Shown here piece by piece: positions 1-64,000 of a DNA stretch of 64,000 nt. Both the position numbers and the translations under genes were made by a program. The notes under the pieces are model-generated. The model was not told the DNA's origin and made no database searches. It saw only the letters and a program-made list of their open reading frames with translations. How positions within the stretch are numbered: the first letter of the stretch is position 1; the number at the start of each line of letters is the position of its first letter. Source of the DNA: Candidatus Kerfeldbacteria bacterium (lineage in GTDB: Bacteria > Patescibacteriota > Patescibacteriia > UBA9570 > XYC2-FULL-38-9); assembly GCA_016182555.1 (NCBI GenBank), contig JACPGJ010000008.1, positions 532,753 to 596,752 on the forward strand, written 5' to 3'.

Positions 1-1340
1 GATAATTCAGTATATGAATGTTCAAATGTTTTATTGATATATCCTTCGTTATAGATATACTGAATCAATTCATGAATAGATGGCGTCTCCGGGGTTGGCA
101 TAGTGCGTCGTTGTGTCGGATCTTTGACAACTCCATGGAGACGACGGGCGAGAAACTGATTCGATGTATCACGTTCATTTAATGGTGCGGTCGCATCAGT
201 TGCAACCGTATACGCATGAAATAATGCTGTAAGATGCGTTAACTTTTTTGTTTGCGAATTTTTTCCTAATACTCGTAAATGTTCGCGATCAACAGATCCC
301 CCGTTCATCAACAATGGAAACAGTAAACTGACGCTAGGGACACCGACGCCGAAACGCGCATCAAAACGACGTGTGGTGTGTGCTGCCGCAGCTTCTTGAT
401 TGGAATGCGTAAGCGCTGTGGCAATATCTGCACGTGTAAATTGAAAATCATTGATACAGCGTTGCCAAAATTGTTCTGCATTGACAATCACCCCTCGTGC
501 TGCGGTAACAGTTTCTGCATCTTGAAAATTTCCTCCATAAAAATCCTTGCTCGCCTGTTGCAGAAAACGAATAGTAGGATAAAGAGTTTCTGGTTCCCCT
601 TTTGACACTTGTGCAAACGATGCGTGTCGAATAAGATGTTCTAAGACGAACATTTTCTTTTCTGCTTCAATAAGATCAAAATTCAAATCAATTTCATCGT
701 CTGCCTCTTCAACCTCTTCCTGTTCAATAACGGTATGATGGCTTTCCCTAAATTCGGTATTACGCACCATACTTGCTTGCAACCTCACCTGCGCACCATC
801 TATGTCCACCATACCCGTACGGGCCAGTGTTCGAAATTGATTTCGCGTCACGTGCATAAAACCAATAATGTTTCCTTGATCAGCATTTAATGGATATGGC
901 ACATCAAAAGGTTGAGGAATAAGGCGTCCAATAAGTGCATGCGCTGTACGTTTTTCATGAGTGTCGTCTTGCGATTTTTGCAATGTATAGTTTTGGACAC
1001 TGTGTAATGCTCGTGTACTCACTTCTGTCGGACGTACATGTGTTTCTTCAAGGACAGTTCGCTTTCCAGTATCAACAATAGATTCATGAGGGACGCGTTT
1101 TCCACCGGGGGCTATTAACTGATCTACCTTTCCACGTTCTTGAGTACGCAAAAAAATCATTCGAGTAAAATCCACTTGACCATTTTCAATATGTTCCGGT
1201 AATTGCGAAGCGTCTATCGATTGAAAAAGAAAAAAACGAACAATCTCTTCGGGTTTTTTTTCTCTCTGTTCATAACCCTGCTCTGAAAGTGGTCGTCGAA
1301 ATACGGCAGTATGGCCGGTACGTCTCTCTTTTTTTTCTAC
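1..1340 (-). CDS. hypothetical protein, partial (C-terminus beyond the left window edge); absent from the supplied ORF track
   Basis: Reverse-strand ATG at 1338-1340 opens a reading frame that runs without a stop to position 1 (over 440 codons by manual translation). No recognisable catalytic motif. The short plus-strand ORFs 378-605 and 1311-1559 lie antisense to it. Confidence 0.5.
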
Positions 1341-1349
1341 CATAAGGAG

Positions 1350-1814
1350 CTACACACGTTCATCTTCCGCGTACACCCATTCGAAATCCATTTTTTTGTA
1401 TTCAAAAATTTCTTCTGGGGTAAAAAACCGTGCAACTTCAGCTGCCGCATTTTCAACGGAATCCGACGCATGCACAATATTGGCTTGCATGCTCATGGCA
1501 AAATCACCGCGAATCGTTCCTGCATCAGCTTCGCGCGATTTCGTTTGGCCAGCAATTAAACGCACGGCATTGATCGCTTCTAAACCTTCTAAAATGAGCA
1601 TGACCACTGGTGCAGATTGCATAAAACTTTTTAGTTTCGGAAAAAATGGCTTTTCTACATGGTGTGCATAATGTTCTACGACCTTCTCGTCGCTAATGCT
1701 TGCCATTTTTAATGCAATAAGTTTCAAGCCCTTGCGTTCAAAGCGATGAATAATTTCACCAAGCAAATTGCGTTGCAGGGCATCAGGTTTGATGATAACT
1801 AATGTTCGTTCCAT
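1350..1814 (-). CDS. ndk: nucleoside diphosphate kinase
   Basis: 154 aa. Opens with the NDK-typical RTLVIIKPDA segment, and the whole protein (about 150 aa) matches the NDK family in length and motifs. Confidence 0.92.
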   Translation of the reverse strand: MERTLVIIKPDALQRNLLGEIIHRFERKGLKLIALKMASISDEKVVEHYAHHVEKPFFPKLKSFMQSAPVVMLILEGLEAINAVRLIAGQTKSREADAGTIRGDFAMSMQANIVHASDSVENAAAEVARFFTPEEIFEYKKMDFEWVYAEDERV

Positions 1815-1842
1815 AAAATAGATTTACTCATTTAATTGTCCT

Positions 1843-1864
1843 GACACGATAACAAAAAATGCCC
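1843..1864 (-). terminator. candidate rho-independent terminator after the response-regulator gene
   Basis: Short GC hairpin (gcccc gta ggggc on the minus strand) followed by an attttttg T-run on the minus strand; a second longer hairpin lies at about 1905-1950. Confidence 0.4.
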
Positions 1865-1971
1865 CGTAGGGCAAATTTGATTACCATTTGTCCTTCACGT
1901 CAATTCTTCGAGAGCTTCGTTTTGCTTCGCAAAGCCGTGCTCTCGGAAGACATTGCCGTTACGGCCAAAAA

Positions 1972-2343
1972 TTATCCAATAACTTGTTTTACTTTGTCGA
2001 CCACTTCTTGAGGAGTATGGTTGGCTTTAATAAAGTAATCCGCTGCGCCTAATTCTTTCCCTTTCCGAATATCTTCTTCTTGGCCTAAATTTGTGAGCAA
2101 AATAACCGGAATTTCTTTTGTGGCATCATTTTTCTTCAATTTCTTCAACGCCACAAAACCGTCCATTTTTGGCATAATAATATCAAGCAAAATAATTGCT
2201 GGTTGGTGTTCTTCAGCCATTTGAATACCTTCGGAACCGTTAAACGCCGAAAGAACGGTATATCCTTCTTTCGTAAATTTTTGGGTGTACATGGAATGAA
2301 GCATTTCGTCGTCTTCAACCAAGAGAATGGTGTTTTTGGACAT
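1972..2343 (-). CDS. single-domain response regulator (CheY-like receiver)
   Basis: 123 aa. Receiver-domain residues present: an N-terminal acidic pair (VEDDE), a phospho-acceptor Asp in LLDIIMP, and conserved T/K positions. No output domain. Confidence 0.85.
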   Translation of the reverse strand: MSKNTILLVEDDEMLHSMYTQKFTKEGYTVLSAFNGSEGIQMAEEHQPAIILLDIIMPKMDGFVALKKLKKNDATKEIPVILLTNLGQEEDIRKGKELGAADYFIKANHTPQEVVDKVKQVIG

Positions 2344-2442
2344 AAATGAAGTCTAGGTAGAAAATGGGTAATATATATCTTCACTATACAGTATAACACA
2401 CAAAAGAAAGTGTGTCTATACACCTGTGGATTATTGACGAAC

Positions 2443-3891
2443 TTAAATCGCTAATGGAATATGTTCCCGGTCCAACGCTGCTGCCTGCTCAACAACATGC
2501 GCGACACGCAGTAAACGCGATTCTTGAAATTGTGGCGCAATAAACTGCACCGATGTTGGGAGCCGATTGACGAAACCGATTGGTAAAGACAATGCGGGAA
2601 TACCAGCTAAGCTCACCGGCAGGGTAAAAATATCGGCTAAATACATTTCTACCGGGTCATTCGACCGTTCACCTATTTTAAATGGCAACACCGGAGAAAC
2701 TGGCGCTAAAATAATGTCCACGATTTGTAAGGCATGTTCAAAATCTTGCTTCACCAATGTGCGCACCTGCTGTGCTTTTTTATAATACGCATCATAATAG
2801 CCGGAAGATAAACAAAACGTGCCAATCATGATACGACGTTTCGCTTCCGGACCAAAACCCTGTTCACGGGTTTTCACAAATACTTCTTCCAGTGTTGTGG
2901 CATCAGCTGCGCGCGAACCATATTGCATGCCATCATAGCGTGCTAAATTTGAACTCACTTCGGACGGATTGAGAATATAATAGGCCGCGAGTGAGTATGG
3001 TGTATTTGGTAAAGAAATTTCTTGTATCGTCGCTCCAAGACGTTCACACAATGCAATCACTGCTTCACATTTTTTCTTAATGGCTGGATCAAAACCTTCC
3101 ACCGAAAAATATTCTTTCGGAATGCCAATACGTACACCCTTCAAATCGGTTGCGCCGTGCACAGCGGCTAAATAATCATCTACCGCGACATCGGGCGTTG
3201 TCGCGTCTAACGGATCATGGCCGGCGAGTTCATGTAACAAAAAAGCACTATCTGCAACAGTTTGGGTAAACACGCCAACCGTATCAAAAGAGGAGGCTGT
3301 TGGCATGACACCATAACGAGAAATACGGCCGTACGTCGGTTTAAAACCAACAATATTACAAAACGATGCGGGCTGACGAATAGAACCACCCGTATCCGTA
3401 CCAAAGGCAAACGGTACCAGTCCCGCTGCTACAGCTGCTGACGAACCACCCGAAGTACCACCGGGAACCCGTTCCAAATCATACGGGTTTTTTGTCGGAC
3501 CGTACGCAGAATGTTCGGTGGAGGAACCCATCGCAAATTCATCCATATTCGTTTTGCCAAGCAGCACGGCATCATGGCACTTTTCTATCGCCGTTGCGGA
3601 ATATGGCGGAATATATCCCTTCAAAATCTTGGAAGCCCCGGTTGTTTGAATGCCACGTGTACAAAAAAGATCTTTTGCCGCGTAAGGAATACCGGTAAGC
3701 GCAGAATGCTGTCCGGCATCAATTTCTGCCTGCGCGTGTGTTGCCCGTTCGCGAGCGTGTTCTGCAGTAACAGTAATAAAACTATTCAACGTTGCATTGG
3801 TATCGCTTATCCGTTCCAAATATTGTTCCGTCAATTCCAAAACAGAAATTTCTTTGGAATCTAATTTTTTGCGAATGTCTAACAAATTCAT
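2443..3891 (-). CDS. gatA: Glu-tRNA(Gln)/Asp-tRNA(Asn) amidotransferase subunit A
   Basis: 482 aa amidase-signature protein (GGSSGGSAAAVA, GTDTGGSIRQPA); it sits immediately downstream of gatC. Confidence 0.92.
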   Translation of the reverse strand: MNLLDIRKKLDSKEISVLELTEQYLERISDTNATLNSFITVTAEHARERATHAQAEIDAGQHSALTGIPYAAKDLFCTRGIQTTGASKILKGYIPPYSATAIEKCHDAVLLGKTNMDEFAMGSSTEHSAYGPTKNPYDLERVPGGTSGGSSAAVAAGLVPFAFGTDTGGSIRQPASFCNIVGFKPTYGRISRYGVMPTASSFDTVGVFTQTVADSAFLLHELAGHDPLDATTPDVAVDDYLAAVHGATDLKGVRIGIPKEYFSVEGFDPAIKKKCEAVIALCERLGATIQEISLPNTPYSLAAYYILNPSEVSSNLARYDGMQYGSRAADATTLEEVFVKTREQGFGPEAKRRIMIGTFCLSSGYYDAYYKKAQQVRTLVKQDFEHALQIVDIILAPVSPVLPFKIGERSNDPVEMYLADIFTLPVSLAGIPALSLPIGFVNRLPTSVQFIAPQFQESRLLRVAHVVEQAAALDREHIPLAI

Positions 3892-3902
3892 GAGAACGTT
3901 AT

Positions 3903-4211
3903 TTAGTGACTAGGAGAATCCCCAGTAAACACCGCATGCACCTTCAAAAATCCATCTTGGTCAACAGCGGGCATAGTCTGTAACATATCTGATCGTTCAA
4001 ATGTATAGCGATCTTCATCAGTGCGTAATACATTCGTAATGCCGGTTACTTGACTCATGGGTTCTACCCCTTCCGTTGATACGGCATTCAATGTATCCAC
4101 CAAGTGCAAAATAGCATTCAATTCTTCTTCCATCGTATCAATCTCTTGTGCGGAAAGAGCCATTTTGGAAAGCTGGGCAATATGCGTAACCTGTAGTCGA
4201 TTCAGTTTCAT
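3903..4211 (-). CDS. gatC: amidotransferase subunit C
   Basis: 102 aa with a typical GatC N-terminus (LSKMALSAQEIDTMEEELNAIL); forms a gatC-gatA operon. Confidence 0.85.
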   Translation of the reverse strand: MKLNRLQVTHIAQLSKMALSAQEIDTMEEELNAILHLVDTLNAVSTEGVEPMSQVTGITNVLRTDEDRYTFERSDMLQTMPAVDQDGFLKVHAVFTGDSPSH

Positions 4212-4287
4212 ATATAGATCAATCTATTGATAGATGGTTCGTATTGTAACAAAATAGCTAGAACTATACAAGAAAATATGCTAGACT

Positions 4288-6612
4288 ATGTACTATATGA
4301 TTCGTTATTTCTTTTTGCTCAACAGTATATTGATATGCACTCTTGTGTTTATGTTGCCCAGTGGAGCAGCGGCAGCAACCTATACCGTCACAAAAATAAC
4401 CGATTCAGCTGATGGTACGTGTAACAGTGATTGTTCATTACGCGAAGCCGTTATTGCAGCCAATAATGCGGCAGGCAGTGATAGTATTACACTTGCCGAA
4501 GGCACCTATACATTATCTATTGCTGGTCAAAATGAAGATGCAGCCGCACAAGGAGATATAGATATCACATCTACCATCACTATTACTGGAATCAGTGCAG
4601 AAGCCACCCTGATCGATGCCGATGAAATTGATGGAGTATTTCATGTCACCGGTGGTGGTGATTTGACTCTGCAAAACCTGACGGTAATGGGAGGAAACAA
4701 TGTCAGTAATGGAGGTGGAATTTATTCGCAAAACATATTGAACATAAGCAACTGTACTATTCGTGACAATGGAGCAACAGATAGTGGTGGAGGCATATAT
4801 GCGGTCGGGACAACTGTAATGATCACCAATGCTATTGTGAGAAATAATACCATTACGGCCAGTAGCGATGGAATAGGGGGAGGGGGTATCTATACCGGAG
4901 CTAGCACCTCTGAAATGGAAAATAGCATTGTCCGCAATAATAGCGTGACCACTACAAATGGGGTTGCTGTTGGAGGAGGAGTTAAAGGCCCTCTTACTAT
5001 TCGTAATAGTCTTATCCAAGAGAATACCGTTACAGCAACTGAGGAAGCCCGAGGTGGAGGTCTGTCTGAACCATGGATTGTGGTGAATACAACAATTATC
5101 GGGAATAGCGCGACGGGTGGAGATGGAACGTATGGTGGGGGCATAGCTTCAGTAGGAGGAGCACTGTATTTTGTCACACTCACACAAAATACGGTTACGG
5201 CAACAACAGGTACAGCAACAGGCGCCAGTCTCGGCATTGCTGGTGGTGCATTATTGATGAAAGGCAGTATTATTGATGATGATGCAAATAGCAACTGTTA
5301 TATAGATTCACCAGGAGGAGTATTAACTTCTCTTGGATACAATATTGAATTAGGGGATACCTGTGAGTTGAGTGAACCCACTGACCTCAATAATACCGAT
5401 CCTCTGTTGGAAAATGCCCTTGCTGATAATGGAGGCTCAACCCAATCGATCGCTATTCAAACAGGTTCACCCGCTGAAGACCTGGTGCCGAGTATTGATT
5501 GTACTGATGATACGACCGACCTCCTGACACAAGACCAACGAGGATTTACCCGACCAGACGATACCAATTGTGATGCAGGAGCCTATGAACGAGATGGCGT
5601 GAATCCAATCATTACCATGACAAACGATACGACAGATGTGAATACTATTGAATGCAGCGTAGATACATTTACTGACCCGGGCGCGACCGTTACCGATAAT
5701 AGTGATGATTTTTATGGCACAACGCTTTCTCTGCAAACGACAGGCAATGTTGATGAACAAACTGCCGGGACATACACCATGACCTATACAGCAACAGATG
5801 CAGCAAATAATACAAATTCAGCAACAAGAACCATCACCGTTGAAGATACCATTGCACCTTCTCTGCAATTGAGTGGAGAAACGCAAGTGAGTATAGAAGA
5901 AGGAACAACGTATACCGATGCTGGTGTTGTGGTGAGTGACCTGTGTGATGCATCAGTCACAGTCATTTCTTCAAATTCAGTAAATACGGCTGTACCCGGT
6001 GTCTATAGTGTTGTCTATACAGCCAACGATGACTCAACAAATTCCACTACAGCAACAAGAACAGTAACTGTCACTGCCGCTCCCGCCACACCAAGTGTGA
6101 CAACCGTCACAGGAGCAAAAAATGGAAAAATAACGGTGATGTATGATGATGATTCTACTACCACTTATACTATTTTTACTACTGATACAGATAAAGAAAC
6201 GTTGGTCACATTCTATACCGATACAGAATATGTTATTGTGCTGCATCCAAAAGGAAAAAAAATGGCGTTGGTTAATCCATCAACCGGTGAAGTGTATTCT
6301 ACCGTGACGCTCTCAGATAAAAAAAAGTATGGGAAAAATGCGATGAAACAATATAACGTACGAGAAGATCAAGATACAAAAACGGAAATGATTGTGACTT
6401 CAAAAAAAGACAACGCCGTAAAACTCAGTATTGTATCGGTGAATATTGCAGAGCTCGCCTTGAAGAAAAAAGATGCGGTGACCTACAACAATAGTCATGT
6501 GAATGTCAGCAAAACGAAAACCAAGAGTAAAACGATTACGTTGCGAAATACAGATAAAGAAACGTTGCAAGCATATCACGTCAGCAAAAAGTACGCGCTA
6601 TCGGAAAAATAA
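4288..6612 (+). CDS. secreted surface protein with a CSLREA-motif N-domain, parallel beta-helix repeats, Ig-like (DUF5011/HYR-like) domains and a Lys-rich C-terminal tail
   Basis: Signal peptide; DGTCNSDCSLREAVIAANN motif; many G/N/T-rich beta-helix repeats; two repeats of the form TYT..YTATD.ANN.NSATRT.TV; last about 120 aa strongly K-rich. Confidence 0.8.
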   Translation: MYYMIRYFFLLNSILICTLVFMLPSGAAAATYTVTKITDSADGTCNSDCSLREAVIAANNAAGSDSITLAEGTYTLSIAGQNEDAAAQGDIDITSTITITGISAEATLIDADEIDGVFHVTGGGDLTLQNLTVMGGNNVSNGGGIYSQNILNISNCTIRDNGATDSGGGIYAVGTTVMITNAIVRNNTITASSDGIGGGGIYTGASTSEMENSIVRNNSVTTTNGVAVGGGVKGPLTIRNSLIQENTVTATEEARGGGLSEPWIVVNTTIIGNSATGGDGTYGGGIASVGGALYFVTLTQNTVTATTGTATGASLGIAGGALLMKGSIIDDDANSNCYIDSPGGVLTSLGYNIELGDTCELSEPTDLNNTDPLLENALADNGGSTQSIAIQTGSPAEDLVPSIDCTDDTTDLLTQDQRGFTRPDDTNCDAGAYERDGVNPIITMTNDTTDVNTIECSVDTFTDPGATVTDNSDDFYGTTLSLQTTGNVDEQTAGTYTMTYTATDAANNTNSATRTITVEDTIAPSLQLSGETQVSIEEGTTYTDAGVVVSDLCDASVTVISSNSVNTAVPGVYSVVYTANDDSTNSTTATRTVTVTAAPATPSVTTVTGAKNGKITVMYDDDSTTTYTIFTTDTDKETLVTFYTDTEYVIVLHPKGKKMALVNPSTGEVYSTVTLSDKKKYGKNAMKQYNVREDQDTKTEMIVTSKKDNAVKLSIVSVNIAELALKKKDAVTYNNSHVNVSKTKTKSKTITLRNTDKETLQAYHVSKKYALSEK

Positions 6613-6635
6613 CTATCAAAAAAATTCAGCATCTA

Positions 6636-9515
<2,880 letters not shown>

Positions 9516-9520
9516 ACAAT

Positions 9521-10387
9521 TTATTCCGTTTTATCAATTGGGTCAATCGAAAAAAGAACAAAATCTACTAGATCAAGTGCACTTGGTACCCACTTCATCT
9601 GTGCCGTCATGACTCGTTGTGATGTATTGCTTGTTCCACGCACACCAACCGTAATCACGGATGGAATATCAATCACCTCTCCGCCCCCATCATTATCGCG
9701 ATAGAACTCCACATGCATAGCAGCTAAATCGCAATCCAATGGTTTTACACGAATAACATAATTTTTTGTTTCATCTGGCCAATTGGATACACTACCACAT
9801 TGATATGGATTTCCAACGGCACTATCACAATTCAACATTTGCGTATTGATGACATCGTTAGACGTTCCTAATGTGTACTCATCAAAAGCGTCAAAGGTCA
9901 CCTCTATTCGCGATTGACCCGTATCTGGACACGCGTTTTCATTCCACTGGAATCGCACAGATTGGGCCAATATCGTTTGGAAAGGATCATCCGGGTCATA
10001 CAAATCAATTTCGAGAGAGCGATTCATCTGTACAGGTGAATCAATGCTGCTGACTGTTCGTTGCGTTATTGTTTCATCCATGGCAAAGGTTGCACCGCCC
10101 TGAGATAATGTGCGCTCGGGTGTACTAGACAACATATCCAACACATCGGCGATATCTCTATCTTGCTTACGTTGCGTGCTTACCACATGTAGCTCATATT
10201 CCAAACCGCTTTCTGCCGCATAATAACTCTTTAGTGAATCAGAAAATAACCGAGCGGTGCTGACCTCGCGGTAAATAATAGAAGCCAGTGCAAAACCGAT
10301 GGTCATCATCATAGCCACAATCAATAAAGCAAAAAGCATAACGGCTCCATCTTCTGCGGTGATATGCATAGTTCGTTTATCGGACAT
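9521..10387 (-). CDS. PilX-like type IV pilus assembly protein / minor pilin
   Basis: N-terminal hydrophobic helix followed by an ...AAESGLE segment resembling the PilX N-domain; it is the last gene of the minor-pilin cluster. Confidence 0.55.
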   Translation of the reverse strand: MSDKRTMHITAEDGAVMLFALLIVAMMMTIGFALASIIYREVSTARLFSDSLKSYYAAESGLEYELHVVSTQRKQDRDIADVLDMLSSTPERTLSQGGATFAMDETITQRTVSSIDSPVQMNRSLEIDLYDPDDPFQTILAQSVRFQWNENACPDTGQSRIEVTFDAFDEYTLGTSNDVINTQMLNCDSAVGNPYQCGSVSNWPDETKNYVIRVKPLDCDLAAMHVEFYRDNDGGGEVIDIPSVITVGVRGTSNTSQRVMTAQMKWVPSALDLVDFVLFSIDPIDKTE

Positions 10388-10973
10388 AATAGCGTGGGGT
10401 AAATACCGTTTGTATCAAGGCAGTCTTTGTTGTGGCATAGTCAACGCTCAATTGCATCGTGACGGTAATAGTTGGAACCAGGTCGGGTGTAGAATTACCA
10501 TCTGGATCAGTTTCATACGGTGAACGCGCTGGGTAGATATAAAATTTCCCCACAACAAAATGAATATGATCACCATTCATTTGAGACCATTCATCGGCCG
10601 TATTCGGATCACATGATTCTTCAATGGTTTCTACACGACACAAGAATAAATTCGTGATCCCCTCCTCTGTACGAAACCAAAATACCTGCTGCACGCCTTT
10701 TCGTGTGCGGAGCGCCAGAAACTCTGGTTGTTCAAATGGATCTCCGGTATAAAAATCATAATCCAGCGTACCTTCTTTCACTCGTTCGCTCATCGATGAT
10801 AATACCGATCGACTCTCCGCTTGCATTGTTAACATATTGCGCGATTCTTTTTGACCCCGGAAAAAAATTAACAACAATGTGGTGGCAACAACAATCACAA
10901 TACTGGCAACTGCCGTGGCGACCAAAATTTCCACCAAGGTAAAACCACGGTGTGTGTTAATATTTCCAGTCAT
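10377..10973 (-). CDS. prepilin-type minor pilin
   Basis: Class III signal: MTGNINTHRG|FTLVEILVA with Glu5. Start set at that Met; the ORF extends to 11036. Confidence 0.75.
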   Translation of the reverse strand: MTGNINTHRGFTLVEILVATAVASIVIVVATTLLLIFFRGQKESRNMLTMQAESRSVLSSMSERVKEGTLDYDFYTGDPFEQPEFLALRTRKGVQQVFWFRTEEGITNLFLCRVETIEESCDPNTADEWSQMNGDHIHFVVGKFYIYPARSPYETDPDGNSTPDLVPTITVTMQLSVDYATTKTALIQTVFTPRYYVR

Positions 10974-11700
10974 AGAGATATTCTTCCAAGATATAATTTT
11001 CTGTTTCATCACCCACCGGCCATTGCACCGCCACAATCACATCCAAACCAATTTCTTGCAAACCATACTCTTCACAAGAAAAATCTTCATTGTTGATAAT
11101 TACCTCTCCTGCTGGCATGGTCGTATCGCTACTGACGTTTTCTATTTCACCACAAATAGGATATAACGTGATCAACCGCGAAAACATGGTTGGTTGAAAA
11201 TATTCCGGTTCAAATATCTCATCGCCCGACTGCACATACATCGTGATATTTGGGTCGTACCAAATTTTTGAACAATCATATTCCCCTGCGGATTTTGAGT
11301 AACACTGAGAGCCGAAATCGTCTGGTGCAAAATGTAATTCATACGCGGTTCCTGAATACCCAACAGTCGATGTAGGCACAGCCGTACGGTCACGGTTGTC
11401 TCCCTCTAATCCTGCAGTCCAGCTTATAGCGGATTGCGAATCATACCCCAACCAATTAGCATCACGAATACTACGCACAATTTCTATGCCTTCACGTGCA
11501 AAATTTGCTGCTAAAAACTGATTATTCATTTTTCGTGCCGCTAAAATAGATGTCGTGCTCAACAAAATCAAGCTGAGCACCCCTATGGCAATAATACCAA
11601 CAGCGACTATGGTTTCCAGTAAGGTAAACCCAGCCGCTGCCCGAGGGGTGGACGTGCATTGAGCAGGTGCAGCTGGATGTGAATGAAAAAAAATATACAT
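10957..11700 (-). CDS. prepilin-type minor pilin / pseudopilin
   Basis: AAAG|FTLLETIVAVGIIAIG prepilin cleavage/methylation motif. The 24-aa leader is unusually long, so the true start may be an internal non-ATG codon. Confidence 0.7.
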   Translation of the reverse strand: MYIFFHSHPAAPAQCTSTPRAAAGFTLLETIVAVGIIAIGVLSLILLSTTSILAARKMNNQFLAANFAREGIEIVRSIRDANWLGYDSQSAISWTAGLEGDNRDRTAVPTSTVGYSGTAYELHFAPDDFGSQCYSKSAGEYDCSKIWYDPNITMYVQSGDEIFEPEYFQPTMFSRLITLYPICGEIENVSSDTTMPAGEVIINNEDFSCEEYGLQEIGLDVIVAVQWPVGDETENYILEEYLYDWKY

Positions 11701-11713
11701 AAGGCGTGTACGC

Positions 11714-12283
11714 TTATTCCGTCAATTGCCCGGTCGTGCGATGCAGAGTAATGGTTTCTATATGTTGGCTCTTCAAATGTTTGATCACGATATCCAAGTC
11801 ATTATTTTGAGCAGCATTCACAAAAATAATACCATTGCTTCTGGTGATGAATAGATCACACAAGGGTGGATTTCCTTCTTGGTTGATTTCTGGGGTACAA
11901 CTCTCAATAACCATATTACTCAATAATTCATCTTCTTCAAAACTCACGGTCTTTACTACCGCATCATCTGGTTCTTTTGTATATTGATTATCCGCATTCA
12001 GATCAGCATAAATCGTATACGTATCAGTACCAGGATAGAGAACGAGCCCATAGCCATGTGGCACCGTACCCGTCGTTGATTCTCTTTTTCCACTTTGCGC
12101 CCAACTCATGGTCGTACGAATATCTTCTATCAAAATCGACTGAGCACTCCGTAAAATATTCGGGTTATTTGAGCCGGCAAATTGAAAAATAACCAACGAG
12201 GAAAGCAAACCAATAATCGCGATAACAATCAATAATTCGATAATCGTAAACCCCGCACGAAAGCGAGTGCCGTGTGTGCTCAT
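11714..12283 (-). CDS. prepilin-type minor pilin
   Basis: MSTHGTRFRAG|FTIIELLIVIAIIGLL. Its ATG (12281-12283) overlaps the pilD stop as ATGA; the 100-aa upstream extension of the ORF overlaps pilD and is rejected. Confidence 0.75.
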   Translation of the reverse strand: MSTHGTRFRAGFTIIELLIVIAIIGLLSSLVIFQFAGSNNPNILRSAQSILIEDIRTTMSWAQSGKRESTTGTVPHGYGLVLYPGTDTYTIYADLNADNQYTKEPDDAVVKTVSFEEDELLSNMVIESCTPEINQEGNPPLCDLFITRSNGIIFVNAAQNNDLDIVIKHLKSQHIETITLHRTTGQLTE

Positions 12284-13068
12284 ATCAGAAGATGCATATA
12301 CCAATCGATCAATGCATCTCCCCACCACAAACAGAACAGCGTAGCAACAGCAAGAAATGTGCCAAATGGAATGCGTGTATCTCGGCGTACACGACGAATA
12401 GCAAGGAGAAGAAGAGAAACAACTGCGCCACCGATATACGCAATAAAGAGTGCTGCAATGGTTTTCTGAAAACCAAGCATCGCGCCCATCAATACACCAA
12501 AACGAATATCTCCCGCGCCAATCCACCGCCCACGAGAAATAAGATATTGCAAGAGAAAAAAACCGCCCGCGACTACTGCGCCCCACACCATATTCATCAT
12601 CGTGTAATCCAATACGACACCCGAAGCCAACACCGCCACCACTATACCCGGAATCATCACGCGATCTGGCAATAGCTGATACTTCAAATCATAGATAAAC
12701 AAAAATAATAGAATGGCACCATAGCCAGTAACCACAAAAGCGGCAGGATTCAATGGCCCCATCATCAGAGCCGTAGCGATAAACAGTATTGCACCAATAC
12801 ATTCTACCAATGGATATTGCCAGGAAATCGGTTGAGCACAATACCGACAACGCCCGCGCAACACGATAAAAGAATACACAGGAATCAGATCACGTGCAGC
12901 GAGAGTCGCTTGACACTGTGGGCAACGGCTCCGTGCCGCACCGCCGTGGGTGTTGCGAATATTGGATTCACCTCGGTGCAAACGAAATTCCAGTGCGTTG
13001 ATAAAACTTCCAACACACAACCCAATACAGAAATAGAGAGGGAGAACCAAATAATCATTGAACATCAT
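12280..13068 (-). CDS. pilD: prepilin peptidase (A24 family)
   Basis: 262 aa polytopic protein with an N-terminal Cys-rich box (CPQC...CRYC) and two conserved catalytic-Asp regions (GGAVV..D, GAGDIRFG). Confidence 0.9.
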   Translation of the reverse strand: MMFNDYLVLPLYFCIGLCVGSFINALEFRLHRGESNIRNTHGGAARSRCPQCQATLAARDLIPVYSFIVLRGRCRYCAQPISWQYPLVECIGAILFIATALMMGPLNPAAFVVTGYGAILLFLFIYDLKYQLLPDRVMIPGIVVAVLASGVVLDYTMMNMVWGAVVAGGFFLLQYLISRGRWIGAGDIRFGVLMGAMLGFQKTIAALFIAYIGGAVVSLLLLAIRRVRRDTRIPFGTFLAVATLFCLWWGDALIDWYMHLLI

Positions 13069-13084
13069 ATACGCTATAGTATAT

Positions 13085-13125
13085 CAAAAAGCCCCCGCAT
13101 ATGCAGGGGCTTCTTTTTGATAGGT
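13085..13125 (-). terminator. rho-independent terminator after pilA (could act bidirectionally)
   Basis: aaaaaGCCCCCGCATATGCAGGGGCttcttttt: a 9-bp GC-rich stem with one mismatch, flanked by an A-run and a T-run, located between the pilA stop (13130) and the pilD start (13068). Confidence 0.6.
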
Positions 13126-13129
13126 GAAC

Positions 13130-13639
13130 TTAGCTGCCAGAAGCGTTACCAGAGAGACAATAGACTGCGGCATCACAATTCAATGTGGCGTCAACACCAT
13201 CATAAGTATCGGTTGAGGTCACAGACATCCAGCCTGCACCGCCTTGAGCTGCATCAATATCTTGTTCTAATGCTTTGTGGGCTGTATCTTCTAATGTGGC
13301 TCCAATAACATACTGATCCGTATTATTCGTCAAGTAAACATACGCATCACCATTTGAATCATTCGGATCAAGCGGCAGAATATCGTTCACATAGGTCTTC
13401 ATCTTGGTTTGTAATTCTACCCAAGTATCTGTACCATCGCTGAGTACAGGATAGATTGCTTTATCGTTATAGTACAATTCAAAAGCCGTTTGCAATGAAC
13501 GCATGTCCGATACACGTTTGGTATCTCGAGCGCGTTGCTGAGCAGAAGTGAGGGAAACAATAGCGAGTGTTGCTAATAAACCAATAATCGCGATAACGAT
13601 TAACAGTTCGATCAGCGTAAACCCTTTTTGGTTTTTCAT
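13130..13639 (-). CDS. pilA: major type IV pilin
   Basis: MKNQKG|FTLIELLIVIAIIGLLA prepilin motif; short (about 165 aa mature); C-terminal Cys pair forming a D-region; followed by a strong terminator. Confidence 0.85.
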   Translation of the reverse strand: MKNQKGFTLIELLIVIAIIGLLATLAIVSLTSAQQRARDTKRVSDMRSLQTAFELYYNDKAIYPVLSDGTDTWVELQTKMKTYVNDILPLDPNDSNGDAYVYLTNNTDQYVIGATLEDTAHKALEQDIDAAQGGAGWMSVTSTDTYDGVDATLNCDAAVYCLSGNASGS

Positions 13640-13673
13640 GGTTGTGCACATGGATTAATAATTTATTATCTTT

Positions 13674-13702
13674 ATATTAACATATTTTTAAGCGCGAGGC
13701 AA
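13674..13702 (-). promoter_or_regulatory. candidate sigma-70-type promoter for pilA
   Basis: Minus strand reads TTGCCT, a 17-nt spacer, then TAATAT, about 35 nt upstream of the pilA ATG. Confidence 0.35.
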
Positions 13703-13736
13703 GGAGAAAGTCGATCAGTTGTCCCCACACCCCAAA

Positions 13737-14969
13737 CTAAAATTGAGCAGTAATCGCGTAAATAGGCATCAAAATACCTAATACCAACACCAAAATACCC
13801 GCTCCTAAGAGAATAATAATCACTGGTTCAATTAAACTCACCAATGCACCGGTTAAACTATTCACCTCTCCCGTATAAAAATCAGCGACTTTAGTAAGAA
13901 TTTGATCCAATCTTCCCGTTTCCTCGCCCACATTCATCATTTGCGTCATCATCGGTGGGATATATTTGCTTTTTCCTAAAGCGGACGAGAGCGAGTGACC
14001 GGCTTCCACATCTTTTCGGACTTGAAGCAAAATCTGTTTATAGGTAGCATTACCCACAATATCACTAATAATTTCAATAGAACGATTCACGGGCACACCG
14101 GCAGCAAGGAGATTGGCCATACTTCTGCTCATACGCGCCAAATAAATTTTGCGGAAAATATTTCCAATAACGGGAATATGCAACAACCCTCGATCTAAAA
14201 AATATTGCCCCTGTGGACGAGAGCGCAGCACGGTATACACGACGATCAAAATGACAACGAAAGATAACAGCACCCACCAATACTGCTGAAAGGCTGTACT
14301 GACGGTAATCAATGCACGCGTAGCCCAAGGTAATTGCGCACCGGAGGAAGCCACCACATCCAATAATTTCGGTAGCACATAAATCATCATAAAAATAAAA
14401 ATTCCTACCAACACAACAACAATAAACGCTGGATAGATCAACGCACTAATCATACGAGATACCAATGCGTAATCTTTTTCTTTTTGATCAGCCAAATACG
14501 TCAGTACATCATCTAATTGCCCAGTGGTTTCTCCGGCGCGAATCATATACACAAAAAAATCATCGAAAATATGGCTATGCCGATGCAACGATGAAGATAG
14601 GCGCGCCCCTCCGTCTACTTCATTGGCAACATCGGTGATTACTCGGCGCAGTACCGGCGACTCTGTTTGCTTAGCAAGAATTCGCAACGCACGAACAATC
14701 GGCACCGTGGCGGAAATAAGCACCGCCAGCTGCCGAGAAAAAACCACCACATCTTTTGTTTTTACACGTTCGGTCAACCGTTTCCAATTAAATCCAATAC
14801 GCCGCGTCCCTTGTTCTTGTAAAAAAATAACGATCAAATTTTTTTCACGCAGCATTTCTTGGGCCACGGTGAGCGATGGAGCATCAAGCTCCCCTTCTAT
14901 CGAACGTCCAGCCTGGTCTTTTGCTTGATAGGTAAATTGTGGCATAGAAGAACAGTGACGAATAATCAA
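13737..14969 (-). CDS. pilC: type IV pilus platform protein (GspF family)
   Basis: Two GspF-type repeats with three TM segments; alternative start at 14945 (MPQFTYQ...). Confidence 0.9.
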   Translation of the reverse strand: MIIRHCSSMPQFTYQAKDQAGRSIEGELDAPSLTVAQEMLREKNLIVIFLQEQGTRRIGFNWKRLTERVKTKDVVVFSRQLAVLISATVPIVRALRILAKQTESPVLRRVITDVANEVDGGARLSSSLHRHSHIFDDFFVYMIRAGETTGQLDDVLTYLADQKEKDYALVSRMISALIYPAFIVVVLVGIFIFMMIYVLPKLLDVVASSGAQLPWATRALITVSTAFQQYWWVLLSFVVILIVVYTVLRSRPQGQYFLDRGLLHIPVIGNIFRKIYLARMSRSMANLLAAGVPVNRSIEIISDIVGNATYKQILLQVRKDVEAGHSLSSALGKSKYIPPMMTQMMNVGEETGRLDQILTKVADFYTGEVNSLTGALVSLIEPVIIILLGAGILVLVLGILMPIYAITAQF

Positions 14970-16073
14970 TTAGCGAAAAAGCGCCGGGTTTTGTGCAAAA
15001 TGCATAGCCACATCACGACTCACAATTCCCCGAGAAACGGCCTCTGCGAGGGCAATATCCAAACTACGTATTCCTGGCTCACGAGAAGTATAGAGAATAT
15101 TGTTCAATTGCAACAGGTCACCTTTTTGAATAATAGTGCGAATCGATTCGTTTGGTATCATCACCTCGGCAATCATGGCTCGATCTCCACTGACGGTATT
15201 CACGCGACGCTGATTAATAACCCCAACGAGTGTATGGGCAAGCATCATGCGTATTTGCTGTTGTTCGATATCTGTAAACCGATAAATAATATCACTCAAT
15301 ACGCCCACAATAGCACTGGCAATGGCGGGAACAAATACGGTCTTCCCTGCAGCTGCCAAAGAGAGAGCAGCGGTATACGCTTGCGGTGAATCTAAGGCCG
15401 AGAGCATAACCACATCGACATCTTCTTGCGCAACAAATTGTAATGCAGATTCCACACTTGCCACATCTTTGCCCACTTCACGTTGTTCAATGACGCAGCG
15501 CTGATCGTTAAAGAGAAATTCTACGGGCTGTTCAATAGTGACGATATGCTTGGCCGCGGTTTGATTCAAATAATCCACAAAACTGGCTAGGGTTGTTGAT
15601 TGTTCAGCATTCGCTGTGCCAATAACCAATACCAACCCGGCAGAGACGGTCGCTAACTGTTGTGCAGCAGCCGGCAATCCCAAAGCATTCAATGGTGGTG
15701 GGGCTAGTGGAATAAGCGTGAGCGCAGCGGAGAGATGCCCTTGCTGGTAAAACACCGCAATTTTAAATCGTTTTTTATTTTCTAATGATTTAGCTACAGT
15801 GATTTGTTTCTCGCGCTGCAAACGTTCTTGCTCTGCTGGGTCTAACCAAGAGATCACGACTTCCTGTACAAAACTGGGCGTTAACACATTTTGCTCTGGC
15901 AATGCGACCAACTGTTCGTTCACCCGAATCATCGGTGGGTTGCCCACAGACAAATGCAATACCGTAGCATGATAGGTTTCAGCCAGAGACAATATTTTCT
16001 GTATCGTAAATTGGTCAGCAGTATTCATATCTGTTGCATCATTATTCTGCGCCCACGGTCCAAACTTCTTCAA
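14970..16073 (-). CDS. PilT-like hexameric ATPase paralogue with degenerate catalytic motifs (predicted pseudo-ATPase)
   Basis: Overall PilT-like fold (HLSVGNPPMIRV; ...STTL...IVTIEQPVEF...). Four motifs substituted relative to canonical PilT-family ATPases: Walker A GPTGSGKST becomes GTANAEQST, Asp-box D becomes Q, Walker B GE becomes SA, His-box H becomes K. The neighbouring PilB retains all of them. Confidence 0.8.
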   Translation of the reverse strand: MKKFGPWAQNNDATDMNTADQFTIQKILSLAETYHATVLHLSVGNPPMIRVNEQLVALPEQNVLTPSFVQEVVISWLDPAEQERLQREKQITVAKSLENKKRFKIAVFYQQGHLSAALTLIPLAPPPLNALGLPAAAQQLATVSAGLVLVIGTANAEQSTTLASFVDYLNQTAAKHIVTIEQPVEFLFNDQRCVIEQREVGKDVASVESALQFVAQEDVDVVMLSALDSPQAYTAALSLAAAGKTVFVPAIASAIVGVLSDIIYRFTDIEQQQIRMMLAHTLVGVINQRRVNTVSGDRAMIAEVMIPNESIRTIIQKGDLLQLNNILYTSREPGIRSLDIALAEAVSRGIVSRDVAMHFAQNPALFR

Positions 16074-17790
16074 TAGATGTTAAGCCCCGCAATGCGGCCA
16101 ATAATCCATTTTGTTTAATCGTCACCATGCCTTGATGACGCAATTCTTCTTCCACCACTGCTGGCGTGTGAATATCACCGGCAGCAATAATAGCCCGTAA
16201 CCGATCAGTCACTTCTACCGTCTCCGCCACGGCTAAACGGCCTTTGTACCCTGTATCTTCGCAGTGCTGACACCCTTTTCCTTTAAATACCTTCAACGGC
16301 GGTTGTAAGACGATGCCTTTTGGAAGTGAAGATTTCGGTATACGTTCCAACTCAGCCAAAATTTGCGATTCTAATAATGGCGGAACAATTTCTGGTACCA
16401 AACACTCCATGCAATTGCGCCGAACCAGGCGTTGAGCGATCACCAGGTTCAATGCGGAAGAGATTAAAAATGGTTCAATACCCATATCAATTAAACGCGG
16501 GATTGCACCAATCGCATCATTGGTATGTAATGTGCTCAACAACATATGTCCAGTGAGCGCTGCATGAATCGCCAATTCAGCCGTTTCATTATCGCGAATT
16601 TCTCCTACCATAATAATATCTGGATCTTGGCGCAAAATAGAGCGTAATCCACGTACAAAGGTCAACCCAATTTCTGGCCGTACTTGTGACTGTGCAATCC
16701 CGGTCATGTGGTATTCGACCGGATCTTCTAGCGTAATAATATTGCGTTCTTCGTTATTGAGAATTTGCAACATCGAATAGAGTGTGGTGGATTTACCAGA
16801 ACCCGTGGGACCAGTCATGAGAATCATGCCATGCGGACGTTGGAGGTGTTCATGAATGACACTCAAGTTGCGGTCAGCGAACCCGAGGTCTTCTAAGGTC
16901 TGCAATCCAGATTCTTGATCTAAAATACGCAACACCACTTTTTCATGGTCAATCAACGGCATGGTAGACACACGAAAATCGATCTGCCGCCCATCAATTT
17001 TCATACGAAAACGGCCATCTTGTGGCAGGCGTGTTTCATCTAATTTTAAATTGGCTAACACTTTAATACGTGCCACTAAGGAATTGTGCACATTTTTTGG
17101 TAACTGCAATGACGTGTGCAAAATACCATCCACACGATATCGCACACGCGTGCCATCATCGTGGGGTTCAATATGCACGTCTGATGCGCTGCCTTCCACG
17201 GCGTAACGTAAAATAACCGCCACCATTTTTGAAACCGGTGCATTTTTTACCGATGGATCGGCGTCTGCTAATTCTTCTGCTTCATCTTGCAATACATCAA
17301 CAAGATCTGTGTTTTGTTCCTTTAACGCTTGCGCCACCTCTTTGGTTAAATTTGCATACTGATGCAGCACCGCACGGAAACTTGATTCAGAAGTCAAAAA
17401 ATATTTAATTTGAAGATGATCTTTGCGTGCAATAAAATCAAGCGCTTCAATCGCTTTATAATCTTGCGGGTCCACCATGGCCACAGATAACTCACTTCCG
17501 TTTCTGGCCCACGGCACGACACGATAATTCTCCGCAATATCTGGCGTGAACGCATTCAATATTTCGCTGGGAATATCTTGGTCCAGTAATGAAATATAGG
17601 GTACACGCAACACCATCGCTTTCACTTGCGTAAGCTCCTCTTCATTCACGATATGTTCTTGCACCAATACCGTTAACAAATCAACGCCAGTACGTTGAGA
17701 TTCTATTTGCGCTTGTGTAAGCTGTGCAGGAGTAATGAGTTGGCGCGCCTGCAATTGCTGAACAATGGTCATGATATCTGCAAGTTTCAT
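16042..17790 (-). CDS. pilB: type IV pilus assembly ATPase (GspE family)
   Basis: 582 aa with an N-terminal GspII/MshEN-like domain, intact Walker A GPTGSGKST, Asp box, Walker B DIIMVGEIRD, His box and a tetracysteine CxxC...CxxC motif. Confidence 0.92.
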   Translation of the reverse strand: MKLADIMTIVQQLQARQLITPAQLTQAQIESQRTGVDLLTVLVQEHIVNEEELTQVKAMVLRVPYISLLDQDIPSEILNAFTPDIAENYRVVPWARNGSELSVAMVDPQDYKAIEALDFIARKDHLQIKYFLTSESSFRAVLHQYANLTKEVAQALKEQNTDLVDVLQDEAEELADADPSVKNAPVSKMVAVILRYAVEGSASDVHIEPHDDGTRVRYRVDGILHTSLQLPKNVHNSLVARIKVLANLKLDETRLPQDGRFRMKIDGRQIDFRVSTMPLIDHEKVVLRILDQESGLQTLEDLGFADRNLSVIHEHLQRPHGMILMTGPTGSGKSTTLYSMLQILNNEERNIITLEDPVEYHMTGIAQSQVRPEIGLTFVRGLRSILRQDPDIIMVGEIRDNETAELAIHAALTGHMLLSTLHTNDAIGAIPRLIDMGIEPFLISSALNLVIAQRLVRRNCMECLVPEIVPPLLESQILAELERIPKSSLPKGIVLQPPLKVFKGKGCQHCEDTGYKGRLAVAETVEVTDRLRAIIAAGDIHTPAVVEEELRHQGMVTIKQNGLLAALRGLTSIEEVWTVGAE

Positions 17791-18710
17791 GGTGTCGTGT
17801 TCGTTACCGGTAACAATACAGGGATTGGCGTAAATGGTTCTGTATTGCCAGGAATAGGCATAGAAAACGCATCACTCGATGGATTACCAGAAGCATCCAC
17901 TGCAACCAACGTATAATAATAATGCGCATTTGGTACAGCAGAGGTGTCTGTGAATGCTGGTATCTCACTCTGTTTGACCGTAGCAATTTGTTCACCACGA
18001 ATACCATACGTAGTTGAACGGAAAATATTCAGATGATCAAAATCAACAACCGTCGGATTCACCCATTGTATATGAACACCATATTGATTATCGCTCTGTG
18101 TCGATGTAATGATAATGTCCGTGGGAGCCAATGGTGGAATGGTATCCGCCGGTATAACACTAACGGTTGGCGCTGTATCACTGGTGTACTCTATTTCGTT
18201 AAACGTATTCACTGAAACAACACGATACGTGTAGGTCTGAGCGTTATCCAGCCCGGTATCCAGAAATGATTCTTCGATAATATGTGTCGCAACTAACTCA
18301 TCGGCGGTCGGTATATTTGCATGAGTTGTACTGCGGTAAATGTTGACGGACTCAACACCATCTGGGCGGGTCCAAAACAACACGGCTTCTCCTCCAATGC
18401 GGGTATTGAACGCCGTGAGGTGTGTAACCGGCGCAGGATGCTGTGAGTGTAAAAATGTTGCTTCTACTTGAGGCTGGGTCTGTGGCACAGCATGCACATC
18501 TAATGCCAACACTTGTTCATGTAACAATGTGTCTGTTGGAAAATCACTCACCACTCGACCAGTTGTTGTATCTTCACTGGTGATTAACCCAAATGCTGAT
18601 TGATTATATCGAGTGGTATAGATCGCCAGACCAGCTAATACCAAAATGAGAGAGATCAATGTCCATTCTTTTGCGGTGAACGATGGTAGCCAATGACGTT
18701 TGTGGTTCAT
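17787..18710 (-). CDS. membrane-anchored protein with two fibronectin type III-like domains (pilus-locus component)
   Basis: N-terminal TM helix; two FN3-like signatures (YTYRVVSVN, YYYTLVAVDASGNPS); stop overlaps the pilB start. Confidence 0.6.
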   Translation of the reverse strand: MNHKRHWLPSFTAKEWTLISLILVLAGLAIYTTRYNQSAFGLITSEDTTTGRVVSDFPTDTLLHEQVLALDVHAVPQTQPQVEATFLHSQHPAPVTHLTAFNTRIGGEAVLFWTRPDGVESVNIYRSTTHANIPTADELVATHIIEESFLDTGLDNAQTYTYRVVSVNTFNEIEYTSDTAPTVSVIPADTIPPLAPTDIIITSTQSDNQYGVHIQWVNPTVVDFDHLNIFRSTTYGIRGEQIATVKQSEIPAFTDTSAVPNAHYYYTLVAVDASGNPSSDAFSMPIPGNTEPFTPIPVLLPVTNTTP

Positions 18711-19396
18711 AAAGATGAAGGCGTGGAAGGTGATTTTCGATAATACGTTTCTAACTGTACAGCAAAACTACTGGAGGACGGTGAATAACTCAGGTTGCGT
18801 AGATCAAGCAAGGGAGTAGATGATTGTAACAGATTCAAAAAATCTTTTAGTGCATCGTATGAACCAGTCGCGCTCTCAATATTCAAGGTAATTACCGCTC
18901 GACCAATGCTTGTTGGAAGAGTGGTAATCGCTGCGGCATCGGTATTCCCAGATGTATTTGCGTTTGCATTCGTTGCGCTACTAGCCGACTCCACCACATC
19001 AACGCTCAGCACGTGCATAGAAGCCGCGTCTGCTAACCGTTGCAAATGAGCCATTGTTGCGGTTGCATCTATCCCTTCTGGTAACACCACATTCATTTGT
19101 TGTAGGCGCTCCGTATCTACCGCTGCATACGCATCATTCATCTGTTTCAATTGATCCAAATATTGTTGGCGTTGATTCCGTTCTTCCATTGCTGCTTGTT
19201 GCCCAATGAAACCACGTTCTTGCAAATGTTCATACTGTTGCCGCAAAAATGTGAACCAACCAATGGCACACAACAGGAGTATTTCCATGCATACTAACAA
19301 GCGATAGTGACGATGAATAAATGGATAGCGCACAACAATTTTTGAATTATTCTCCGGCATAGGCAGTTGGGGTTGATTGAAATAATGATGGCGCAA
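18707..19396 (-). CDS. pilO: PilO-like inner-membrane pilus alignment protein
   Basis: Single TM, then a coiled-coil segment and a C-terminal globular region; located between pilN and pilB. Confidence 0.55.
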   Translation of the reverse strand: MRHHYFNQPQLPMPENNSKIVVRYPFIHRHYRLLVCMEILLLCAIGWFTFLRQQYEHLQERGFIGQQAAMEERNQRQQYLDQLKQMNDAYAAVDTERLQQMNVVLPEGIDATATMAHLQRLADAASMHVLSVDVVESASSATNANANTSGNTDAAAITTLPTSIGRAVITLNIESATGSYDALKDFLNLLQSSTPLLDLRNLSYSPSSSSFAVQLETYYRKSPSTPSSL

Positions 19397-20501
19397 ACTG
19401 AACAGTCATGCTAGAACGCACATTCTGCTGCTTGTGCTGCGTGTCATCGGATGTTGTATCTGCTTTTGTGGCTGTTGTGCCTTCGCCGGCGTCTGTTGCT
19501 GAAGTGACTTCTACTTCTTCGACCATAGGAGAATGACGAAATACATTGACTTGCGCTTCTAACTGTTCATAATCTGGAGCGATGACATCAAAAACAAAAC
19601 GACCAGACGTCGCAGAACCGGAGAGCGATTCATAATAAATGGTAGGAAAAGTCAGCTCTTCTACAGTTGAAAAAAATGGCGTCCAATACACATGCGCATC
19701 GAGCACCGTTGCTAAATCTTCTAGCTGTGAATGCAGTGTTCGTGCACTATTAGCTACTGGAATGAACCCCGCAATTTGATTGTTTATATGATCAATATCT
19801 TGATGAATTTGCAGCGTATTTGTAAGTACACGATGTTCGTAAATGTTTAACCCAGCAACAGTAGAAAGCATCAGGCCAATAACCACAATCGCTATATAAA
19901 GAAAATCGTGCATACTATGCGCGCCGTTGCCGTTAGATGAACCGTGTGTGTCATGTGGGATAAGATTAACTCCAAAATTGATAATACGGTCAACTGGAAA
20001 TTGCTGTTTTGCGTGACGATTTTTTCTTTGCCGTTTCGCATGAGGGCCCTGCTGCGCTGGCATTTCCTGCGGTAAAGGATGTGGCGCCGCCTTCGGTATC
20101 TCGGGCAATGGCGGCAAGGATGATGGAGTAGCCAGTGCCGCATGGAGTAAATCTGTTTCTGCTTCTTCTTTCCTGTGCTTTGGCGCAAGGTGAACCATAG
20201 CTGGTACGGGCGAAGACACAGCTGGGGTGGGTTTAATTGCAGCGGATAACGACGGAAGAGCGACAGGTCGTTGTTGGGGTTGAAGTTGGGGTTGTGCTGG
20301 TGTGTTGGGGTGTTTCTTCCTTCTCCACAACAAAAATGACCGTTTTTCGCTTGGTGCGTTCAACGGATGAACAGGAGAAGATATTGGCGCATTCATTTTC
20401 TCGCCGCTGGTATACTCAATAGCACCTCGATCACCACTGGTTGAATGAGGATGTGTTTTTCCCTTTCTGGAACCAGAAGAAAGAAAATCGATATCTCCCA
20501 T
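19347..20501 (-). CDS. pilN: PilN-like protein with a long Pro/Gln-rich N-terminal extension
   Basis: Conserved PilM-binding-like INLIP motif immediately before the single TM (FLYIAIVVIGLMLSTVAGL), preceded by about 190 aa of low-complexity P/Q-rich sequence. Confidence 0.6.
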   Translation of the reverse strand: MGDIDFLSSGSRKGKTHPHSTSGDRGAIEYTSGEKMNAPISSPVHPLNAPSEKRSFLLWRRKKHPNTPAQPQLQPQQRPVALPSLSAAIKPTPAVSSPVPAMVHLAPKHRKEEAETDLLHAALATPSSLPPLPEIPKAAPHPLPQEMPAQQGPHAKRQRKNRHAKQQFPVDRIINFGVNLIPHDTHGSSNGNGAHSMHDFLYIAIVVIGLMLSTVAGLNIYEHRVLTNTLQIHQDIDHINNQIAGFIPVANSARTLHSQLEDLATVLDAHVYWTPFFSTVEELTFPTIYYESLSGSATSGRFVFDVIAPDYEQLEAQVNVFRHSPMVEEVEVTSATDAGEGTTATKADTTSDDTQHKQQNVRSSMTVQFAPSLFQSTPTAYAGE

Positions 20502-20503
20502 AG

Positions 20504-21745
20504 TTAACTAATTTCTCGCATTGCAAGACCAGTGGCAACCGCGAGTCGAGGTCCAATTGTTTGTAAAATCGGTTTCAAATCGACAGGGTACATTACACGC
20601 GCCCAAGGATCACCAATATATACTTTCATATTCAATACTTGGTGGAGATATTGGGTAATATTCGGCAACCACGCAGACCCACCAGCGAGAATAATCTTTT
20701 CAATTCCCAAGTTGCCTTGGTTTTGATACAGATTCAAGACATATTTAATCTCATTGATGATGGACGCGACCATAAATTCAATCCGTTTCGGTATTTGACC
20801 ACCACTACCAGAGTCTGCCGCTTGCTGTGCAAGGCCAAAATCGCGTTTGAATTGTTCAGCGCGCTCCATATCAATGTTTAAACTATTCGCAATTGCTTTG
20901 GTAATGGTACGACCACCAATATCAATGCTGCGGTTAATTAACGGAACAGAATCAACAACAACGCTAATCGTTGTCGCAACGGCACCGATATCAATAATCA
21001 TAATTGGCGACTTATCGTTGCCAATAAGCGAACGTTCCAACGCAAAACTTTCTGTTTCCAAGCTTACTAAATTCAGTTTCGCTTCTTTAAAAATTTCGAC
21101 ATAGCGCGTAACCAAATTTTTGGGTGCAGCCGTGAGTAAAATCTTCAAAAATTTCTTTTTCTCTTTAGACGTAATAGTGGCGGGTTGTTGTGCTCCAGCG
21201 CCGCCAGACAGAGTATTCGGGTAAGCTTGCGGCATTCCTGGTTGTTGCACTGGCATACCAGGCATTTGGTTCATGCCGGCCATCGGTTGGCCTGGCGTCA
21301 TGTTGGTTGCTGGGCTTATTCCAACGCTCGGATTTGCAGAAAACTGAGTAGAAATATCGCTATCAGCAAGAATTTTCCAATCCAGAATCATTTCTTCTAA
21401 TGGCATCGGTACAAACTTTTTGGCTTCCCATTGCACCGCTGCAGTAAGCTCTTTTTTGGACATCTCCGGCAGGTGAATGATGGAGGTAAATACCGTATAA
21501 CTCGGAAGCGCAGCAATCGCATTTGTGGATGTCGTTCGTGCAGCTTCTCGTACACGCTGCAAAGCGGAGATAATTGCTTCACGCGTTTCTTTACTATCGG
21601 ATGTGAGAATTTTATTTTCTTGCTCTAGGTAACCGTACGTTAATAACTTTGGGCGACCTTTATCATTTTGTAATTCCACCACTTTCAGGGCTGAATTAGC
21701 AATATCAACACCTAAGTAACTTTCATTTGATCCAAACAATGACAT
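20504..21745 (-). CDS. pilM: actin-like ATPase-fold pilus protein
   Basis: PilM/FtsA-like N-terminus (LGVDIANSALKVVEL) with an inserted Met/Pro/Gln/Gly-rich linker. Confidence 0.85.
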   Translation of the reverse strand: MSLFGSNESYLGVDIANSALKVVELQNDKGRPKLLTYGYLEQENKILTSDSKETREAIISALQRVREAARTTSTNAIAALPSYTVFTSIIHLPEMSKKELTAAVQWEAKKFVPMPLEEMILDWKILADSDISTQFSANPSVGISPATNMTPGQPMAGMNQMPGMPVQQPGMPQAYPNTLSGGAGAQQPATITSKEKKKFLKILLTAAPKNLVTRYVEIFKEAKLNLVSLETESFALERSLIGNDKSPIMIIDIGAVATTISVVVDSVPLINRSIDIGGRTITKAIANSLNIDMERAEQFKRDFGLAQQAADSGSGGQIPKRIEFMVASIINEIKYVLNLYQNQGNLGIEKIILAGGSAWLPNITQYLHQVLNMKVYIGDPWARVMYPVDLKPILQTIGPRLAVATGLAMREIS

Positions 21746-21825
21746 ACAATAATGAAAAGTGATGAGTAAATTATTCTTCTGTTATATTATAACATCTTTT
21801 GAATACCAGAGCAAGAATTATTGCC

Positions 21826-23514
21826 TTATTGCCCGTTTTCAAAAATCGGCAGCGTCGAAGCGAAATCGCGAAGGCCCGGTGGGGTGTTCACCAATACACG
21901 ACCGTCGTAATATATGAACTCAGCTGGTTGGTCATCCCCGATTACTCCTTTATATGTACGCTGAAAATGAAATCCTTGTCCCATCATCAACCCATAAACA
22001 ACGAGCTGTGATGCGGAAGCGGGTTCTGTAGTGACCATGCCATTATTCACCACCCCATCACTTTGATCGGCATCACCAATAACGAAAAAAGAACCCACCA
22101 ACTGCGACACATTGGGCCCGATCGTCAGATTACCGCGAACAATCCAAGCAACAGAAGCCAAATTACTCACATCAACCAATGACGATTGTTCGTAAAAAAG
22201 ATTCGCATCAATTTCCAAGTTACCGTTAATCACAAACACGCCGGAACCGTCATAGTCTTTTCCGGTAGAGGAAAGCGCCGTGCCATTCAAAAACGTCATG
22301 GCATGATCAATAATCACGGTCGTATCTGTGGGTTCGTTCGCGTCGCCCAAAACATACACCTGTCCATCTAAAAATAAATTGCTCTCCAAATCATCAATAG
22401 TATCTAGGGTGGATACCTGGTCGTTGTACGCATTTTTATCGCGCTCATCCGTGGTGAGCAGTTTATCAAAATCTAACCGACCCAATTCACTACGATATTC
22501 ATTTTCACTGTTCGGCAAATTCAACGCACCATAGGTTCCAAGAGTACCATCCTCACCGACAGCGGTCGTAAAATTCACAAATTCACTTTCACCCGTGTCC
22601 GCATTGCCGACAATGAGAAACGTAGCGTTGTATTGCGTTGGAGATAAATCTCCATTCGGGTTGATAATACCACCAGCGGCATAAACGTCACCATTGATTG
22701 TCGACAGATAAGGATCATTCGGGTTTGATTCACTCGTACTCGGGAAAAAATTCATCCAACCCAACCCAACCGTTGGGTCATAACTTCCGCTGGGCACGGT
22801 TCCTCCACCCGAAAATACCCACCCGGAAAAGGAATTATTTGTATACAACAAACCAAATTCTTGATTATCTGCAGCATTTGTTCCTCGTAATAATACCCAG
22901 CCCCAATCATTATTCTTGTTGCTCGTGCCGAGAATCGTATCACCATAGGCAGCCAATGTTTCTAAACGTGCCCAACCCGAAATTTCTTTTTTATTGACGG
23001 TATCTACTTCAGCAGCGTGGCACGGTGGTGCCGGATATATGGAACCTGCTGGGCAATTTACCGTATCACCATAAGTGCTGCTATCTGGTAATGGATTTGG
23101 GTGAAAATTCAGCCAACCGGTGGATGCTGGCGGTGCTGAAGCACAAATTCCTTGACACGCAACGGCATCTGCGGCTCCTAACCACGCCCAGCCAGAAATA
23201 TACCCTGTATCGGTATCCACGTTCACTTTTGGGTAATTGCCTAAGCTACTATCACATGAATTATCGCTCGCACAATCGAGATGAATAAATCCAATAGCGG
23301 AATAATCAGAAGTACCGGTCGTCGTGTTCTGGTCAGCTGGTAGGCCAATCCATGCCCACGCACTAAATTCATCATACACTTGTTGGGCAGAAGCGCTGTC
23401 ATACGGAACGACAGTGACAACAAAAAATAACAATACAGCGAGTAAAAAATATTGTATGCGTATACGCGATATCAGCATATGCGTCATCATACGAAAAAAG
23501 GGAGGCCGTGGCAA
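21826..23514 (-). CDS. secreted protein with about seven spaced (S)GW(A/V)(W/F) repeats, directly upstream of pilM
   Basis: Signal peptide (several candidate Met starts). Repeats: FSAWAWIG, ISGWAWLG, STGWLNF, ISGWARL, DWGWVLL, FSGWVFSG, GLGWMNF. No recognisable enzyme motif. Confidence 0.6.
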   Translation of the reverse strand: MPRPPFFRMMTHMLISRIRIQYFLLAVLLFFVVTVVPYDSASAQQVYDEFSAWAWIGLPADQNTTTGTSDYSAIGFIHLDCASDNSCDSSLGNYPKVNVDTDTGYISGWAWLGAADAVACQGICASAPPASTGWLNFHPNPLPDSSTYGDTVNCPAGSIYPAPPCHAAEVDTVNKKEISGWARLETLAAYGDTILGTSNKNNDWGWVLLRGTNAADNQEFGLLYTNNSFSGWVFSGGGTVPSGSYDPTVGLGWMNFFPSTSESNPNDPYLSTINGDVYAAGGIINPNGDLSPTQYNATFLIVGNADTGESEFVNFTTAVGEDGTLGTYGALNLPNSENEYRSELGRLDFDKLLTTDERDKNAYNDQVSTLDTIDDLESNLFLDGQVYVLGDANEPTDTTVIIDHAMTFLNGTALSSTGKDYDGSGVFVINGNLEIDANLFYEQSSLVDVSNLASVAWIVRGNLTIGPNVSQLVGSFFVIGDADQSDGVVNNGMVTTEPASASQLVVYGLMMGQGFHFQRTYKGVIGDDQPAEFIYYDGRVLVNTPPGLRDFASTLPIFENGQ

Positions 23515-23562
23515 TGTGGGGAAACATTGCCAGGGAGTGATCTTTCTGTCTATACTACTCGA

Positions 23563-24730
23563 TATGTTAGAAGAAAAACAATATCAGTATGCGTTTGTGT
23601 TTGGTTCGCACCCAGAACTCTCGATGGCAGAATTAGAAGCGGTGTTGACACAACAAGGCCTAACCATTTTGGAACTGAGGCGCCACCAGCAAATTTGTTT
23701 TGTGCATACGCGTGAGGCGATTGATGCAGGCAATATGATGAACCTGCTCGGCGGAACCGTAAAAATTGTAGAAATGTGTGGCAAGTTTGACGAAGAAATC
23801 TTGATGGATTGGCTGATGATGCAAATCAATACCGAAACAAAATTTCACTTTGGTTTTTCAGTCTATGCGCTGGAGGCCGGCGTTTCGTTGAACAAATATC
23901 TACGGGTCATTCATGCATTGGGTTTACAATTAAAAAAAATATTCAAAGCGGCCGGTATTTCAGCGCGATTTGTGAGTGCAAAAGAAGTGGTACTCTCTTC
24001 CGTGATTGTGCACAAAGAACGGTTATTAAAAAATGGGGTAGAAGTGGTATTGTTCAAAAGCCACGACGGATTATTATTTGGCAAAACGCTTGCTGTTCAA
24101 CCGTTTCAAGAATTTTCTCGGCGCGATTACGGGCGACCATCGCGTGATTTCCGTTCAGGCATGTTGCCACCAAAATTAGCGCGCATGATGGTGAATCTCG
24201 CTCGACCTACTGCAGAGAGTGTGGTGCTCGATCCGTTTTGTGGCTCTGGTACCGTATTACAAGAAGCATTATTACTAGGATATACGCATGTCATTGGCAG
24301 TGATATCAGCGAGAAAGCGATTGCGGATACACGCGAGAACTTAGCCTGGATGAAATTTGAAAACATTCCGTTATTTGTTACAGATGCACGGGATCTGATA
24401 AAAAATCATACGCTACCAGAGCACAGCGTTGACCGAATGGTGTTTGAAGGATTTTTGGGAAAGCCAACACCGCGCGCGGAAAAAATTCCAGGAATTATTC
24501 AGGAGCTGCGCAAACTATATACAGAAACATTTCCGGTGTTAGTGCGCTTGTTAAAACCCAATGGACACATTGTTGCCGCACTGCCCTATTGGTATGCAAA
24601 TAACGCATCACAATTTTTACCCATTGAACAAATGCTGAAATCGGCGGGGTTGCGGTTGGAACGTTCACCGCTCTTTTACCGCCGTCCACAATCAACTGTT
24701 GGCAGACAAATTTTAATTATGGTGAAATAG
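23563..24730 (+). CDS. THUMP-type RNA methyltransferase (UPF0020 / Trm11-RlmL-like)
   Basis: SAM-binding motif VLDPFCGSGT; N-terminal about 150 aa resembles a THUMP-like domain. Start set at MLEEK (23563); the ORF stretch 23324-23562 overlaps the upstream gene and is rejected. Confidence 0.7.
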
Positions 24731-25780
24731 CATCACGTCACCATCTTTGACTGTGTATGTTTTTCCTTCCATACGTACTTTGCCGCTTGTTCGGGCGCCG
24801 CTCCACCCTCCATATTCCACAAAATCAGCATAACTTACCACTTCGGCACGAATGAATCCCTTTTCAAAATCAGAATGAATCACACCGGCAGCTTCAGGTG
24901 CACACGCACCGCGGTGTACGGTCCATGCACGCACTTCTTTCTCCCCTGCCGTAAAATAGGTAATTAAATTGAGCGTTTCATATCCACGGCGAATCAACGC
25001 TGAAAGACCAGTTTCCTTCATTCCTAATTCCTTCATGTATTCCACCGCTTCGTCTTCCGGCAACTGACTCAGCTCGGCTTCTATTTTTGCCGAGATCGCT
25101 ACCGGGTTCAGTGCTTGTAAAAATGTCGGCAAGGTCTCCATGGTGCCACCTTCATCCACATTCGCCACAATCAAAAATGGTTTGCTGGTGAGCAGTTGTG
25201 CCGTACGGGCAATCTCCGCTTCGTCTTCCGTCAACTCCACCGTATTTGCTAATTTCCCTTCTGCAAGCGCCAGATGTAATTTTTTATATACCGCTATTTT
25301 TGCCAACGCTTCTTTATCTTGCCCACGCGCTTTCTTTTCTTCGTTGTGCATCAACTTCTCTACCACTTGCATGTCAGCCATCACCAATTCTAAATGAATG
25401 GTTTCCATATCGCTTTCTGGGTTCGCGCTGCCGGCTACGTGAATAACATTTGGGTCACTAAACACACGCACCACTTCCGCAATCGCATTCACCTCACGAA
25501 TATGTTGCAAAAACTGGTTCCCCAATCCTTCACCTTTGTGCGCACCGGCAACGAGCCCAGCAATATCGACAAATTCAATGGTGGTGGGAATGGTTTTTTG
25601 AGTTTTTGCAATACTGGAAAGTATTTCTAACCGTTCATCGGGTACCGCAACCACGCCCACATTCGGGTCAATGGTGCAAAATGGAAAATTTTCCGCCGGA
25701 ACAGCCGTGCGAGTGAGTGCTTGAAACAAAGTGGATTTACCAACATTCGGCAACCCCACAATTCCTATTTGTAATGCCAT
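24713..25780 (-). CDS. ychF: ribosome-binding ATPase YchF
   Basis: GxxNVGKST Walker A (IVGLPNVGKSTLF) and a C-terminal TGS-like domain, 355 aa. Confidence 0.92.
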   Translation of the reverse strand: MALQIGIVGLPNVGKSTLFQALTRTAVPAENFPFCTIDPNVGVVAVPDERLEILSSIAKTQKTIPTTIEFVDIAGLVAGAHKGEGLGNQFLQHIREVNAIAEVVRVFSDPNVIHVAGSANPESDMETIHLELVMADMQVVEKLMHNEEKKARGQDKEALAKIAVYKKLHLALAEGKLANTVELTEDEAEIARTAQLLTSKPFLIVANVDEGGTMETLPTFLQALNPVAISAKIEAELSQLPEDEAVEYMKELGMKETGLSALIRRGYETLNLITYFTAGEKEVRAWTVHRGACAPEAAGVIHSDFEKGFIRAEVVSYADFVEYGGWSGARTSGKVRMEGKTYTVKDGDVMLFHHN

Positions 25781-26126
25781 ATTCAGAAACTATTTAAGAA
25801 TTTTTTTGTTCAACTATTTTGCGTAATCAAGAAAAAAATCTTGCCACACAGATGGTTTGATGTCAATAATCATTCGCGGGTAATCCTTCACTTCTGTCAC
25901 TTGCATACATTGACTCCCAAACTGCAATAGATCGATATATGTTTCAAATTTTACCTGCGCTTTCGAAATCAATGCGTCAATTGACCTGTTGTTCCAATTT
26001 CCAAATGGCGTATTGCTTTGGATTTTCTTGTAATTGCATCAAATCAACGCTCCAATTATGCATAAAAATTCTTTATTTCTTTACTCATTTTACCCTATTT
26101 TCAGATAAAAAACAAGCTTACGATTT

Positions 26127-26200
26127 CATAATCATATCATTTTATTTGTTTTTTTATATCATTTATGATATATTTATTGCATAAAAATGATATCATTTGA
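26127..26200 (+). promoter_or_regulatory. operator-like palindromes upstream of the Fic/HTH gene
   Basis: ATATCATTTATGATAT (perfect 7-2-7 palindrome, 26156-26171) and AAATGATATCATTT (perfect 14-bp palindrome, 26184-26197), plus a further ATATCAT copy at 26133. Confidence 0.45.
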
Positions 26201-27267
26201 ACATATTCATGAACAAAACCATAACACTCAATAAACGACAGGATGCCATATTGGAATACATAAAAGAGCACGAACAAGCATCTATTGCAGAAATTTTTTC
26301 GTTTATTCAAAAAACATTCCATACTGTTGCAAAAATCACGATCAATAGAGATCTGAAAAAACTGATCAACACCGGTTGGGTTATCCCCCTGGGTGCTGGT
26401 CGGGCAGTGGTATATGAACTCTCACGAACGTATGCATTGCTCCAACCGATTGATGTTGAACACTATTTTTCGGTTGAGCCCGATCAACGCCGCATTCATG
26501 ACACATTTCAATTTGATATATTTTCACAATTGAACAATATATTCTCGGTTGAAGAATTGAACCAGCTGGAATTGTGGCAAAAAAAATATCGCCAAAAAAT
26601 ACAGCAACTCCCTCCAGATGCATTAAAAAAAGAATTCGAGCGCCTCACCATAGAACTCAGTTGGAAATCTTCAAAAATAGAGGGGAATACCTATACGTTA
26701 TTGGAAACAGAAGAACTGATACGTCGACAAAAACAATCTCCAAACCATACTGCTGAAGAAGCGATAATGATTCTCAACCACAAAAAAACATTAAATTATA
26801 TTCAACAAAATACTGAACAGTTTCATACGCTATCGCGCCACACGATTGAAGAGATTCATTCCTTACTGATTGATGGGTTAGGTGTTTCACGAAATGTGCG
26901 AAAAATTTTAGTACGCATTACGGGAACAACATATACTCCACTGGACAATGCATACCAAATTGAAGACGCGCTCGAACAGTTATGCAAACTCATAAACGCT
27001 ACACAAAATCCCTTCGAGAAAGCCGTGATCGCCATGCTCCTTATTGCGTATATCCAACCCTTCGTGGATGGAAACAAACGTACCAGTCGGTTGATTGGAA
27101 ATGCATTGCTCATGGCATACGATTGTTGCCCGTTATCGTATCGCAGCATGGATGAAATGGAATATAAAAAAGCAATGTTGTTATTTTACGAGCAACAACA
27201 CATTGTCTATTTTAAAAAACTATTCTTAGAACAGTACCATTTTGCGATTGATCATTACTTTGGGTAG
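26197..27267 (+). CDS. Fic/Doc-family protein with an N-terminal winged HTH and a substituted catalytic motif
   Basis: Core motif QPFVDGNKRTSR in place of canonical HPFx(D/E)GNGRxxR (Fic) or HxFxDGNKR (Doc). The track ORF starts at a TTG (26197); the first ATG is at 26209. Confidence 0.75.
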   Translation: MNIFMNKTITLNKRQDAILEYIKEHEQASIAEIFSFIQKTFHTVAKITINRDLKKLINTGWVIPLGAGRAVVYELSRTYALLQPIDVEHYFSVEPDQRRIHDTFQFDIFSQLNNIFSVEELNQLELWQKKYRQKIQQLPPDALKKEFERLTIELSWKSSKIEGNTYTLLETEELIRRQKQSPNHTAEEAIMILNHKKTLNYIQQNTEQFHTLSRHTIEEIHSLLIDGLGVSRNVRKILVRITGTTYTPLDNAYQIEDALEQLCKLINATQNPFEKAVIAMLLIAYIQPFVDGNKRTSRLIGNALLMAYDCCPLSYRSMDEMEYKKAMLLFYEQQHIVYFKKLFLEQYHFAIDHYFG

Positions 27268-27272
27268 AAAAA

Positions 27273-28133
27273 CTATTTTTCTATCATTCCCTCAATACGG
27301 CACATCGCCAGCCAAGTGTTTTGCAACAATGATGCCACGGTCATGGGACCAACCCCGCCAGGCACCGGGGTAATATACGCCGCTTTTTCAAACACCGTTT
27401 CATAATCAACATCACCCACCACGCGGCCCTTATGCTTACTAATCCCCGCATCAATCACCATCACTCCCTGTTTCACCATATCCGCGGTAATCAAATTCGC
27501 CACACCAGTTGCGGTAATTAAAATATCTGCTCGCTTGGTATGCTCCGCCAGCCCCTCGGTCAATTTGTGGCAGATGGTCACTGTTGCGCCGTGGTTTAAA
27601 AATAATTGAGCCGTCGGTTTGCCCACAATATTACTCGCGCCCACCATGACCACATGTTTGCCGCGCACATCCATTGGTGTCGATTTTACGAGTGTCCAAA
27701 TACCACGGGTTGTCGCAGGCATAAAATACGGTTTTCCAATCGACAGCCAGCCAACATTTGCCGGATGAAACCCATCCACATCTTTTCGTGGGTCAATCGC
27801 TTCCAAAATTTCATATTGGTTGATATGCGCGGGCAGCGGCAACTGTACCAAAATACCATGAATTTTTTTATTCCGATTCAGCTTATCAATGACACGTAAT
27901 AATTTTTTCTGACTAATGTCTTCCTCAAACTCACAGCTCTCCAACACCATGCCTACTTCCTGTGATGCCTGCGTTTTAAAATTCACATACATCTGTGACG
28001 CCGGATCTACCCCCACCAACACCACACCCAACCCAGGCTTTTTCCCCGACTTCGCAATCTTCCCTTTCAGCTCCATGCGTATCTTCGCTGCCAACCCCTT
28101 GCCATTTAAAATTTTTGTTATATGCTCATTCAT
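27273..28133 (-). CDS. folD: bifunctional methylene-THF dehydrogenase / methenyl-THF cyclohydrolase
   Basis: 286 aa; FolD-family motifs including DVDGF, GKPTAQLFLN and the conserved N-terminal ILNGKGLA segment. Start placed at MNEHITK (28131-28133). Confidence 0.9.
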   Translation of the reverse strand: MNEHITKILNGKGLAAKIRMELKGKIAKSGKKPGLGVVLVGVDPASQMYVNFKTQASQEVGMVLESCEFEEDISQKKLLRVIDKLNRNKKIHGILVQLPLPAHINQYEILEAIDPRKDVDGFHPANVGWLSIGKPYFMPATTRGIWTLVKSTPMDVRGKHVVMVGASNIVGKPTAQLFLNHGATVTICHKLTEGLAEHTKRADILITATGVANLITADMVKQGVMVIDAGISKHKGRVVGDVDYETVFEKAAYITPVPGGVGPMTVASLLQNTWLAMCRIEGMIEK

Positions 28134-28196
28134 AAGGCAGAGTATAGCAGAAAGTTCTCCGCTACTCAACATATCACCAGACCATAAATAACAACT

Positions 28197-29732
28197 ATGC
28201 TAGCAAGTGAATATCGACACGGACCACGCCCAACCCGCGAACAATCATCACCAGACGCTGCGGAACGCATGCTCATTCAAGCGGCAAAAGCAGGTGATAC
28301 CAATGCGTTAGGCACACTATGGCTGCGGCACGAAAAAAAATTACGCGCTGCTGTTTTGGCGCACGTACGGAATAAAACGCTTGCAGACGACATTATGCAA
28401 GATGTGTTTATACAAGCCATGACACATATCACAGACTTCCAAACCGAATCCAGTTTTCATGCATGGATTATGGCTATTGCACGGAATAAGATTATTGATC
28501 GTTCACGAAAAAAATCAGAACGGCTCACTCATTCTCTTGATGCGATAAATACACAACGTGAAGAACGCGGTGAACCAACGGTGGAGCTTGCCGCTTCCGA
28601 AGAGCACGGCCTTGGTAAAAATACAGAAAATGATTTACTCGAAACTGAATCACGAGAGCAACTTCGTGCAGCGATCACCTATTTAAGCCCGGTATTACGT
28701 GATGTCGTTGAGTTATTCTATTTTCAACATACCCCCTATAAAGACATTGCAAAAATAATCGACATTCCACTCGGCACGGTGATGAGCCGGTTAAATGAAG
28801 CAAAGAAAAAATTACAAGAGGTATTAAAACGACACCAACACGCAGAATTTTCACAACGCATCCTTCCACAACACGCAGCGCTAGAAGAGGCCATTCAACA
28901 CATACCAAACGAACGCATGCGCAGAGTGATCTACTTGAGTGAAATACTCAAACTTCCACAAAAAGATATTATTCGACGCACAACATATTCAAAAGGCACC
29001 GTACAATATTGGATACAGCAATGGCGAACCGAATATATTTCCCCCGAACACGCAGCAGTGGCACAGAACAAACAAGCAGCATACCAAGAAGAATGGCAAA
29101 AAAAGATTCAACGATTACGCAACCCGCGTATACGAAAGGTGATGTACCTTACTAAGATTGAGGGAAAAACGCAGAAAGAAATTGCGACCATGATTGGCCT
29201 CTCTGAAACACAAGTAAATCATTATGCACAACTTGGTAAACTAGAACTGGCAACAATGACTGCTGCCAATGAAGCAGAAAACGAACAACGGATAGCACAA
29301 CTGAAAGAACAGATAGCGCGTATCACTCCTGATCAATTAAGAACGATATTGACATTAAAAATGATTGAAGGGAAAACCAATCGGGAAATCGGTGAACGCT
29401 TAGGTGTATCAGCGGGAACAATTTTTAACCGTCTGCAAGAAGGGCAACAACTCTTAAACACCCTGCGTTCTGCAGAAGAAATTGCGCGTACTGAAAAAGA
29501 AAACAGGGAGAAAAAAGAACGGTTGGTTCGCGATATTGCACAAATGCCGAATGAACGCACCCGACAACTGCTAAGCTTATATTTGTTGGAAGCAAAAACG
29601 AGTGAAGAGATAGGCACGCTATTCCATACCGCACCACAAAATATTCGGCGTCAATTACAACGCGCGCAAGCAGAATTGCGAGCACAGCAAGCGACATCAA
29701 CCAGCTCTCACCAGAACCAAGAAGCGGCATAA
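28197..29732 (+). CDS. ECF-type sigma factor with five tandem sigma-4 (region 4.2-like HTH) modules
   Basis: Sigma-2 region (DIMQDVFIQAM...FHAWIMAIARNKIIDRSRKK), then a first sigma-4 (VELFYFQ...DIAKIIDIPLGTVMSRLNEAKKKL), followed by four more HTH modules of the same pattern (IYLSEILKLPQKDI..., MYLTKIEGKTQKEIATMIGLSETQV..., LTLKMIEGKTNREIGERLGVSAGTI..., LSLYLLEAKTSEEIGTLFHTAPQNI...). Confidence 0.75.
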   Translation: MLASEYRHGPRPTREQSSPDAAERMLIQAAKAGDTNALGTLWLRHEKKLRAAVLAHVRNKTLADDIMQDVFIQAMTHITDFQTESSFHAWIMAIARNKIIDRSRKKSERLTHSLDAINTQREERGEPTVELAASEEHGLGKNTENDLLETESREQLRAAITYLSPVLRDVVELFYFQHTPYKDIAKIIDIPLGTVMSRLNEAKKKLQEVLKRHQHAEFSQRILPQHAALEEAIQHIPNERMRRVIYLSEILKLPQKDIIRRTTYSKGTVQYWIQQWRTEYISPEHAAVAQNKQAAYQEEWQKKIQRLRNPRIRKVMYLTKIEGKTQKEIATMIGLSETQVNHYAQLGKLELATMTAANEAENEQRIAQLKEQIARITPDQLRTILTLKMIEGKTNREIGERLGVSAGTIFNRLQEGQQLLNTLRSAEEIARTEKENREKKERLVRDIAQMPNERTRQLLSLYLLEAKTSEEIGTLFHTAPQNIRRQLQRAQAELRAQQATSTSSHQNQEAA

Positions 29733-29735
29733 CCC

Positions 29736-30980
29736 TTAATAGAGTGGGAATTGCTGCGTCAATCTTTTAACGGTTGCTTTTGCGGTTGTTTGAATTGTTG
29801 TGTCTTTTGGATTGCGAAGTAATTGAATAATGAGCTGGCCAATGTGCTGCATTTCGGGCTCTTTCATACCACGTGTCGTGAGAGCGGGTGTACCGATGCG
29901 TATACCACTTGGGTCGAGCGGTTTACGCGGGTCATTCGGAATCACATTTTTATTCACCGTAATACCCACTGCATCTAATACGGTTTCTGCTTCATGCCCC
30001 GTAAGACCCAGCGGAACAACATCAGCAAGGATTAAATGATTATCGGTTCCGCCAAACAACACTCGCAAACCACCGGCGCGTAATTCTTCACACAACACGT
30101 GGGCGTTTGCCACCACCTGCGCCGCATACTGCGAAAACTCCGGCGTTGCCGCTTCTTTCAGCGCCACCGCCAGTGCCGCAATCTGGTTTTCATGCGGGCC
30201 ACCTTGCAAACCCGGAAACACCGCCTTATCTATCGCTTTTGCAAACTGGGCTTTGCATAAAATCATACCGCCACGCGGGCCGCGCAATGTTTTGTGAGTC
30301 GTCGTGGTCACAATGTCCATAATCGGCACCGGATTGCGCAATACACCGCCCGCTACCAACCCCGCGATGTGTGCCATATCCATCATACTCACTGCACCCA
30401 CTTCCTGTGCAATGGCATGAAATGTTGAGTAATCCAATTCACGGGAATATGCAGAAAAACCACACAACACAATCTTTGGTTTTTCTTGTAACGCGATTTG
30501 ACGAACAGCATCATAATCAATCTCTCCTGTTTCTGGGTCGCAGGTATAGCGCACAAATCGATACACTTTTGCACTTAATGTTATCGGGTGGCCATGGGTA
30601 AGGTGCCCACCATGGCCTAAGTCCATTCCCAAAATGGTGTCGCCTGGTTTACAGAACGCGGAGTAGACCGCAATGTTCATTGGCGCGCCGGAAAGCGGCT
30701 GCACGTTTGCGTGCTCTGCACCGAATAATGCCTTCGCTCGGTCGATCGCGGTTTGTTCAATAATATCAATGAATTGATTTCCACCATAATACCGCCGACC
30801 CGGGTATCCTTCGGCATATTTATTCGACGCCACAGAACCCAACGCTTCCATAACTGCAGGTGACATAAAATTTTCCGAAGCAATCATTTCTAAACTCTGT
30901 TGTTGCCGTTGCAACTCCTGTTCCAATGCATCTGCAATGGCGGGATCTTTTTGGCGAATGTGTGGATACGATATATGCAT
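29736..30980 (-). CDS. glyA: serine hydroxymethyltransferase
   Basis: PLP-lysine motif TTTTHKTLRGPRGG, 414 aa. Confidence 0.95.
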   Translation of the reverse strand: MHISYPHIRQKDPAIADALEQELQRQQQSLEMIASENFMSPAVMEALGSVASNKYAEGYPGRRYYGGNQFIDIIEQTAIDRAKALFGAEHANVQPLSGAPMNIAVYSAFCKPGDTILGMDLGHGGHLTHGHPITLSAKVYRFVRYTCDPETGEIDYDAVRQIALQEKPKIVLCGFSAYSRELDYSTFHAIAQEVGAVSMMDMAHIAGLVAGGVLRNPVPIMDIVTTTTHKTLRGPRGGMILCKAQFAKAIDKAVFPGLQGGPHENQIAALAVALKEAATPEFSQYAAQVVANAHVLCEELRAGGLRVLFGGTDNHLILADVVPLGLTGHEAETVLDAVGITVNKNVIPNDPRKPLDPSGIRIGTPALTTRGMKEPEMQHIGQLIIQLLRNPKDTTIQTTAKATVKRLTQQFPLY

Positions 30981-31039
30981 TTCTCTACTCTACCCAACTC
31001 TTGATTTTTTGGCAAAAAATTGCTATACTTTCTTGTAAT

Positions 31040-31972
31040 ATGAACATCATTATTCACGGCTCACTCGCCTTCGACCGCATCATGAATTTTCCGGGCAAAT
31101 TTAAAGAGAATATTTTGCCAAACAAAATTCATAACTTGAATGTTTCATTCAATATTCACCAGATGGAAGAAATGCGTGGTGGAACGGGTGGCAATATTGT
31201 ATATACGCTGGCATTACTTGGTGAACACCCGGTACTCGTGAGCTGTATTGGCAAAGATGGCTCACCATATATTGAGTTTCTTCGCAACCATGGAGTAAAT
31301 ACCGAGCATATTACAACGGTTGAAAATGAAGTAACGGCAGTCTGCAATATTATCACTGACACAGACAACAACCAAATTACCGCATTTTTTGTTGGCGCAG
31401 CGGCACAACCTTCGAAATGCGATTTTTCTCAATGGCAACCAGAAGAGACATTGGTGGTGTTTGCTCCGGCCAATAATAAAACAGATTCCATGCACTATAT
31501 TGCGGACTGCCAACGTTTGGGCTTGCGCTACATTTTTGACCCCGGCCAAACAACGTATGATTATAATGGAAAAGAGTTAAAAGAAATTATTGGTGGTGCG
31601 TGGATGCTGGCGGTGAATGATTATGAACTGGAAGTAGTGTTGAAAAAAACTGGCTTGAGTGAACAAAATTTATTGGAACGCACGGAGGTGTTGCTGGTCA
31701 CGCTTGGAAAAAAAGGTTCGGTGATGAAAACGCGCGACGGAAAAATATTTGATATCCCGGCGTTTGTGCAAGACAAGTTGGTCGACCCCACTGGCGCAGG
31801 AGATGCGTATCGCGCCGGCTTGATTAAAGGATTAGCATTAGGAAAGTCGTTAGAAGAATGTGGGAAAATGGGTGCTTGTGCGGCATCCTACGCTATTGAA
31901 AAAGTGGGCACGCAACAACACACATTTACGTTGGCGGAATTTGACGCACGGTATAAAGCGTTTTTTGCTTAA
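31040..31972 (+). CDS. PfkB-family carbohydrate/nucleoside kinase
   Basis: GG motif (GGTGGNI) and PfkB signature DPTGAGDAYRAG. Start set at MNIII (31040); the ORF upstream extension overlaps glyA. Confidence 0.85.
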   Translation: MNIIIHGSLAFDRIMNFPGKFKENILPNKIHNLNVSFNIHQMEEMRGGTGGNIVYTLALLGEHPVLVSCIGKDGSPYIEFLRNHGVNTEHITTVENEVTAVCNIITDTDNNQITAFFVGAAAQPSKCDFSQWQPEETLVVFAPANNKTDSMHYIADCQRLGLRYIFDPGQTTYDYNGKELKEIIGGAWMLAVNDYELEVVLKKTGLSEQNLLERTEVLLVTLGKKGSVMKTRDGKIFDIPAFVQDKLVDPTGAGDAYRAGLIKGLALGKSLEECGKMGACAASYAIEKVGTQQHTFTLAEFDARYKAFFA

Positions 31973-32091
31973 ATATTCTTTATAAACAACAAGACCCCAA
32001 GTCCTGCAACATGTCACTGTACGTTTTTTAGGCGTATAGCGTCATGGCAAAAGTTGGGGCTTGCGCAATTCGTCAACATCACAGAGCCTGC

Positions 32092-32994
32092 TCAGCAGGC
32101 GAGAGCGTGGGAACCCAGCACATGCCGAGCCAGGAGCTCGACCACCGCACCCTCGCGAGCGGTGCGGCTCAGCTCGATCACGCCATGGGCCTTGGCATGG
32201 CCCGTACCCCTCGGCGCGAATGACTGCACCCGTGACAGGTGATTCGTTCCCTTCTCACCGATCGCCGAATCGCCACAGTGAACGATGCGCAGGTGTGAAG
32301 GGAGAACGCCAACCAACCTGGCGAGGCCATCCACTTTGTCGTATCCAGCAGGGGGCAAATAGAAATGCCCCTGCTCCGGAACAACCCAGGGGGTTTTCCG
32401 TCGGGCGAGCCCGAGCGCATCGGCCTCGTTGGCGAAAAAGCCTCCAACCTCCCGCACGAGCGCCGGTTCAGCTGGAAGCATATTTGCCAAAAAACCGAAA
32501 CCACGTGACCCATCGAAGACCAAACCCCTCTCCTTTCGGGAGGGATGGCCGTTGATCGACCTGATACCGTGGAGACGAACAGATTCTGCCACGCGATCCT
32601 TGAGGCGTGCGAATCGCAGCAGTACATCGCTGCGTTCCCTCTGCCCCATGAGATAGTGGTCGACGATCCGACCACTGGTTCGAATCTGAATGCGCGTGCC
32701 AAAATCAGCGACCCTAACCGGCATCATCAAAGATTGAATGCCCAGATACCGCATCCAAGTCTCGATTCCGGAAACAGGATTGTCCGAGGCGGCGACCAAA
32801 AGGACGCCGCTCTGTCGTGCGAGCCACATCATCCACGGCAGGTTTGGATCAAACCGATGCTCCGAGTCATACAAGTTGCCATCGAAATCAATCGCGGCGA
32901 GAGTATGCACACGAGCACCCGTCTGCCCCTCTTGCTCTGCAATGGCTGCTGAAACTGCCCTTTTCAAAAAAAACATATCGCCTCCGGCTCTCAT
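32092..32994 (-). CDS. HAD-superfamily hydrolase (HAD-IIB-like phosphatase) on a GC-rich island
   Basis: DFDGNL (motif I DxDG) and HCGDSAIGEKG (motif IV-like). Local GC is about 60%, against a window average in the low-to-mid 40s. Confidence 0.55.
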   Translation of the reverse strand: MRAGGDMFFLKRAVSAAIAEQEGQTGARVHTLAAIDFDGNLYDSEHRFDPNLPWMMWLARQSGVLLVAASDNPVSGIETWMRYLGIQSLMMPVRVADFGTRIQIRTSGRIVDHYLMGQRERSDVLLRFARLKDRVAESVRLHGIRSINGHPSRKERGLVFDGSRGFGFLANMLPAEPALVREVGGFFANEADALGLARRKTPWVVPEQGHFYLPPAGYDKVDGLARLVGVLPSHLRIVHCGDSAIGEKGTNHLSRVQSFAPRGTGHAKAHGVIELSRTAREGAVVELLARHVLGSHALAC

Positions 32995-33064
32995 TGTTGA
33001 CGTTCAAGGTGCGCGCGCTGCTTTTTCAGCGCTTTCCTATACACCGCTCAGGCGAGAGGTATAC

Positions 33065-33095
33065 AAAAAAGCCGCTGACAAAGCGGCTAATTATG
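33065..33095 (-). terminator. candidate hairpin terminator upstream of the HAD gene
   Basis: aaaaaaGCCGCTgacaaAGCGGCT: a 7-bp perfect stem that, read on the minus strand, is followed by TTTTTT. Confidence 0.35.
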
Positions 33096-33485
33096 CATGA
33101 AGGTGAAAAAAGTAATGGGGTTTTGGGGTGTAATAGACTTTCTTAGGTAATACATAGACATTCAATTTGCCCTACAGTATATACAAAATATTCTTTTTGT
33201 CAATACAGTTCATATTTTCGGGGAAAAAAAGAGGTGCTGCGCATATGCTACGATGTTCGGAAAAGGGTCTTCCCACCCAGCTAGGCCGGTCAACCGGCGT
33301 AGTGGGTCACGAGACCTCTTCTATTACGTGCACAGCCGCACCTCGTGCCTCCTCCCCCTGCACGGGATCAACGGAGACCGCCCCCCCCCTGAAAAAAAAC
33401 GGGGGCTCCTCTGCGGATATTTTTTACCCGAAAGAGGCTATTTTTTAAAAAACGAATTTGGCTTTATGGCCAAGCACATTATATA

Positions 33486-33518
33486 TAGATGAGCATTTTT
33501 GTCAATGCTCATCTATTC
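33486..33518. repeat. perfect 13-bp inverted repeat at the right edge of the GC-rich island, overlapping the stop codon of the phosphodiesterase gene
   Basis: ATAGATGAGCATT tttgtca AATGCTCATCTAT with no following T-run. Confidence 0.5.
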
Positions 33519-34794
33519 ACAAGATTTCCACTGTTAAAAATGGAATGTCCGTCTCTTCTGGAGTGAGCCCGCCATGAGAACCATAAAGAGTTTGTTCAAA
33601 GCGGCCTTCTTCAAACCAATACACGCCTTGTCCAGCAAATGGCAGAATCACGACATTTCCTAAACGTTCACGAAACGAAGGATAAACAGGCAACCCAAAC
33701 AGACCTTGGTTCAATAATTCATCAATATGATACACCTCTGCAACTCCATTCAACAACGATTTGAGTTTCTTTATCACCGTGGCAACCATTATTGGTTGAA
33801 TATGTAAAAATAAATCACGAGCAGACCCACCACCGGGAATGAGCAACTCGCCAGCTTTATTGCGTTGAATATATTTTTCAATTTCAGGAAAAATAGTATT
33901 GATATATACGGTAGCCGCAGGAGTCAAATCTGTTTGTCCATGATCAGCAGTTTGCACCAAAATCGTATTCTGCATATTCCCCCGAAGAGCGCTATACACT
34001 TGCTGTTCAAGAATAGTGAATGTTCGTTCCGCTGCTGCAAGCGTCTCCGGAGATTGCATACCATGTTTGTGACTTGCACTATCAATTTCATCATTATAGA
34101 AAAAATAATATGCTGGCCCTTCGGTTTGCTGAATTGTTTCTGCTAATTGTCTTGCACCATCTTCTAACGACTGATACGGTAATACATTCGCTCCAGCAAA
34201 TAAAATATCAGAATATGTTGATGGGGTGTAACCAGCATACTGAAAAATGTAAGAAGGAATATTCTGTTCGGCAAGTTGTTGGTAAAATGTTTGTTTGGGA
34301 AAAATATTTCGAGGATCTATACCAGCTTCCCGTACCGTTTCACGTTGCTTGTCACCAGCAAACGAAAATAATAATGGGGCAATCAAACGATCAACCGTTG
34401 GTTCATAACAAAACCATTCATACAAACCATGCTCATTTATTGATTGCCCAGAATGGATTGTAGTTAAATTTGCTGATGTGGTTGAAGGAAATTGCGTGGT
34501 CAATTTTGAAGTAACTCCTTCGTTCACAAAACGTTGTAACCACGGATATTGATGGTGAAAACGATTAAAAAATACCCAACCAAATCCATCAATCAAAAAA
34601 ACAATTATTTTGTCATATTGTTGAGCGGTTTTTGGCAACACATCTAATGGCAAGCCAGGATGTTTCGTTCCGCGGAGGAGATTCTGAATGGTATTTGGTA
34701 TACCTGAAAAACAGTACGAATCATACAACGGTTTTCTAAAAGTTTTTCCAAAAAAAGATTGATCAACTGCACGTATAGAATTTTGATTCAACAT
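33517..34794 (-). CDS. alkaline-phosphatase-superfamily enzyme (type I phosphodiesterase / nucleotide pyrophosphatase-like)
   Basis: FLIDGFGW metal-site motif, a catalytic T/S region and C-terminal HGG. Confidence 0.7.
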   Translation of the reverse strand: MLNQNSIRAVDQSFFGKTFRKPLYDSYCFSGIPNTIQNLLRGTKHPGLPLDVLPKTAQQYDKIIVFLIDGFGWVFFNRFHHQYPWLQRFVNEGVTSKLTTQFPSTTSANLTTIHSGQSINEHGLYEWFCYEPTVDRLIAPLLFSFAGDKQRETVREAGIDPRNIFPKQTFYQQLAEQNIPSYIFQYAGYTPSTYSDILFAGANVLPYQSLEDGARQLAETIQQTEGPAYYFFYNDEIDSASHKHGMQSPETLAAAERTFTILEQQVYSALRGNMQNTILVQTADHGQTDLTPAATVYINTIFPEIEKYIQRNKAGELLIPGGGSARDLFLHIQPIMVATVIKKLKSLLNGVAEVYHIDELLNQGLFGLPVYPSFRERLGNVVILPFAGQGVYWFEEGRFEQTLYGSHGGLTPEETDIPFLTVEIL

Positions 34795-34960
34795 ATAATG
34801 AAATGAAAATAGATGAACGCATTCTAGCAGATATTATTCGAACGACCAAACATAAAATATAACGTGATTACGATCTGTTCAATGGTCTTGGAGAGTTTCA
34901 CGGAAAAGCTGGGGTGTATTCACATATTATGACAATTCAAATTACTCAAAGTAAAAAATA

Positions 34961-35659
34961 GTGTATCATGACATGATGAAAAATATTTTACAATTACAAA
35001 CATATTTGCAGGAACAACGAATACACGGCTTAGCCGTGGATATTGATGAAACGCTTTCCTGGACCATTGGATACTGGGTTGAACAAATGCAGATGCATTT
35101 TGGAAACCCTGAACAATTGAGTGTGCAAGAACTCGTTGCAAAATATCAGTATACGCAAAACGTGCCCTATTGGCAGACAGAAGAAGCATTACAGTGGATG
35201 GAAGATCAACGGAATTCAGATGAATTACAAACAAAACTACCGCTTATTCCAGATTCAAATACGACGCTTCGGGAGATCAATAACATTATTCCTGTGGTTG
35301 CCTATATAACTATTCGACCAGAATCTGTGGTGAACGGGACACAACACTGGTTGAATGCGCATGGCTTCCCGTCAGCAGAGATTATTGCTCGCCCGAGCAA
35401 CATTCCAACGAACAAAGGAAATCAATGGAAAGCAGACACGCTCCAACAATTGTATCCGCAGGTGATTGGTATTATTGATGATAGCCCACATGTGGTGGAA
35501 TCATTATCAGCAGATTATCCAGGAGAAGTATATTTTTATAATACGGCGAAACCAAAAAGAACAGATATTCGTATTATCCCCTGCCCCACCTGGCAAGATG
35601 TTCTCACGCATTGCAAGAAAAACGTGAACAAGGCGACACAAGTGATCGCAATGGATTAA
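34961..35659 (+). CDS. HAD-like hydrolase resembling 5'(3')-deoxyribonucleotidase (NT5C family)
   Basis: VDIDETLS (DxDxT) and GIIDDSP motifs. Confidence 0.55.
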   Translation: MYHDMMKNILQLQTYLQEQRIHGLAVDIDETLSWTIGYWVEQMQMHFGNPEQLSVQELVAKYQYTQNVPYWQTEEALQWMEDQRNSDELQTKLPLIPDSNTTLREINNIIPVVAYITIRPESVVNGTQHWLNAHGFPSAEIIARPSNIPTNKGNQWKADTLQQLYPQVIGIIDDSPHVVESLSADYPGEVYFYNTAKPKRTDIRIIPCPTWQDVLTHCKKNVNKATQVIAMD

Positions 35660-36885
35660 AGTTCACTCCAAGGAATAGCGGTAATATTCTCCGCTAATTT
35701 CTCTTTTCTCTCACCCATGGTAATGACATATCCTTCTTGCGCTTGCTTTGGATAATCATTCAAAAAAATCTTCAACCCTTGTAATTCTGAATCAACAACA
35801 GTTTTTGAACTTTTAATTTCAATCGGAATCACCTTGTCGCCCATATCAATAATACAGTCCACTTCCGCACCAGTCGATGTTCTCCAGAAACAGACACGAT
35901 AATTTTTATTCAACACACGTACGCGGCGAATAATTTCCAACATGACGGCATGTTCAAACAACGTTCCTTTCTGTGTATTGATTGTTTCGTGCTCTAGCGG
36001 AAAACGAGCCAAAGCATTACGCACGCCGATATCAAAAAAATAATATCGCGATGAAGAAAGAATACGCTTACGGGCATTTTTCAAATATGGTTCGACACGT
36101 TCAATAATCAACGTGTCTTCTAATACCTGATAAAATTCTTTCACCGCCGGCAAGCTTACTCCGGATTCATTGGATAATTTTGTTAAATTTGGATTGGTAC
36201 CAGATTCCACTGCAGCCAATTCTAAAAACCGCGAGAACGCTCCTATTTTACGCAATACCGCTTCTGCACGAATCTCTTCTTCCAAATATATTTCTGTATA
36301 CGCACGGAGCACATCTCCTCGCTCTTGTTGAGGTAATTGAATGATTCCGGGCAGAGAACCAAAAATCAACGAATCTAAAAAAGAAAAAGATCGGTTGTCA
36401 TTAATATTGGCAAGTGCAATCGGGTCTATTGTATTCTCTTTGATCCACCCCAATTCACCCCAGAGGAGAGGATCCATAAAAAATCGCTTAATACGCCCGG
36501 GTAATAAATTTGCGCCACTACGTCGTAATTTTCTTGCAGAAGATCCGGTCAATACACAATAGGCTTTGTGCTGGTCAATCAATAACTGCACGGCATCAAA
36601 CAGCTCTGGTATTTTTTGCGCTTCATCTATATAAACGAGCGGAGTATATTTCAATGCTTCTACTTGGCGAATAATTTTGCCCGGATCTTTTTCCAGATCT
36701 ATACGCACCGTGGGGTCTTGAAGGAGGTATTCCAAACGCTGAGTAACCGCTGTAATCATCGTATTCACAAGAGTGGTTTTACCCACCTGGCGGGGACCTA
36801 AAATTAAACAGGACTGCTTTTTCGCTATACATTGCTGTAATTCAGCATCAATATATCGTAACAACACTTTATTTTTACCTTGCAT
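35656..36885 (-). CDS. AAA+ ATPase with a DUF4143-type C-terminal domain
   Basis: Walker A GPRQVGKTT, Walker B VYIDEAQ, about 400 aa; paralogous to the ORF at 41023-42381. Confidence 0.8.
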   Translation of the reverse strand: MQGKNKVLLRYIDAELQQCIAKKQSCLILGPRQVGKTTLVNTMITAVTQRLEYLLQDPTVRIDLEKDPGKIIRQVEALKYTPLVYIDEAQKIPELFDAVQLLIDQHKAYCVLTGSSARKLRRSGANLLPGRIKRFFMDPLLWGELGWIKENTIDPIALANINDNRSFSFLDSLIFGSLPGIIQLPQQERGDVLRAYTEIYLEEEIRAEAVLRKIGAFSRFLELAAVESGTNPNLTKLSNESGVSLPAVKEFYQVLEDTLIIERVEPYLKNARKRILSSSRYYFFDIGVRNALARFPLEHETINTQKGTLFEHAVMLEIIRRVRVLNKNYRVCFWRTSTGAEVDCIIDMGDKVIPIEIKSSKTVVDSELQGLKIFLNDYPKQAQEGYVITMGERKEKLAENITAIPWSEL

Positions 36886-36953
36886 AAATAAAGTGTAGTT
36901 TATATTTGTATATTTGTCAAGATTTATTACGCGACCACAATCACTGACGCAGA

Positions 36954-38000
36954 CTACAGTGAATCACTTGAAGTTGTAAGAAGTTTTTTATACAGCGGGC
37001 TATGCTGATTCTTATCGCATATTGCCCATACTTGAAATGCAATATGGTGGGCAGCTTTTTCCAGTTCAACTTTTTCTGTCATGGGAGCAATATCAATCGA
37101 TTGTTTTTTTCCTTCTTTAAGAAGCAGACAATCAATTTCATATCCATAACTATCTTCATCAGAACCATTTTTATCCCACGCTACATTTTCTTTTTGAATA
37201 TCTAATTGTTTACAAAAAAATATTGTGCCTAAAAAATATTTTTCATTCAGTATCCGTTGAATGTGTTCTATTTCTTCATTAAAATATGGCGGCATGGAAT
37301 CAACTGTTTTCGTGTTACTCAGCATAAGTTTCAACGCAAAAATCGTATCACTCTTCAGCTTGGCTCGTGTGGAATTTTTTTGTGCATCAGTCAGCAATTC
37401 CCCTAAACCATCAAGAATGTGCTTATTATCCATTTTTTCAAGCAGTTGAATGCATTCGGCTAATACGTTTGCAAATGGCATTTTTGCACGCTGCTCCACA
37501 ATATTTTTATTGATCCCCCAACCATTCTTTGCAAAAAACCGAACATCAAAAATATCACGGCTAGTTTTTCCCACACGTTCAAGCATTGCCATAAGTTTAT
37601 TGGCAAACATATCTTCCTGTACCATGACGGACATGGAAATACCGAGAGCTGTTTTCATTTCGTACCGAGAGCCAAATTTTCTTCGATTCACTTCCACTTT
37701 TATTTTTGGCGCTCCGGGGGTATGCGAAATAATAAGACAAAGATTAAACCGTTTTATACGTGAATACGTGATCGTTCCATAATTGGAAACAATTTTTTGT
37801 AACTTTTCAAATACAGCAGATTCTTTTTGTTCATCTAGCAAATCAAAATCCAAATCAACAGAGTCACGGTTTAACCCATAAAACAATAGCGCGGCGGTAC
37901 CACCTTTAAAACCCAAACACGTGGCAAGGGTCGTGTCAGAATACACATCTTTTAAAATATAGAGTAATAAGGCTTTGTGTTTTGAGTAGTCCGTAGTCAT
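36954..38000 (-). CDS. AbiEii-family nucleotidyltransferase toxin (type IV toxin-antitoxin / abortive infection)
   Basis: LGFKGGTAAL and RDSVDLDFDL motifs characteristic of DUF1814/AbiEii. Its ATG overlaps the stop of the upstream AbiEi-like gene as ATGA. Confidence 0.7.
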   Translation of the reverse strand: MTTDYSKHKALLLYILKDVYSDTTLATCLGFKGGTAALLFYGLNRDSVDLDFDLLDEQKESAVFEKLQKIVSNYGTITYSRIKRFNLCLIISHTPGAPKIKVEVNRRKFGSRYEMKTALGISMSVMVQEDMFANKLMAMLERVGKTSRDIFDVRFFAKNGWGINKNIVEQRAKMPFANVLAECIQLLEKMDNKHILDGLGELLTDAQKNSTRAKLKSDTIFALKLMLSNTKTVDSMPPYFNEEIEHIQRILNEKYFLGTIFFCKQLDIQKENVAWDKNGSDEDSYGYEIDCLLLKEGKKQSIDIAPMTEKVELEKAAHHIAFQVWAICDKNQHSPLYKKLLTTSSDSL

Positions 38001-38596
38001 GCATTTAGGCGTTTATAGTATTCAAAATATTCTTTCACTTTTTTTTCCATTCTTTTATTGTGGTAAATGGGTACCAGCTCAAAAACAGCTTCCCAATTCA
38101 ATGTATCTATATTATCAAAATGGTAATCCTTACTAATATACATTCTATCTAAAAACGCTCTTTCTGCTGTTGCTATAGCATAACCACCAGACTGTTGAAC
38201 TCCAGCTGTATTACTTAATACATAGTCTTTCATTCGCACATAAGAAATTTTTTGGCCATCAACAACAATTTCACGCGTCACATAGGATGCAACAAAAATA
38301 TTGTTATAATATTGAAAATTTATTCCTGCGCGAGTAAGCACTGTTTCAAAGCTGATATATGCGGGAGTATAGATTCGAGTCGCCAATTCAAAACGATCAT
38401 AACGTATGTCTTTAGCATAAAAACCACGTCGTATTCGTAGTAACTTTCCCGCTTGAACATATTTATGTAACCTGTTCGTGATCGTCGCCTCTCGCTCTTC
38501 ACCCCATAACAAAGCCACGTCTTTCGTTGAAAAGACGGTTTGAGGAGATCGGAGTAAAACCTCTACATATTCACCTTTTATTGCTTTTTTATCCAT
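37997..38596 (-). CDS. AbiEi-family antitoxin / transcriptional regulator
   Basis: About 200 aa protein with an N-terminal wHTH-like region, translationally coupled to the AbiEii gene. Confidence 0.65.
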   Translation of the reverse strand: MDKKAIKGEYVEVLLRSPQTVFSTKDVALLWGEEREATITNRLHKYVQAGKLLRIRRGFYAKDIRYDRFELATRIYTPAYISFETVLTRAGINFQYYNNIFVASYVTREIVVDGQKISYVRMKDYVLSNTAGVQQSGGYAIATAERAFLDRMYISKDYHFDNIDTLNWEAVFELVPIYHNKRMEKKVKEYFEYYKRLNA

Positions 38597-38684
38597 ATAT
38601 TTACTGGAAATGACTTTAAAAGCAGTTTCCAGTATAATTATATAGCATTACTCGAAAAAGTGCAAGATAATACCCTCAATACTA

Positions 38685-40244
38685 TTACAACGTTTTCACC
38701 ATATACTCCCCTTCCAGGGTATAACCTAATTTCGTACGAAAATATTCTCGCACACCAATACCAGCGATGACGGCTATTTTTTTGTATCCAGCGTCACGAG
38801 CAAGCATCTCCGCTTCGGCCATCAACCGACGACCAAAACCAATATGCTGAACCGCGCCACCGCCAGAATCAATTGGCGCTAACTTTCCGTAGGTATGAAT
38901 CTCTCGAATAATCGCCGCGTCTTGTAATTCTGGAATCCAATGCTTCGGCAACTGCTGTAAACGTAATCGCGTAAATGCGTACAATGTTTTCTTATCCGGC
39001 GATTCACAACTCAAAAAAATTTCGCGCCCACCAGAGGCTTCATAATCGCGCCGAACAATTTCCACATCATCCCACGCCACGACCGCGTTCTGTGGTTCAC
39101 GGCATCGAATACACCGGCACTCAACGCCTTGCTGCTGCATCACTTGTCGCAAATTCGTTATGGTGTTGCCGGCGTGAATGGATTCGCTTGGAATATCACG
39201 CACGAGCCGTTCAATACGCACCCATTCTGGTACGCGTTTTTTTATTTCCACTAACAACCGGAGCAGTTCTTCTGGCGTATACGGCGTGTACTTCCCTTCT
39301 TTCCACCAACGGTACAACACCGCGGTTTTAATCACTGCGGTCGGGTAAATTTTAATATGATCGGGTTGAAAATCTGGTGTGTAAAACGCATCTTCAATCG
39401 TTTTCACATCGGATTCAAACGTGGAACCGGGCAAATCTTGCATATAGTGATGCGAAATTTTGAACCCCGCTTCTTTTAACAACCGAGTCGCCCGAATCAC
39501 CTGCTCGTTGGTTTGGTCACGCTTGGTTAAGCGTAAGACTGCTTCGTCGGTAGATTGCACACCAAGTTGCACACGCGTACACCCTAAACGACGCATCCGC
39601 CGCGCTTCAGCGTATGTCACATGGTCTGGTCGCGTTTCAAGGGTTAAGCCAATGACACGATGTGAGGCCGTTTCATTCCGCTGCTTCGCTTCTTCAAATG
39701 TGCGGCAGCGTTGTTCATTAAACGCATCAAAACACCGTTTCAAAAACCACGTTTGATATGTTTTATCGTAGGCTGTCCATGTTCCCCCAAGCACAATGAG
39801 TTCACATTTATCTGTCACGTGTCCGTTGGCGCGCAATGACTCTAATCGCGTACTCACCTGCCGATATGGATCAAAATTATTGCGCAACGCCCGCGCCGCA
39901 CCGGGTTCGTTTGCTAGGTACGATTTGGGCATACGTGCTTCCGTGGGGCAATACACACACCGGCCAGGACAAAAATAGGGCTTGGTCAACACGGTAATCA
40001 CCGCCACTCCCGAAAGGTTTCGTATTTTGCGCTTGGAAAACAAACTCCACAGTGCTTCATTTTTTTCCAGCGTGCCGGCATCGATTAAACGGCGATATTC
40101 TGTTAAAATATCGGAGTTCGGTAACATCTCAATATCAAACTCTTTGGCAACAGCGGCCTTAATTTTTTTGAGCTCGGGATCAGTAGTGACTCCCCGCTCA
40201 ATCGCTCGATAAATAATTTGGTGAATTGCTTCTGGTGAAGACAT
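38685..40244 (-). CDS. elp3: Elp3-like radical-SAM / GNAT tRNA U34 carboxymethyl-uridine synthase
   Basis: Radical-SAM cysteine cluster CPGRCVYC, a long radical-SAM barrel and a C-terminal GNAT-like domain. Start set at MSSPEA (40242-40244); the ORF extends to 40313. Confidence 0.85.
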   Translation of the reverse strand: MSSPEAIHQIIYRAIERGVTTDPELKKIKAAVAKEFDIEMLPNSDILTEYRRLIDAGTLEKNEALWSLFSKRKIRNLSGVAVITVLTKPYFCPGRCVYCPTEARMPKSYLANEPGAARALRNNFDPYRQVSTRLESLRANGHVTDKCELIVLGGTWTAYDKTYQTWFLKRCFDAFNEQRCRTFEEAKQRNETASHRVIGLTLETRPDHVTYAEARRMRRLGCTRVQLGVQSTDEAVLRLTKRDQTNEQVIRATRLLKEAGFKISHHYMQDLPGSTFESDVKTIEDAFYTPDFQPDHIKIYPTAVIKTAVLYRWWKEGKYTPYTPEELLRLLVEIKKRVPEWVRIERLVRDIPSESIHAGNTITNLRQVMQQQGVECRCIRCREPQNAVVAWDDVEIVRRDYEASGGREIFLSCESPDKKTLYAFTRLRLQQLPKHWIPELQDAAIIREIHTYGKLAPIDSGGGAVQHIGFGRRLMAEAEMLARDAGYKKIAVIAGIGVREYFRTKLGYTLEGEYMVKTL

Positions 40245-40964
40245 ATGGATAACAGAACAGCAAAAAAAATTTTGAATAGCGTGCGGAGAGACTACAACAC
40301 CATTGCTGCACACTTTTCGGATACCCGTTCACAACAATGGCCGGCCGTTCGCGCATTGGTGCAACAATATATCACCCCTGGAAAAATCGTGCTCGACCTG
40401 GGGTGTGGTAATGGCAGACTAGCTGATGTTGTCACTGAAATCAAGGCAAACTATATCGGCATCGATGTATCTCCAGAACTCATTGCCCGCGCACAACAAT
40501 TACGCCCCGATAACGTTTTTCGCGTCGGCACCATGATGCAGATTCCCTTGCCAGACAACAGCGTTGATCATACGCTCCTCATCGCCAGCCTGCACCATAT
40601 TCCTTCCCTTGCCTACCGCATCCAAACACTGCAAGAAATAAAACGGGTAACACGACCAGGTGGGTACATTATTTGTATGAATTGGAACCTGCACCAGTGG
40701 CGATTTTGGAAATTGCGCTTGCGTTGGAATGCGCGCAAACTGTTCAGGCGTCACCACATGGACTGGAACGATACGCTGGTACCATGGAAAAACCCCGCAG
40801 GCGCCATACTCGCGGAGCGGTACTACCACGGGTTTACAGAACAGGAAATAAAAAAATTAGCAAAAAAAATTAGCTTGCCGTTAGTCCAACAATATTACGA
40901 AACCCATGGCACTCACGTTCCTAGGTACCGTGGGCAAAACTTGGTGAGTATATTGAAAAAATAA
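40245..40964 (+). CDS. class I SAM-dependent methyltransferase, Trm9-like (candidate cm5U to mcm5U methyl esterase)
   Basis: VLDLGCGNGR; LLIASLHHIPSL...RVTRPGGYIICMNW; C-terminal RYYHGFTEQEI resembling the Trm9 YYH.F.E motif. Confidence 0.65.
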   Translation: MDNRTAKKILNSVRRDYNTIAAHFSDTRSQQWPAVRALVQQYITPGKIVLDLGCGNGRLADVVTEIKANYIGIDVSPELIARAQQLRPDNVFRVGTMMQIPLPDNSVDHTLLIASLHHIPSLAYRIQTLQEIKRVTRPGGYIICMNWNLHQWRFWKLRLRWNARKLFRRHHMDWNDTLVPWKNPAGAILAERYYHGFTEQEIKKLAKKISLPLVQQYYETHGTHVPRYRGQNLVSILKK

Positions 40965-41022
40965 TGTCACTTGAAATCGATCATTCCATTTTGCACTATT
41001 TTTTGGAGTGATGCGCTCCAAG

Positions 41023-42381
41023 TCAGACAAAAAAACTGACTAAGCGGGGGGTAAGATAGAATGGGACAGATAACAATTGATACACTTTTCCTGCAATACG
41101 CATATCCTGCATCTGTAGCGGCTCACGAGAAACACGAACCAATTGATGTTCCGCCGTTTCCTCCGCAAAACGATGCAGTGAACGTAATTTCATTGCGCTT
41201 CCTGATTTCACTTCAAGACCCACAATACTGCCTTGATAGGCAAAACAAAAATCAAGTTCGGCGGAGGATTCCATTTTTGATTTTCCCCAATAGTATAATG
41301 CGAGCGGCTCATGCATACCTTGGGCGATCAGTTGCTGACCAACCACTTGCTCTGCTATGCGACCACGATAAAATTCGTGGAGGTCTTTGAGGTGCACATA
41401 CTGTGCCTGAATGCCCGAACGATAGTTGACTAATCCTACATCCAAAAAGAGTAATTTTTTTACTCGCTTTTGCTGTGCAATCAGGGGCAACTGAATAGAT
41501 TGCGTGGCTGAAATCTGTGAAAGGATCATGGCACGATTCAGTGTTTCAAACGCAAATCGTAAATCGCGACTGTGATAGAGTTGCTGCCCAAATTTTTCAT
41601 AGGTCGTTGTAGCGCCAGCAAAAAGAGGAGACTGATCAATCACATATTGCAGGTACCGTGCTTGCGCTTGGCCCGCGTATTTATACACATCTTCTGCGTA
41701 GGTGGTCAGTAAACTGCTATAGATCGTTTGCACATCAGAGACACTCCGTGACTGCATATACGCGCGCACCACTTCCGGCATACCGCCAATCATGGTGTAT
41801 TCATAAAACTGTTGCAACGCAATGTGATGCAACGGTGCACTTATTGTGCTGCCCATATCCACGGATCGTAAAAAATCGAGCAGTTGCGTCTCGCCTTTGG
41901 CTTGTAAATATTCAAAAAAATCGAGTGGGTACATGTATAAATATTCCACTCGTCCAACCGGTAAGGACAGCCCCTCGCGCATCATTTTTGCTTCTAATAA
42001 AGAACCGGCGGCAATCACATGTAACTCTGGGCGTTGTTCATAAAAAAATCGCAACAATTGTAAAAGATCTGCACTTTCCTGAATTTCATCAATGAACAGA
42101 AGGGTCTTCCCCGATATGAGTTTCTTGTTCATTTGAATATCAACAATTTGTTCAAATTCAGTAACGGTCATCGGTTGATTAAACCACCGAAAATGATCGG
42201 CCTGTTCTAGGTTGATATAGACCAAGTCAGCAAATTGCTCTTTCGCAAATTGCACAACAGCAGAAGTCTTTCCTACTTGACGCGCACCTCGAAGTATCAA
42301 TGGTTTATGATTGGGCTTATCTTTCCAATTGAGTAAATAAGGAAATATGTTACGTTTGAACATGGTACCATTCTTAGACAT
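41023..42381 (-). CDS. AAA+ ATPase with a DUF4143-type C-terminal domain (second copy)
   Basis: Walker A GARQVGKTS, Walker B LLFIDEIQ; alternative start at MFKRN (42363). Confidence 0.8.
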   Translation of the reverse strand: MSKNGTMFKRNIFPYLLNWKDKPNHKPLILRGARQVGKTSAVVQFAKEQFADLVYINLEQADHFRWFNQPMTVTEFEQIVDIQMNKKLISGKTLLFIDEIQESADLLQLLRFFYEQRPELHVIAAGSLLEAKMMREGLSLPVGRVEYLYMYPLDFFEYLQAKGETQLLDFLRSVDMGSTISAPLHHIALQQFYEYTMIGGMPEVVRAYMQSRSVSDVQTIYSSLLTTYAEDVYKYAGQAQARYLQYVIDQSPLFAGATTTYEKFGQQLYHSRDLRFAFETLNRAMILSQISATQSIQLPLIAQQKRVKKLLFLDVGLVNYRSGIQAQYVHLKDLHEFYRGRIAEQVVGQQLIAQGMHEPLALYYWGKSKMESSAELDFCFAYQGSIVGLEVKSGSAMKLRSLHRFAEETAEHQLVRVSREPLQMQDMRIAGKVYQLLSVPFYLTPRLVSFFV

Positions 42382-42504
42382 TTATTGTACTAAAATGGTA
42401 CCATTCTTTGTAAAAACTGTCAATACCTATTATTGGCAGTGTTGTTTTCACAAATAAAAAATGGTATAGTGTAATAAGTATAAAATGAATTTAATATAAC
42501 AAAA

Positions 42505-43860
42505 ATGCAGAAAAAAATTGGCGGAATCACTTACTTCCTCTTCGTGACAGCACTGGTTGGCATGGGCACGTTCATGGGAATGGGTTTAGGGGTACCACAA
42601 GGACAAGCTGTAAGCATTGCACCGGAAAATTTGCCGTCGAATGCCGAGGTCACCAATGCAGACACGAGTGGAGATAGCTTCTTTCCCACCGTTGTGGTCA
42701 AAAACGCCGAAGCAGCCACCAATGACAATGATGATGACACAGACGAACAAACACTTGGCGGTTTGTATTTTGCGGCTGGAAACACCCTAGCGTTGAACAA
42801 GAAAACTGAATCCGATGCATTCATGTCCGGGAATACATTGAACATTGATGCAACCGTTGGTGGAGACCTATTTGCTGCTGGCAATACTATTACGGTGAAC
42901 AAAAATATCAATGGTTCTCTTCGCCTGGCCGCAAACACCATTGAGGTGAATAGTCATGTGGCGGGCAATGCTCTCCTGTTTGCAAATACAGTGTATATCA
43001 ATGATGGTGCGGTCATTGATGGTCACGTGAATATTTTTGCTTCGGAAATTATTGTCGCTGGTGTAGTGAAAGGTAAATCTTCATTCGCTGGTGAAACCAT
43101 TGAAGTACGTGGCACGTTAAAGGGTAAAGCACGGTTGTCTGGTGCATCGGTGTCTATTGGAGCAACGGCGGTGTTGGAATCTGGAGTGAGTATTGCCAGT
43201 GCACGTGTGTCGGTCGATGAATCTGCAACCGGAACCGACCACATTACGTACGACCAGTATGACAATCAGGCAAAAAAAATAAAATACGCTGGCGATATTA
43301 ACAATTTCGTTGGATACTATTTCTTCTTTCTTATCTTTGGTATCATCTTCATTGCTCTGCGCCCTCAAGTCGCGCAACGTATTGCAACTACCATGCACAC
43401 AGAACCGGGGCGCACATGGAAGGTAGGGGCTCTCGTATTCTTTTTCACACCATTGGTGGCCATCGTTCTCCTATTCACACTAGTGGGTATTCCATTTTCG
43501 CTCATACTCATGCTCGCGTATGCCCTGTTCTTCCTTTTTGCCAACCTCTTCACCGGTCTTGTTGTTGGACAATTTATTGTGAATAAAGAACGCTTCCGCA
43601 CGAAGAAAAAACAACTCCTGATGTGTTTCATTGTTGGTTTCTTTGTTGTGGTGATCTTGCAACACATTCCATGGATCGGGTGGATCTTTAGTATACTCGC
43701 GAGCATCTGGGGTATGGGTGGTGTCTTAGTAGACAGAAAAAAAACGAAACACGAAACCTCGGTGAAAACCGTAGCAGCACAACCGGCTCTTGCAGCAACC
43801 GCAAAACCGAAGAAGAAAAAGAAAAGCGCACCCAGAAAGAAAAAAATTGCTAATGCATAA
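42505..43860 (+). CDS. membrane protein with extracytoplasmic bactofilin-like beta-helical repeats and a poly-Lys tail
   Basis: Signal/TM; repeated FAAGNTITVN / LAANTIEVN / LFANTVYIN segments; four TM helices; C-terminus KPKKKKKSAPRKKK. Confidence 0.55.
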   Translation: MQKKIGGITYFLFVTALVGMGTFMGMGLGVPQGQAVSIAPENLPSNAEVTNADTSGDSFFPTVVVKNAEAATNDNDDDTDEQTLGGLYFAAGNTLALNKKTESDAFMSGNTLNIDATVGGDLFAAGNTITVNKNINGSLRLAANTIEVNSHVAGNALLFANTVYINDGAVIDGHVNIFASEIIVAGVVKGKSSFAGETIEVRGTLKGKARLSGASVSIGATAVLESGVSIASARVSVDESATGTDHITYDQYDNQAKKIKYAGDINNFVGYYFFFLIFGIIFIALRPQVAQRIATTMHTEPGRTWKVGALVFFFTPLVAIVLLFTLVGIPFSLILMLAYALFFLFANLFTGLVVGQFIVNKERFRTKKKQLLMCFIVGFFVVVILQHIPWIGWIFSILASIWGMGGVLVDRKKTKHETSVKTVAAQPALAATAKPKKKKKSAPRKKKIANA

Positions 43861-43869
43861 ATAATCACC

Positions 43870-45240
43870 ATGAGTACTGAATCCATTTTTAAAGCCTACG
43901 ATATTCGGGGGATATATCAGGAAGAATTAACAGAAGATGTGGCGCTGCGCTCTGCGCGTGCGTTTGCTACACGTATTCAAAAAGAAGAAGGACGAGAGGA
44001 TTTAACCTTTGTGGTTGGCCAAGATATGCGTTTGTCTTCGCCGGCGCTGCAAGCCGCAGTCGTTGAAGGATTAACCAAACAAGGAGTGAACGTCGTAGAT
44101 ATTGGATTAGTTTCTACGCCCGCATTCTATTTTGGTGTAGCCAAATTTGGTTACGATGGTGGAATCATGATTACGGCTTCGCACAACCCTGGCGAATATA
44201 ACGGTTTGAAAATGGTTCGGCGTGGTGCCGCGCCAGTGAGTCGCGAGAGCGGTATTATGGAAATGAAAGAGATGGTGTGTACTGGTACGGCGTTTACGGA
44301 TGCAACAACGGGAGGTACCGTGACGAAGCGCAACGATATTGTGGCAGCGCATGTGGCGGAAGGCATTCAGTTTGCTCATGCCGGAACTATTCGTCCCTTG
44401 AAGGTAGTCGCCGATTGCGCGAACAGTATGGGTGCCACATACATTCGTGAATTATTTCACCATTTGCCGTGCACGCTCATTGAAATGAATTTTGAACTCG
44501 ATGGTTCATTTCCGGCACATGAAGCCGACCCATTTAAAGAAGAAAATAACCGTGATTTGATGAAACGTATTGTGGCTGAAGATGCTGATTTAGGCATTGC
44601 CACAGACGGTGATGGTGACCGCATTTTCTTTTTTGATAACACCGGTGCAATGATTGAACCCGCAATTGTGCGTGGACTGCTTGCCCAAATTTTCTTACGC
44701 GAATTCCCAGCCGCAACGATTTGTTATGATATTCGCCCAGGCCGAGTGACACGAGATATGATTGAAGAAGCAGGAGGACGCGCAGTCGTGACCCGCGTGG
44801 GGCATTCGCTGATAAAAGATGTGGCCATACGCGAGGGCGCGGTGTTTGCGGGTGAATCTTCCGGTCATTTATTTGTCAAAATGCCGCACGGCATGTTTGA
44901 AGCACCAGAAATTGTGACATTGAAATTATTAGAATATTTTAGTGCATCGGCGAAATCTGTGGCGGAACAAGTAGCGCCGTATCGCCGCTATGTCCATTCG
45001 GGAGAAATCAATTCACGCGTGGAAGATCCTGCGGCAATGATGAACAAAATAATGGAAGCCTATAGCCCTGCTGCCGAATCAACTTCTACGCTCGATGGTA
45101 TGAGCATTGAATACCCAAAATTTTGGTTTAATGTACGTCCGTCTAATACCGAACCACTGCTACGTTTGAATTTGGAAGCCGTAGATGCGAATACTTGTAA
45201 AGCAAAAACCGAAGAAATATTGAACATGATTCGCTCATGA
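43870..45240 (+). CDS. phosphoglucomutase/phosphomannomutase family protein
   Basis: Active-site GIMITASHNPGEYNGLK and Mg-binding DGDGDR. Confidence 0.9.
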   Translation: MSTESIFKAYDIRGIYQEELTEDVALRSARAFATRIQKEEGREDLTFVVGQDMRLSSPALQAAVVEGLTKQGVNVVDIGLVSTPAFYFGVAKFGYDGGIMITASHNPGEYNGLKMVRRGAAPVSRESGIMEMKEMVCTGTAFTDATTGGTVTKRNDIVAAHVAEGIQFAHAGTIRPLKVVADCANSMGATYIRELFHHLPCTLIEMNFELDGSFPAHEADPFKEENNRDLMKRIVAEDADLGIATDGDGDRIFFFDNTGAMIEPAIVRGLLAQIFLREFPAATICYDIRPGRVTRDMIEEAGGRAVVTRVGHSLIKDVAIREGAVFAGESSGHLFVKMPHGMFEAPEIVTLKLLEYFSASAKSVAEQVAPYRRYVHSGEINSRVEDPAAMMNKIMEAYSPAAESTSTLDGMSIEYPKFWFNVRPSNTEPLLRLNLEAVDANTCKAKTEEILNMIRS

Positions 45241-46781
45241 AGGCAGACCGTCCACTCGTATTACTCATTCTCGATGGCTGGGGATTAGCGCCAGCTGATG
45301 AACATAATGCGATTACCCTTGCAAAAACGCCAATCATAAAACGGCTCATGCAAGAATACACCTGGACGGCAATTGGCGCTGCTGGCGAAGCCATTGGTTT
45401 GGCACCTGGCCACCAAGGATCGACGGAAATTGGTCATCTCATTATGAGCGCTGGACGAAATGTATTGTTGCCCCAGTTGCAAATTCGTGCAGCGTTGAAT
45501 GCCAGCAACGTTGGTGAAATACCGGCGTACAAGGAAGCAATGGCGCATGTTCGAAAAAACGGTACGCGCTTGCATTTGATCGGGTTGCTTTCAAATGCTG
45601 GAGTGCATTCCTATGATGAATTGTGCCATGAATTGATTCGTGCCGCTGCTCGCGCCGGTTTGAAACGTGAACAGGTGTTGATTCATATTTTTGCGGATGG
45701 TCGCGACACGCCTCCACATTCATTGCCTGAACATGTTGCACGATTGCAAGCAGTAATGAATGAAACTCATGTCGGTGTTATTGCATCATTGCAAGGACGG
45801 GTTTTTCCGATGGACAGAGACCACCGCTGGGAACGAGTTAAAGCAGCCTATCGTTTGCTGACAGAAGGAACTGGAATACGTAGTGCAAAAAATATTGAAG
45901 AAGCGATACGCCTTGCACGCACGGCAAATGAAAACGATGAGGTGATTTCGCCAACCAGTATTGTTGCCGATGGCGTGATACGTGATACTGACGCAGTGAT
46001 TAATTTTAATTATCGGGTTGACCGTGAAATAGAAATTACGCAAGCACTTGTTGAAACAGATTTTCAAGCATTTCCGCGTATAGTATGGCCCCAAATGCAC
46101 TATGTCGCAACTCTCCCCTACTATGCCGGAATGCCAACCACCGCGGCGTTTGAACGCCACGAGTTGTCGATGAATAATATTCTGCCAGAAGTATTGAGTG
46201 CGCATGGTCTAACGCAATACCGCGTTACCGAAACAGAAAAATGGGCGTATGTCACAAAAATTTTTAATGGCATGCGTGAAGAAACATTCATTGGTGAAAC
46301 ACGACACCTGATTCCTTCCGATAAAATTGATCGTTTTGATCGAAAACCCGAAATGAAAGCCCGAGAGATTGCTGCAGATATTGTTGAGCAGTTGCGTATG
46401 CAAAAATACGACGTGACGATTTCTAATATTTGTAATGCCGATATGGTTGGGCATACCGGGAACCTGGAAGCAACCATCCGTGCCTGTGAAGCGGTGGATA
46501 GCGCGGTAGGAATGATTTACGAAAAAATAAAAAAACAAAACGGGGTGCTGATGATTACCGCGGACCATGGCAATGCGGAACATTTGTGGGATCATAAAAA
46601 TGATACACACCACACGCAGCACACCACAAACCAGGTACCCTGTATTTTGGCAGATACTTCAGGCGTGAAACGACAACTACGAAACAATGGCGCATTAAAA
46701 GATATTGCCCCGACTATTTTACAACTGCTGCATATTCCACAACCACCAGAAATGAGTGGTTCTTCACTTATTCGTGACTAA
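45237..46781 (+). CDS. gpmI: 2,3-bisphosphoglycerate-independent phosphoglycerate mutase
   Basis: N-terminus PLVLLILDGWGLAP, 514 aa. Confidence 0.92.
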   Translation: MKADRPLVLLILDGWGLAPADEHNAITLAKTPIIKRLMQEYTWTAIGAAGEAIGLAPGHQGSTEIGHLIMSAGRNVLLPQLQIRAALNASNVGEIPAYKEAMAHVRKNGTRLHLIGLLSNAGVHSYDELCHELIRAAARAGLKREQVLIHIFADGRDTPPHSLPEHVARLQAVMNETHVGVIASLQGRVFPMDRDHRWERVKAAYRLLTEGTGIRSAKNIEEAIRLARTANENDEVISPTSIVADGVIRDTDAVINFNYRVDREIEITQALVETDFQAFPRIVWPQMHYVATLPYYAGMPTTAAFERHELSMNNILPEVLSAHGLTQYRVTETEKWAYVTKIFNGMREETFIGETRHLIPSDKIDRFDRKPEMKAREIAADIVEQLRMQKYDVTISNICNADMVGHTGNLEATIRACEAVDSAVGMIYEKIKKQNGVLMITADHGNAEHLWDHKNDTHHTQHTTNQVPCILADTSGVKRQLRNNGALKDIAPTILQLLHIPQPPEMSGSSLIRD

Positions 46782-46812
46782 GAGCCACTATCTCCTTATG
46801 CACAGGCTCCCG

Positions 46813-49536
46813 CTATTTCTTTTCTTCTGACTGTGGTACAGAAAGCAAATGCATAATCGCATCTCTTGCAGATATTCCAAGAAAAACTCGATGTTTTTTA
46901 TCCGGTGTTTCCCCAACTCCATTGCGCATCACCAACGGATGACGTACTGAAGAAGACGGCACATACGTCATTGTTGGTCGCCATGGATCTCCGACGGTAT
47001 TCAAGCGTGTATCTGGATGAGTGGTTTGAATGCCGTAAATTTTTTCCTCATCCTTCTGGCGACGATCATGAATCTCTGTTTGTCGACGTTCCCAGCGCGT
47101 GCGCGCTTCTTCTGTAGAAAGATATTTTGCTTCAAAACGATGTTGATATTCCTCCTGTTCTAATTGTGAGTAGCGTTCAATGAGATGTTGACGTAATTCC
47201 ACCGAAATACTCGGTAGACCTTCTGGACGGCGCTGCCCTTTCGCACTCAACAGATCCATCAAAATATGCCGTGCGGTGGCACGATGCGCATCTTCTTTGA
47301 GCAACGCACGCTGCAGAAGCACCTGCTGTTTATCGTTCAATTCCATTTCCGTAAACCTTGGCTCTTGTATTAAACGCTCCCATGCCGCTTGCCGAGATGC
47401 ACGCACGAGCGGAATATCCGTCTCTCGCCAGTGCGGAACATGTTCGATACGCAGCGCTGGTACCTCTTCTCCTCTTGGCCCCTTCTGCAACTCAATATCA
47501 ATAATTTCTTGTTGTGGCTCTGTGTTCGATTGGTCTGGGCGTTGTTCTGGCCCAATCACTACATAGCGATGATGAAATTTTCGCGTACGCGGTTTACGGG
47601 GTGGGTATAATGGTTTGTCTGTTGGTTCTTTGGAAGCATCAGTGTCTCCTCCTTCAGCTGGTTTTGAATGTTTTTTCTCTGGTTTAGCCAAGTCTTCTCC
47701 AACAACAGAGAGCGGCGCATACAATGAGGTCATATCATGCGCTTCAGCTATACACAATGCACGTATCACTGCGGCCAAATCTTTATGCTCTTCTGGAATG
47801 GATTCCGCAATTTGTAAATCTTGATTCAAGTGCCATTCAAAAACACTGTTCTCTCCCACACACGTGACGGTCATGGCTGGTTTATGATCAGTATCAATCG
47901 CTAAATGAACACGACACGATGGTGATAATGTAAATTCCGCTTTTTTCCATGAAAGTGCACGAAAACTGGGAACTTCTCGTATATCCGAAGCTAGGGCATC
48001 TACAATGGTATCAAATTGTTCGCGCCGGTGTTCTGGAATACGAGGTAATTCCGGTAAACCTTCTTGCGGATTGCGATCCCACTTGGTTTCTGTGACCACC
48101 TGCTGAATTGCACGACCTTTTGCATCTTGTTCACACCACTGTTCTGGTAACATGCCTATTTCAGGGCGTGGTTGATATACAGCAAGCTCATTCAATTTTT
48201 GTAATCCAAATGCATACAAGCCAGAGCTATTCATTCTGCGTGAGTGGAGATCTGTATATCCGCGCATATGCAATAAGTAGGTTGCAACTGCCTGGGTCGC
48301 TTCTGCACCATAAACATCATCAATCTGTTCAAATATAGTACGTATCAACCCTGCCTGCTCATCAAGCATCGGCGCACCTAGCATCAATTCTGGAACGGTA
48401 TAAAAATGTTGACCTGCAGCACCAGCATAATATGCATGATACCCTCTCATGGCTTGCAATAATGCATGCGGTAAACGCGAATGAAATAAATTTTTTCGGA
48501 GGATTCTTTCTGCGGTTGCGTGCTGTGGGTTATTTGTTTCTGCAAGAGCTGCTCCGTATGGTCGTATATCTGTGGTAGGCACGAAGGTAGATAAGCAATC
48601 ATACAAGTGCTGCATCAAGGGAGGAGTAGATATTTTCCTAACACTATCGGCATCAAAAAGCGAAGTATGGGAATTCAATATTTTCAACCGAGCAGCCAAA
48701 TCAGCACGATATTCTTCTTTCAATAATGGATGAGCCGCATATTCTTTCGAACCATAATACACGCTGCCATATTGATTGACCAGGTATTGAGTAATTACTG
48801 GTAATAGTAAACGAATATCAAAAAAAGTATCTATGGGCTTATAGCGCGCAGTGGCATGTAAGGATTCAATGGCTATTCCTGCATGCTCATGGTCGGCAGT
48901 ATCTGGTCGAACTTCACAAATGCGTTTGAGATATGATTCAGGCCGTTGTAAAAATAATTTGATTGGGTGGAATGGTGGAAAACGATCAATACCGACGGCT
49001 GTGTCTTGCTGTGTATGATATATATGTTGTTTACCAAGCTCTGTAGAGAGCATCACCATAGAACCAAGTACTGCACCTTGGACTGCGGGATGATATACAC
49101 GGACACCAACCTCCAAAATGACACGTAACGTAGTGGCTAACTCCGTTATTTGTGCATCGCTCGCAACACTGTCTTTGGTAAACTGTTTATTATAACGATC
49201 AACCTCCGCTTGAATTAATCCGCCAACATCAACTCCACTGTGCATTGCAGAAATTAACCGTTGAATGCGCGGCTCTTCTCGACGAATTAAGGCTTTATCG
49301 ATACGTTGTAATTGTTGTAATAGAGCATCTGGTTTATGTTCTTTCGCCATACGTATCAATATTTTATTACCTGGTAGTATATCAAAAATAATGAATAAAA
49401 TCAAGGTGAGGAGTTGTAACTCCTCACTGGTAGAATCAAAATCACCTATACCTGTAGTGGTGACAGAAAAAAATTTATGCAACGGATTCAAACTATAGCG
49501 CCTGAACTGTTTTAACAAATTGTTTACCGCGTTCAA
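46813..49536 (-). CDS. large hypothetical protein (907 aa)
   Basis: Long uninterrupted ORF with no recognisable motif. The C-terminal third is charged and coiled-coil-like. Its 3' end overlaps the murD stop region by 44 nt. Confidence 0.55.
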   Translation of the reverse strand: MNAVNNLLKQFRRYSLNPLHKFFSVTTTGIGDFDSTSEELQLLTLILFIIFDILPGNKILIRMAKEHKPDALLQQLQRIDKALIRREEPRIQRLISAMHSGVDVGGLIQAEVDRYNKQFTKDSVASDAQITELATTLRVILEVGVRVYHPAVQGAVLGSMVMLSTELGKQHIYHTQQDTAVGIDRFPPFHPIKLFLQRPESYLKRICEVRPDTADHEHAGIAIESLHATARYKPIDTFFDIRLLLPVITQYLVNQYGSVYYGSKEYAAHPLLKEEYRADLAARLKILNSHTSLFDADSVRKISTPPLMQHLYDCLSTFVPTTDIRPYGAALAETNNPQHATAERILRKNLFHSRLPHALLQAMRGYHAYYAGAAGQHFYTVPELMLGAPMLDEQAGLIRTIFEQIDDVYGAEATQAVATYLLHMRGYTDLHSRRMNSSGLYAFGLQKLNELAVYQPRPEIGMLPEQWCEQDAKGRAIQQVVTETKWDRNPQEGLPELPRIPEHRREQFDTIVDALASDIREVPSFRALSWKKAEFTLSPSCRVHLAIDTDHKPAMTVTCVGENSVFEWHLNQDLQIAESIPEEHKDLAAVIRALCIAEAHDMTSLYAPLSVVGEDLAKPEKKHSKPAEGGDTDASKEPTDKPLYPPRKPRTRKFHHRYVVIGPEQRPDQSNTEPQQEIIDIELQKGPRGEEVPALRIEHVPHWRETDIPLVRASRQAAWERLIQEPRFTEMELNDKQQVLLQRALLKEDAHRATARHILMDLLSAKGQRRPEGLPSISVELRQHLIERYSQLEQEEYQHRFEAKYLSTEEARTRWERRQTEIHDRRQKDEEKIYGIQTTHPDTRLNTVGDPWRPTMTYVPSSSVRHPLVMRNGVGETPDKKHRVFLGISARDAIMHLLSVPQSEEKK

Positions 49537-50842
49537 ATTCGTTCATTTTTGGTAACCAGGTGCAACCCGGTGAAAGCATAACAATATCTCCGCGTTTTGC
49601 TACTTGCGCAGCGTATGCAACCGCTTCATCCATTTCTGCTGCTTCCATATATCGTGTTTTTGGTAATACCTTTCTGAATACATCATTTGCATTTCCTTCC
49701 AACAGAATCATGAGTTTCGTTTTTTTTGCAACAAGTTGAGCCAGTGGACGCAAATCCAACCCTTTCGAATTTCCACCACCAATCAAAATAATTTTTTTAT
49801 TAAATGCTTGTAGCGCAGCAATAGTGGCATCCGGTGATGTCGCTGTAGTGTCGTTATAGTATTTTACACCGCCTACTTCGCGAATGAATTCCAAACGGTT
49901 TGGCACACCACGGAATGATTTTAACACCCGAACAATTTTTGTATTCGGCACCCCTCCGAGCTTAGCCACAGCCACAGCAGCCAACACATTCAACATATTA
50001 TGTTTTCCGAGCAATTGAATATTCTTCACTGAACATACACGCTTGCCCGCAACAGTAATATAGCCCGCACTCACTACCGCCATATCTTTCGCCAACCGAT
50101 TTCCACCAAACCAACACACGTGTGCCGGTGCATGTTTACCCATTGATCGTGTTTCATGATTTTCCGCATTCAATACAATATATTGATTTGGTTGTTGAAA
50201 TTTCCAAATCCGTTCTTTGTCTTTTTGGTAGTGCTGCATCGAACGATATCTGTTCAAATGGTCAGGCAAAATATTCGTCACGACAGCGATGTCCAGCTGC
50301 GGTTGTAAATTATGCAACATCCACGAAGAGAGTTCGAGAACGGTGATGTCACCTTCGCGCATGGTATCTACAAACTGCAATGGCGACACGCCAATATTTC
50401 CACCAAAAAATGTATGCGACGAATGCGCTTTCAATAATTCATATATCAACGTCGTTGTGGTGCTTTTTCCTCGCGTTCCGGTCACACCAATCACCACGCC
50501 TTCTGGTTTGAATGCCAAAAACAGTCCAATATCATTGGTAATCTCTTTGCCCAATCTGTGCGCATATTGCATCATTTCGGAATCATCTGGCACTCCAGGA
50601 TTCTTCACAATGAGATCCGCCCGTTCAATATCCCGCAGGGCATGCTTCCCTAAACGTAGTTCAATTTTGCGGTATTTTTTTAGTTGACGAACAGTTTTAG
50701 GAATCTGCTCTGCGGTTTTCAAATCCGTCACAATCACTTTTTTTGCTCCACGCTTCACACAAAACAAAGCTGCAGAAACACCGCTCCCCTGTTCATACCC
50801 GCCAAGACCGAGAATGAGGATCGTCTTATTACGTATCTCCAT
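49493..50842 (-). CDS. murD: UDP-N-acetylmuramoylalanine--D-glutamate ligase
   Basis: Mur-ligase motif GVTGTRGKSTTT, 449 aa. Confidence 0.9.
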   Translation of the reverse strand: MEIRNKTILILGLGGYEQGSGVSAALFCVKRGAKKVIVTDLKTAEQIPKTVRQLKKYRKIELRLGKHALRDIERADLIVKNPGVPDDSEMMQYAHRLGKEITNDIGLFLAFKPEGVVIGVTGTRGKSTTTTLIYELLKAHSSHTFFGGNIGVSPLQFVDTMREGDITVLELSSWMLHNLQPQLDIAVVTNILPDHLNRYRSMQHYQKDKERIWKFQQPNQYIVLNAENHETRSMGKHAPAHVCWFGGNRLAKDMAVVSAGYITVAGKRVCSVKNIQLLGKHNMLNVLAAVAVAKLGGVPNTKIVRVLKSFRGVPNRLEFIREVGGVKYYNDTTATSPDATIAALQAFNKKIILIGGGNSKGLDLRPLAQLVAKKTKLMILLEGNANDVFRKVLPKTRYMEAAEMDEAVAYAAQVAKRGDIVMLSPGCTWLPKMNEFERGKQFVKTVQAL

Positions 50843-50843
50843 A

Positions 50844-51833
50844 TTAGTACCCTAACCCAACAACATCGTACACTTCTTTGAGTGTTTGTGTGGCAATGGC
50901 CCGCGCACGTTCTGCACCAGCATCTAATACAGCATCTAACTCCCCAGCGTCATTCATATACGTTGCCATTTTTTCTTGAATCGGTGTAATCCATGCCACA
51001 ACGGCTTCACCCAATTCTGTTTTGAAATCGCCATACCCGCGACCAACATATTCTTTCTCCAAATCCGCAATGCTTTTACCTGTCACCACGCTATAAATCG
51101 TTAACAAATTCGTGAGTGCGGGTTTGTCATCACCTGCCCGAACTTCACTTTCTGAATCCGTTACTGCGCGTTTTATTTTTTTACGAATCACATCAGGTGT
51201 GTCCGTAAGAGCGATGGCATTCCATTCACTTTCCGCGCTCTTAGACATTTTTTTGGTTGGATCATCAAGCCCCATAATACGAGCACCCTGTTTTGGTGGA
51301 ACATATTCCGGCACCGTAAAGACTGGCTTGTCGTAATGATTATTAAACCGTTGAGCAAGATTGCGTATCAATTCTATATGTTGTTTCTGATCTTCACCCA
51401 CGGGCACCAACTCAGTTTTGTACAACAACACATCAGCCGCCATGAGCGCCGGGTAAGTAAACAACCCGGCATTGATATTTTGCGCATGCTGTTTAGACTT
51501 ATCTTTGTACTGCGTCATGCGCTCTAACTCTCCCATTTGTGTAAACGTATTCAACACCCAAGCGAGCTCCGCATGTTCCGCCACACTCGACTGCACAAAA
51601 ATACTCGCTTTCTCTGGGTCTACCCCGCACGCCAAATACCCGGCTGCCGTTCTGCGAATAGCAGCACGCAGTTCTTCCGGTTTCTGCCGTACCGTAATAG
51701 CATGTAAATCCACAATACAAAAAAGGCTTTCATAGGAATGTTGTAATTCAATCCATTGCCGTACGGCACCAATATAGTTGCCTAAATGCAAGTGACCCGT
51801 CGGTTGAATGCCAGAAAGAATGCGTTTACTCAT
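50844..51833 (-). CDS. trpS: tryptophan--tRNA ligase
   Basis: HIGH-type motif (TGHLHLGN) and KMSKS. Confidence 0.93.
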   Translation of the reverse strand: MSKRILSGIQPTGHLHLGNYIGAVRQWIELQHSYESLFCIVDLHAITVRQKPEELRAAIRRTAAGYLACGVDPEKASIFVQSSVAEHAELAWVLNTFTQMGELERMTQYKDKSKQHAQNINAGLFTYPALMAADVLLYKTELVPVGEDQKQHIELIRNLAQRFNNHYDKPVFTVPEYVPPKQGARIMGLDDPTKKMSKSAESEWNAIALTDTPDVIRKKIKRAVTDSESEVRAGDDKPALTNLLTIYSVVTGKSIADLEKEYVGRGYGDFKTELGEAVVAWITPIQEKMATYMNDAGELDAVLDAGAERARAIATQTLKEVYDVVGLGY

Positions 51834-53218
51834 GAACCGATTCTATCACAACCCTCCACAAACGTGAAGTTTTTTTTGATGATAAAACGGTCAATATATT
51901 GATACTGCGGAAGAGTGCCACGATCAACGCATACTGCGCTTCCAGGCTGGAATTGCTCTACGGCATGCACCGCATCACGCGTATTCGGCAAACGATCTGA
52001 CCCCAGAATATCATTCATATACTCCACATCGGCCTGCAAATTGATACCAAATGAAAACACGCCGAGGGCGATAAGCAACCCACCAACTATCGCTTCTTTT
52101 CTCGTGTTCCAATGCAGTCCACTTAAGGAACCAACGATCAACAGAATCGGCAGCGTCATAATGGGGAGAAGATAATGAATATAGAGCACATCCCAATAAT
52201 TGGCTGCCGCAAAAAAATAAACACCAATGATCAACAACCAATGCTGCAACAAACGGCGGTCACCCCGAAAGCGCAGCAAAAAAATAATCGCAATCGCTGA
52301 AAGAAAAATTGTAGCGAGTGCATTCATGGGAAGATGAAAAAAATAGGTGCTCTGGCCAAGATCAAAATAGGTGGCGACAGCTCGATCCAACCGCTGTAAT
52401 AACGTATGCGATTGCTCTCCTTTTGAAGAATGCAAAATCACCGCAAGAAATGCTTTCGTATTCGCTCCATGGCGGTGGAGCTCACCCACCCAGTACGGCA
52501 ACAGCGCGAATACAGCGCTGAACACACCAATCACCGGCAACCACCATTTTTTCGTTTTCCTTATATAGATGATACTGGAAATGGCGAAAACGACCGGCAT
52601 CATCAGCCACGTTGTGGAATGCAAGCTCACCAAAATCGCGCCAACCGCCCCCTGCCCAATCCATATCAGCACCTGTTTACGAGGAGACTCCGCCGTGTAT
52701 GCCCATTCCATCAACACCACCATGAGTAACAAAAAAAATGGCACCGGAATTGGGTTCCATTCGCGCGTAGTGAGGTAGATATATTGGAAGACCGTGCCCC
52801 ACCATAATCCAGCGGCACCAACAAGCACGAAACGCCAGTGCCGTGGCACGCCAAAAAACAAGCGATACAACACCCACATCAACGATGGAATAGATAACCA
52901 AGAACACAAAACATTCAGCAACACTTGCCAGATCGGATTCGCACCAAGCACGGTAAACGGAAAAACCAAATAATAATACAGCGGCGGTAGCGCAAACCCA
53001 CCAACAGACGAAGCAGGCCCGAGCGATGGCCATACCCCATGCCACATATCCATATAGATATACGCGTCACGGATTTGATCGCCTTTGAATTCTGTGTACC
53101 AGAACATGCCGACCAAGCGCCACACCGCACCACTCACCAAACTCAATGTTATCAAGAAATATCCAAAAAATCGGACAGACGATTCTTGTAGATGAAATTT
53201 TCGTGAAATAAAACGCAT
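51830..53218 (-). CDS. polytopic GT-C-type membrane glycosyltransferase (PMT/ArnT-like)
   Basis: About 12 TM helices; immediately downstream of a polyprenol-phosphate GT2 gene. Confidence 0.55.
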   Translation of the reverse strand: MRFISRKFHLQESSVRFFGYFLITLSLVSGAVWRLVGMFWYTEFKGDQIRDAYIYMDMWHGVWPSLGPASSVGGFALPPLYYYLVFPFTVLGANPIWQVLLNVLCSWLSIPSLMWVLYRLFFGVPRHWRFVLVGAAGLWWGTVFQYIYLTTREWNPIPVPFFLLLMVVLMEWAYTAESPRKQVLIWIGQGAVGAILVSLHSTTWLMMPVVFAISSIIYIRKTKKWWLPVIGVFSAVFALLPYWVGELHRHGANTKAFLAVILHSSKGEQSHTLLQRLDRAVATYFDLGQSTYFFHLPMNALATIFLSAIAIIFLLRFRGDRRLLQHWLLIIGVYFFAAANYWDVLYIHYLLPIMTLPILLIVGSLSGLHWNTRKEAIVGGLLIALGVFSFGINLQADVEYMNDILGSDRLPNTRDAVHAVEQFQPGSAVCVDRGTLPQYQYIDRFIIKKNFTFVEGCDRIGS

Positions 53219-53228
53219 ATCCGAATGA

Positions 53229-54029
53229 TTAAGACCGTTTTACTAATAACCGGTGAATAAAATCACTCAATGGGCGCAGAACTGGGTATAAAAAACGAAA
53301 TGGTGAATACAGTAACCATAAACGAGTAATTGATAAAAAGGTCAATATGCTCGTACGAATGGGATGCGTGATGGTAGAATCTGGGTGGTCTTCCCATTCA
53401 ATGGGCATTTCCAAAATACGACCACCAGCTCGTTTAATGTCCACCAAAAAATTAACATCAAAGGCCATGTTCGAAATGCTCAAATGCGGTAAAATTTTTG
53501 GAATCATGCTACGCCGGAGCACCTTGGCACCACACTGTGTATCTTTGATACCCAAACGAAAATAGAGTTGCACGAAAAAATGTCCAAACGCGCTCATCAA
53601 ACGACGCTTCCATTTTCGGCGGGTCGCTACGGCACCTTTCATCCAACGGGAACCGATGACACAATCCAACATGGGGTTCAGAGCCAGCGTGGTACATAAC
53701 CGATCCAAAATTTCCGGCCGCGTTGAACCATCGGCATCGGTGTATGCCACTAAATCTCCCGTTGCGGCTTTCAGCCCTTCAATAATTGCCCCACCTTTGC
53801 CAATCGCTTCTGAAAAATTCAGATATTGAACTGCTGAATATCTTTGCTGATACTCTTGAACTACACGCTCCGTGCCATCATGGCATCCATTCAATACAAC
53901 TAAAAGAGTGTATCGCCCAACGTAGCGTTGCTCATAATATTCCGCATACTTTTGCAACATCGCACCAATGCGCTGTTCCTCATTGTACGCCGGAATGATA
54001 ATCGTCAATGTATAAGTATGAGATGGCAT
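53229..54029 (-). CDS. GT2 polyprenol-phosphate glycosyltransferase (Dpm1/GtrB/ArnC-like)
   Basis: IIIPAYNEE...TDADGS motifs, 266 aa. Confidence 0.85.
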   Translation of the reverse strand: MPSHTYTLTIIIPAYNEEQRIGAMLQKYAEYYEQRYVGRYTLLVVLNGCHDGTERVVQEYQQRYSAVQYLNFSEAIGKGGAIIEGLKAATGDLVAYTDADGSTRPEILDRLCTTLALNPMLDCVIGSRWMKGAVATRRKWKRRLMSAFGHFFVQLYFRLGIKDTQCGAKVLRRSMIPKILPHLSISNMAFDVNFLVDIKRAGGRILEMPIEWEDHPDSTITHPIRTSILTFLSITRLWLLYSPFRFLYPVLRPLSDFIHRLLVKRS

Positions 54030-54119
54030 GCAAACAATGTTATGTCGAGGCCGCAGGGGCAGTGGCTGCCGAACGATTCAGCGATTAGCGGCTAGTGAGG
54101 AGCCACTGCCGCGAGAGGC

Positions 54120-56033
54120 CTATACCTCAACAACGACCGGAAGAATCATCGGCCGGCGTTGAATCTTCTCAAACAAGAATTGTCCTAACTCATCACGCAA
54201 TTTATTCTTCAAGTAGACGGGGTTTGGTTTTTCAGTGGTCATTTTCGGCGCCACAATTTCCACCACTTTCTTCCGTGCCTGTTCTACCAACGAGGTATTC
54301 CCTTTCATATAGATAAACCCACGGGAGATAATGTCTGGCGCACCAATCACACGACCATTTTGCCCATCAATCGTGACAATGACGACAAACATACCATCTT
54401 CCGCAAGCAATTGCCGATCTCGCAATACCACTTCAGAAACATCACCCACACCCAAACCATCCACCATCACATAATCGGATGGTAATTTTTCAGTCGTGAG
54501 ACGACCATGGCCACCCGCAAATTCCATAACTTGACCATTAGAGGTAATAAATATTTTATCATCTGGCCAATCTAATACACGGGCGACATTGGCGTTGTCG
54601 TGCAACAAATGGTGGTTGCCTTCAACCGGCACATAATATGTTGGCTTCACCATACGGAGCAACAATTTCAAATCTTCTTGTTGCGCATGGCCACCCGCAT
54701 GCACGTCCATCATTTGATAGTGCACGATTTTCGCCCCTTCACGCAATAACGTATCTTTTACATTTTGTACAGAACGTTCATTACCAGGAATAACTGAAGA
54801 AGAGAAAATGACCATGTCCCCTTTTTCAATTTTGAAGAATCGGTGTTCACCAGAGGCAATACGCATTAAGGAAGCATTGCCTTCTCCTTGCGCACCCGTG
54901 CCAATAATCAACACTTTGTGCGGTGGTAACTTCAATGCTTCTTGCGGCGTAATAATCGTTTTTGATTCTACCGTTAAATAGCCCAACTCTTTCGCAATCT
55001 CCACGTTAGTCTTCATCGAAAACCCTTCCAATACGACATAGCGTTCTAATTCTTGTGCACTCCATAACAGCTGCTGCACACGGTTCAAGTTCGAAGCAAA
55101 CGTGCCTACAATAATGCGGCCTTCAGCTTTCTCCATAATACCTTGAATCGTTTGGCCAATATATTTTTCCGATAATTGTTGACCGGGCTTACTAGCATTC
55201 GTTGAATCTGCCAGCAGCGCGAGCACACCTTCGTTACCGAGCCGTGTCAGTTTAGCAAAATCGGTCACCTGGTCACCAATGGGAGTAAGGTCAAATTTGA
55301 AATCACCCGTGTGTAAAATCATGCCTTCCGGAGTGCGCACGACAATGGCCAGCGAATCTGGCACACTATGGTTAATACGAACAAATTCCACAATGAATTC
55401 ACCCAGTTTTAATTGACCATCAATATCAACAGCGCGCAAATCTAACTTTGGTTTATCAGGAAAATCATCTTGCCGTTTCGCAATAATACCCAAGGTTAAC
55501 CGTGCTGAATAAATAGGCGGGTTGTGGAGTATAGGAGCAATATAGGGAATCGCACCAATATGATCCAAGTGAGCATGGGTGATAATAATCCCGCGCACAT
55601 TTTTTTCCTTGCCTTTCAGGTAAGAAACATTCGGAATAATATAATCGATTCCCGGCATCTCTTCTTCAGGAAATTGCAAACCACAGTCGATGATAATAAT
55701 ATCGTTGCCATATTCAAGCATGGTCATGTTTCGGCCGACTTCTTCAGCACCGCCAAGAACCGACACACGTAATTTATTGGCGCCATGGCGCGGTGCAAAT
55801 TTTGTTACAGGCGTTGGATACGCATGCCCTGGTTGCGCCGTGGCAGAAACTGGTGCAGAAACTGGCGCTTGTTTCCAATTTTTTGAAATGTTTTTTACGG
55901 ATTTACGTGCAGGACGTGCGGCGCCGTGAGAACGGGAGCGGAATCCTCGGCCTTGACCCTGTCCTGGCGTCTGGCCAGGTTTCGGAATAGCGGATCCCTG
56001 TTTTTGTGAGTACGGTTTGTTGTTTGGTGTCAT
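54120..56033 (-). CDS. rnj: ribonuclease J
   Basis: Metallo-beta-lactamase HAHLDHIG with beta-CASP; N-terminal about 80 aa R/G/P-rich extension. Confidence 0.9.
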   Translation of the reverse strand: MTPNNKPYSQKQGSAIPKPGQTPGQGQGRGFRSRSHGAARPARKSVKNISKNWKQAPVSAPVSATAQPGHAYPTPVTKFAPRHGANKLRVSVLGGAEEVGRNMTMLEYGNDIIIIDCGLQFPEEEMPGIDYIIPNVSYLKGKEKNVRGIIITHAHLDHIGAIPYIAPILHNPPIYSARLTLGIIAKRQDDFPDKPKLDLRAVDIDGQLKLGEFIVEFVRINHSVPDSLAIVVRTPEGMILHTGDFKFDLTPIGDQVTDFAKLTRLGNEGVLALLADSTNASKPGQQLSEKYIGQTIQGIMEKAEGRIIVGTFASNLNRVQQLLWSAQELERYVVLEGFSMKTNVEIAKELGYLTVESKTIITPQEALKLPPHKVLIIGTGAQGEGNASLMRIASGEHRFFKIEKGDMVIFSSSVIPGNERSVQNVKDTLLREGAKIVHYQMMDVHAGGHAQQEDLKLLLRMVKPTYYVPVEGNHHLLHDNANVARVLDWPDDKIFITSNGQVMEFAGGHGRLTTEKLPSDYVMVDGLGVGDVSEVVLRDRQLLAEDGMFVVIVTIDGQNGRVIGAPDIISRGFIYMKGNTSLVEQARKKVVEIVAPKMTTEKPNPVYLKNKLRDELGQFLFEKIQRRPMILPVVVEV

Positions 56034-56102
56034 ACAGAATAATTAGTGAGAATACTGATTCGTATTCATCGTGTTTAAGTTAAGTTAATGTCATAAGTTT
56101 CT

Positions 56103-56188
56103 TGGTGCCGGAGGAGAGACTCGAACTCTCATGTCTTGTGGACACAGCGTTCTGAACACTGCGTGTATACCAATTTCACCACTCCGGC
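56103..56188 (-). tRNA. tRNA-Leu (anticodon CAG), class II with long variable arm, CCA encoded
   Basis: Manual fold: acceptor GCCGGAG/CTCCGGC, D-loop with GG, anticodon stem CAGTG/CGCTG, loop TTCAGAA (U33, CAG, A37), long variable arm, T-arm AGTTCGAGTCTCT, 3' ACCA. Confidence 0.85.
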
Positions 56189-56219
56189 GTACAGGCACAC
56201 GAATGTGCCTTAAGGGAAA

Positions 56220-58070
56220 TTATTTTTTTCGTTGACGATTTGTTTTTACATACCAGTGAGCAATTTGAGAAAATCGATCGGACGGAATATTGATATATTG
56301 TTCGGCACTCAAGCCCTGCATTTTTTCATTCACCGCATACGTATACAGTGGATTGTAGAGAAAAATTGCTGGAATATCTGCCGCTAATTTATTTTGAAAA
56401 TCCACATATTTCGCTGCGCGTTCATCCGCACTCGTGGTCTTGCGTGCATCTTCAAGTAATTGGTTAATATCGCGGTCTAAGAAAATAGAGAGAGCCAACC
56501 CTGGGTGTTCTTGTTGCGATGAATGCCAGAATGGGTACGGGTCAGGGTCTGTACCAATAATTTGGCCAAACAACAATGCATCATAGCTACGTTTTTTAAT
56601 CACTTGTGTTTGCATCTCTTCTGGAGCAACGGTAGTCACATTCACCTTCACTCCAATCGCTTGCCAATTATTTTTCAGCATCGTCACTGTTTGCTGGTAT
56701 TCTGGCAGATCAACGGTAGACAACGTAAACTCTAACTTGGTTCCATCTTTCTCACGTGGAATAAAGTCTCCTTGCCCAGCCGCATTCGAGCTTTCGGCAT
56801 TTTCCGGATACACCCACCCACCATCTTGTAACAATTGCTTACTTTTTTCAAGATCAAACGCATATTTCTCTACATCTGCATTATAACCGCTATATCCAGG
56901 GAGGATGGGCGTATAGACCGGCGCACCTTCACCCCCCAGCACATCACGAATAATACTGTCACGGTCCGTTGCTGTCGCCAAGGCTGCTCTCACCGTATCG
57001 TTTTGCAACACCGCACTCTGTTTTTCATTAAAAAATACTGCCGTATACTGCGGAATACGCAAGGAATGAAATTGCAGATGCCCAATTTTCTTTTCGACTT
57101 CTGTGCGTGAACTCTGAGGCAAAAATGCTAACCCTTCAATATTTTTATTTTCTAGTGCGGTAGTTGCTGTCGCAATATCTGGGTAGAAAATAAAGTGCAA
57201 CTCATTGATATAGGGTTTCTTTCCATAATAATCATCATTACGAACGAGTTCAATCGATTTCACATTTCCGGCTTGATCTTTTGTCAACGATTGAAACTGA
57301 TATGGTCCCGCGCCAACTGGCTGTAAATTTAAAGCCGTCAACCGAATATTTTGTAATGGAATATTGTACCACACGTGTTCCGGTAAAATACCGAACGTCA
57401 ACGAAGATAAAAATGGAGCGTACGCTTGTTTTAATTTCAATGTGAAGGAATAATCGTCTACTTTTTCTGCAGCCACATCTTTCAGCGATGAGCGCAGTGG
57501 GCTTTTGGTGAGCGGGTCTTGAATGGCACTAATGGTAAAAAGCACATCATCTGCATCTAAACGCTCACCATCATTCCATTGTACATCTGAACGCAGGAAA
57601 AATGTGTAGGTGAGGCCATCATCAGACACGACGTAATTTGTAATGACATCAGATTCTAATTGCTGTTGATCGTTATAATGAAAGATGCTGGGAAATATCA
57701 AGCGCGCAAGATCCGCATCGACATCCGATAATGACGAAAGCAATGGGTTAATATATTGTGGTGCACCAACGAGTCCTTCCGTATAACTCCCTCCTGGAGT
57801 CGGCACCATTTCAGTAAAACGATAGTAAGCACGAATACTGAAGACAATAATACTCAACAGAAACAACGCCATCATCAACGAAAACAACAAACGCTCCATG
57901 CGTGTTGTCATACGAGGAAGATATCGTAATTGTGCCAAGTTTGGCAAACGTCGTGTTGCCGTAGCTTTATACACTAAAACCTCTTGCGTAGGCATTGGCG
58001 CGGGTTGCGCCGTTGCTATTGATTCAGCAGCCTGTTTTGGTCGTACAAAAAGACGAAAAAAATTTTTCAT
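56220..58070 (-). CDS. ABC-transporter family-5 solute-binding protein (peptide/nickel-type), membrane anchored
   Basis: N-terminal TM anchor and 616 aa SBP_bac_5-like architecture. Confidence 0.75.
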   Translation of the reverse strand: MKNFFRLFVRPKQAAESIATAQPAPMPTQEVLVYKATATRRLPNLAQLRYLPRMTTRMERLLFSLMMALFLLSIIVFSIRAYYRFTEMVPTPGGSYTEGLVGAPQYINPLLSSLSDVDADLARLIFPSIFHYNDQQQLESDVITNYVVSDDGLTYTFFLRSDVQWNDGERLDADDVLFTISAIQDPLTKSPLRSSLKDVAAEKVDDYSFTLKLKQAYAPFLSSLTFGILPEHVWYNIPLQNIRLTALNLQPVGAGPYQFQSLTKDQAGNVKSIELVRNDDYYGKKPYINELHFIFYPDIATATTALENKNIEGLAFLPQSSRTEVEKKIGHLQFHSLRIPQYTAVFFNEKQSAVLQNDTVRAALATATDRDSIIRDVLGGEGAPVYTPILPGYSGYNADVEKYAFDLEKSKQLLQDGGWVYPENAESSNAAGQGDFIPREKDGTKLEFTLSTVDLPEYQQTVTMLKNNWQAIGVKVNVTTVAPEEMQTQVIKKRSYDALLFGQIIGTDPDPYPFWHSSQQEHPGLALSIFLDRDINQLLEDARKTTSADERAAKYVDFQNKLAADIPAIFLYNPLYTYAVNEKMQGLSAEQYINIPSDRFSQIAHWYVKTNRQRKK

Positions 58071-58110
58071 TCGAAGTAATTAGATAAGAAAGAATACAAA
58101 CCTCATTCAA

Positions 58111-58329
58111 CTAGGTCAAAAACATGCGAGAGAGCGCTAAACCAATGAATATCGCGGAAAAAATAATGGATAGAATAAAAATACCTTTTTCTGCGCCACG
58201 TCGTGTCGATGCCACGGTATCACCACCACCAAATGCTGCCCCCAACCCATCACCTTTTTGCTGAAGTAATATACTCGCGATTAAGAGCGCGGCAACCACA
58301 ATTTGTGCAATATCGAGAAATAATTTCAT
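58111..58329 (-). CDS. secG: preprotein translocase subunit SecG
   Basis: 72 aa with two TM helices and the LLQQKGDGLGAAFGGG motif. Confidence 0.8.
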   Translation of the reverse strand: MKLFLDIAQIVVAALLIASILLQQKGDGLGAAFGGGDTVASTRRGAEKGIFILSIIFSAIFIGLALSRMFLT

Positions 58330-58518
58330 ATTGTCTTAAAACGGATCGTTTCATCACTCACACACACCCTATCACGATGCACACAGACTGTCAACTCTCT
58401 AGGGTTATTTAACAAGAGCCAATTACTTGACAGCTGTGCTCATTGACATTAGAATCCTGCCATCACAAATGCTGAAAAATGCAAAAGTGAAGATATATAC
58501 AATAGCTTATTTATTATT

Positions 58519-58600
58519 TAAGGAGGAAAAATGCTCTTTTTAGAACAAAAGTTACACCCAGCAAAAAACAGAGAATGATTTTTCTTTTTCTTGCTGGGTG
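58519..58600 (+). promoter_or_regulatory. leader sORF (15 codons) with a strong Shine-Dalgarno, followed by a 10-bp perfect inverted repeat, upstream of the FG-GAP gene
   Basis: AAGGAGG 5 nt before ATG 58531; sORF MLFLEQKLHPAKNRE; CACCCAGCAA (58555-58564) and TTGCTGGGTG (58591-58600) enclose the sORF stop. Confidence 0.35.
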
Positions 58601-58669
58601 CAATAATGTACCCAAATCAGGCGCATGCCTACTTCAGGATGCGTCGCTATGTCAGCAAAGGAGACTCCC

Positions 58670-59992
58670 ATGAAGGCTGTATTGACTTCGGTCATTTTCG
58701 GCACGTTGTTCAGTGTGAATATGCAGGACTGCTCTCCGCCGGATGAGGAGGAACCAACTCCCCTCGGGGGAGAGATCTCTATGACAGAGGCTGATGGCGT
58801 CTTTAGCCATGAGGATCACGCTATCCTTCCCCAAGAAGCCTGTTTTACAGATTTCGATGGAGGAGGTCGGCAAGACGTCTGGCTCATGGCCGGAGCCCAG
58901 TCGGGCAGTGATGTAGGTGGAGCCTATATGGTCGAATACGGCTTTCTCGATGAAAATGTCGCGCTGAGCACGGACGCGACGGTATCTATCACGCCCCACA
59001 CCGAGTCTATGACGCAATTGGCGTGCATCGGTGACGTCAACGGAGACGGCCGGGGGGACATCGCAGTCGGCATTCTAAACGAAGCCGCTGTGTATGTATT
59101 CTTCGGCAGGGACATCGAGTATGGTTCGCATACCACGATGACCACCGCAAATGCGGATGTGGCCATTGTGCAGGGCAATGGCACCTTCGGATACAACATC
59201 GCCCCTGCGGGGGACGTCACTAGCGATGGAATCGATGACTTCTTGGTTGGCGACTCCAATGCCGATATCGAAGATGAGTCTGCCAACGTGGGGGCGGTGT
59301 GGCTTATCGCGGGACGAGCCAGTTGGAGCCCCAACCCCGAACTGAGTTCGGTGGTATACACCTCGTATTGGGGAACCACCGAAGAGGAATACTTCGGAAT
59401 GTATCTCGAACCGGCTGTCGGTGATCTCAACGGGGACAGCGTGCACGACGTAGTGATGGGGTCGCCGCGGGCTAACGGCGCCGGCGCTGTCTACGTTGTA
59501 TTTGGCCCGGTTTCTCCGGGTTCGTATGATGCAGATGCAGCAGCTGGAGTAACCTTCTTCGGCACCGCCAACGAGGAAGTCCCCGGCTTTGATGCCAAAA
59601 TCGGTGACTTCGACTGTGACGGCAGCACCGATATGGCCATTGGCGCTGGTGACAACCAGTATGGGTCCAATGGGCATGTGAGTGTATTCACCAGCTGGTC
59701 TGCGGAGACCGACGCCCGAGACGCACAAACCAGCGTTCATATCGATAAATATCTATCTCTCGGAGACGTGAACGAGGATGGGTGTACCGACATGCTGGTG
59801 GTTGGCGAGCTCGAAGAGGGCTACCTGTTGTACGGACGCACTGATTTGACGGGCGTCCTCACCGAGGAGGACATGAGCGCGACCTTCCTCAACGGGGACC
59901 CCGATGAAGTGGTTCGGCTCGGCCGCGTCAATGCCGACGACGGCAGCGTCTTATGGGGTCTAAGCGACTCCGCGGTCTACTTCCAGCAGTAG
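58670..59992 (+). CDS. secreted FG-GAP (integrin-alpha-like beta-propeller) repeat protein, GC-rich
   Basis: Five or more GD(V/L/F)(N/T/D)xDGxxD(h)(h)(V/I/M)G repeats; signal peptide. Start set at MKAVL with an AAGGAG RBS; the ORF extends to 58625. Local GC about 58%. Confidence 0.8.
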   Translation: MKAVLTSVIFGTLFSVNMQDCSPPDEEEPTPLGGEISMTEADGVFSHEDHAILPQEACFTDFDGGGRQDVWLMAGAQSGSDVGGAYMVEYGFLDENVALSTDATVSITPHTESMTQLACIGDVNGDGRGDIAVGILNEAAVYVFFGRDIEYGSHTTMTTANADVAIVQGNGTFGYNIAPAGDVTSDGIDDFLVGDSNADIEDESANVGAVWLIAGRASWSPNPELSSVVYTSYWGTTEEEYFGMYLEPAVGDLNGDSVHDVVMGSPRANGAGAVYVVFGPVSPGSYDADAAAGVTFFGTANEEVPGFDAKIGDFDCDGSTDMAIGAGDNQYGSNGHVSVFTSWSAETDARDAQTSVHIDKYLSLGDVNEDGCTDMLVVGELEEGYLLYGRTDLTGVLTEEDMSATFLNGDPDEVVRLGRVNADDGSVLWGLSDSAVYFQQ

Positions 59993-60212
59993 ACGTCGAC
60001 CACGTCGTCATCCCGCCAAATTCGTTTACCTGCCAGAATCTCTTCCTACAACATGCCTGCCCGATCACATTTCTCGTACTTCCCACCCATCGATCGCGCA
60101 GGCTTCCTATTCATTCACTACAGTGTTGCTGTAAGGAGCGAATAGGAAAAAATAGATGCTTCAAGTGTATTGCTAATAGGGCATTTTTGCTATAAAATTC
60201 GGCTATAATCCT

Positions 60213-61475
60213 ATGTTTCAAAAAAATCGAATTATCTTTATCTTTGCGTTGTTCTTCTTTTTCTTCTTCACCGTAATCGACGAACGCTATCGACAACACC
60301 AGACTGGTTTTGGTAAAAATGATCTGGCAGTGTTTGTGGTTGCAGGGCAAAGTATCACGGGCTCGGTCAATATGGAACCCATCGAACTGTATACAAATCG
60401 AGCAAAAATAAAACGGGCCATTGCTGCGGTGCGTCCGGCAGCTGGTGGTACACATTTTCTCTACCTACCACAAAGCGCCCTGCTCTTCGTTCCATTTGTT
60501 CTATTGCACTTCAACGCTATGGCCGTGGTGTGGTTGGTGTGCAACAGCCTATTCGTGATGTTTGCCTATTATTTCAGTATTGCATACTTCGTGCGAGATC
60601 AGATTATGCGTATACGCTATTCGCTGCTGCTATGCATATTGGCATTTTCGGATACCGTACAGGGATTGATGCGCACAGGGCAAATCAACGGGTTCATCTG
60701 GCTGTTGCTCGTCGGCGGGTGCATTGTACTCCTACGAAAAAATAATGCGGTGAGTGGAGTGCTGTTTGGCATCGCTGCGACACTGAAAGTTTTCCCCCTC
60801 ATTTTCTTCCCTTATCTATTATTAAAACGTTATGGAAAATCATCGATCACAATGGTGCTGACCTGTCTAGCACTGCTACTGCTCAGCTTACCTTGGTTTG
60901 GGTTTCATGGAGTTTCCACATTTACTTATGATATTTTACCGAACCTGTTACGCGGTGACGTTGGTTATATTCGAGAAAGCACTTCTCTCTTCGGTTCATT
61001 CATGAAAAGCATACAACTTGGATACTGGGATTGGCTCGGAGTATCCCGAAAAACGATTATTGCTGTTGGAAAAAATATTCATCCTGTTCTGGTGGTAGGC
61101 GTACTCGTCCTTGTTTCCGCCGTACTGTATCGACGCAGAAAAATGAAAAATGCCACAACCCTATTGATGGATTATAGTCTACTCATCCTATTCGTATTAC
61201 TCTTTTCAAAAAGTATTCACTCGCAATATCAACTCTGGGTATTGCCGATTATTTTGTATCTTTTCCATTTTCCGCTGACGCGCAAAACCATTGGCGTGCA
61301 CCTCACCGCCCTGGTCACACTCGTGTTCACGCAATATAGCCAGCGCCTATTCACGGACAATGCTGTCTGGTGGTATATAAAACCGGCCACATTGGGTATG
61401 CTTATACTGTTCATTGTGGCGCTCTGGTATCCTCGTTGGCGGCTCCTGTCAGAGAACAAAGCTATTCAACGATAA
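60213..61475 (+). CDS. polytopic membrane protein, DUF2029/GT87-like glycosyltransferase
   Basis: About 11 TM helices; overall similarity to GT-C mannosyltransferase-like topology. Low-confidence family call. Confidence 0.5.
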   Translation: MFQKNRIIFIFALFFFFFFTVIDERYRQHQTGFGKNDLAVFVVAGQSITGSVNMEPIELYTNRAKIKRAIAAVRPAAGGTHFLYLPQSALLFVPFVLLHFNAMAVVWLVCNSLFVMFAYYFSIAYFVRDQIMRIRYSLLLCILAFSDTVQGLMRTGQINGFIWLLLVGGCIVLLRKNNAVSGVLFGIAATLKVFPLIFFPYLLLKRYGKSSITMVLTCLALLLLSLPWFGFHGVSTFTYDILPNLLRGDVGYIRESTSLFGSFMKSIQLGYWDWLGVSRKTIIAVGKNIHPVLVVGVLVLVSAVLYRRRKMKNATTLLMDYSLLILFVLLFSKSIHSQYQLWVLPIILYLFHFPLTRKTIGVHLTALVTLVFTQYSQRLFTDNAVWWYIKPATLGMLILFIVALWYPRWRLLSENKAIQR

Positions 61476-62139
61476 CGGTACCCGTCATCGAAGTGTGAAT
61501 ATTGCAACGATATGTATATGTTCCTGGGGTATCAAAGGTAAATTCGTAGGTGTCGCCTTGGGCTAGGTTGCCACTATTCAAGTCTCCCCCATCTGTACTG
61601 GTGACGGTGTGCGTGGAAGAATCGTTATTCGTCCAAGTCACGGTAGAGCCAGCCGCAATCGTAAGGCTTGCCGGTGTGAACGCGAAATCTTCAATCGCAA
61701 TAGATTCAGTCGTGATGTCCAACTCATCTCCGGAATCATCTGTAGCATCTTGATCGTTGGTGTCATCCTCGTCAGTCACAAATGACAAAATTTCTGACCA
61801 TTCCCCTTCTTGTTTGTCATCGATAATCCCACGTACTTTCAATTTATAACGTTTACCCGGCTTCAATTTTTTAATCGTTTTCTTCGTAGTATTAGAATAA
61901 AGAGTGCGTAACTTCTTTTTATGTTTATTCATTAAATAAATTTGATAGCCACTGACATCATCCACCGCTGTCCATTGCAAAATGATTTTTTTCTTGAATG
62001 TATCTTTGAGTGAAACGCCTGTTACTTGTGCAATAACCGAGGTGGTGTGTTCCTGGTCATTCTGCGCATACGTTGCCCCGGCGCCGAATACTGCCACCGC
62101 GATACTCATGGTAAGCAAAAACTTTTTCATATAAAGCAT
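61462..62139 (-). CDS. secreted FN3-domain plus cupredoxin (plastocyanin/amicyanin-like) copper protein
   Basis: Signal peptide; FN3 (QWTAVDDVSGYQIY...YKLKVRGI); acidic linker; cupredoxin ligands H...C-x2-H-x3-M (THTVTS...YRCNIHTSMTG). Confidence 0.7.
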   Translation of the reverse strand: MLYMKKFLLTMSIAVAVFGAGATYAQNDQEHTTSVIAQVTGVSLKDTFKKKIILQWTAVDDVSGYQIYLMNKHKKKLRTLYSNTTKKTIKKLKPGKRYKLKVRGIIDDKQEGEWSEILSFVTDEDDTNDQDATDDSGDELDITTESIAIEDFAFTPASLTIAAGSTVTWTNNDSSTHTVTSTDGGDLNSGNLAQGDTYEFTFDTPGTYTYRCNIHTSMTGTVIVE

Positions 62140-62208
62140 GGGTTAATAGCAAATCAATTTTCATTAAGTATATCACACTATCACCGCCTGAATAGATAAA
62201 ATACTCAA

Positions 62209-63642
62209 TTACTGTTCTCGCAGAACCTTCACCGGATCAATTTTTGCCGCACGACTCATGGGCAAGAGTGAAGCAAACAGTGCGATACCAATAGTCACGA
62301 TATAGAAAACCAGTAAGGCAACCACGGGAAAACCGATAAAAATAAATTTTGGTGACGGCACATCGTAGGATGTTCCGACAATGGAGACAAAGTAAAACAT
62401 CTTTTCTCCCCATTTCAACGACGTAATAATGGCCAATATGTAGGCGATGCTTAAACCAACACCATACCCGAGACTACTGAGTATCCAAGAATAGATGAGA
62501 TAAATTTTACGAATATCTTTTTTCTGCGCGCCCACGGCACGGAACACCCCAATCTCCTGTTTACTGTCGACAATAATTTTACCGAGCGTGGTCATCAAAA
62601 ACAATGCAGAAGTCACCAGAAAGAACCCACCAATACCGTATGCCACGCGACGGAAAAATTTAAACCCTTCTTGCAACATTTCATACGGACCATACATCGG
62701 CATGACAAATGTTTCCAGTGATTGTTGGTGCGCTTTCACAAATGCATCACGTTGTTCTTTGGTATCAAATTCATACACCAAATTGTTTTCGGAATTTTTG
62801 AAAAACTGTTTCATGTTGTCCTGTGCATCCAATGCCCAATTGGGGATGATAAAATTATACCCCGGATAATATCCACCGATACTAAAAAGGTTCGATTTTG
62901 CAATACCCACCACTATAACCTGAACATCGGTCAGCTCCGTGGTATTTTGTTCATCTGAACCATCGGCATATTTCACCACTCCCAAGGTAAAGGTTTGGCC
63001 AATATATGCTGGGGCATATTGTTGAATCGCCTCGTATTGATCTTTTGGATCAGGCAGAGAAAAACCCTGCGCTCCTTTTTCTGCACCTAAAATAAACGAA
63101 GAAGGAATAATAATCGGAATTTTTCCTTCATAATTATTGTCAAAAGAATATCCGTCATATATTGCATCTGTCACAAAGAGTGAGTCACTGGAAGAAATAT
63201 TTGTTGCGCTACGATTATATTTTGTCAGATCAAACTTCTCCCCACTGAATGTAAAACCAAACCGGCTGACCGTATGGCTAACATATACCTGCTTCACGCC
63301 TTCTGCTGTATACTTCTCCAGATACTGTTCCGGATGTACTTCCTTATCTGTTGTATTTTGCTCTGTATTCACATATTGTTCAGGTACTGGTGACCCGGGC
63401 ATTCCTCCTAAAAAAACCGCTCCCCCTAATTGCTCAGAAGCAAATGATCGACTGGCAAGCGAATCACGAAACAGATCTTTCGCAAAATGCATAATGCCAC
63501 CACTGAACACCACCAAGGTTAGAATAATAATACTACCAATGGAAAGAGAAAGCGCTGCAAAAATAGTTCGCACGCGGCGAGTTTTGAATTTTGTACGAGT
63601 GAGTTGTACGGCGTCTTGAAATCGAATCATGGGGTTATGCAT
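62209..63642 (-). CDS. MacB/FtsX-type ABC transporter permease with a large periplasmic domain
   Basis: N-terminal TM, about 250 aa extracytoplasmic domain and three C-terminal TM helices. Confidence 0.8.
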   Translation of the reverse strand: MHNPMIRFQDAVQLTRTKFKTRRVRTIFAALSLSIGSIIILTLVVFSGGIMHFAKDLFRDSLASRSFASEQLGGAVFLGGMPGSPVPEQYVNTEQNTTDKEVHPEQYLEKYTAEGVKQVYVSHTVSRFGFTFSGEKFDLTKYNRSATNISSSDSLFVTDAIYDGYSFDNNYEGKIPIIIPSSFILGAEKGAQGFSLPDPKDQYEAIQQYAPAYIGQTFTLGVVKYADGSDEQNTTELTDVQVIVVGIAKSNLFSIGGYYPGYNFIIPNWALDAQDNMKQFFKNSENNLVYEFDTKEQRDAFVKAHQQSLETFVMPMYGPYEMLQEGFKFFRRVAYGIGGFFLVTSALFLMTTLGKIIVDSKQEIGVFRAVGAQKKDIRKIYLIYSWILSSLGYGVGLSIAYILAIITSLKWGEKMFYFVSIVGTSYDVPSPKFIFIGFPVVALLVFYIVTIGIALFASLLPMSRAAKIDPVKVLREQ

Positions 63643-64000
63643 TAGTCGTTACAATCTGTCCGTCCGCCAGTTGAATGATACGGTCTGCTTGTGAAGCCAC
63701 ATGGGAATCGTGTGTGACAATAATAAACGTGGTGTTGAATTCTTTATTCAGTTTTTTGATCAACTCCAAAATTTCGTCACCCGTTTTTTCATCCAGGTTA
63801 CCGGTTGGTTCGTCCGCGAGCACAATTTCTGGTTTGTGTACGAGTGCTCGGGCAATAGCAACACGTTGCATCTGTCCGCCACTTAACTGGTTCGGCAAAC
63901 GCTGTAGCATGTCCCCCAATCCCACGGTCTCCAACGCTTCTTTGGCACTCTGTTCGCGGGTGTTTTTTTCCACGCCCTGAAATATCAGCGGAATCTGCAC
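63635..64000 (-). CDS. ABC transporter ATP-binding protein (MacB/LolD-like), partial; N-terminus beyond the right edge
   Basis: ABC signature LSGGQMQRVAIARAL, Walker B ILLADEPTGNLD and an H-loop. Overlaps the permease start by 8 nt. Confidence 0.85.
   Translation of the reverse strand: MQIPLIFQGVEKNTREQSAKEALETVGLGDMLQRLPNQLSGGQMQRVAIARALVHKPEIVLADEPTGNLDEKTGDEILELIKKLNKEFNTTFIIVTHDSHVASQADRIIQLADGQIVTTNA

What the first reader, a model, noticed from the sequence alone, without database searches (positions are those of the whole stretch)
9521..23514. Complete 12-gene type IV pilus locus in one transcriptional direction, with a non-canonical component set and no secretin
The gene order on the minus strand is: SGW-repeat secreted protein, pilM, pilN, pilO, FN3 membrane protein, pilB, pseudo-PilT, pilC, pilA, terminator, pilD, minor pilin x3, pilX-like. 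No pilQ-type secretin or pilP is present. A bona fide PilT retraction ATPase is also absent from the locus. Absence of a secretin is consistent with a monoderm-like envelope; instead an FN3 membrane protein sits where pilP/pilQ would be. pilD and the first minor pilin overlap as ATGA, indicating translational coupling. A strong hairpin between pilA and pilD suggests high pilA expression with attenuated read-through. This is a compact, probably complete machine with at least three lineage-specific parts.
Basis: partly seen in the sequence, partly recalled or inferred. Interest (0 to 1): 0.55.

Follow-up and report, generated by a model that had tools for sequence, protein, structure and literature searches.

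The report
CPR pilus locus with dead PilT
This is the standard secretin-less type IV pilus gene cluster of an ultra-small Patescibacteria (Kerfeldbacteria) cell, ordinary for that group except that its pilus-retraction motor gene has lost every catalytic residue yet is kept intact across related species.

Summary
Window 9521-23514 carries 14 (not 12) co-directional minus-strand genes: a GW-repeat secreted protein, pilM, pilN-like, pilO-like, a membrane-anchored tandem-FN3 protein, pilB, a PilT homologue without catalytic motifs, pilC, pilA, a strong hairpin, pilD, three minor pilins and a PilX-like protein. The 64 kb window holds no secretin, PilP or second PilB/PilT-type ATPase.

The source is a Candidatus Kerfeldbacteria MAG (Patescibacteria/CPR). 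Co-localised pilus genes without PilQ are already described for this group, so the locus as a whole is a new member of a known kind. The same 14-gene order with the same flanks recurs in three other Kerfeldbacteria-type contigs.

The distinctive part is the pseudo-PilT. It aligns end to end with solved PilT but lacks the Walker A lysine, the Walker B glutamate and both His-box histidines. It belongs to a monophyletic Patescibacteria clade of degenerate PilT-like proteins. It sits in the pilB-pilT-pilC slot that holds a canonical PilT in 17 other CPR loci, and it is about as conserved as pilC or pilD.

Conserved -10-like elements suggest four co-directional transcription units, not one. Whether an active PilT lies elsewhere in the genome could not be tested.

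The parts
21826..23478 (-). GW-repeat secreted protein with a C-terminal beta-solenoid-like domain (550 aa from the ATG at 23478; the mechanical ORF runs to the TTG at 23514)
   Evidence: It is identical to P0121. It has 36 homologues with no Pfam domain, and all named ones are Patescibacteria. Seven invariant GW positions are seen in 30 homologues. The model has pLDDT 75. The best PDB match is the DUF3494 beta-solenoid at E=3.9e-4, followed weakly by the ComZ pilin. The C-terminal ~320 aa match the 1373-aa protein upstream of pilM in L004 at E=2e-27. The N-terminus looks like a Sec signal peptide (ASA-QQ), read from the sequence.
23486..23493 (-). -10-like element CGTATGAT, 8 nt before the ATG of the first gene (with TTGCCA as a -35, 17-nt spacer)
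   Evidence: The promoter scan scores it 10/12. The same CGTATGAT is found before the orthologue in L001. Function is inferred.
21786..21794 (-). Extended -10-like TGTTATAAT in the 80-nt gap upstream of pilM
   Evidence: The identical ATGTTATAAT is present in the orthologous gap of L001 and L002, although the rest of the gap differs.
20504..21745 (-). pilM (actin-like ATPase fold), with a ~65-aa low-complexity insertion
   Evidence: PF11104 1.3e-44 in two stretches. TIGR01175 185 bits against a cut-off of 133. It is 77% identical to the L001 orthologue.
19347..20501 (-). pilN-like bitopic protein with a ~170-aa Pro/Gln-rich N-terminal extension, a VNLIP motif and one TM helix
   Evidence: It has no Pfam or NCBIfam hit. 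It matches the positional counterpart in L004 at E=7e-19, including VNL[IM]P. The motif is at residue 178.
18707..19360 (-). pilO-like bitopic protein
   Evidence: It has no direct family hit. It matches L004:6745-7428 at E=4e-20 over the full length, and that protein passes Pfam PilO (28.4 bits against 22).
17787..18710 (-). Membrane-anchored tandem-FN3 protein, with ATGA overlaps to both pilO and pilB
   Evidence: The AF2 model shows a TM helix at 13-35 and two FN3 domains (pLDDT 75-92 over residues ~92-280). The Foldseek top hits are tandem FnIII structures at E=3.5e-9. Orthologues hit PF25833. The overlaps are shown.
16042..17790 (-). pilB extension ATPase with canonical motifs
   Evidence: T2SSE 2.2e-128 plus MshEN. 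The best NCBIfam match is type_IV_pilB (553 bits, below its cut-off of 675.65). GPTGSGKS, EDPVE, GEIRD, GHMLLSTLH, CMEC and CQHC are all present.
14970..16028 (-). Pseudo-PilT: a full-length PilT homologue lacking the Walker A Lys, Walker B Glu, Asp-box Asp and both His-box His residues
   Evidence: It equals P0001 (HYV32_06630, annotated 'hypothetical'). The motifs are tabulated. TIGR01420 aligns over positions 2-341 of 343 at 255.9 bits, below the cut-off of 319.1. It aligns almost without gaps to A. aeolicus PilT 2ewv at E=1.9e-56. It is 54% identical to its orthologues, similar to pilC.
13737..14945 (-). pilC platform protein (the mechanical ORF starts at the TTG at 14969)
   Evidence: T2SSF 1.7e-60 in two stretches. 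It matches GspF and PilC models in NCBIfam, below their cut-offs.
13674..13682 (-). Extended -10-like TGTTAATAT in the AT-rich gap upstream of pilA
   Evidence: TGGTACAAT (L001) and TGGTATAAT (L002) sit at the corresponding place.
13130..13639 (-). pilA major prepilin (MKNQKG|FTLIELL)
   Evidence: N_methyl 8e-11 plus T2SSG. TIGR02532 36.7 bits against a cut-off of 16.3. It is one of only four prepilin motifs in the window.
13086..13113 (-). Intrinsic-terminator-like hairpin (stem-loop 13091-13110) flanked by an A tract and a U tract
   Evidence: -24.3 kcal/mol, z=-4.84, none of 200 shuffles as good. Equivalent hairpins with different stem sequences are found in L001 (-27.1) and L002 (-30.0).
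13078..13086 (-). Extended -10-like TGATATACT, about 10 nt before the pilD ATG (a possible leaderless or short-leader promoter)
   Evidence: The same TGATATACT is found in L002, and GGTATAAT in L001, directly before pilD. Function is inferred.
12280..13068 (-). pilD prepilin peptidase
   Evidence: A24_N_bact 2.7e-26 plus Peptidase_A24 2.8e-13.
11714..12283 (-). Minor pilin 1 (…RAG|FTIIELL), whose start overlaps the pilD stop as ATGA
   Evidence: N_methyl. The overlap is shown.
10957..11700 (-). Minor pilin 2 (…AAG|FTLLETI)
   Evidence: N_methyl. The motif is shown.
10377..10973 (-). Minor pilin 3 (…HRG|FTLVEIL)
   Evidence: N_methyl 6e-7. The motif is shown.
9521..10387 (-). PilX/GspK-like last gene: a hydrophobic N-terminal helix without Glu5
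   Evidence: Only a weak PilX_N hit (E=0.1). It is conserved in position in L001, L002 and L090. The assignment is an inference from position and the N-terminus.

Best explanation
The region is the chromosomal type IV pilus (T4aP-like) gene cluster of a Candidatus Kerfeldbacteria cell, built for an envelope without an outer membrane.

Shown by homology:
- PilD processes four prepilins.
- PilB has all its catalytic motifs and would power assembly on the PilC platform.
- PilM, a PilN-like protein and a PilO-like protein form the membrane alignment module.
- Three minor pilins and a Glu5-less PilX-like protein are encoded after pilD.

Inferred:
- The minor pilins and the PilX-like protein prime the fibre.
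- The membrane-anchored tandem-FN3 protein is translationally coupled to both pilO and pilB. It probably extends the alignment module outward through the wall.
- The Sec-secreted GW-repeat/beta-solenoid protein is an accessory surface or tip factor. It pairs a variable N-terminal part with a conserved C-terminal domain, a layout I recall for PilY1.

The gene in the PilT slot descends from PilT and has kept the fold. It has lost the residues needed to bind and hydrolyse ATP.

Most likely mechanism (inferred): it still assembles and docks on the PilC/PilM base, where it acts as a non-catalytic gate or placeholder that competes with PilB. The fibre is therefore long-lived. It would retract, if at all, only passively or through PilB.

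Expression appears to run from about four co-directional units: the GW gene, pilM to pilC, pilA with its own promoter and terminator, and pilD to pilX.
For: - Family assignments.
- Source organism: (HYV32_06630, Candidatus Kerfeldbacteria; contig 598,550 bp).
- Synteny: the same 14-gene order and the same flanks (ychF/methyltransferase on one side, metallophosphoesterase/ligA/gatCA on the other) recur in L001, L002 and L090.
- Literature: CPR pili co-localise and lack PilQ (PMC6744442).
- Dead motifs. Their essentiality in PilT is stated in PMC5065972.
- Fold retention.
- Slot occupancy: 22 CPR loci each hold one PilT-family gene, canonical in 17 and degenerate in 5, never both within +-10 kb, and 21 also hold one PilB. 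Canonical PilT sits in pilB-pilT-pilC in L006 and L007.
- Phylogeny: the degenerate clade is monophyletic, and so is the subclade without the Walker A lysine.
- Conservation: 54% identity to orthologues, against pilC 59%, pilD 48-53% and pilN 36%.
- Accessory proteins: FN3 structure and overlaps; GW protein family and fold.
- Transcription signals: hairpin and -10 elements conserved across loci.
- Ecology: Kerfeldbacteria were unusually enriched in the >2.5 um, host-attached size fraction (PMC7906910). That fits a stable, non-retracting tether.
Against: - Only 64 kb of a 598-kb contig was visible, plus ~10 kb beyond the low-coordinate end on a shorter contig that carries the same ndk gene. An active PilT elsewhere is not excluded.
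- Some members of the degenerate clade (L089, probably L008) lie away from pilB, next to a second pilM. The clade could therefore have begun as a paralogue.
- No experiment shows that the protein fails to bind nucleotide, forms hexamers or docks on the machine.
- The roles proposed for the FN3 and GW proteins rest on position, coupling and weak fold matches (TM-scores 0.2-0.45 for the GW protein).
- The promoters are consensus-like motifs conserved in only three loci.
- The link to host attachment is a correlation at lineage level.
Confidence: 0.7

Rival explanations
1. An active PilT is encoded elsewhere in the genome. The dead PilT would then be an accessory partner or regulator of that motor, comparable to a PilT-dependent paralogue such as PilU, and the pilus would be fully retractile.
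For: Degenerate-clade members in L089 and L008 lie outside a pilB-pilC context, so some genomes may hold two PilT-family genes. Only about a tenth of the contig was inspected. PilT paralogues that depend on PilT are known (PMC6762196, listed).
Against: In the window, L001, L002, L004, L009, L088 and L090 the degenerate gene is the only PilT-family gene in the locus. It sits exactly where canonical PilT sits in 17 other CPR loci. CPR genomes are small (this contig is 0.6 Mb). No second T2SSE protein is found in 64 kb, nor in ~10 kb beyond the low-coordinate end as read on a shorter contig that carries the same ndk gene.
Confidence: 0.3
2. The PilT-like gene is a decaying relic with no function. 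The pilus has simply lost retraction, as in loci that lack pilT altogether.
For: Every catalytic motif is gone, and the window copy is the most degenerate of 45 clade members. NCBI annotates it as hypothetical. Saccharibacteria T4P-2 works without a PilT (PMC11623550).
Against: The ORF is intact and full-length in every relative, aligns to solved PilT almost without gaps, and has 23 invariant columns across 44 sequences. Its identity to orthologues equals that of pilC, pilD and pilA. The clade spans at least ~50 clusters at 50% identity. A relic would have been deleted from a 0.6-Mb streamlined genome.
Confidence: 0.05
3. The machine is mainly a DNA-uptake (competence) or secretion pseudopilus, not an adhesion or motility pilus.
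For: CPR pili have been linked to competence (PMC6744442). PilA and PilC score best against the T2SS GspG and GspF models, below their cut-offs. The GW protein weakly resembles the DNA-uptake pilin ComZ. In L089 a clade member sits next to dprA.
Against: PilM/N/O and a PilT-family gene are T4aP features, not T2SS or Com features. No comEC or comEA was seen in the window. As I recall, DNA uptake by pili is thought to need retraction, which the dead PilT argues against. This rival is not exclusive of the main reading.
Confidence: 0.2
4. The protein is still an ATPase that uses non-canonical residues.
For: The two Asp-box glutamates, QRE and ED at the start of Walker B are invariant in the clade. 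Many clade members keep a P-loop with Arg in place of Lys.
Against: The window protein has neither a P-loop glycine pattern nor a basic residue at the Lys position (GTANAEQSTT). It has no Walker B Glu (SALDS) and no His-box His. Each of these is reported as essential for PilT activity (PMC5065972).
Confidence: 0.05

Closest known systems
Type IV pilus loci of CPR/Patescibacteria as described by Meheust et al. 2019 (PMC6744442), and T4P-1 of Nanosynbacter lyticus TM7x (PMC11623550)
   Same: pilB, a pilT-family gene, pilC, pilM, pilN, pilO, pilD and several divergent pilins are co-localised. There is no PilQ. The last 'PilX' type protein lacks a prepilin signal.
   Different: TM7x PilT is reported to have well-conserved Walker A and B boxes. 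Here every catalytic motif is lost. The FN3 protein between pilO and pilB, and the GW/beta-solenoid protein upstream of pilM, did not appear in the passages of those papers I retrieved by term search.
T4P-2 of TM7x (a pilus system without a retraction ATPase; PMC11623550)
   Same: A CPR pilus that apparently works without ATP-driven retraction and contributes to host association.
   Different: T4P-2 simply lacks a pilT gene. This locus keeps a conserved but dead PilT, which implies a non-catalytic role.
PilT/PilU family (TIGR01420; structures 2ewv, 3jvv, 6ojx)
   Same: Full-length homology (positions 2-341 of 343), the same domain layout and an almost gapless alignment.
   Different: It scores below the family cut-off (255.9 against 319.1). 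It has no Walker A Lys, Walker B Glu, GEMRD Arg or His-box His.
T4aP of monoderm bacteria (Clostridium, Streptococcus sanguinis) - from my own knowledge
   Same: No secretin or PilP. PilM/N/O are present with PilB, PilC, PilD and PilT.
   Different: As I recall, those systems carry an active PilT. The accessory proteins differ.
PilY1 and ComZ, the large accessory or tip proteins of T4P (ComZ structure 6qvi)
   Same: A large protein encoded with the machine. The GW protein's conserved C-terminal domain and variable N-terminal region (550 to 1396 aa) echo the layout I recall for PilY1. Its beta-solenoid-like fold weakly resembles ComZ.
   Different: There is no sequence homology. The fold match is weak (TM 0.2-0.25). 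Unlike ComZ, it has no prepilin N-terminus.

Membership tests
Type IVa pilus machine | PilB-type extension ATPase with intact motifs | tested here: met
   T2SSE 2e-128. The best NCBIfam model is type_IV_pilB, below its equivalog cut-off. All four motifs and the tetracysteine are present.
Type IVa pilus machine | PilC platform, PilD peptidase and a major pilin with a class III signal | tested here: met
Type IVa pilus machine | PilM-PilN-PilO alignment module | tested here: met
   PilM is above the TIGR01175 cut-off. PilN and PilO are assigned only by transitive homology to L004, whose PilO passes Pfam, and by the VNLIP motif.
Type IVa pilus machine | Catalytically competent PilT retraction ATPase | tested here: not met
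   The only PilT-family gene in the window lacks all catalytic residues. The rest of the genome was not visible.
Type IVa pilus machine (diderm form) | PilQ secretin and PilP | tested here: not met
   Neither is found among the window ORFs. Neither is expected in CPR (PMC6744442).
PilT/PilU family (TIGR01420) | Score above the curated cut-off | tested here: not met
   255.9 bits against 319.1. The intermediate clade member P0020 scores 345 and the canonical P0048 scores 452.
PilT/PilU family (TIGR01420) | Walker A Lys, Asp box, Walker B Glu, His-box His | tested here: not met
   GTANAEQSTT / TIEQPVEF / DVDVVMLSALDS / AAGKTVFVPAIA.
PilT/PilU family (TIGR01420) | Two-domain PilT fold over the full length | tested here: met
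   Sequence alignment to 2ewv, residues 9-348 against 15-355, E=1.9e-56. No structure was predicted for this protein.
PilT/PilU family (TIGR01420) | ATP hydrolysis and hexamer formation | not testable with these tools
   This needs biochemistry.
Fibronectin type III domain proteins | FN3 beta-sandwich fold | tested here: met
   Two domains modelled at pLDDT 75-92. The Foldseek top hits are tandem FnIII structures at E=3.5e-9, probability 1.0. The window protein itself has no Pfam hit, but its orthologues hit PF25833.
Type II secretion system | GspD secretin, GspL/GspM, no PilT | tested here: not met
   No secretin is present. PilM/N/O and a PilT-family gene are present.

The most novel reading that the evidence does not exclude
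In Kerfeldbacteria and related Patescibacteria, the only PilT-family subunit of the pilus machine would be a nucleotide-blind pseudo-ATPase kept under purifying selection. It would be a former retraction motor converted into a structural gate. The pili would become permanent tethers, or would retract without a dedicated motor. This would underlie the unusually strong host attachment reported for this lineage.
Probability: 0.3. Interest if true: 0.7.

Novelty: new variant of a known kind. Interest (0 to 1): 0.45.

Why it matters
Type IV pili are thought to be the main organ by which ultra-small CPR bacteria find and hold their hosts. Only Saccharibacteria have been studied experimentally, and their PilT is catalytically intact.

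A conserved, catalytically dead PilT in the motor slot of another large CPR branch would show that the extension/retraction paradigm does not hold across the radiation. It would also be a natural example of a secretion-superfamily ATPase turned into a pseudoenzyme. It gives a concrete, testable candidate for why Kerfeldbacteria stay attached to hosts.

The locus as a whole adds nothing new to the known CPR pilus blueprint.

Tried and rejected
It returned no Kerfeldbacteria genome, so it gave neither the taxonomic spread of the dead variant nor the rest of this genome. It did supply 17 canonical CPR loci for comparison.
- The exhaustive representative search was topped by tandem PilT-PilT fusion proteins whose two domains add up. 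Only the 77 single-domain hits were used, and that library carries no taxonomy.
- The simple terminator scan did not report the pilA hairpin. Folding did.
- Pfam and NCBIfam gave nothing for the PilN-like, PilO-like, FN3 and GW proteins. The PilX-like protein drew only a sub-threshold PilX_N hit (E=0.1). Assignment of all five needed orthologues or structure models.
- The Foldseek result for the GW protein is weak (TM 0.2-0.45). I use it only as 'beta-solenoid-like', not as homology to ice-binding proteins or ComZ.
- dN/dS was not attempted, because orthologues are only ~55% identical and synonymous sites would be saturated.
- The look-up of the protein at the high-coordinate end of the window found no record.
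- Literature searches for a pseudo-ATPase or degenerate PilT found nothing relevant in the held library. That is absence in this library only.
- I considered a T2SS reading and a plain pseudogene reading and rejected both (see rivals).

Full report
**What is there**

Between 9521 and 23514 the minus strand carries 14 consecutive ORFs. In order of transcription they are:

| Coordinates | Gene |
|---|---|
| 21826-23478 | 550-aa protein with no known domain |
| 20504-21745 | pilM |
| 19347-20501 | 384-aa bitopic protein (pilN-like) |
| 18707-19360 | ~217-aa bitopic protein (pilO-like) |
| 17787-18710 | 307-aa bitopic protein (FN3) |
| 16042-17790 | pilB |
| 14970-16028 | PilT-like gene |
| 13737-14945 | pilC |
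| 13130-13639 | pilA |
| 12280-13068 | pilD |
| 11714-12283, 10957-11700, 10377-10973 | three prepilins |
| 9521-10387 | 288-aa protein with a hydrophobic N-terminus |

Pfam and NCBIfam identify pilM, pilB, pilC, pilA, pilD and the three minor pilins directly.

The flanking genes are unrelated to pili. On one side lie a metallophosphoesterase (plus strand) and ligA. On the other lie a methyltransferase (plus strand) and ychF.

A phmmer search of all window ORFs finds no second PilB/PilT-type ATPase. Pfam scans of the other 30 large ORFs find no secretin and no PilP. The only four prepilin cleavage motifs in 64 kb are the four in this locus.

**Source**

The PilT-like protein is 100% identical to HYV32_06630 of a Candidatus Kerfeldbacteria MAG. 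It sits on a 598,550-bp contig and is annotated 'hypothetical protein'. NCBI places the lineage in the Patescibacteria/Parcubacteria group.

**The unassigned genes**

- *PilO-like protein.* It aligns over its full length (E=4e-20) with the protein in the same position in another Patescibacteria locus, L004. That protein passes Pfam PilO.
- *PilN-like protein.* It aligns with its L004 counterpart at E=7e-19. The alignment includes a VNL[IM]P motif, at residue 178 here, which resembles the PilM-binding INLLP motif that I recall for canonical PilN. Unusually, about 170 Pro/Gln-rich residues precede the motif.
- *307-aa protein.* The model shows an N-terminal TM helix followed by two FN3 domains (pLDDT 75-92). 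It matches tandem FnIII crystal structures at E=3.5e-9, and orthologues hit PF25833. Its start overlaps the pilO stop, and its stop overlaps the pilB start, both as ATGA. It is therefore an integral part of the operon.
- *First gene.* It has a Sec-type signal peptide (read from the sequence) and seven GW motifs that are invariant in 30 homologues. It also has a beta-rich C-terminal half. The best structural match of that half is the DUF3494 beta-solenoid (E=3.9e-4), followed by the Thermus pilin ComZ (E=3e-3). Both have low TM-scores.
  - The family has only 36 detectable members and no Pfam domain. All named members are Patescibacteria.
  - The C-terminal ~320 residues recur at the end of a 1373-aa protein in the same position in L004 (E=2e-27). 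They also recur in a Buchananbacteria locus.
  - So the family pairs a conserved C-terminal domain with a variable N-terminal part, a layout I recall for PilY1-type pilus accessory proteins. This is an analogy, not homology.

**The PilT-like gene**

It matches the PilT/PilU model TIGR01420 from position 2 to 341 of 343, but at 255.9 bits, below the cut-off of 319.1. It aligns almost without gaps with Aquifex PilT 2ewv (E=1.9e-56).

The four signature motifs compare as follows:

| Motif | Canonical PilT | Window protein |
|---|---|---|
| Walker A | GPTGSGKSTT | GTANAEQSTT |
| Asp box | TIEDPIEF | TIEQPVEF |
| Walker B | DPDVILVGEMRD | DVDVVMLSALDS |
| His box | ETGHLVLATLHT | AAGKTVFVPAIA |

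The Walker A lysine, the Walker B glutamate and the His-box histidines are reported as essential for PilT activity (PMC5065972).

This is not a private lesion. Among the 120 best database hits, 45 form a group in which none keeps the first His-box histidine or the GEMRD arginine. At the Walker A lysine position, 11 keep Lys, 25 have Arg and 9 have Gln. All 45 were recovered from metagenome assemblies, and every one that carries a source name is Patescibacteria.

In a neighbour-joining tree the 45 are monophyletic, and so are the 17 closest relatives of the window protein, none of which has the lysine. An exhaustive profile search found about 50 further 50%-identity clusters with the same kind of degeneration among the 77 best single-domain representatives. 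The window copy is the most degenerate of all.

**Is it still a working gene?**

The ORF is full-length in every relative, and 23 columns are invariant across 44 clade members. Identity to the orthologues in L001 and L002 compares as follows:

| Gene | Identity to orthologues |
|---|---|
| pseudo-PilT | 54% |
| pilC | 59% |
| pilD | 48-53% |
| pilA | 54-59% |
| pilN-like | 35-36% |
| pilO-like | 39-40% |
| FN3 | 40% |
| minor pilins | 31-43% |

This is the signature of a retained, constrained protein, not of a pseudogene.

**Position**

I examined 22 Patescibacteria loci. Each holds exactly one PilT-family gene, and 21 of them also hold exactly one PilB within +-10 kb; L008 shows no PilB. In 17 loci the PilT is canonical (Saccharibacteria, Wolfebacteria, Berkelbacteria, Liptonbacteria, Taylorbacteria and others). 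In 5 it is degenerate. None has both.

Canonical PilT sits in pilB-pilT-pilC (L006 and L007). That is the slot occupied here.

Two caveats apply. One clade member (L089) lies instead beside a second pilM, near mfd and dprA and far from pilB. L008 has no pilB nearby. So not every member is in the slot, and an origin as a paralogue cannot be excluded.

**Conservation of the locus**

Three other Kerfeldbacteria-type contigs (L001, L002/L003, L090) have the identical 14-gene order and the same flanking genes out to gatCA.

More distant degenerate-PilT loci (L004, L088) keep the frame: large protein, pilM, pilN, pilO, a variable 'slot' protein, pilB, PilT-like, pilC, pilins. They differ in inserting a response-regulator gene between pilB and the PilT-like gene.

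**Transcription signals**

Gene junctions are tight, from 24 nt apart to 17 nt of overlap, except for three gaps.
- *pilA-pilD gap.* It holds a hairpin of -24.3 kcal/mol (z=-4.8) between an A tract and a U tract. L001 and L002 have equivalent hairpins with different stem sequences, which argues for a selected structure.
- *All three gaps, and the region upstream of the first gene.* Each holds a TGn-TATAAT-like element that is conserved among the three loci while the surrounding sequence is not:
  - TGTTATAAT before pilM;
  - TGTTAATAT / TGGTACAAT / TGGTATAAT before pilA;
  - TGATATACT / GGTATAAT about 7-12 nt before the pilD ATG;
  - CGTATGAT 8 nt before the first gene's ATG.

I infer about four co-directional units. 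pilA would be a separately promoted and terminated high-expression gene. pilD and the genes after it would not depend solely on read-through. None of this has been tested experimentally.

**Comparison with what is known**

Meheust et al. 2019 reported that PilB, PilT, PilC, PilM, PilN, PilO and PilD co-localise in many CPR genomes and that PilQ is absent, in line with a non-Gram-negative envelope (PMC6744442). Grossman et al. described two Saccharibacteria pilus systems. One has a PilT with conserved Walker boxes, and one has no PilT at all (PMC11623550).

So the locus, the missing secretin and the divergent pilins are expected. I found nothing in the held library on a conserved catalytically dead PilT, the FN3 slot protein or the GW/beta-solenoid family. 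That is not proof that they are undescribed.

He et al. 2021 found Kerfeldbacteria exceptional among CPR lineages in being enriched in the >2.5 um, host-attached fraction (PMC7906910). A pilus that cannot be actively retracted would fit that finding, but this is only a correlation.

**Mechanism and confidence**

- That this is the lineage's T4aP-like pilus machine is well supported (about 0.9).
- That the PilT-like protein cannot hydrolyse ATP follows from the loss of all four motifs (about 0.85).
- That it retains a non-catalytic role at the base of the machine is inferred from conservation and position (about 0.6).
- That the genome has no active PilT, so the pilus is non-retractile or retracts without a motor, is open (about 0.4-0.5). 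Only about a tenth of the contig could be read.

**Verdict**

The locus as a whole is an ordinary CPR pilus cluster. The conserved pseudo-PilT and its two co-occurring accessory proteins make it a new variant worth a focused follow-up.

Noticed in passing
window 19347-20501 and 20504-21745: The PilN-like protein has a ~170-residue Pro/Gln/Ala-rich extension in front of its VNLIP motif. As I recall, in canonical PilN that motif lies at the extreme N-terminus. PilM carries a ~65-residue low-complexity insertion (PGQPMAGMNQMPGMP...) that splits its Pfam match in two. The long PilN extensions recur in L001, L002 and L004.
   Followed up: partly
L004:9563-9991 and L088:9601-9996; window 1972-2343: In two more distant loci with a degenerate PilT, a single-domain response regulator is inserted between pilB and the PilT-like gene. 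The window has no such insertion, but an orphan receiver-domain gene lies ~7 kb beyond the locus.
   Followed up: no
L089:10001-12125: One member of the degenerate PilT clade (P0041, with an intact Walker A Lys) is paired with a second pilM next to pth, mfd, dprA and topA, away from any pilB. This may be a separate two-gene module, or a hint that the clade began as a paralogue.
   Followed up: partly
window 9521-23514, all 14 start codons: No Shine-Dalgarno-like purine run precedes any of the 14 starts. Two genes (the first gene and pilD) have a -10-like box only 7-12 nt upstream of the ATG, which suggests leaderless or very short-leader mRNAs.
   Followed up: partly
P0162-P0168: The top hits of the exhaustive search are 700-1000-aa proteins made of two tandem PilT domains. 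In the four read in full (P0162-P0165) the motifs are canonical or nearly so. These would be covalent PilT-PilT fusions, and their origin was not examined.
   Followed up: no
window 28197-29732 (+): A 511-aa sigma-70/ECF-type protein has region 2 once but three separate stretches matching region 4. This is an unusual repeat of the -35-binding domain.
   Followed up: no
window 35656-42381: A low-GC stretch (0.38) carries two DUF4143/AAA_14 ATPases and an AbiEii-type toxin. It may be a defence or mobile island.
   Followed up: no
window 4288-6612 (+) and 58625-59992 (+): Two other predicted surface proteins are present: a 774-aa protein with bacterial Ig-like domains next to ligA, and a 455-aa FG-GAP repeat protein. 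Both could bear on host contact.
   Followed up: no
window 6636-8909 (-): The mechanical ligA ORF (757 aa) is ~90 aa longer than its orthologues (664-673 aa) and overlaps the oppositely oriented metallophosphoesterase gene by ~275 nt. The true start is probably further downstream.
   Followed up: no

Follow-up and report, generated by a model that had tools for sequence, protein, structure and literature searches.

PilT is usually the most conserved protein of the type IV pilus, and its gene is used as a marker of retractile pili and twitching. In related filament machines, non-catalytic or deviant ATPase-like partners exist, such as FlaH of the archaellum and TadZ of the Tad system. Kerfeldbacteria are ultra-small bacteria of the candidate phyla radiation. 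In this radiation, host attachment and DNA uptake are believed to depend centrally on type IV pili, and a study of Saccharibacteria reported PilT with conserved Walker boxes. The Walker A, Asp-box, Walker B and His-box motifs were described as essential to PilT function (PMC5065972, PMC6762196). ATPase-dead PilT mutants of Vibrio cholerae remain stably associated with the PilC platform and sustain pilus function provided that the cell has PilU; the engineered Walker-A-dead protein forms stable, PilC-dependent foci at the pilus machines. An AF3 model placed the AIRNLIRE motif of PilT in the PilT-PilC interface. We found no published description of a naturally degenerate PilT in the searchable literature, where absence is no proof that none exists.

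The pilT' gene and its operon

The window analyzed here, a 64-kb stretch of DNA from a Candidatus Kerfeldbacteria MAG, carries a type IV pilus operon with a degenerate pilT gene, which we call pilT', between pilB and pilC. In the public annotation this gene is only a hypothetical protein, HYV32_06630. The features are as follows.

20504..21745 (-), pilM, upstream operon gene
19347..20501 (-), pilN-like gene, upstream operon gene
18707..19360 (-), pilO-like gene, upstream operon gene
17787..18710 (-), conserved 307-aa gene, upstream operon gene
16042..17790 (-), pilB, extension ATPase, 582 aa, MshEN domain, all four motifs intact
16029..16073 (-), in-frame 5' extension of pilT' to TTG 16073, probably untranslated
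14970..16028 (-), pilT', degenerate PilT, 352 aa plus stop, start ATG 16028
13737..14945 (-), pilC, platform protein (T2SSF), 402 aa, from ATG 14945
13130..13639 (-), candidate major pilin, N_methyl, T2SSG-like
12280..13068 (-), prepilin peptidase PilD (A24)
9521..12283 (-), four downstream genes closing the operon, two with weak N_methyl matches, read as minor-pilin-like, and two without a Pfam match
1972..2343 (-), CheY-like receiver on its own, 123 aa, sharing 50% identity with the receiver that outer-clade operons (see below) carry between pilB and pilT'

The order pilM...pilB-pilT'-pilC-pilin-pilD confirms the initial annotation, made from the sequence alone, which had put the gene inside a pilus unit. 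The window PilB matched T2SSE at 2.2e-128, and the same four-gene downstream set was present in two related loci (L002 and L003). A scan of the operon for promoters and terminators gave counts at or below the shuffle expectation.

The longest open reading frame, 14970..16073 (-), is present as first described, and a 367-aa product is obtained from it when TTG 16073 is taken as the start. ATG 16028 is the likelier start, giving 352 aa, because the public gene call uses it and 91% of homologues start at the equivalent Met. The 32-nt overlap with pilB, and with it the translational coupling that had been proposed, appeared because the longest reading frame was used: the pilB stop codon (TAA) lies at 16044..16042 and ATG 16028 is 13 nt past it, so that the likely pilT' gene does not overlap pilB. 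The packing is tight on the other side also, with 24 nt between the end of pilT' and the pilC start at ATG 14945.

Canonical PilT holds the same slot between pilB and pilC in other Patescibacteria, including a Paceibacteria locus whose downstream genes match those of the window (minor pilins, DNA ligase, gatC, gatA). Because Patescibacteria normally have the order pilB-pilT-pilC, we concluded that pilT' is the operon's own PilT, a positional orthologue. An extra paralogue or added subunit was thereby ruled out, the slot being that of canonical PilT. The earlier description of a paralogue wedged between pilB and pilC thus holds for the position and fails for the paralogy.

Loss of the nucleotide motifs in a PilT fold

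The initial annotation had the protein aligning along its length with PilT/PilB-type ATPases, and profile and structure comparisons place it with PilT over its whole length. NCBIfam TIGR01420 (PilT/PilU) matched at E 6.7e-76 over model positions 2-341 of 343, with a score of 255.7 bits that lies below the curated family cutoff of 319.1; Pfam T2SSE matched weakly (31.6 bits, residues 138-293). The PDB match was Aquifex PilT (2ewv, E 1.7e-56). The AF2 model was confident throughout (pLDDT 93.3, pTM 0.89), and its best Foldseek match was PilT4 (6ojy_B, TM 0.94, rmsd 1.8 A), followed by PilU and PilT, with DotB, PilF and GspE clearly lower. PilT' has the two domains of PilT, an N-terminal PAS-like and a RecA-like ATPase domain, without N1/MshEN or a zinc finger, and like PilT it is encoded with type IV pilus machinery genes. 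It does not belong with PilB/GspE: a Pfam domain search found no MshEN domain, and the GspE, TfpB and ComGA models matched residues ~137-295 only (E 1e-7 to 1e-9). Nor is it a PilU, since its motifs are degenerate, the core of AIRNLIRE, the C-terminal motif that tells PilT from PilU, is present, and no C-terminal extension follows, its 352 aa running up to the end of PilT in the alignment. HMM and structure comparison with PilT, PilB and PilU thus supports both the PilT fold and the loss of motifs. The stretches concerned are listed below.

15921..15956 (-), residues 25-36, N-terminal-domain motif HLSVGNPPMIRV, among the best-conserved stretches of the clade
15744..15770 (-), residues 87-95, RFKIAVFYQ; canonical RFRxN, the second Arg (100% in canonical PilT) being Lys
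15594..15620 (-), residues 137-145, Walker A (P-loop) remnant GTANAEQST; canonical GPTG(S/H)GKST, Lys and second Gly lost
15516..15539 (-), residues 164-171, Asp-box remnant TIEQPVEF; Asp replaced by Gln, both Glu kept
15387..15422 (-), residues 203-214, Walker B remnant DVDVVMLSALDS; canonical D-h4-GE-MRD, Gly-Glu replaced by Ser-Ala, Arg of MRD lost
15315..15356 (-), residues 225-238, His-box remnant AAAGKTVFVPAIAS; first His replaced by Lys, second by Ile
15123..15149 (-), residues 294-302, AIRNLIRE equivalent ESIRTIIQK; I-R-x-x-I core kept, final R-E replaced by Q-K

These calls rest on a residue-by-residue alignment with PilT and on a 120-sequence alignment. In Walker A, canonical GPTGSGKST has become GTANAEQST, so that GxxGxGK[ST] with its Lys is absent, and in the Asp box IEDPIE has become IEQPVE, with the Asp alone lost. 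Canonical DPDVIFVGEMRD of Walker B corresponds to DVDVVMLSALDS, whose DVDVVMLSA keeps the Asp and has no catalytic Glu, and canonical AETGHLVFGTLHT of the His box corresponds to AAAGKTVFVPAIAS, where neither histidine is present in AGKTVFVPAIAS. The substitutions are K143Q, D167Q, G210S, E211A, H229K and H236I; in addition, the arginines at R89, R104, R201, R213 and R246, invariant in 204 canonical PilTs, are all replaced. Chance is no explanation for these changes, because the K, the D, the G of GE, both H and four arginines are 100% conserved in the 204 canonical sequences.

A register shift hiding intact motifs was ruled out: pairwise HMM alignments and two multiple alignments put the remnants at the canonical positions. 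That all four nucleotide-handling motifs are substituted, as first noted, is therefore confirmed, as is the intactness of the neighbouring PilB, which keeps GPTGSGKST, LEDPVE, MVGEIRD and TGHMLLSTLHT. Judged by these residues, the window protein is predicted to be no longer able to bind or hydrolyze ATP.

Inheritance and conservation of the degenerate clade

The clade to which PilT' belongs comprises at least 115 clusters (90% identity) or 55 representatives (50% identity), with Kerfeldbacteria and Buchananbacteria as named members; it was monophyletic in two neighbour-joining trees. None of the 115 clusters has intact motifs. The P-loop Lys is kept in 30/115, the Asp-box Asp in 6/115, and the two His-box histidines in 3/115 and 4/115. 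The open reading frames are intact nevertheless, at 342-382 aa, apart from two clusters of 339 and 309 aa, one of them on a 1.7-kb contig. The synteny pilM-N-O-x-pilB-[receiver]-pilT'-pilC-pilin-pilD is conserved in L001-L005, L011, L093, L111 and L127, of which L003 and L093 are identical. Since orthologues share the degeneracy, and since the window protein is identical in two assemblies (the NCBI MAG and an independent Logan assembly), the first view that the motif differences are not sequencing noise was borne out, and the gene is not a recent pseudogene either. Members of the clade are often annotated as "twitching motility protein PilT" or "PilT/PilU family ATPase".

Two further searches bear on membership. 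A profile search of genome contigs with the clade alignment, which used generic PilT motifs, gave L010 and L011 as clade members among the matches listed. Metagenome contigs retrieved with back-translated HLSVGNPPM were mostly ordinary pilT-pilU tandems and contained only L093, L111 and L127 from the inner clade; this motif is not clade-specific.

Many outer-clade members retain Lys or Arg in the P-loop together with the Walker B Glu, and their AIRNLIRE equivalents (PAVRSIIKE, PPVRAVIRE) are nearer to the canonical form. In outer-clade operons a CheY-like receiver gene lies between pilB and pilT', and the receiver at 1972..2343 of the window is a possible partner of pilT'.

We measured constraint by identity relative to PilB and PilC and by region-wise identity; dN/dS was unusable, since the two nearest distinct sequences with DNA share 57% protein identity and synonymous sites are saturated. 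In the degenerate loci, pilT' lies 10.4 identity points under PilB and 6.3 under PilC (36 pairs), whereas canonical Patescibacteria PilT lies 7.4 points over PilB (in 96% of 120 pairs) and 15 over PilC. Faster evolution of this kind is also expected from a partial loss of function. Within the inner clade, identity is 53% in the P-loop, 54% in Walker B and 50% in the His box, against 56% over the whole protein; in canonical PilT the corresponding values are 86, 83 and 93% against 54%. For the N-terminal domain the relation is reversed, with 62% identity in the inner clade and 42% in canonical PilT. The P-loops of the three closest relatives (GTANAEQST, GPFGSHMQL, GPLDTQNVL) are unrelated, 19% identical against 59% overall. 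Conservation is thus inverted in these alignments, with catalytic loops that drift, a conserved N-terminal domain and a constraint that has moved. As befits a pseudoenzyme, the 115 clusters are degenerate yet intact, monophyletic and inverted in conservation, with an identity between genomes (33-57%) near that of PilC (40-65%).

Part of the active site is invariant across the clade (E166, P168, E170, Q182-R183-E184, D203). This remainder could mean that some ligand binding persists, as opposed to a role that is structural only.

A possible switch at the PilC platform and its relation to known systems

The reading we favour, and to which we give about an even chance of being correct, is that pilT' is the lineage's own PilT turned pseudo-ATPase, which acts at the PilC platform as a non-catalytic switch or gate and not as a motor. 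Keeping the two-domain PilT fold, the protein would form a ring that docks under the PilC platform and would compete there with PilB; displacement of PilB would stop extension, and the filament would then be held or would disassemble without motor power. Docking on PilC is plausible, because PilT' retains the I-R-x-x-I core of a motif that lies in the modelled PilT-PilC interface. Unpowered retraction is documented for other type IV pili. In earlier-branching members, whose P-loop has a Lys or Arg and whose Walker B Glu is kept, the switch may be set by nucleotide binding without turnover, and the CheY-like receiver encoded beside the gene may feed into it. We infer that a cap, poison or brake role, as suggested in the initial annotation, is plausible.

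Because the motif loss is inherited across the whole lineage, the pili of the Kerfeldbacteria lineage probably run without a conventional retraction motor. A more far-reaching version, which we put forward tentatively and think considerably less likely to be right than wrong, is that a large Patescibacteria lineage, Kerfeldbacteria and relatives, has no dedicated retraction ATPase at all, the dead PilT ring being an obligatory structural switch on PilC and retraction being intrinsic to the filament or driven by a bidirectional PilB. If true, the pilus motor of these ultra-small symbionts would have a design that saves energy.

PilT' might instead be a non-catalytic bridge on PilC that recruits an active ATPase for retraction, either a PilU-like protein encoded elsewhere or PilB. 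In V. cholerae, PilT dead in Walker A or B gives near-normal pilus function if PilU is active, and PilU needs PilT (PMC6762196), which bridges PilU to the pilus machine. The PilT-type AIRNLIRE core kept in PilT' fits such a role. Natural fusions of two PilT modules, the first of them degenerate (P0260, P0129, P0169) and the second fully intact in P0129 and P0169, show that dead PilT modules can pair with a second PilT module. A bridge would become a better model than a switch if an active PilT or PilU were encoded outside the window. We nevertheless consider it unlikely. In the 64-kb window, tblastn found pilB and pilT' only and no second PilT-like gene, and in nine related loci the 10 kb on either side of pilT' contained no second PilT/PilU-type gene. 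All canonical Patescibacteria PilTs inspected sit in their own pilB-pilT-pilC operon (pilT-pilC without pilB in L150), none being an orphan. Among the matches listed in three homologue lists, no canonical PilT was co-located on a contig of the degenerate clade, a weak point against the bridge.

The PilT scaffold could also have been taken into a role apart from the exchange of PilB and PilC, for example as a PilM-associated regulator or a ligand sensor. In a nested sub-clade (P0414, L010), pilT' lies beside pth and pilM in the arrangement pth-pilT'-pilM-mfd-dprA, one example being a complete 1.31-Mb Kerfeldbacteria genome. This placement away from pilB and pilC suggests that the role of the family may not be tied to PilB and PilC alone, and the invariant pocket residues (E166, E170, QRE, D203) and the receiver gene adjoining pilT' in outer-clade operons are consistent with it. 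However, the window gene and all inner-clade members lie between pilB and pilC; the gaps to these neighbours are 13 and 24 nt in the window and about as short in relatives, and even the displaced gene adjoins pilM, which belongs to the pilus machine. We therefore regard a role of this kind as quite improbable.

It is more doubtful still that pilT' is a functionless gene being lost in a lineage whose pili simply do not retract. Its faster evolution than PilB and PilC, its freely drifting catalytic loops and its public label as hypothetical protein only would suit such a relic; the 115 distinct clusters of intact reading frames, the PilC-like identity between genomes, an N-terminal domain better conserved than in active PilT and a model confident throughout argue against it. 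Patescibacteria genomes are small, so that long retention of a useless 1-kb gene is less likely. Finally, although weak ATPase activity conceivably persists in the many outer-clade members with a P-loop Lys or Arg and the Walker B Glu, an ATPase with unconventional residues or an assembly or annotation artefact is hardly credible for the window gene, whose protein has lost the P-loop Lys, the second Gly, the Walker B Gly-Glu, both histidines and the arginine network, is the same in two assemblies and shares its degenerate state across the clade.

A pseudo-ATPase switch, our preferred reading, would have consequences beyond this operon. PilT as a marker of retractile pili and twitching would mislead in the Kerfeldbacteria lineage, and since type IV pili are believed to be central to host attachment and DNA uptake in the candidate phyla radiation, a motor that works differently in one of its major lineages bears on the biology of these bacteria. 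A natural and ancient ATP-blind PilT separates platform binding from the motor role, which so far only laboratory point mutants did. The clade also offers a graded series for structure-function work, from a P-loop with Lys or Arg and a Walker B Glu to a fully scrambled P-loop.

Among known systems, PilT' is compared first with the PilT retraction ATPase (Aquifex 2ewv, P. aeruginosa 3jvv, G. metallireducens PilT4 6ojy), with which it has the two-domain fold in common (TM 0.94) at 28-37% sequence identity, and which it resembles in length, in operon slot in Patescibacteria and in a recognizable AIRNLIRE core, although the final R-E is replaced. It differs from these proteins in its four replaced motifs, its arginine network and its score under the TIGR01420 cutoff, and it evolves faster than PilB where PilT evolves slower. 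The best functional analogue is the engineered PilT of V. cholerae (K136A, E204A), equally unable to use ATP. That protein carries point mutations made in the laboratory and works in a cell with PilU, whereas PilT' is natural, multi-site, ancient and lineage-wide, with PilU not found in the 64-kb window. PilU, the PilT-dependent accessory retraction ATPase, has a PilT-like fold, and one PilU structure, 9n32, ranks among the best structural matches of PilT'; PilU has intact and needed Walker motifs, no AIRNLIRE and a C-terminal segment contacting PilT, and PilT' is the opposite on all three counts. PilT R206S of V. cholerae MO10 is a natural impairment at the Arg beside Walker B, equivalent to R213, which is also lost in PilT', but it amounts to one recent substitution in a single strain, and PilT' is a conserved redesign. 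FlaH and TadZ are alike in concept, each being a P-loop-type protein kept for assembly or regulation rather than power. Their folds are RecA/KaiC-like and MinD/ParA-like, respectively, and, unlike PilT', they are not derived from the motor ATPase of the machine.

PilT of the pilus operon and its gene model

The product of pilT', the gene between pilB and pilC, matched the PilT model TIGR01420 (E 6.7e-76, model positions 2-341 of 343) with a score of 255.7 bits, under the curated cutoff of 319.1, and matched Aquifex PilT 2ewv at E 1.7e-56. AlphaFold2, given 44 homologues, produced a model that was confident along its whole length (pLDDT 93.3, pTM 0.89) and whose closest structural match was G. 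metallireducens PilT4 (TM 0.94, rmsd 1.8 Å), followed by PilU and other PilTs, with DotB, PilF and GspE clearly lower. The full-length PilT-type relationship proposed in the initial annotation was thus confirmed. A complete type IV pilus operon lies on the minus strand of the window:

21826..23514, minus: conserved 562-aa gene upstream of pilM, its window copy matching nothing in Pfam; 550-562 aa across copies, present in related loci L001-L003
20504..21745, minus: pilM
between pilM and pilB, minus: pilN-like and pilO-like genes
17787..18710, minus: conserved 307-aa gene flanked by the pilO-like gene and pilB, its window copy likewise without a Pfam match; present in L001-L003
16042..17790, minus: pilB
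13737..14945, minus: pilC
13130..13639, minus: pilin
12280..13068, minus: prepilin peptidase
3' of the prepilin peptidase, reaching 9521, minus: four more genes, two with weak pilin-type N-terminal motifs

Relatives of the 307-aa gene gave a weak Fn3 match. An ORF does exist at 14970..16073, and because the longest ORF had been taken, pilT' was originally assigned 367 aa and a 32-nt overlap with pilB. The likely start is instead ATG 16028, 13 nt past the pilB stop (TAA 16044..16042), giving 352 aa; a public gene call begins at the same codon ('hypothetical protein HYV32_06630', 352 aa, on a 598,550-bp contig of a Candidatus Kerfeldbacteria MAG), and this is the first residue in 91% of homologues.

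The gene had also been described as a paralogue wedged between pilB and pilC. We rejected an extra paralogue, since canonical PilT fills the identical pilB-pilT-pilC slot in the Patescibacteria loci inspected (L006, L008 and L152). The Paceibacteria locus L150, whose PilT is fully canonical, reads pilT-pilC-pilin-pilD-minor pilins-DNA ligase-gatC-gatA, and this downstream neighbourhood is that of the window and its relatives. Saccharibacteria PilT, encoded with pilB1 and pilC1 in pilus locus one, is reported to have well-conserved Walker boxes (PMC11623550). The pilT' product is therefore the PilT belonging to the operon itself.

Elsewhere in the window, a 774-aa predicted surface protein (4288..6612, plus) with Ig-like domains and a repeat-rich N-terminal half is encoded near the pilus operon on the opposite strand, between DNA ligase and gatC. 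A 511-aa sigma-70-family protein (28197..29732, plus) matches region 4 (Sigma70_r4_2) three times; both its length and its repetitiveness are unusual for a sigma factor. The minus-strand stretches 35656..38000 and 41023..42381 hold an AbiEii-type nucleotidyltransferase toxin gene together with two AAA_14/DUF4143 ATPase genes and look like a small toxin-antitoxin or defence-like island.

Loss of the catalytic motifs

Four motifs have been described as essential to PilT (PMC5065972, PMC6762196), and all four are substituted at aligned positions in the window protein, as first noted: Walker A GPTGSGKST became GTANAEQST, the Asp box IEDPIE became IEQPVE, Walker B D-h4-GE-MRD became DVDVVMLSALDS, and the His box AETGHLVFxTLHT became AAAGKTVFVPAIAS. 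Each of 204 canonical PilT sequences (100%) has the Lys, the Asp, the Gly of GE and both His, and likewise five arginines (R89, R104, R201, R213 and R246 in window-protein numbering); the window protein has none of these. It retains E166 and E170 (the Asp-box glutamates), D203 (the Walker B aspartate) and the QRE triad at 182-184. The adjacent PilB keeps every motif, as the initial annotation had stated.

A survey of relatives found the degenerate state in at least 115 clusters (90% identity) and 55 representatives (50% identity), which formed one clade without any canonical sequence in two neighbour-joining trees (distance trees without bootstrap support). Among the matches listed, all taxon-named members were Candidatus Kerfeldbacteria; one Buchananbacteria locus came from the genome collection. 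Across the 115 listed clusters, the Walker A Lys position held Lys in 30, Arg in 72 and Gln in 10; the Asp-box Asp was kept in 6, the Walker B Glu in 80, the first His in 3, the second in 4, and the second Asp-box Glu in 114. Basal members retain single canonical residues, such as the first His in P0456, P0438 and P0440, and most outer (earlier-branching) members read GPFGSG(K/R)TT, IE(K/Q/R)PIE, DVDVVxVSE and GRLV..MNTD. The P-loop Lys is gone from the inner Kerfeldbacteria clade, and the window protein's P-loop (GTANAEQST) is unrelated to those of its two closest relatives (GPFGSHMQL, GPLDTQNVL), which are also unrelated to each other. ORFs are intact in all members, nearly all of 342-382 aa (two clusters are shorter, at 339 and 309 aa), and synteny is kept in nine of nine loci examined. 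These comparisons indicate that the motif loss is old, inherited and graded.

Conservation along pilT' and a second genomic setting

Because synonymous sites were saturated between the available genomes, we set the identities of different proteins side by side for each genome pair. Over 36 pairs of degenerate-clade loci, mean pilT' identity was 10.4 points under PilB and 6.3 under PilC, whereas canonical Patescibacteria PilT was 7.4 points above PilB (96% of 120 pairs) and 15 above PilC. Identity of pilT' between degenerate-clade genomes is 33-57%, against 40-65% for PilC; constraint is therefore relaxed, not vanished. Canonical Paceibacteria PilT (P0270-P0388) is strikingly conserved by comparison, at 81-97% over at least 120 clusters.

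In canonical Patescibacteria PilT, the P-loop (86%), Walker B (83%) and His box (93%) are more identical than the protein overall (54%). The same motifs in the inner clade reach 53%, 54% and 50% versus 56% overall, and the P-loop of the closest trio 19% versus 59%, whereas identity over the N-terminal domain is higher in the inner clade (62%) than in canonical PilT (42%). By these identities the conservation profile is inverted relative to canonical PilT, the signature of a pseudoenzyme retained for a non-catalytic surface.

A nested sub-clade in the state K-x-E-E-R-E, which thus retains the P-loop Lys and Walker B Glu and has lost both His, is arranged der-pth-pilT'-pilM-mfd-dprA, away from pilB and pilC:

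L154, 10001..12118: complete 1.31-Mb Kerfeldbacteria genome CP181398.1
L010, 10001..12139

Members of this family thus occur in a minimum of two genomic settings, each adjoining pilus-machine genes.

Two tandem PilT modules also occur in single proteins of about 680-720 aa (P0260, at L148 987..3017; P0129; P0146; P0169). The first is degenerate in P0260 (RTEEKN), P0129 and P0169; a fully canonical module follows it in P0129 and P0169, and the second module of P0260 keeps the P-loop Lys, not the His box. Both are degenerate in P0146. The P0260 genome is non-Patescibacteria, and the gene adjoins sigma-54, fliW and csrA.

A candidate docking ring and known systems

In V. cholerae, PilT mutated in Walker A or B gives near-normal function of two pilus systems if PilU is active (PMC6762196; reviewed in PMC11656802), and PilT with a dead Walker A gathers at pilus machines in stable foci that depend on PilC, and links PilU to these machines. 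The window sequence ESIRTIIQK retains the I-R-x-x-I core of the C-terminal AIRNLIRE motif, which is nearly canonical in outer members, and motorless retraction has been described for type IV pili. On these grounds we favour, by inference, a switch or gate built from a PilT-derived ring. The ring would still dock on PilC and displace PilB while being unable to turn over ATP; it would end extension and leave the pilus to be held or to disassemble without power. In members whose P-loop has Lys or Arg and whose Walker B Glu persists, nucleotide binding may set the switch. Direct binding of receiver proteins to PilB and PilT has been described (PMC13507683), and outer-clade operons (L004, L005, L011, L103) carry a CheY-like receiver gene between pilB and pilT'; the inner clade has none in this slot. 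The window encodes a stand-alone receiver:

1972..2343, minus: CheY-like receiver, 123 aa, just 3' of gatC-gatA, 50% identical to the outer-clade operon receiver

The main rival is an adaptor that recruits an active ATPase, as dead PilT does with PilU; tblastn found no further PilT/PilB-type gene in the 64-kb window. Decay is a smaller rival, matching the relaxed constraint and set against intact ORFs, as are re-purposing, to which the second setting might belong, and residual activity, which would concern members with the Lys and Glu rather than the window protein.

We found no description of a naturally degenerate PilT in the literature searched on PilT and Patescibacteria pili, and a candidate-phyla-radiation family survey merged PilB and PilT into one family. 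The finding should surprise pilus specialists; the organisms are uncultivated, and the natural series makes a non-catalytic PilT role testable. Fold, ancestry and operon position make the window protein a PilT, but it lacks the catalytic features that define the retraction ATPase. Three traits set it apart from PilU: the PilU C-terminal segment is missing, the AIRNLIRE core is kept and the motifs are dead. Its nearest functional analogue is engineered ATPase-dead PilT, and the nearest natural precedent found is PilT R206S of V. cholerae MO10, a single substitution.

Follow-up and report, generated by a model that had tools for sequence, protein, structure and literature searches.

A gene from a Candidatus Kerfeldbacteria metagenome-assembled genome is almost certainly real and intact, and encodes a group-4 (ECF-type) sigma factor that contains five sigma-4 domains. 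Beyond the ECF core, its C-terminal extension comprises four further copies of sigma region 4, which diverged long ago. The gene occupies 28197..29732 on the plus strand of the window, the 64-kb (64,000-nucleotide) stretch of DNA that was analysed, and all coordinates given below refer to that strand. It is a single ORF of 511 amino acids plus a stop codon, with no internal stop, and its product is identical to NCBI MBI2411549.1 (P0001). No family of alternative sigma factors is larger than that of the ECF sigma factors, which are classified by a strict two-domain core together with a small set of regulatory extensions. To the extensions described in the ECF classification papers, the present protein adds a type that is absent from them, namely four further sigma-4 domains.

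Domain architecture and integrity of the gene

The N-terminal portion of the protein is that of an ECF sigma factor. A leader of 36 residues (aa 1-36, 28197..28304), which by alignment includes the start of region 2.1 and has a low pLDDT at aa 1-9, precedes the sigma-2 domain (aa 37-112, 28305..28532). The latter is matched by Pfam Sigma70_r2 at aa 42-107 (E 6.7e-14; 51.9 bits, cut-off 24), aligns to E. coli sigmaE (1or7), is modelled at a pLDDT of 94-97, and carries canonical DIMQDVF (core binding) and FHAWIMAIARNKIIDRSRKK (-10 reading) segments. An acidic sigma2-sigma4 linker of 37 residues follows (aa 113-149, 28533..28643; net charge -7) and is predicted to be largely disordered, with a pLDDT below 50 at aa 124-141. 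The first sigma-4 unit, R1 (aa 150-212, 28644..28832), is canonical: it aligns to sigmaE region 4, has ordinary ECF sigma-4 domains as its nearest neighbours, and is presumably the unit responsible for binding to the beta-flap and the -35 element.

Residues 20-212 align to 1or7 over the full core of sigma-2, linker and sigma-4 (E 6.6e-14), and the core also aligns with sigmaE of E. coli, AlgU of P. aeruginosa, SigW of B. subtilis and SigH of M. tuberculosis. The top Foldseek matches are all ECF sigma factors, with sigma-2 structures superposing at a TM-score of up to 0.89 relative to the target, and no other ECF core is more than about 41% identical to that of the protein. Neither Sigma70_r1 nor Sigma70_r3 is found among the 25 best Pfam matches (to E 0.015). 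The protein thus shows the features of group 4, with a sigma-2 domain, a sigma-4 domain after a short linker, and no match to region 1.1 or region 3 among those 25. It departs from the two-domain definition of an ECF sigma factor, which provides for exactly one sigma-4, in having five such units, and it is a member of the class by its core. In the NCBIfam collection, the generic model TIGR02937 (sigma70-ECF) scores 176.9 bits against a cut-off of 42.9, in five stretches. Beyond it, the only subfamily model to pass is TIGR02985 (135.6 versus 126.4), a score that is added up over five stretches and that the repeats have probably inflated; all of the equivalog models fall far below their cut-offs.

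The first-pass annotation, made from the sequence, had described a normal sigma-2 and a first sigma-4 followed by four further sigma-4-type helix-turn-helix (HTH) units, and Pfam, NCBIfam, an internal profile and the predicted fold all agree with that description. With the whole protein as query, Sigma70_r4_2 matches in five stretches (E 1.7e-40), and the domain count comes to one Sigma70_r2 and five sigma-4 units, R2 lying just under the cut-off. When the units were scanned singly against Sigma70_r4_2 (gathering score 25.7), four of the five passed. R1 scored 52.2 bits, and among the additional units the highest score was that of R4 (aa 362-424, 29280..29468; 37.9 bits), followed by R3 (aa 296-356, 29082..29264; 32.3 bits) and R5 (aa 437-499, 29505..29693; 27.2 bits). 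The most diverged unit is R2 (aa 222-284, 28860..29048; 19.8 bits), with the recognition helix QYWIQQWRTEY. Taken alone, R2 matches Sigma70_r4_2 at E 6e-4, short of the cut-off and level with HTH_23, and is therefore ambiguous by sequence; the AlphaFold models give it the four-helix layout. When the five units were combined in a profile, it recognised exactly five non-overlapping copies in the ORF and none in the other ORFs of the window; R2 scores 98 bits against this profile, of which it is itself a constituent. The motif quoted earlier for each unit, L..h.G.T..EIA...G.S..TV, is well matched by R1, R3 and R4, and only loosely by R2 and R5.

The five units share a pairwise identity of 16-28% and are joined by helical spacers, that preceding R5 being rich in E, R and K. 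Their recognition helices, no two of which are alike, are polar and aromatic. The closest relatives of R3 are R4 and R5 of the same protein. A short polar tail (aa 500-511 and the stop codon, 29694..29732), with low pLDDT at the C-terminal end, completes the protein. In the AlphaFold models the pLDDT of the units is mostly 80-96 and each adopts the four-helix layout of sigma-4; when the extension is modelled alone, its best PDB fold matches are sigma-4 domains. With a pTM of 0.39, the model does not define how the domains are placed relative to one another or whether the extension docks on the core. An extension composed of coiled coil after a single sigma-4, the outcome that would have overturned the earlier description, is contradicted by the domain searches, and both a coiled coil and an unrelated HTH family are excluded, sigma-4 being the best match by sequence and by fold.

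Fusion of separate genes by a frameshift, or inflation of a repeat by misassembly, would be another way to arrive at such an ORF. The source is a metagenome-assembled genome, and misassembly classically arises at repeats. However, the frame is unbroken, the codon-position GC is even across the units, and the gene contains no direct or tandem DNA repeat above chance-level short matches, the longest direct repeats being 14-25 nt at 72-86% identity. In addition, an independent assembly, that of Logan for run SRR12113422, shows a single mismatch to the window over 21.5 kb, although it was possibly built from the same reads. An artefact is accordingly extremely improbable, and a recent repeat or misassembly is ruled out by the lack of DNA repeats, the 16-28% identity of the units and the matching second assembly. 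These same observations indicate that the array results from an old internal duplication rather than from an artefact or a coiled coil. The start codon at 28197 is supported by residues M1, R7, P10 and E23, which alignment shows to be common to the protein and its two relatives, P0005 and P0004. The gene is monocistronic, divergent from folD and convergent with glyA, both of which are on the opposite strand, and the adjoining genes include no co-transcribed anti-sigma candidate and no NepR-like gene.

Relatives of the protein and rarity of the architecture

Public sequence data contain almost no other example of this architecture. The protein itself is a singleton, with no orthologue carrying the same array in 5.8 billion clustered proteins. 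When 1.84 billion representatives were searched exhaustively, only two of the best 150 matches, both of them metagenomic, multiply sigma domains: P0005 (384 aa, Logan SRR24315801), with sigma-2 and three sigma-4 units, and P0004 (410 aa, Logan SRR22387796), with the order sigma2-sigma4-sigma2-sigma4. They are the closest sequences found, at 27-33% identity, and share with the protein the N-terminal leader and a GDT.AL..LW motif; the second unit of P0005 is the best match of R5. Both are themselves singletons, and their gene neighbourhoods differ from this locus. The proteins encoded beside P0005 and P0004 are also Logan singletons.

Searches with the extension gave a similar picture. A profile of the extension units run against the 5.8 billion proteins returned 131 candidates, none of which scored; oddly, the query protein itself did not score either. 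The extension alone, searched against the 5.8 billion proteins, GTDB genomes, and phage and plasmid collections, found nothing beyond the protein itself. Family-pattern scans recovered ordinary ECF sigma factors with one sigma-4-like unit (80 loci in GTDB, 80 in metagenomes and 7 in IMG/VR, about 167 in all), the lone exception being a viral protein with two GerE-type HTH domains. In the literature, no description of tandem sigma-4 arrays in an ECF sigma factor was found. A cyanobacterial classification provides for "duplicated essential domains", but no such pattern was found in its text or supplements. The claim that no described ECF group has this architecture is thus in keeping with the ECF classification and review papers, and with the near absence of relatives.

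Such isolation would also be expected of an evolutionary oddity with no specific function, arising from a tolerated duplication of sigma-4 or a read-through fusion of small sigma-4-like genes, in which case the protein would work as a plain ECF sigma factor or go unused. The same array is absent from the 5.8 billion clustered proteins and from the best 150 of the 1.84 billion representatives. However, the duplications are old, as judged by the 16-28% identity, yet the frame is intact across 511 codons, and four of the five units pass the curated family cut-off, with all five predicted to fold, whereas a neutral appendage should have decayed. That the units have diverged to such an extent, yet retain an HMM-detectable signature, a confidently predicted fold and an uninterrupted frame, argues for selection on the fold rather than decay, and we regard a functionless array as improbable.

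Possible roles of the additional sigma-4 units

The mechanism that we prefer, if only tentatively, is that R2-R5 serve as extra DNA-binding modules upstream of the -35 element. Under this mechanism, sigma-2, the acidic linker and R1 would constitute an ordinary ECF sigma factor, able to bind core RNA polymerase and to read a -10/-35 promoter, with R1 most likely the working sigma-4. Known structures of ECF holoenzymes show the sigma2-sigma4 linker passing through the polymerase; since R1 directly follows the linker, only R1 would be able to sit on the beta-flap. The C-terminus of sigma-4 faces DNA upstream of the -35 element in ECF holoenzyme structures such as 6jbq and 5zx2, and R2-R5 would leave the C-terminus of R1 on that upstream side. 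There they could represent built-in modules, each touching upstream promoter DNA with its own recognition helix. Such an array might behave like an in-cis activator or a reader of UP elements, providing longer and sharper promoter recognition, or tethering the sigma factor to its targets. A more specific proposal, that the sigma factor carries an array of four additional -35-type readers by which several upstream elements are read by one polypeptide, is rather doubtful. Overall, the probability of a regulatory or mimic role comes close to that of a DNA-binding role.

Several features of the units are compatible with DNA binding. All five are net positive (+2 to +5, pI 9.2-10.4), with charges that equal or exceed the median for 81 ordinary ECF sigma-4 domains (mean +1.2), although net charge spans -4 to +8 in ordinary sigma-4 and is thus only weakly informative on DNA binding. 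The helix-2 arginine (profile column 20) is invariant in ten of ten units of the three related proteins. At the columns that are mostly K or R in ordinary sigma-4 (n=5), R2-R5 keep two to three and R1 keeps three, and the polar and aromatic character of the recognition helices is likewise compatible with contacts to DNA. The DNA-binding mechanism is also favoured by the retention of two extra sigma-4 units in the distant relative P0005, and by the lack of any other evident function, there being no cysteine, transmembrane segment, sensor domain or adjoining anti-sigma gene.

Other observations count against a role in reading DNA. On alignment to sigmaE, whose -35 contacts we take from structure 2h27 to be R171, S172, R173, F175, R176 and R178, the recognition helices of R2-R5 have lost most of these residues, each keeping one or two of the positions basic. 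The extra units of P0005 are not basic (net -2 and +2), and the additional sigma2-sigma4 module of P0004 points the same way, since an upstream reader needs no sigma-2. No regularly spaced repeat array was found within the 64-kb window, which is a weak test given that the recognition helices differ and that it covered 64 kb only; because all five differ, identical repeated -35 boxes are not the expected target of the array. Nor was a significant common motif found in the upstream regions of the three related genes. Two short sequences common to the window and locus L002, AGAAAGTT and CGCTAC, were set aside, as chance alone would give about 0.4 such 8-mers and their spacing differs. Lastly, the characterised C-terminal extensions of ECF sigma factors are all regulatory, and none is DNA-binding (PMC8999054, PMC7826278).

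The latter point raises the possibility, on balance unlikely, of a regulatory or autoinhibitory extension, whereby the extra sigma-4 units do not bind DNA and instead fold onto the core or compete with R1 for the beta-flap. By analogy with the extensions of ECF41 and ECF42, the sigma factor would be held inactive, or tuned, until released by a signal or a partner. In the ECF classification, C-terminal extensions accompany the absence of an anti-sigma factor, and those that have been characterised modulate sigma activity (PMC7826278, PMC8999054). No anti-sigma candidate adjoins this gene, the recognition helices of R2-R5 depart from the canonical TV(K)SRL..AR pattern, and a copy of sigma-4 is an obvious competitor for the partners of the genuine sigma-4. 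A sensory element is not apparent, however. The protein has no cysteine and no transmembrane helix (maximum Kyte-Doolittle 19-residue mean 1.08), Pfam finds no sensor or ligand-domain match in it, and the Pfam matches at aa 213-511 are all HTH or sigma-4-type, with no SnoaL, TPR or DUF1835 domain. Moreover, one inhibitory domain would be enough, leaving four retained copies with helical spacers unexplained, and the AlphaFold models do not pack the extension confidently on the core, which at a pTM of 0.39 is weak evidence.

Alternatively, the extra domains may act as an in-cis sigma mimic or decoy that captures a trans-acting partner, for instance an unlinked anti-sigma factor or a sigma-4-binding regulator, much as the sigma-like domain of PhyR captures NepR. 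No Response_reg match was found, and the PhyR_sigma-like model scores 26.6 against a cut-off of 27, a match that merely reflects similarity to sigma-4. With no receiver domain or other switch fused to the protein, no NepR-like or anti-sigma gene nearby, and no obvious regulatory logic for a decoy that is permanently attached, we consider this role distinctly unlikely.

If the additional domains do bind DNA, as in the preferred mechanism, promoter recognition by a sigma factor could be lengthened in a modular fashion, which would bear on transcription in regulator-poor CPR bacteria and on orthogonal ECF-based switches. Were the array of four readers to hold, it would represent a sigma factor and an activator fused, a recognition mode described for no sigma family, and might make up for the sparse transcription factors of reduced CPR genomes. 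If the units are instead decoys or autoinhibitors, they would provide a new, self-contained way to regulate a sigma factor. The practical weight of any of these is limited, since the source organism is uncultivated and the protein a singleton, with no more than two relatives, both distant and dissimilar, among the best 150 of 1.84 billion representatives.

Comparison with known systems

Canonical ECF sigma factors, such as sigmaE/RpoE, AlgU, SigW and SigH, share with the protein the core-binding and -10 motifs of sigma-2. However, they have one sigma-4 and a length of about 170-220 aa, whereas the protein described here has a further 300 aa with four more sigma-4 units. A closer parallel in overall layout is provided by the ECF groups with C-terminal extensions. 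In the ECF classification, these include SnoaL domains in ECF41, ECF56, ECF294 and ECF295, TPR in ECF42, Cys-rich extensions in ECF238, ECF287 and ECF288, and transmembrane extensions in ECF263, ECF48, ECF52 and ECF53 (PMC7826278, PMC8999054). Like the present protein, such groups combine an ECF core with a long C-terminal extension and have no adjoining anti-sigma gene (PMC7826278, PMC8999054). The difference is that the extension here consists of sigma-4 copies only, while none of the types given in those papers is made of sigma domains.

In the case of PhyR of the Alphaproteobacteria, one degenerate sigma2-sigma4 module is joined to a receiver domain in a protein that is not a sigma factor; here, in contrast, there is a complete, canonical-looking sigma factor and no receiver domain. 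In P0005 and P0004, sigma domains are likewise multiplied within one chain, the extra domains being fewer or different. Outside the sigma factors, AraC/XylS proteins (with two HTH), the Paired domain and Myb repeats have several HTH modules that contact successive stretches of DNA. Such proteins may serve as a model for the preferred mechanism, by analogy, although they belong to different HTH families and their modules are not part of a sigma factor.

A canonical-looking ECF core with four additional sigma-4-fold domains

The ORF listing places an uninterrupted 511-aa ORF at 28197..29732 (+ strand), exactly as in the first-pass annotation, which had described an ECF sigma factor with five sigma-4 modules. 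The protein is identical to NCBI MBI2411549.1, from a Candidatus Kerfeldbacteria MAG (Patescibacteria/Parcubacteria group). Domain searches support the description, as a Pfam scan of the whole protein finds a Sigma70_r2 domain (aa 42-107, E 6.7e-14) and five separate stretches of Sigma70_r4_2 (E 1.7e-40), and the generic ECF model of NCBIfam, TIGR02937, also matches five stretches (176.9 bits vs a cut-off of 42.9). When the units were scanned alone against Sigma70_r4_2 (gathering score 25.7), four of the five passed this curated threshold individually, namely R1 (aa 150-212, 52.2 bits), R3 (aa 296-356, 32.3 bits), R4 (aa 362-424, 37.9 bits) and R5 (aa 437-499, 27.2 bits). Judged by its score, R2 (aa 222-284; 19.8 bits, E 6e-4) is a marginal copy, more diverged than the other units. 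A profile made from R1-R5, with which all ORFs of the window were scanned, matches this ORF exactly five times and the remaining ones not at all.

The ECF core, residues 20-212, is ordinary and aligns with E. coli sigmaE (E 6.6e-14), AlgU, SigW and SigH, and the best PDB matches of the protein model are ECF sigmas (Foldseek). Between sigma-2 and the first sigma-4 lies an acidic linker (aa 113-149) with predicted disorder, Glu, Arg and Lys make up 47% of the R4-R5 spacer, and the 511 residues include neither a cysteine nor a hydrophobic segment. The annotated start, ATG 28197, is supported because an alignment with two distant metagenomic relatives, P0004 and P0005, reveals invariant residues in an N-terminal leader common to all three; no clear Shine-Dalgarno sequence lies ahead of this codon.

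In an AlphaFold2 model (76-sequence alignment, mean pLDDT 84.1), every unit has the four-helix sigma-4 layout, and the secondary structure of the extension (aa 213-511) is unchanged when modelled alone (pLDDT 67). Both models show the recognition helix of one unit as continuous with helix 1 of the next, creating single long helices (aa 192-234, 337-375 and 406-448), and the helix is broken at a Pro in the R2-R3 spacer. The pTM is 0.39, and the interdomain arrangement is therefore undefined by the model. The protein thus combines an ECF core of canonical appearance with four maintained domains of the sigma-4 fold, bearing out the earlier interpretation of a normal sigma-2, a first sigma-4 and four more such domains.

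The annotation had also named two ways in which it could be wrong. A single sigma-4 followed by coiled coil is at odds with the five units found and with the four-helix layout of each. An assembly or frameshift artefact fusing separate genes is very unlikely, given the uninterrupted ORF, a pairwise identity among R1-R5 of only 16-28%, direct, inverted and tandem DNA repeats limited to short chance-level matches in the gene, codon-position GC that is uniform along its whole length, and a Logan assembly (SRR12113422) that matches 21,536 bases of the window with one mismatch. When the units are compared, other units are among the best matches of R2, R3 and R5, the best match of R5 is the second unit of P0005, and R4 is nearest the ordinary sigma-4 consensus, a pattern that fits an old internal duplication.

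Gene neighbourhood and other features of the window

The sigma gene is monocistronic, with folD divergent 24 bp upstream, glyA convergent 3 bp downstream, and Fic, YchF and PfkB kinase genes further out; no anti-sigma candidate is found among these neighbours. The longest folD ORF (27273-28172) leaves a 24-bp gap (28173-28196) to the sigma start, but the true distance between the two divergent genes is probably about 63 bp, because the FolD-like N-terminus (MNEHITKILNGKGLA) starts at codon 14. Upstream of folD, a 356-aa Fic/DOC-family ORF (26197-27267) starts at TTG 26197, the recorded gene call having a slightly later start (352 aa).

Elsewhere, 35656-38596 is a probable defence or toxin-antitoxin cluster, made up of an AAA_14/DUF4143 ATPase (35656-36885) and an AbiEii-family toxin (36954-38000), the latter overlapped by an upstream ORF in the AbiEi-antitoxin position (37997-38596) that has no Pfam match on record. 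On the minus strand, 13737-21745 is a gene cluster resembling type IV pilus / type II secretion systems; it encodes T2SSF, PilM_2 and two T2SSE ATPases, of which one has an MshEN domain, along with several ORFs that lack Pfam matches. The large ORFs 46813-49536 (906 aa), 21826-23514 (561 aa) and 51830-53218 (461 aa) have no Pfam match at E <= 1e-5, and a tRNA-Leu (CAG; 56103-56188, minus strand) is the sole Rfam or ARAGORN match in the 64 kb.

Rarity and relatives

The five-unit architecture is extremely rare, and rests at present on one uncultivated genome. In 5.8 billion clustered proteins, a word-indexed search picked up two unrelated ECF fusions besides the protein itself. When 1.84 billion representatives were searched exhaustively with phmmer, 72,870 matched at E <= 1e-3, with only the protein itself and P0004 at E <= 1e-30; among the best 150 of these matches, to which the unit profile was applied and beyond which weaker multi-sigma-4 proteins may be missed, only two have more than one sigma-4. 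P0005 (384 aa, Logan SRR24315801) has a sigma-2 and three sigma-4 units. P0004, the nearest non-self relative (410 aa, positions 9208-10440 of locus L003, Logan SRR22387796), is a single sigma2-sigma4-sigma2-sigma4 chain, in which Pfam finds Sigma70_r2 and Sigma70_r4_2 twice each, or two complete ECF modules that are not recent duplicates of one another. Both relatives are singletons from other metagenome runs, and their gene neighbourhoods differ from that of the sigma gene.

Extension-only queries of the 5.8-billion-protein database, GTDB genomes, and phage and plasmid collections gave no matches other than the protein itself. An extension-unit profile run against the 5.8 billion proteins returned 131 candidates and missed the source protein itself, so that this null says little. 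When GTDB genomes, metagenomes and IMG/VR were scanned for the family pattern, the 167 loci returned had ordinary ECF genes, and two sigma-4 units occurred in none of them. One viral-contig ORF (418 aa, 2931-4184 of IMGVR_UViG_3300044518_000068, locus L168; that of L164 is similar) is ~30% identical to the sigma-2 region (query residues 26-176), and two GerE/LuxR-type HTH domains (77 bits, 2 stretches) come after its sigma-2-like N-terminus, so that here, too, a sigma-2-like protein bears HTH domains of the sigma-4 superfamily in tandem.

Possible roles of R2-R5 and known ECF extensions

In ECF holoenzyme structures, the sigma2-sigma4 linker passes through the polymerase. Because of this threading, R1 alone would be able to take the beta-flap position, and the same structures suggest that the chain after R1 would exit upstream of the -35 element, where R2-R5 could touch upstream DNA. 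We tentatively prefer this reading of R2-R5 as extra DNA-binding modules. Counting for it are the net charge of the units (+2 to +5), a helix-2 Arg invariant in 10/10 units of the protein, P0004 and P0005, usually basic columns kept in R2-R5 about as often as in R1, and the lack of any sensory feature in the protein. The fold has also been upheld despite the deep divergence of R2-R5, and that the array is a tolerated oddity seems improbable.

Against DNA binding, canonical -35-contacting positions are mostly substituted in R2-R5, neither a target array in the window nor a motif common upstream of the three related genes was found, and the additional P0005 units are not basic. The addition in P0004 includes a sigma-2, also counted against DNA binding; a PhyR-like mimic acting in cis is, like the tolerated oddity, an improbable reading of R2-R5. 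Moreover, all characterised ECF extensions are regulatory (PMC8999054), and the main rival, somewhat unlikely in our estimation, is that the extension is autoinhibitory or modulatory. If R2-R5 were proven to be DNA readers, the finding could be revolutionary; otherwise, the protein is a curiosity for sigma-factor specialists.

Two papers, one reclassifying ECFs (PMC7826278) and one reviewing non-canonical members (PMC8999054), note that a C-terminal extension accompanies the lack of an anti-sigma factor, and the types they list are SnoaL-like, TPR, WD40-like, Cys-rich, DUF1835, zinc-finger/anti-sigma-like and transmembrane. Gene duplications and the chance gain of extensions, but not sigma-4 arrays, are described in work on how ECFs evolved (PMC7671368), and a full-text literature search for tandem or additional sigma-4 domains returned nothing relevant. 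The extension described here, in contrast, consists of sigma-4 copies, a type absent from the lists of PMC7826278 and PMC8999054, and the protein is thus an ECF sigma bearing a previously unlisted type of extension.

What the first reader, a model, noticed from the sequence alone, without database searches (positions are those of the whole stretch)
38685..40964. Divergent bacterial Elp3 and Trm9-like methyltransferase pair sharing a palindromic CATATG start hexamer
A full-length Elp3 homologue (radical-SAM CPGRCVYC plus GNAT) is arranged head-to-head with a class I methyltransferase. The methyltransferase's SAM motif (VLDLGCGNGR), central block (SLHHIPSL...RVTRPGGYIICMNW) and C-terminal RYYHGF.E motif resemble Trm9/ALKBH8, the enzyme that methylates Elp3-made cm5U34 to mcm5U34. 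The two ATGs abut as CATATG (40242-40247). Together they would constitute a eukaryote/archaea-like mcm5U34 wobble-modification module in a bacterium. The pair also sits inside an accessory neighbourhood of AbiE and AAA+ ATPases.
Basis: partly seen in the sequence, partly recalled or inferred. Interest (0 to 1): 0.65.

Follow-up and report, generated by a model that had tools for sequence, protein, structure and literature searches.

The report
Bacterial Elp3–Trm9 tRNA wobble-modification pair
A candidate-phyla-radiation bacterium (Kerfeldbacteria) carries, start codon against start codon, the two enzymes that eukaryotes and archaea use to put an mcm5 group on the wobble uridine of tRNA, and the same gene pair recurs in most related genomes sampled, so this large bacterial group probably makes a tRNA modification that has not been documented in bacteria.

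Summary
Window 38685-40244(-) encodes a canonical full-length Elp3 and 40245-40964(+) a class I methyltransferase; their ATGs abut as CATATG.

- **Elp3:** it scores 535 bits on TIGR01211 (cut-off 350).
- **Methyltransferase:** its best solved relative, by sequence, profile and fold, is Yarrowia Trm9, matched over the full length. It keeps seven of the eight residues whose mutation abolishes or strongly impairs yeast Trm9 activity; the eighth is probably N232. It fails every UbiE/MenG cut-off.
- **Distribution:** the window comes from a Kerfeldbacteria (Patescibacteria) MAG. In 80 species-level genomes holding this methyltransferase, Elp3 lies within 6 kb in 73 and is the divergent neighbour in 70.
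- **Context:** the pair has core-gene composition and sits in conserved synteny. The flanking AbiE and PDC-S01 ATPase genes are low-GC insertions.
- **Start codons:** the conserved feature is the abutment, not the hexamer. CATG occurs 18 times, CATATG 6 times and 1-6 nt spacers 17 times (41 of 70). No other divergent pair in these loci is that tight.

Most likely function: stand-alone Elp3 makes cm5U34 and the Trm9-type enzyme methyl-esterifies it to mcm5U34. This is inferred, not shown. I found no paper describing it for this group. It is a new member of a known kind, of moderate to high interest.

The parts
38685..40244 (-). elp3: stand-alone radical-SAM/GNAT tRNA U34 carboxymethyl synthase homologue, 519 aa
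   Evidence: TIGR01211 gives 535.2 bits (cut-off 350) over residues 15-519. PDB matches: MinElp3 6iaz E 4e-124, DmcElp3 5l7j E 2.6e-116, mammalian ELP3 8ptx E 5e-101 over query 14-519. It is identical to NCBI protein P0121, annotated Elp3 in Ca. Kerfeldbacteria.
39948..39971 (-). Radical-SAM [4Fe-4S] cysteine motif CPGRCVYC (Elp3 C92, C96, C99)
   Evidence: The three cysteines are invariant in 16 Patescibacteria Elp3 sequences. The motif aligns with the cluster loop of MinElp3.
39102..39119 (-). Cys triad C376-x-C378-x2-C381 (CRCIRC), the zinc motif of the linker in prokaryotic-type Elp3
   Evidence: Invariant in alignment A2. PMC6367351 describes three cysteines conserved in bacterial and archaeal Elp3 but missing in eukaryotic Elp3.
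38832..38849 (-). GNAT/KAT acetyl-CoA motif QHIGFG (Elp3 466-471)
   Evidence: Q466, H467, G469 and G471 are invariant. The motif aligns to QHMGYG of MinElp3. The Pfam Acetyltransf_1 hit on its own is sub-threshold (16.9 against 20.7 bits).
40035..40244 (-). N-terminal ~70-residue extension of Elp3 rich in basic residues (KKIKAAVAK, SKRKIRN); the structurally characterised Dehalococcoides Elp3 has a much shorter N-terminus
   Evidence: The mammalian ELP3 alignment starts at query residue 14, MinElp3 at 54 and DmcElp3 only at 70-71. The role of the N-terminus in tRNA binding is taken from PMC6367351 and PMC7663514.
40242..40247 (.). CATATG junction: the two divergent ATG start codons abut with no intergenic base
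   Evidence: Read directly from the sequence. The near-zero spacing is conserved in 41 of 70 loci and is specific to this pair.
40245..40964 (+). Trm9-type class I SAM-dependent methyltransferase, 239 aa; predicted tRNA (carboxymethyluridine34-5-O)-methyltransferase
   Evidence: The top PDB hit is 5cm2_Z (Y. lipolytica Trm9) by phmmer, by profile and by Foldseek on an AF2 model of pLDDT 94.4. It is linked to Elp3 in 73 of 80 genomes.
40311..40340 (+). HFSDTRSQQW block (MTase 23-32) holding R28, the equivalent of ScTrm9 R29
   Evidence: F24, R28 and W32 are invariant in 21 homologues. The block aligns to ANTRYKPW of YlTrm9. The R29A mutant has about 5% activity (PMC4678810).
40389..40418 (+). 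SAM-binding motif I, VLDLGCGNGR (MTase 49-58; D51 = ScTrm9 D72)
   Evidence: D51, G53, C54, G55, N56, G57 and R58 are invariant. It aligns to vDiGCGNGk of YlTrm9. D72A abolishes SAM binding.
40593..40598 (+). HH dyad (MTase H117, H118 = ScTrm9 H115, H116)
   Evidence: H118 is invariant and H117 is at least 90% conserved. H116A is inactive.
40818..40829 (+). RYYH motif (MTase R192, Y193, Y194, H195 = ScTrm9 R241, Y242, Y243, H244)
   Evidence: R192, Y193 and H195 are invariant. The motif aligns to RYYH of YlTrm9. R241A and Y243A strongly reduce activity.

Best explanation
The two genes form a two-step tRNA wobble-uridine modification module of the archaeal/eukaryotic type, encoded in a Patescibacteria (CPR) bacterium.

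Step 1: the stand-alone Elp3 binds tRNAs that carry U34. It cleaves SAM on its [4Fe-4S] cluster to a 5'-deoxyadenosyl radical, uses acetyl-CoA bound in its KAT domain, and forms 5-carboxymethyluridine (cm5U34).

Step 2: the divergently encoded Trm9-type class I methyltransferase uses SAM to methyl-esterify the carboxylate, giving mcm5U34. Whether the product is further 2-thiolated by a thiolase encoded elsewhere was not examined.

What is shown: family membership of Elp3; Trm9-like sequence, fold and active-site residues of the methyltransferase; and conserved linkage of the two genes in 73 of 80 sampled genomes whose record titles mostly name Patescibacteria groups.

What is inferred: the chemistry, by homology to MinElp3 and yeast Trm9; the product; and independence from Elp1/2/4/5/6 and possibly from Trm112.

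The start codons of the two genes abut or overlap in most lineages. Each gene's promoter and any translation-initiation signal must therefore lie inside the partner's coding sequence. This points to coupled expression, through either leaderless divergent mRNAs or 5'-overlapping antisense transcripts. That last step is speculation.
For: **Elp3.** TIGR01211 gives 535 bits against a cut-off of 350, over the full length. The match to MinElp3 has E 4e-124; PMC7663514 reports that MinElp3 makes cm5U in vitro. The FeS cysteines, the Zn cysteines, QHxGxG and KLGY are invariant in 16 homologues.

**Methyltransferase.**
- 5cm2_Z Trm9 is the best solved relative. It aligns over residues 25-229, including the HFSxTR..W and RYYH blocks that lie outside the generic Rossmann core. 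The next-best profile hit, PH0226, aligns only over the methyltransferase core (query 35-150).
- 5cm2_Z is also rank 1 by Foldseek, with TM 0.84 on the target.
- PMC4678810 lists the residues needed for ScTrm9 activity as R29, D72, H116, W145, W168, R241, Y243 and N271. They correspond here to R28, D51, H118, W147, W181, R192 and Y194, with N232 likely for N271. The first six are invariant in the 21-sequence family alignment; Y194 is the consensus residue but varies, and N232 is at least 90% conserved.
- Some IMG records name family members TRM9 or ALKBH8.

**Linkage.** Elp3 lies within 6 kb of the methyltransferase in 73 of 80 species genomes and is the divergent neighbour in 70. No third gene is comparably conserved.

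**Precedent.** Elp3 and Trm9 genes cluster in Sulfolobus solfataricus (PMC2584109, PMC6144793).

**Core status.** The pair has 46-50% GC, like the neighbouring core genes, while the AbiE region has 36-38%.
Against: - There are no biochemical or mass-spectrometry data for any Patescibacteria tRNA.
- Pfam and NCBIfam hold no Trm9-specific model, so the methyltransferase gets only generic family hits.
- The margins over generic methyltransferases are modest: 102 against 83 bits by profile, and Foldseek E 3.9e-16 against 5.8e-16.
- Eukaryotic Trm9 needs Trm112. No Trm112-like ORF was found in the window by motif search or among the conserved flank genes. The rest of the genome could not be searched.
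- N271 of ScTrm9 is not aligned by HMMER to N232; that equivalence is my inference from the strand order in the AF2 model.
- 5-7 of the 80 loci hold the methyltransferase without a nearby Elp3.
Confidence: 0.75

Rival explanations
1. Elp3 is genuine, but the neighbouring methyltransferase is not a cm5U methyl-esterase. It would act on a different atom, nucleotide or substrate, for example another tRNA or rRNA position or a small molecule, and it only resembles Trm9 because both are compact Methyltransf_11-type enzymes.
For: Only generic Pfam methyltransferase families pass threshold. The best NCBIfam hits are DVU_1556-family and MenG/UbiE-type models, all sub-threshold. The Foldseek margins over unrelated methyltransferases are small. 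No Trm112 was found locally.
Against: - The residues that position the cm5U carboxylate and the uracil ring in Trm9 (R29, H116, W145, W168, R241, Y243) have conserved counterparts in the family, most of them invariant.
- The blocks outside the Rossmann core align only to Trm9.
- The tight linkage to Elp3 in 70-73 of 80 genomes, through changing flanks, is hard to explain without a shared pathway.
Confidence: 0.15
2. The pair is a recently acquired accessory cassette, transferred horizontally from an archaeon such as a DPANN neighbour. It would travel with the surrounding defence island (AbiE, PDC-S01 ATPases) and serve something other than housekeeping decoding, for example altering tRNAs to resist or mimic targets of anticodon nucleases.
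For: The immediate flanks are defence genes: AbiEi/AbiEii at E 1e-59 and 6e-73, and two PDC-S01 ATPases. One related locus, L052, is titled Pacearchaeota archaeon. The literature I read describes bacterial Elp3 as rare, or as confined to one clade.
Against: - The pair is present in 73 of 80 species genomes whose titles name many Patescibacteria groups, with protein identities falling to 33-45% as expected for old vertical inheritance.
- Its GC content matches core genes, while the defence genes are 8-12 points lower.
- The wider neighbourhood (SHMT, FolD, Mur ligase, PGM, bactofilin-like protein) recurs near the pair in other genomes.
- In L014 the bactofilin-like gene directly follows the methyltransferase, so the ATPase looks like an insertion.
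- An ancient transfer into the ancestor of the group is not excluded.
Confidence: 0.07
3. The abutting start codons (CATATG here) are an annotation artefact, or simply genome compaction with no regulatory meaning. The true starts would lie downstream and leave a normal intergenic promoter region.
For: These genomes are small and gene-dense. My start-codon choice preferred ATG near the position expected from alignment. The consensus promoter scan finds nothing at the junction. The -10-like enrichment is not specific to the junction.
Against: - Both protein families align from residue 1 with conserved N-termini.
- The same register recurs independently (CATG 18 times, CATATG 6 times).
- All 40 divergent ORF pairs spaced within 10 nt in about 0.9 Mb of these genomes are this pair. 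The remaining divergent pairs are mostly more than 30 nt apart.
Confidence: 0.15

Closest known systems
Archaeal stand-alone Elp3 (Methanocaldococcus infernus MinElp3; PDB 6iaz, 6ia8)
   Same: It has the same rSAM + KAT two-domain architecture, an N-terminal extension, the Cys triad of the linker, and no other Elongator subunits. It is the best solved match (417.8 bits, E 4e-124). PMC7663514 reports that MinElp3 forms cm5U in vitro.
   Different: The host is a bacterium. The cluster motif is CPGRCVYC (Cx3Cx2C) against CPHGKCIFC (Cx4Cx2C) in MinElp3. There are short deletions in the loops after the cluster motif and before the KAT domain.
Dehalococcoides mccartyi Elp3 (DmcElp3; PDB 5l7j), the structurally characterised bacterial Elp3
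   Same: It is a bacterial, stand-alone Elp3, matched at 392 bits over query residues 71-518.
   Different: DmcElp3 has a significantly shorter N-terminus, which PMC7663514 suggests may contribute to its weak tRNA binding and activity. The protein here has a ~70-residue N-terminal region that aligns to mammalian ELP3 from its residue 29. Whether Dehalococcoides has a linked Trm9-type gene was not examined.
Eukaryotic Trm9 / ALKBH8 methyltransferase domain (Trm9-Trm112 holoenzyme; PDB 5cm2)
   Same: It shares the class I fold and the HFSxTR..W, DxGCGNG, HH, W..Q, PW and RYYH blocks. Counterparts of the residues required for cm5U34 methyl esterification are present.
   Different: Identity is only about 23%. 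There is a ~10-residue extra loop before the last strand (residues 221-231). No Trm112 partner was identified. There are no AlkB or RRM domains as in ALKBH8. The gene is head-to-head with elp3.
Archaeal Elp3-Trm9 gene cluster (Sulfolobus solfataricus; Haloferax volcanii Trm9 HVO_1032 with Trm112)
   Same: The same two enzymes are genomically clustered, with only Elp3 of the Elongator complex present (PMC2584109, PMC6144793).
   Different: Trm9 occurs in only a limited subset of archaea, whereas here the pair is present in most of the sampled genomes. The overlapping divergent start codons have not been described. Haloferax Trm9 works with Trm112.
Bacterial MnmE/MnmG pathway (cmnm5U/mnm5U34)
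   Same: It acts on the same tRNA position and has the same decoding role, an xm5U34 side chain (PMC7663514).
   Different: The enzymes are unrelated (a GTPase and a FAD/folate enzyme) and so is the chemistry. None of the 33 window ORFs scanned against Pfam gave a hit to MnmE or MnmG domains. Presence elsewhere in the genome could not be tested.

Membership tests
Elp3 (TIGR01211; radical SAM/GNAT tRNA U34 carboxymethyl synthase) | Full-length match to the curated family model above its cut-off | tested here: met
   535.2 bits against a cut-off of 350; residues 15-519 match model positions 7-522 of 522.
Elp3 (TIGR01211; radical SAM/GNAT tRNA U34 carboxymethyl synthase) | Three-cysteine radical-SAM [4Fe-4S] motif | tested here: met
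   C92, C96 and C99 (CPGRCVYC) are invariant in 16 homologues. Pfam Radical_SAM gives 64.9 bits and Radical_SAM_C 77.9 bits.
Elp3 (TIGR01211; radical SAM/GNAT tRNA U34 carboxymethyl synthase) | C-terminal KAT/GNAT domain with the acetyl-CoA motif Q/RxxGxG/A | tested here: met
   QHIGFG (466-471) and KLGY are invariant and align to the MinElp3 KAT domain. The stand-alone Pfam GNAT hit is below threshold (16.9 against 20.7 bits).
Elp3 (TIGR01211; radical SAM/GNAT tRNA U34 carboxymethyl synthase) | Formation of cm5U34 from acetyl-CoA and SAM on tRNA | not testable with these tools
   This needs enzymology or tRNA mass spectrometry.
Trm9 / ALKBH8-type tRNA (cm5U34) O-methyltransferase | Class I SAM-methyltransferase fold with motif I DxGCGNG | tested here: met
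   VLDLGCGNGR. Methyltransf_11 gives 80.4 bits. The AF2 model has pLDDT 94.4 with a Rossmann-like strand order.
Trm9 / ALKBH8-type tRNA (cm5U34) O-methyltransferase | Closest characterised relative is Trm9, matched over the full length including the N- and C-terminal blocks outside the core | tested here: met
   5cm2_Z ranks first by phmmer (E 1.5e-12, query 25-229), by profile (E 2.9e-28, 102 bits against 82.8) and by Foldseek (E 3.9e-16). The margins are modest.
Trm9 / ALKBH8-type tRNA (cm5U34) O-methyltransferase | Residues whose mutation abolishes or strongly lowers ScTrm9 activity: R29, D72, H116, W145, W168, R241, Y243, N271 | tested here: met
   R28, D51, H118, W147, W181, R192 and Y194 are aligned by HMMER. 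The first six are invariant in the 21-sequence family alignment; Y194 is the consensus residue but varies. N271 is not aligned by HMMER. N232 (at least 90% conserved, at the start of the last strand) is my inferred equivalent.
Trm9 / ALKBH8-type tRNA (cm5U34) O-methyltransferase | Match to a curated Trm9-specific family model | tested here: inconclusive
Trm9 / ALKBH8-type tRNA (cm5U34) O-methyltransferase | Obligate activating partner Trm112 | tested here: inconclusive
   No Trm112-like zinc-knuckle ORF was found in the 64-kb window by motif search, and none among conserved flank genes in 80 loci.
Trm9 / ALKBH8-type tRNA (cm5U34) O-methyltransferase | Functional coupling with Elp3 (co-occurrence or clustering) | tested here: met
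   Elp3 lies within 6 kb in 73 of 80 species genomes and is the divergent neighbour in 70.
Trm9 / ALKBH8-type tRNA (cm5U34) O-methyltransferase | Methyl esterification of cm5U34 to mcm5U34 | not testable with these tools
   This needs an enzyme assay or tRNA LC-MS.
   TIGR01934 gives 46.3 bits against 158; PRK00216 variants give 42-48 bits against 216-327; TIGR02752 gives 42.6 bits against 420. The Pfam Ubie_methyltran match (33 bits) covers only the shared methyltransferase core.

The most novel reading that the evidence does not exclude
Patescibacteria/CPR bacteria as a group decode split codon boxes with archaeal/eukaryote-type mcm5(s2)U34 tRNAs. A stand-alone Elp3 and a Trm112-independent Trm9 make the modification, and this pathway has replaced the otherwise near-universal bacterial MnmE/MnmG pathway. 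The two genes are expressed from a single, fully overlapping head-to-head promoter as leaderless or near-leaderless divergent mRNAs whose start codons share bases (CATG/CATATG).
Probability: 0.25. Interest if true: 0.8.

Novelty: new member of a known kind. Interest (0 to 1): 0.58.

Why it matters
mcm5U34 and its Elp3/Trm9 pathway are treated in the literature I read as eukaryotic and archaeal. A 2020 review places bacterial Elp3 in one Dehalococcoides clade and notes that there is no evidence for xcm5U in bacteria (PMC7663514).

The genes here suggest a wider picture. A full-length Elp3 and a Trm9-type methyltransferase form a conserved, tightly linked pair in most of the sampled genomes, whose titles name many Patescibacteria lineages. 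If that holds, a very large part of bacterial diversity may use this wobble chemistry. The consequences would be:
- **Evolution:** it bears on the history of wobble modification, whether by ancient inheritance or by early transfer between CPR and archaea.
- **Annotation:** thousands of proteins now labelled 'class I SAM-dependent methyltransferase' would gain a specific function.
- **Experiments:** it supplies stand-alone bacterial enzymes for mechanistic work. This Elp3 has the N-terminal tRNA-binding extension that the weakly active DmcElp3 largely lacks.
- **Phage defence and toxins:** it would affect susceptibility to anticodon nucleases that recognise mcm5s2U.

The conserved fusion of the two start codons is a clean natural case for studying overlapping divergent promoters or leaderless translation in organisms that largely lack Shine-Dalgarno signals.

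Tried and rejected
1. **UbiE/MenG or other small-molecule methyltransferase identity.** Rejected: every curated model scores far below its cut-off.
2. **A third conserved gene** (Trm112, a 2-thiolase, or a scaffold). I clustered all ORFs of at least 45 aa from 80 loci. Only the methyltransferase and Elp3 are near-universal. The next clusters are antisense artefacts inside elp3 or subclade synteny: an EF-Tu-D2-like 89-aa protein, NIF3/DUF34, a SLOG protein, SHMT, a Mur ligase and FolD. A motif search for a Trm112 zinc knuckle in the window found only an unrelated protein.
3. **Elp3-Trm9 fusion proteins.** None appear among the best 150 of 1,773 strong relatives (E up to 1e-30) in the 1.84-billion representative library; lengths are 210-377 aa.
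4. **Promoter evidence at the junction.** The consensus sigma-70 scan finds nothing there, and fewer sites overall than in shuffles. TANNNT in -17..-11 of the Elp3 ATG occurs in 23 of 41 loci against 13.2 +/- 3.0 in shuffles, but similar peaks occur at -59..-46, so it may only mirror conserved methyltransferase codons. For the methyltransferase the count is 19 of 41 against 14.2 +/- 3.0. I treat this as inconclusive.
5. **Shine-Dalgarno signals.** They are absent upstream of both genes (2 of 41 and 1 of 41), but they are also rare genome-wide in these loci (13%), so this is not special to the pair. It agrees with the reported loss of the anti-SD motif in many Parcubacteria (PMC9297842).
6. **CATATG as a motif in its own right.** It occurs only 6 times in the window, and other lineages use CATG or short spacers.
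8. **Literature.** Searches for Elp3 with Patescibacteria, CPR or group names, for MnmG with Patescibacteria, and for CPR with tRNA modification found nothing relevant. Glatt et al. 2016 is not held.


Full report
**1. What is in the sequence**

The window holds a 519-aa ORF on the minus strand (38685..40244, ATG start) and a 239-aa ORF on the plus strand (40245..40964). An in-frame GTG at 40313 would extend the minus-strand ORF to 542 aa. The reverse-strand ATG (40244-40242) and the forward ATG (40245-40247) abut, giving CATATG at 40242-40247 with no intergenic base.

Both proteins exist as identical NCBI entries on a 598,550-bp contig of a Candidatus Kerfeldbacteria MAG, with exactly these starts. 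One is annotated 'Elp3', the other only 'class I SAM-dependent methyltransferase'. Multiple alignments of 21 and 16 homologues are co-linear from residue 1, which supports both ATGs.

**2. Elp3**

The protein matches the curated Elp3 model TIGR01211 over its full length, at 535 bits against a cut-off of 350. Its best solved relatives are:
- archaeal MinElp3, E 4e-124;
- Dehalococcoides DmcElp3, E 2.6e-116;
- mammalian ELP3, E 5e-101.

In 16 Patescibacteria homologues the following are invariant: the radical-SAM cysteines (C92/C96/C99, CPGxCxYC), the linker cysteine triad typical of prokaryotic Elp3 (C376/C378/C381), the acetyl-CoA motif QHxGxG (466-471), and the C-terminal GVR.Y..KLGY block.

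Unlike DmcElp3, which aligns only from query residue ~70, this protein has an N-terminal region rich in basic residues that aligns to mammalian ELP3 from its residue 29. The literature links that extension to tRNA binding and activity (PMC6367351, PMC7663514). This is a canonical stand-alone Elp3.

**3. The methyltransferase**

Pfam gives only generic class I families, with Methyltransf_11 at 80 bits. NCBIfam gives only sub-threshold hits: DVU_1556 family at 52 against 155 bits, and MenG/UbiE at 42-48 against 158-420 bits. It is not a member of those families.

Against all PDB sequences the top hit is 5cm2_Z, the Trm9 subunit of the Yarrowia Trm9-Trm112 complex. The evidence for this match:
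- The single sequence gives E 1.5e-12, aligned over residues 25-229.
- A 21-sequence family profile gives E 2.9e-28 and 102 bits. The next-best hit scores 82.8 bits and aligns only over the methyltransferase core (query 35-150).
- An AlphaFold2 model (pLDDT 94.4, pTM 0.90) again puts 5cm2_Z first by Foldseek (E 3.9e-16, TM 0.84 on the target). The margins over other small methyltransferases are narrow.

The more discriminating evidence is at residue level. Létoquart et al. (PMC4678810) showed that ScTrm9 mutants R29A, D72A, H116A, W145A, W168A, R241A, Y243A and N271A lose or strongly reduce activity. They assign these residues to positioning the cm5U carboxylate and the uracil. In the HMMER alignments they correspond to R28, D51, H118, W147, W181, R192 and Y194 here. 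The first six are invariant across the 21-member family alignment; Y194 is the consensus residue but is replaced in some members.

N271 is not aligned by HMMER. I infer that the near-invariant N232, at the start of the last beta-strand after a ~10-residue family-specific loop, is its equivalent. This was not verified by superposition. IMG annotates a few family members as TRM9 or ALKBH8 and others as UbiE.

**4. Linkage and distribution**

The best 80 loci were kept. Their record titles mostly name Patescibacteria groups (Kerfeld-, Falkow-, Magasanik-, Nealson-, Portnoy-, Komeili-, Kuenen-, Berkel-, Gracili- and Peribacteria, Paceibacterota, Saccharibacteria). Some bulk-submitted MAGs are titled 'uncultured Gammaproteobacteria', which I did not verify, and one is titled 'Pacearchaeota archaeon'.

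tblastn with the window's Elp3 finds Elp3 in 73 of 80 loci. In 70 it is the upstream, divergent neighbour, and in 3 it lies elsewhere in the flank. Two of the 7 loci without it are cut at a contig end. Methyltransferase identity across these loci is 32-55% and Elp3 identity 37-70%, so the arrangement is old.

Clustering all flank ORFs shows no third gene of comparable conservation. The representative library holds 1,773 family members at E up to 1e-30, and the best 150 include no Elp3 fusion.

Elp3-Trm9 clustering has precedent in Sulfolobus (PMC2584109, PMC6144793). I found no paper that reports it for CPR/Patescibacteria. A 2020 review still places bacterial Elp3 in one Dehalococcoides clade and says evidence for xcm5U in bacteria is lacking. 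A 2026 paper speaks of 'numerous bacteria' having Elp3.

**5. Core or accessory**

The immediate neighbours are defence genes:
- AbiEi, E 1.5e-59, and AbiEii, E 5.9e-73;
- two AAA_14/DUF4143 ATPases that match the PADLOC candidate PDC-S01, at E 9e-148 and E 2e-72.

These neighbours have 36-40% GC. The pair has 46-50%, like the surrounding core genes SHMT, FolD, PGM and iPGM.

SHMT, FolD, a Mur ligase, PGM and a bactofilin-like membrane protein recur near the pair in 10-20 other loci. In L014 the bactofilin-like gene directly follows the methyltransferase. The pair is therefore a core gene pair in conserved synteny into which defence genes have been inserted. It is not part of an accessory island.

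**6. The start-codon junction**

I placed both starts by alignment to the window proteins and measured the spacing in 69 loci plus the window. Counts were as follows:

| Arrangement | Loci |
|---|---|
| CATG, the two ATGs sharing 2 nt | 18 |
| CATATG | 6 |
| Spacer of 1-6 nt | 17 |
| Total within -2..+6 | 41 of 70 |
| Total within -23..+21 | 52 of 70 |

In an independent first-ATG ORF call over all loci and the whole window, there were 110 divergent ORF pairs. All 40 with spacing within 10 nt are this pair, and the other divergent pairs are mostly more than 30 nt apart. The tightness is therefore specific to this pair and conserved, while the CATATG hexamer is only one of its forms.

No promoter or ribosome-binding site can fit between the genes:
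- SD-like motifs are absent upstream of both genes, but they are rare in these genomes generally.
- A -10-like TANNNT is enriched at -17..-11 of the Elp3 ATG (23 of 41 against 13.2 +/- 3.0). Comparable peaks further upstream suggest it may just reflect conserved methyltransferase codons.
- The consensus promoter scan is silent at the junction.

Leaderless divergent mRNAs or 5'-overlapping antisense transcripts are the two readings I can offer. Neither is shown.

**7. Mechanism and confidence**

The best-supported explanation has confidence about 0.75. Stand-alone Elp3 makes cm5U34 by radical-SAM/acetyl-CoA chemistry, as shown for MinElp3. The Trm9-type enzyme then methylates the carboxylate to mcm5U34.

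Shown here: family membership of Elp3; Trm9-like sequence, fold and active-site residues; and conserved linkage.

Inferred: the product, the tRNA substrates, and independence from Trm112.

Not testable here: whether MnmE/MnmG are absent, so that this pathway replaces them, and whether a Trm112 or a 2-thiolase is encoded elsewhere.

**8. Verdict**

This is a new bacterial member of a known pathway. The pair is widespread in the sampled genomes, and apparently unrecognised in the literature I could search, which makes it more interesting than a single odd genome would be.

Noticed in passing
window 35656-38596 and 41023-42381: Defence genes bracket the pair. AbiEii (36954-38000) and AbiEi (37997-38596) overlap by 4 nt. 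Two AAA_14/DUF4143 ATPases (35656-36885 and 41023-42381) match the PADLOC candidate system PDC-S01 at E 2e-72 and 9e-148. Their GC is 36-40%, against 46-50% for the pair. They look like insertions into conserved core synteny.
   Followed up: partly
window 28197-29732 (+): A 511-aa sigma-70-like protein with one region 2 and three separate region-4 (Sigma70_r4_2) stretches plus further HTH hits. This is an unusually long, repeat-bearing sigma or anti-sigma-like architecture.
   Followed up: no
window 26197-27267 (+): A Fic/DOC-domain protein (Pfam Fic 61 bits; PADLOC SoFic E 3e-21) in a low-GC (35%) kilobase. It may be another defence or toxin gene.
   Followed up: no
window 46813-49536 (-), 21826-23514 (-), 51830-53218 (-), 19347-20501 (-), 32092-32994 (-): Large ORFs of 907, 562, 462, 384 and 300 aa with no Pfam family at E up to 1e-5. 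The 300-aa ORF lies in the GC-richest kilobase of the profiled stretch, 26000-52000 (57.5%).
   Followed up: no
window, whole (CATATG at 13098, 16543, 23476, 33242, 40242, 48265): The palindrome CATATG (NdeI site) occurs only 6 times, against 24.6 +/- 5.4 in dinucleotide-preserving shuffles. This may be restriction-site avoidance. How palindromes are counted on the two strands in the shuffles is unclear to me, so the deficit may be about 2-fold rather than 4-fold.
   Followed up: no
L009, L011, L024, L028, L031, L033, L035, L037, L039, L040 and others (e.g. L037 2673-3620): A NIF3/DUF34-family gene lies just downstream of elp3 in 21 loci, preceded in 16 loci by a conserved ~53-aa lysine-rich ORF with no Pfam match. 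Downstream of the methyltransferase, a SLOG-cluster4 protein (20 loci) and an 89-aa EF-Tu-domain-2-like protein (29 loci) recur. This is subclade synteny of unknown relevance to the pair.
   Followed up: partly
L052 (contig DAOPTN010000030.1, 4,579 bp): A contig titled 'Candidatus Pacearchaeota archaeon' carries the same divergent Elp3/methyltransferase pair, with start codons overlapping by 8 nt and Elp3 up to 50% identical to the window's. It is either a mis-binned Patescibacteria contig or a hint of CPR-DPANN exchange. Many bulk-submitted MAGs in the set are titled 'uncultured Gammaproteobacteria', which looks like placeholder taxonomy.
   Followed up: no
80 loci plus window, all ORFs of at least 120 aa: Only about 13% of first-ATG ORFs have an SD-like 4-mer at -18..-5. 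This fits the published loss of the anti-SD motif in many Parcubacteria (PMC9297842). Translation initiation in these genomes appears largely SD-independent.
   Followed up: partly
window 27273-28172 (-) / 28197 (+) and 29736-30980 (-) / 30926 (+): Two other divergent pairs in the window have short or apparently overlapping 5' ends: FolD and the sigma-like gene are 24 nt apart, and SHMT and the PfkB kinase overlap by 55 nt as called from the longest ORFs. The starts were not verified.
   Followed up: no
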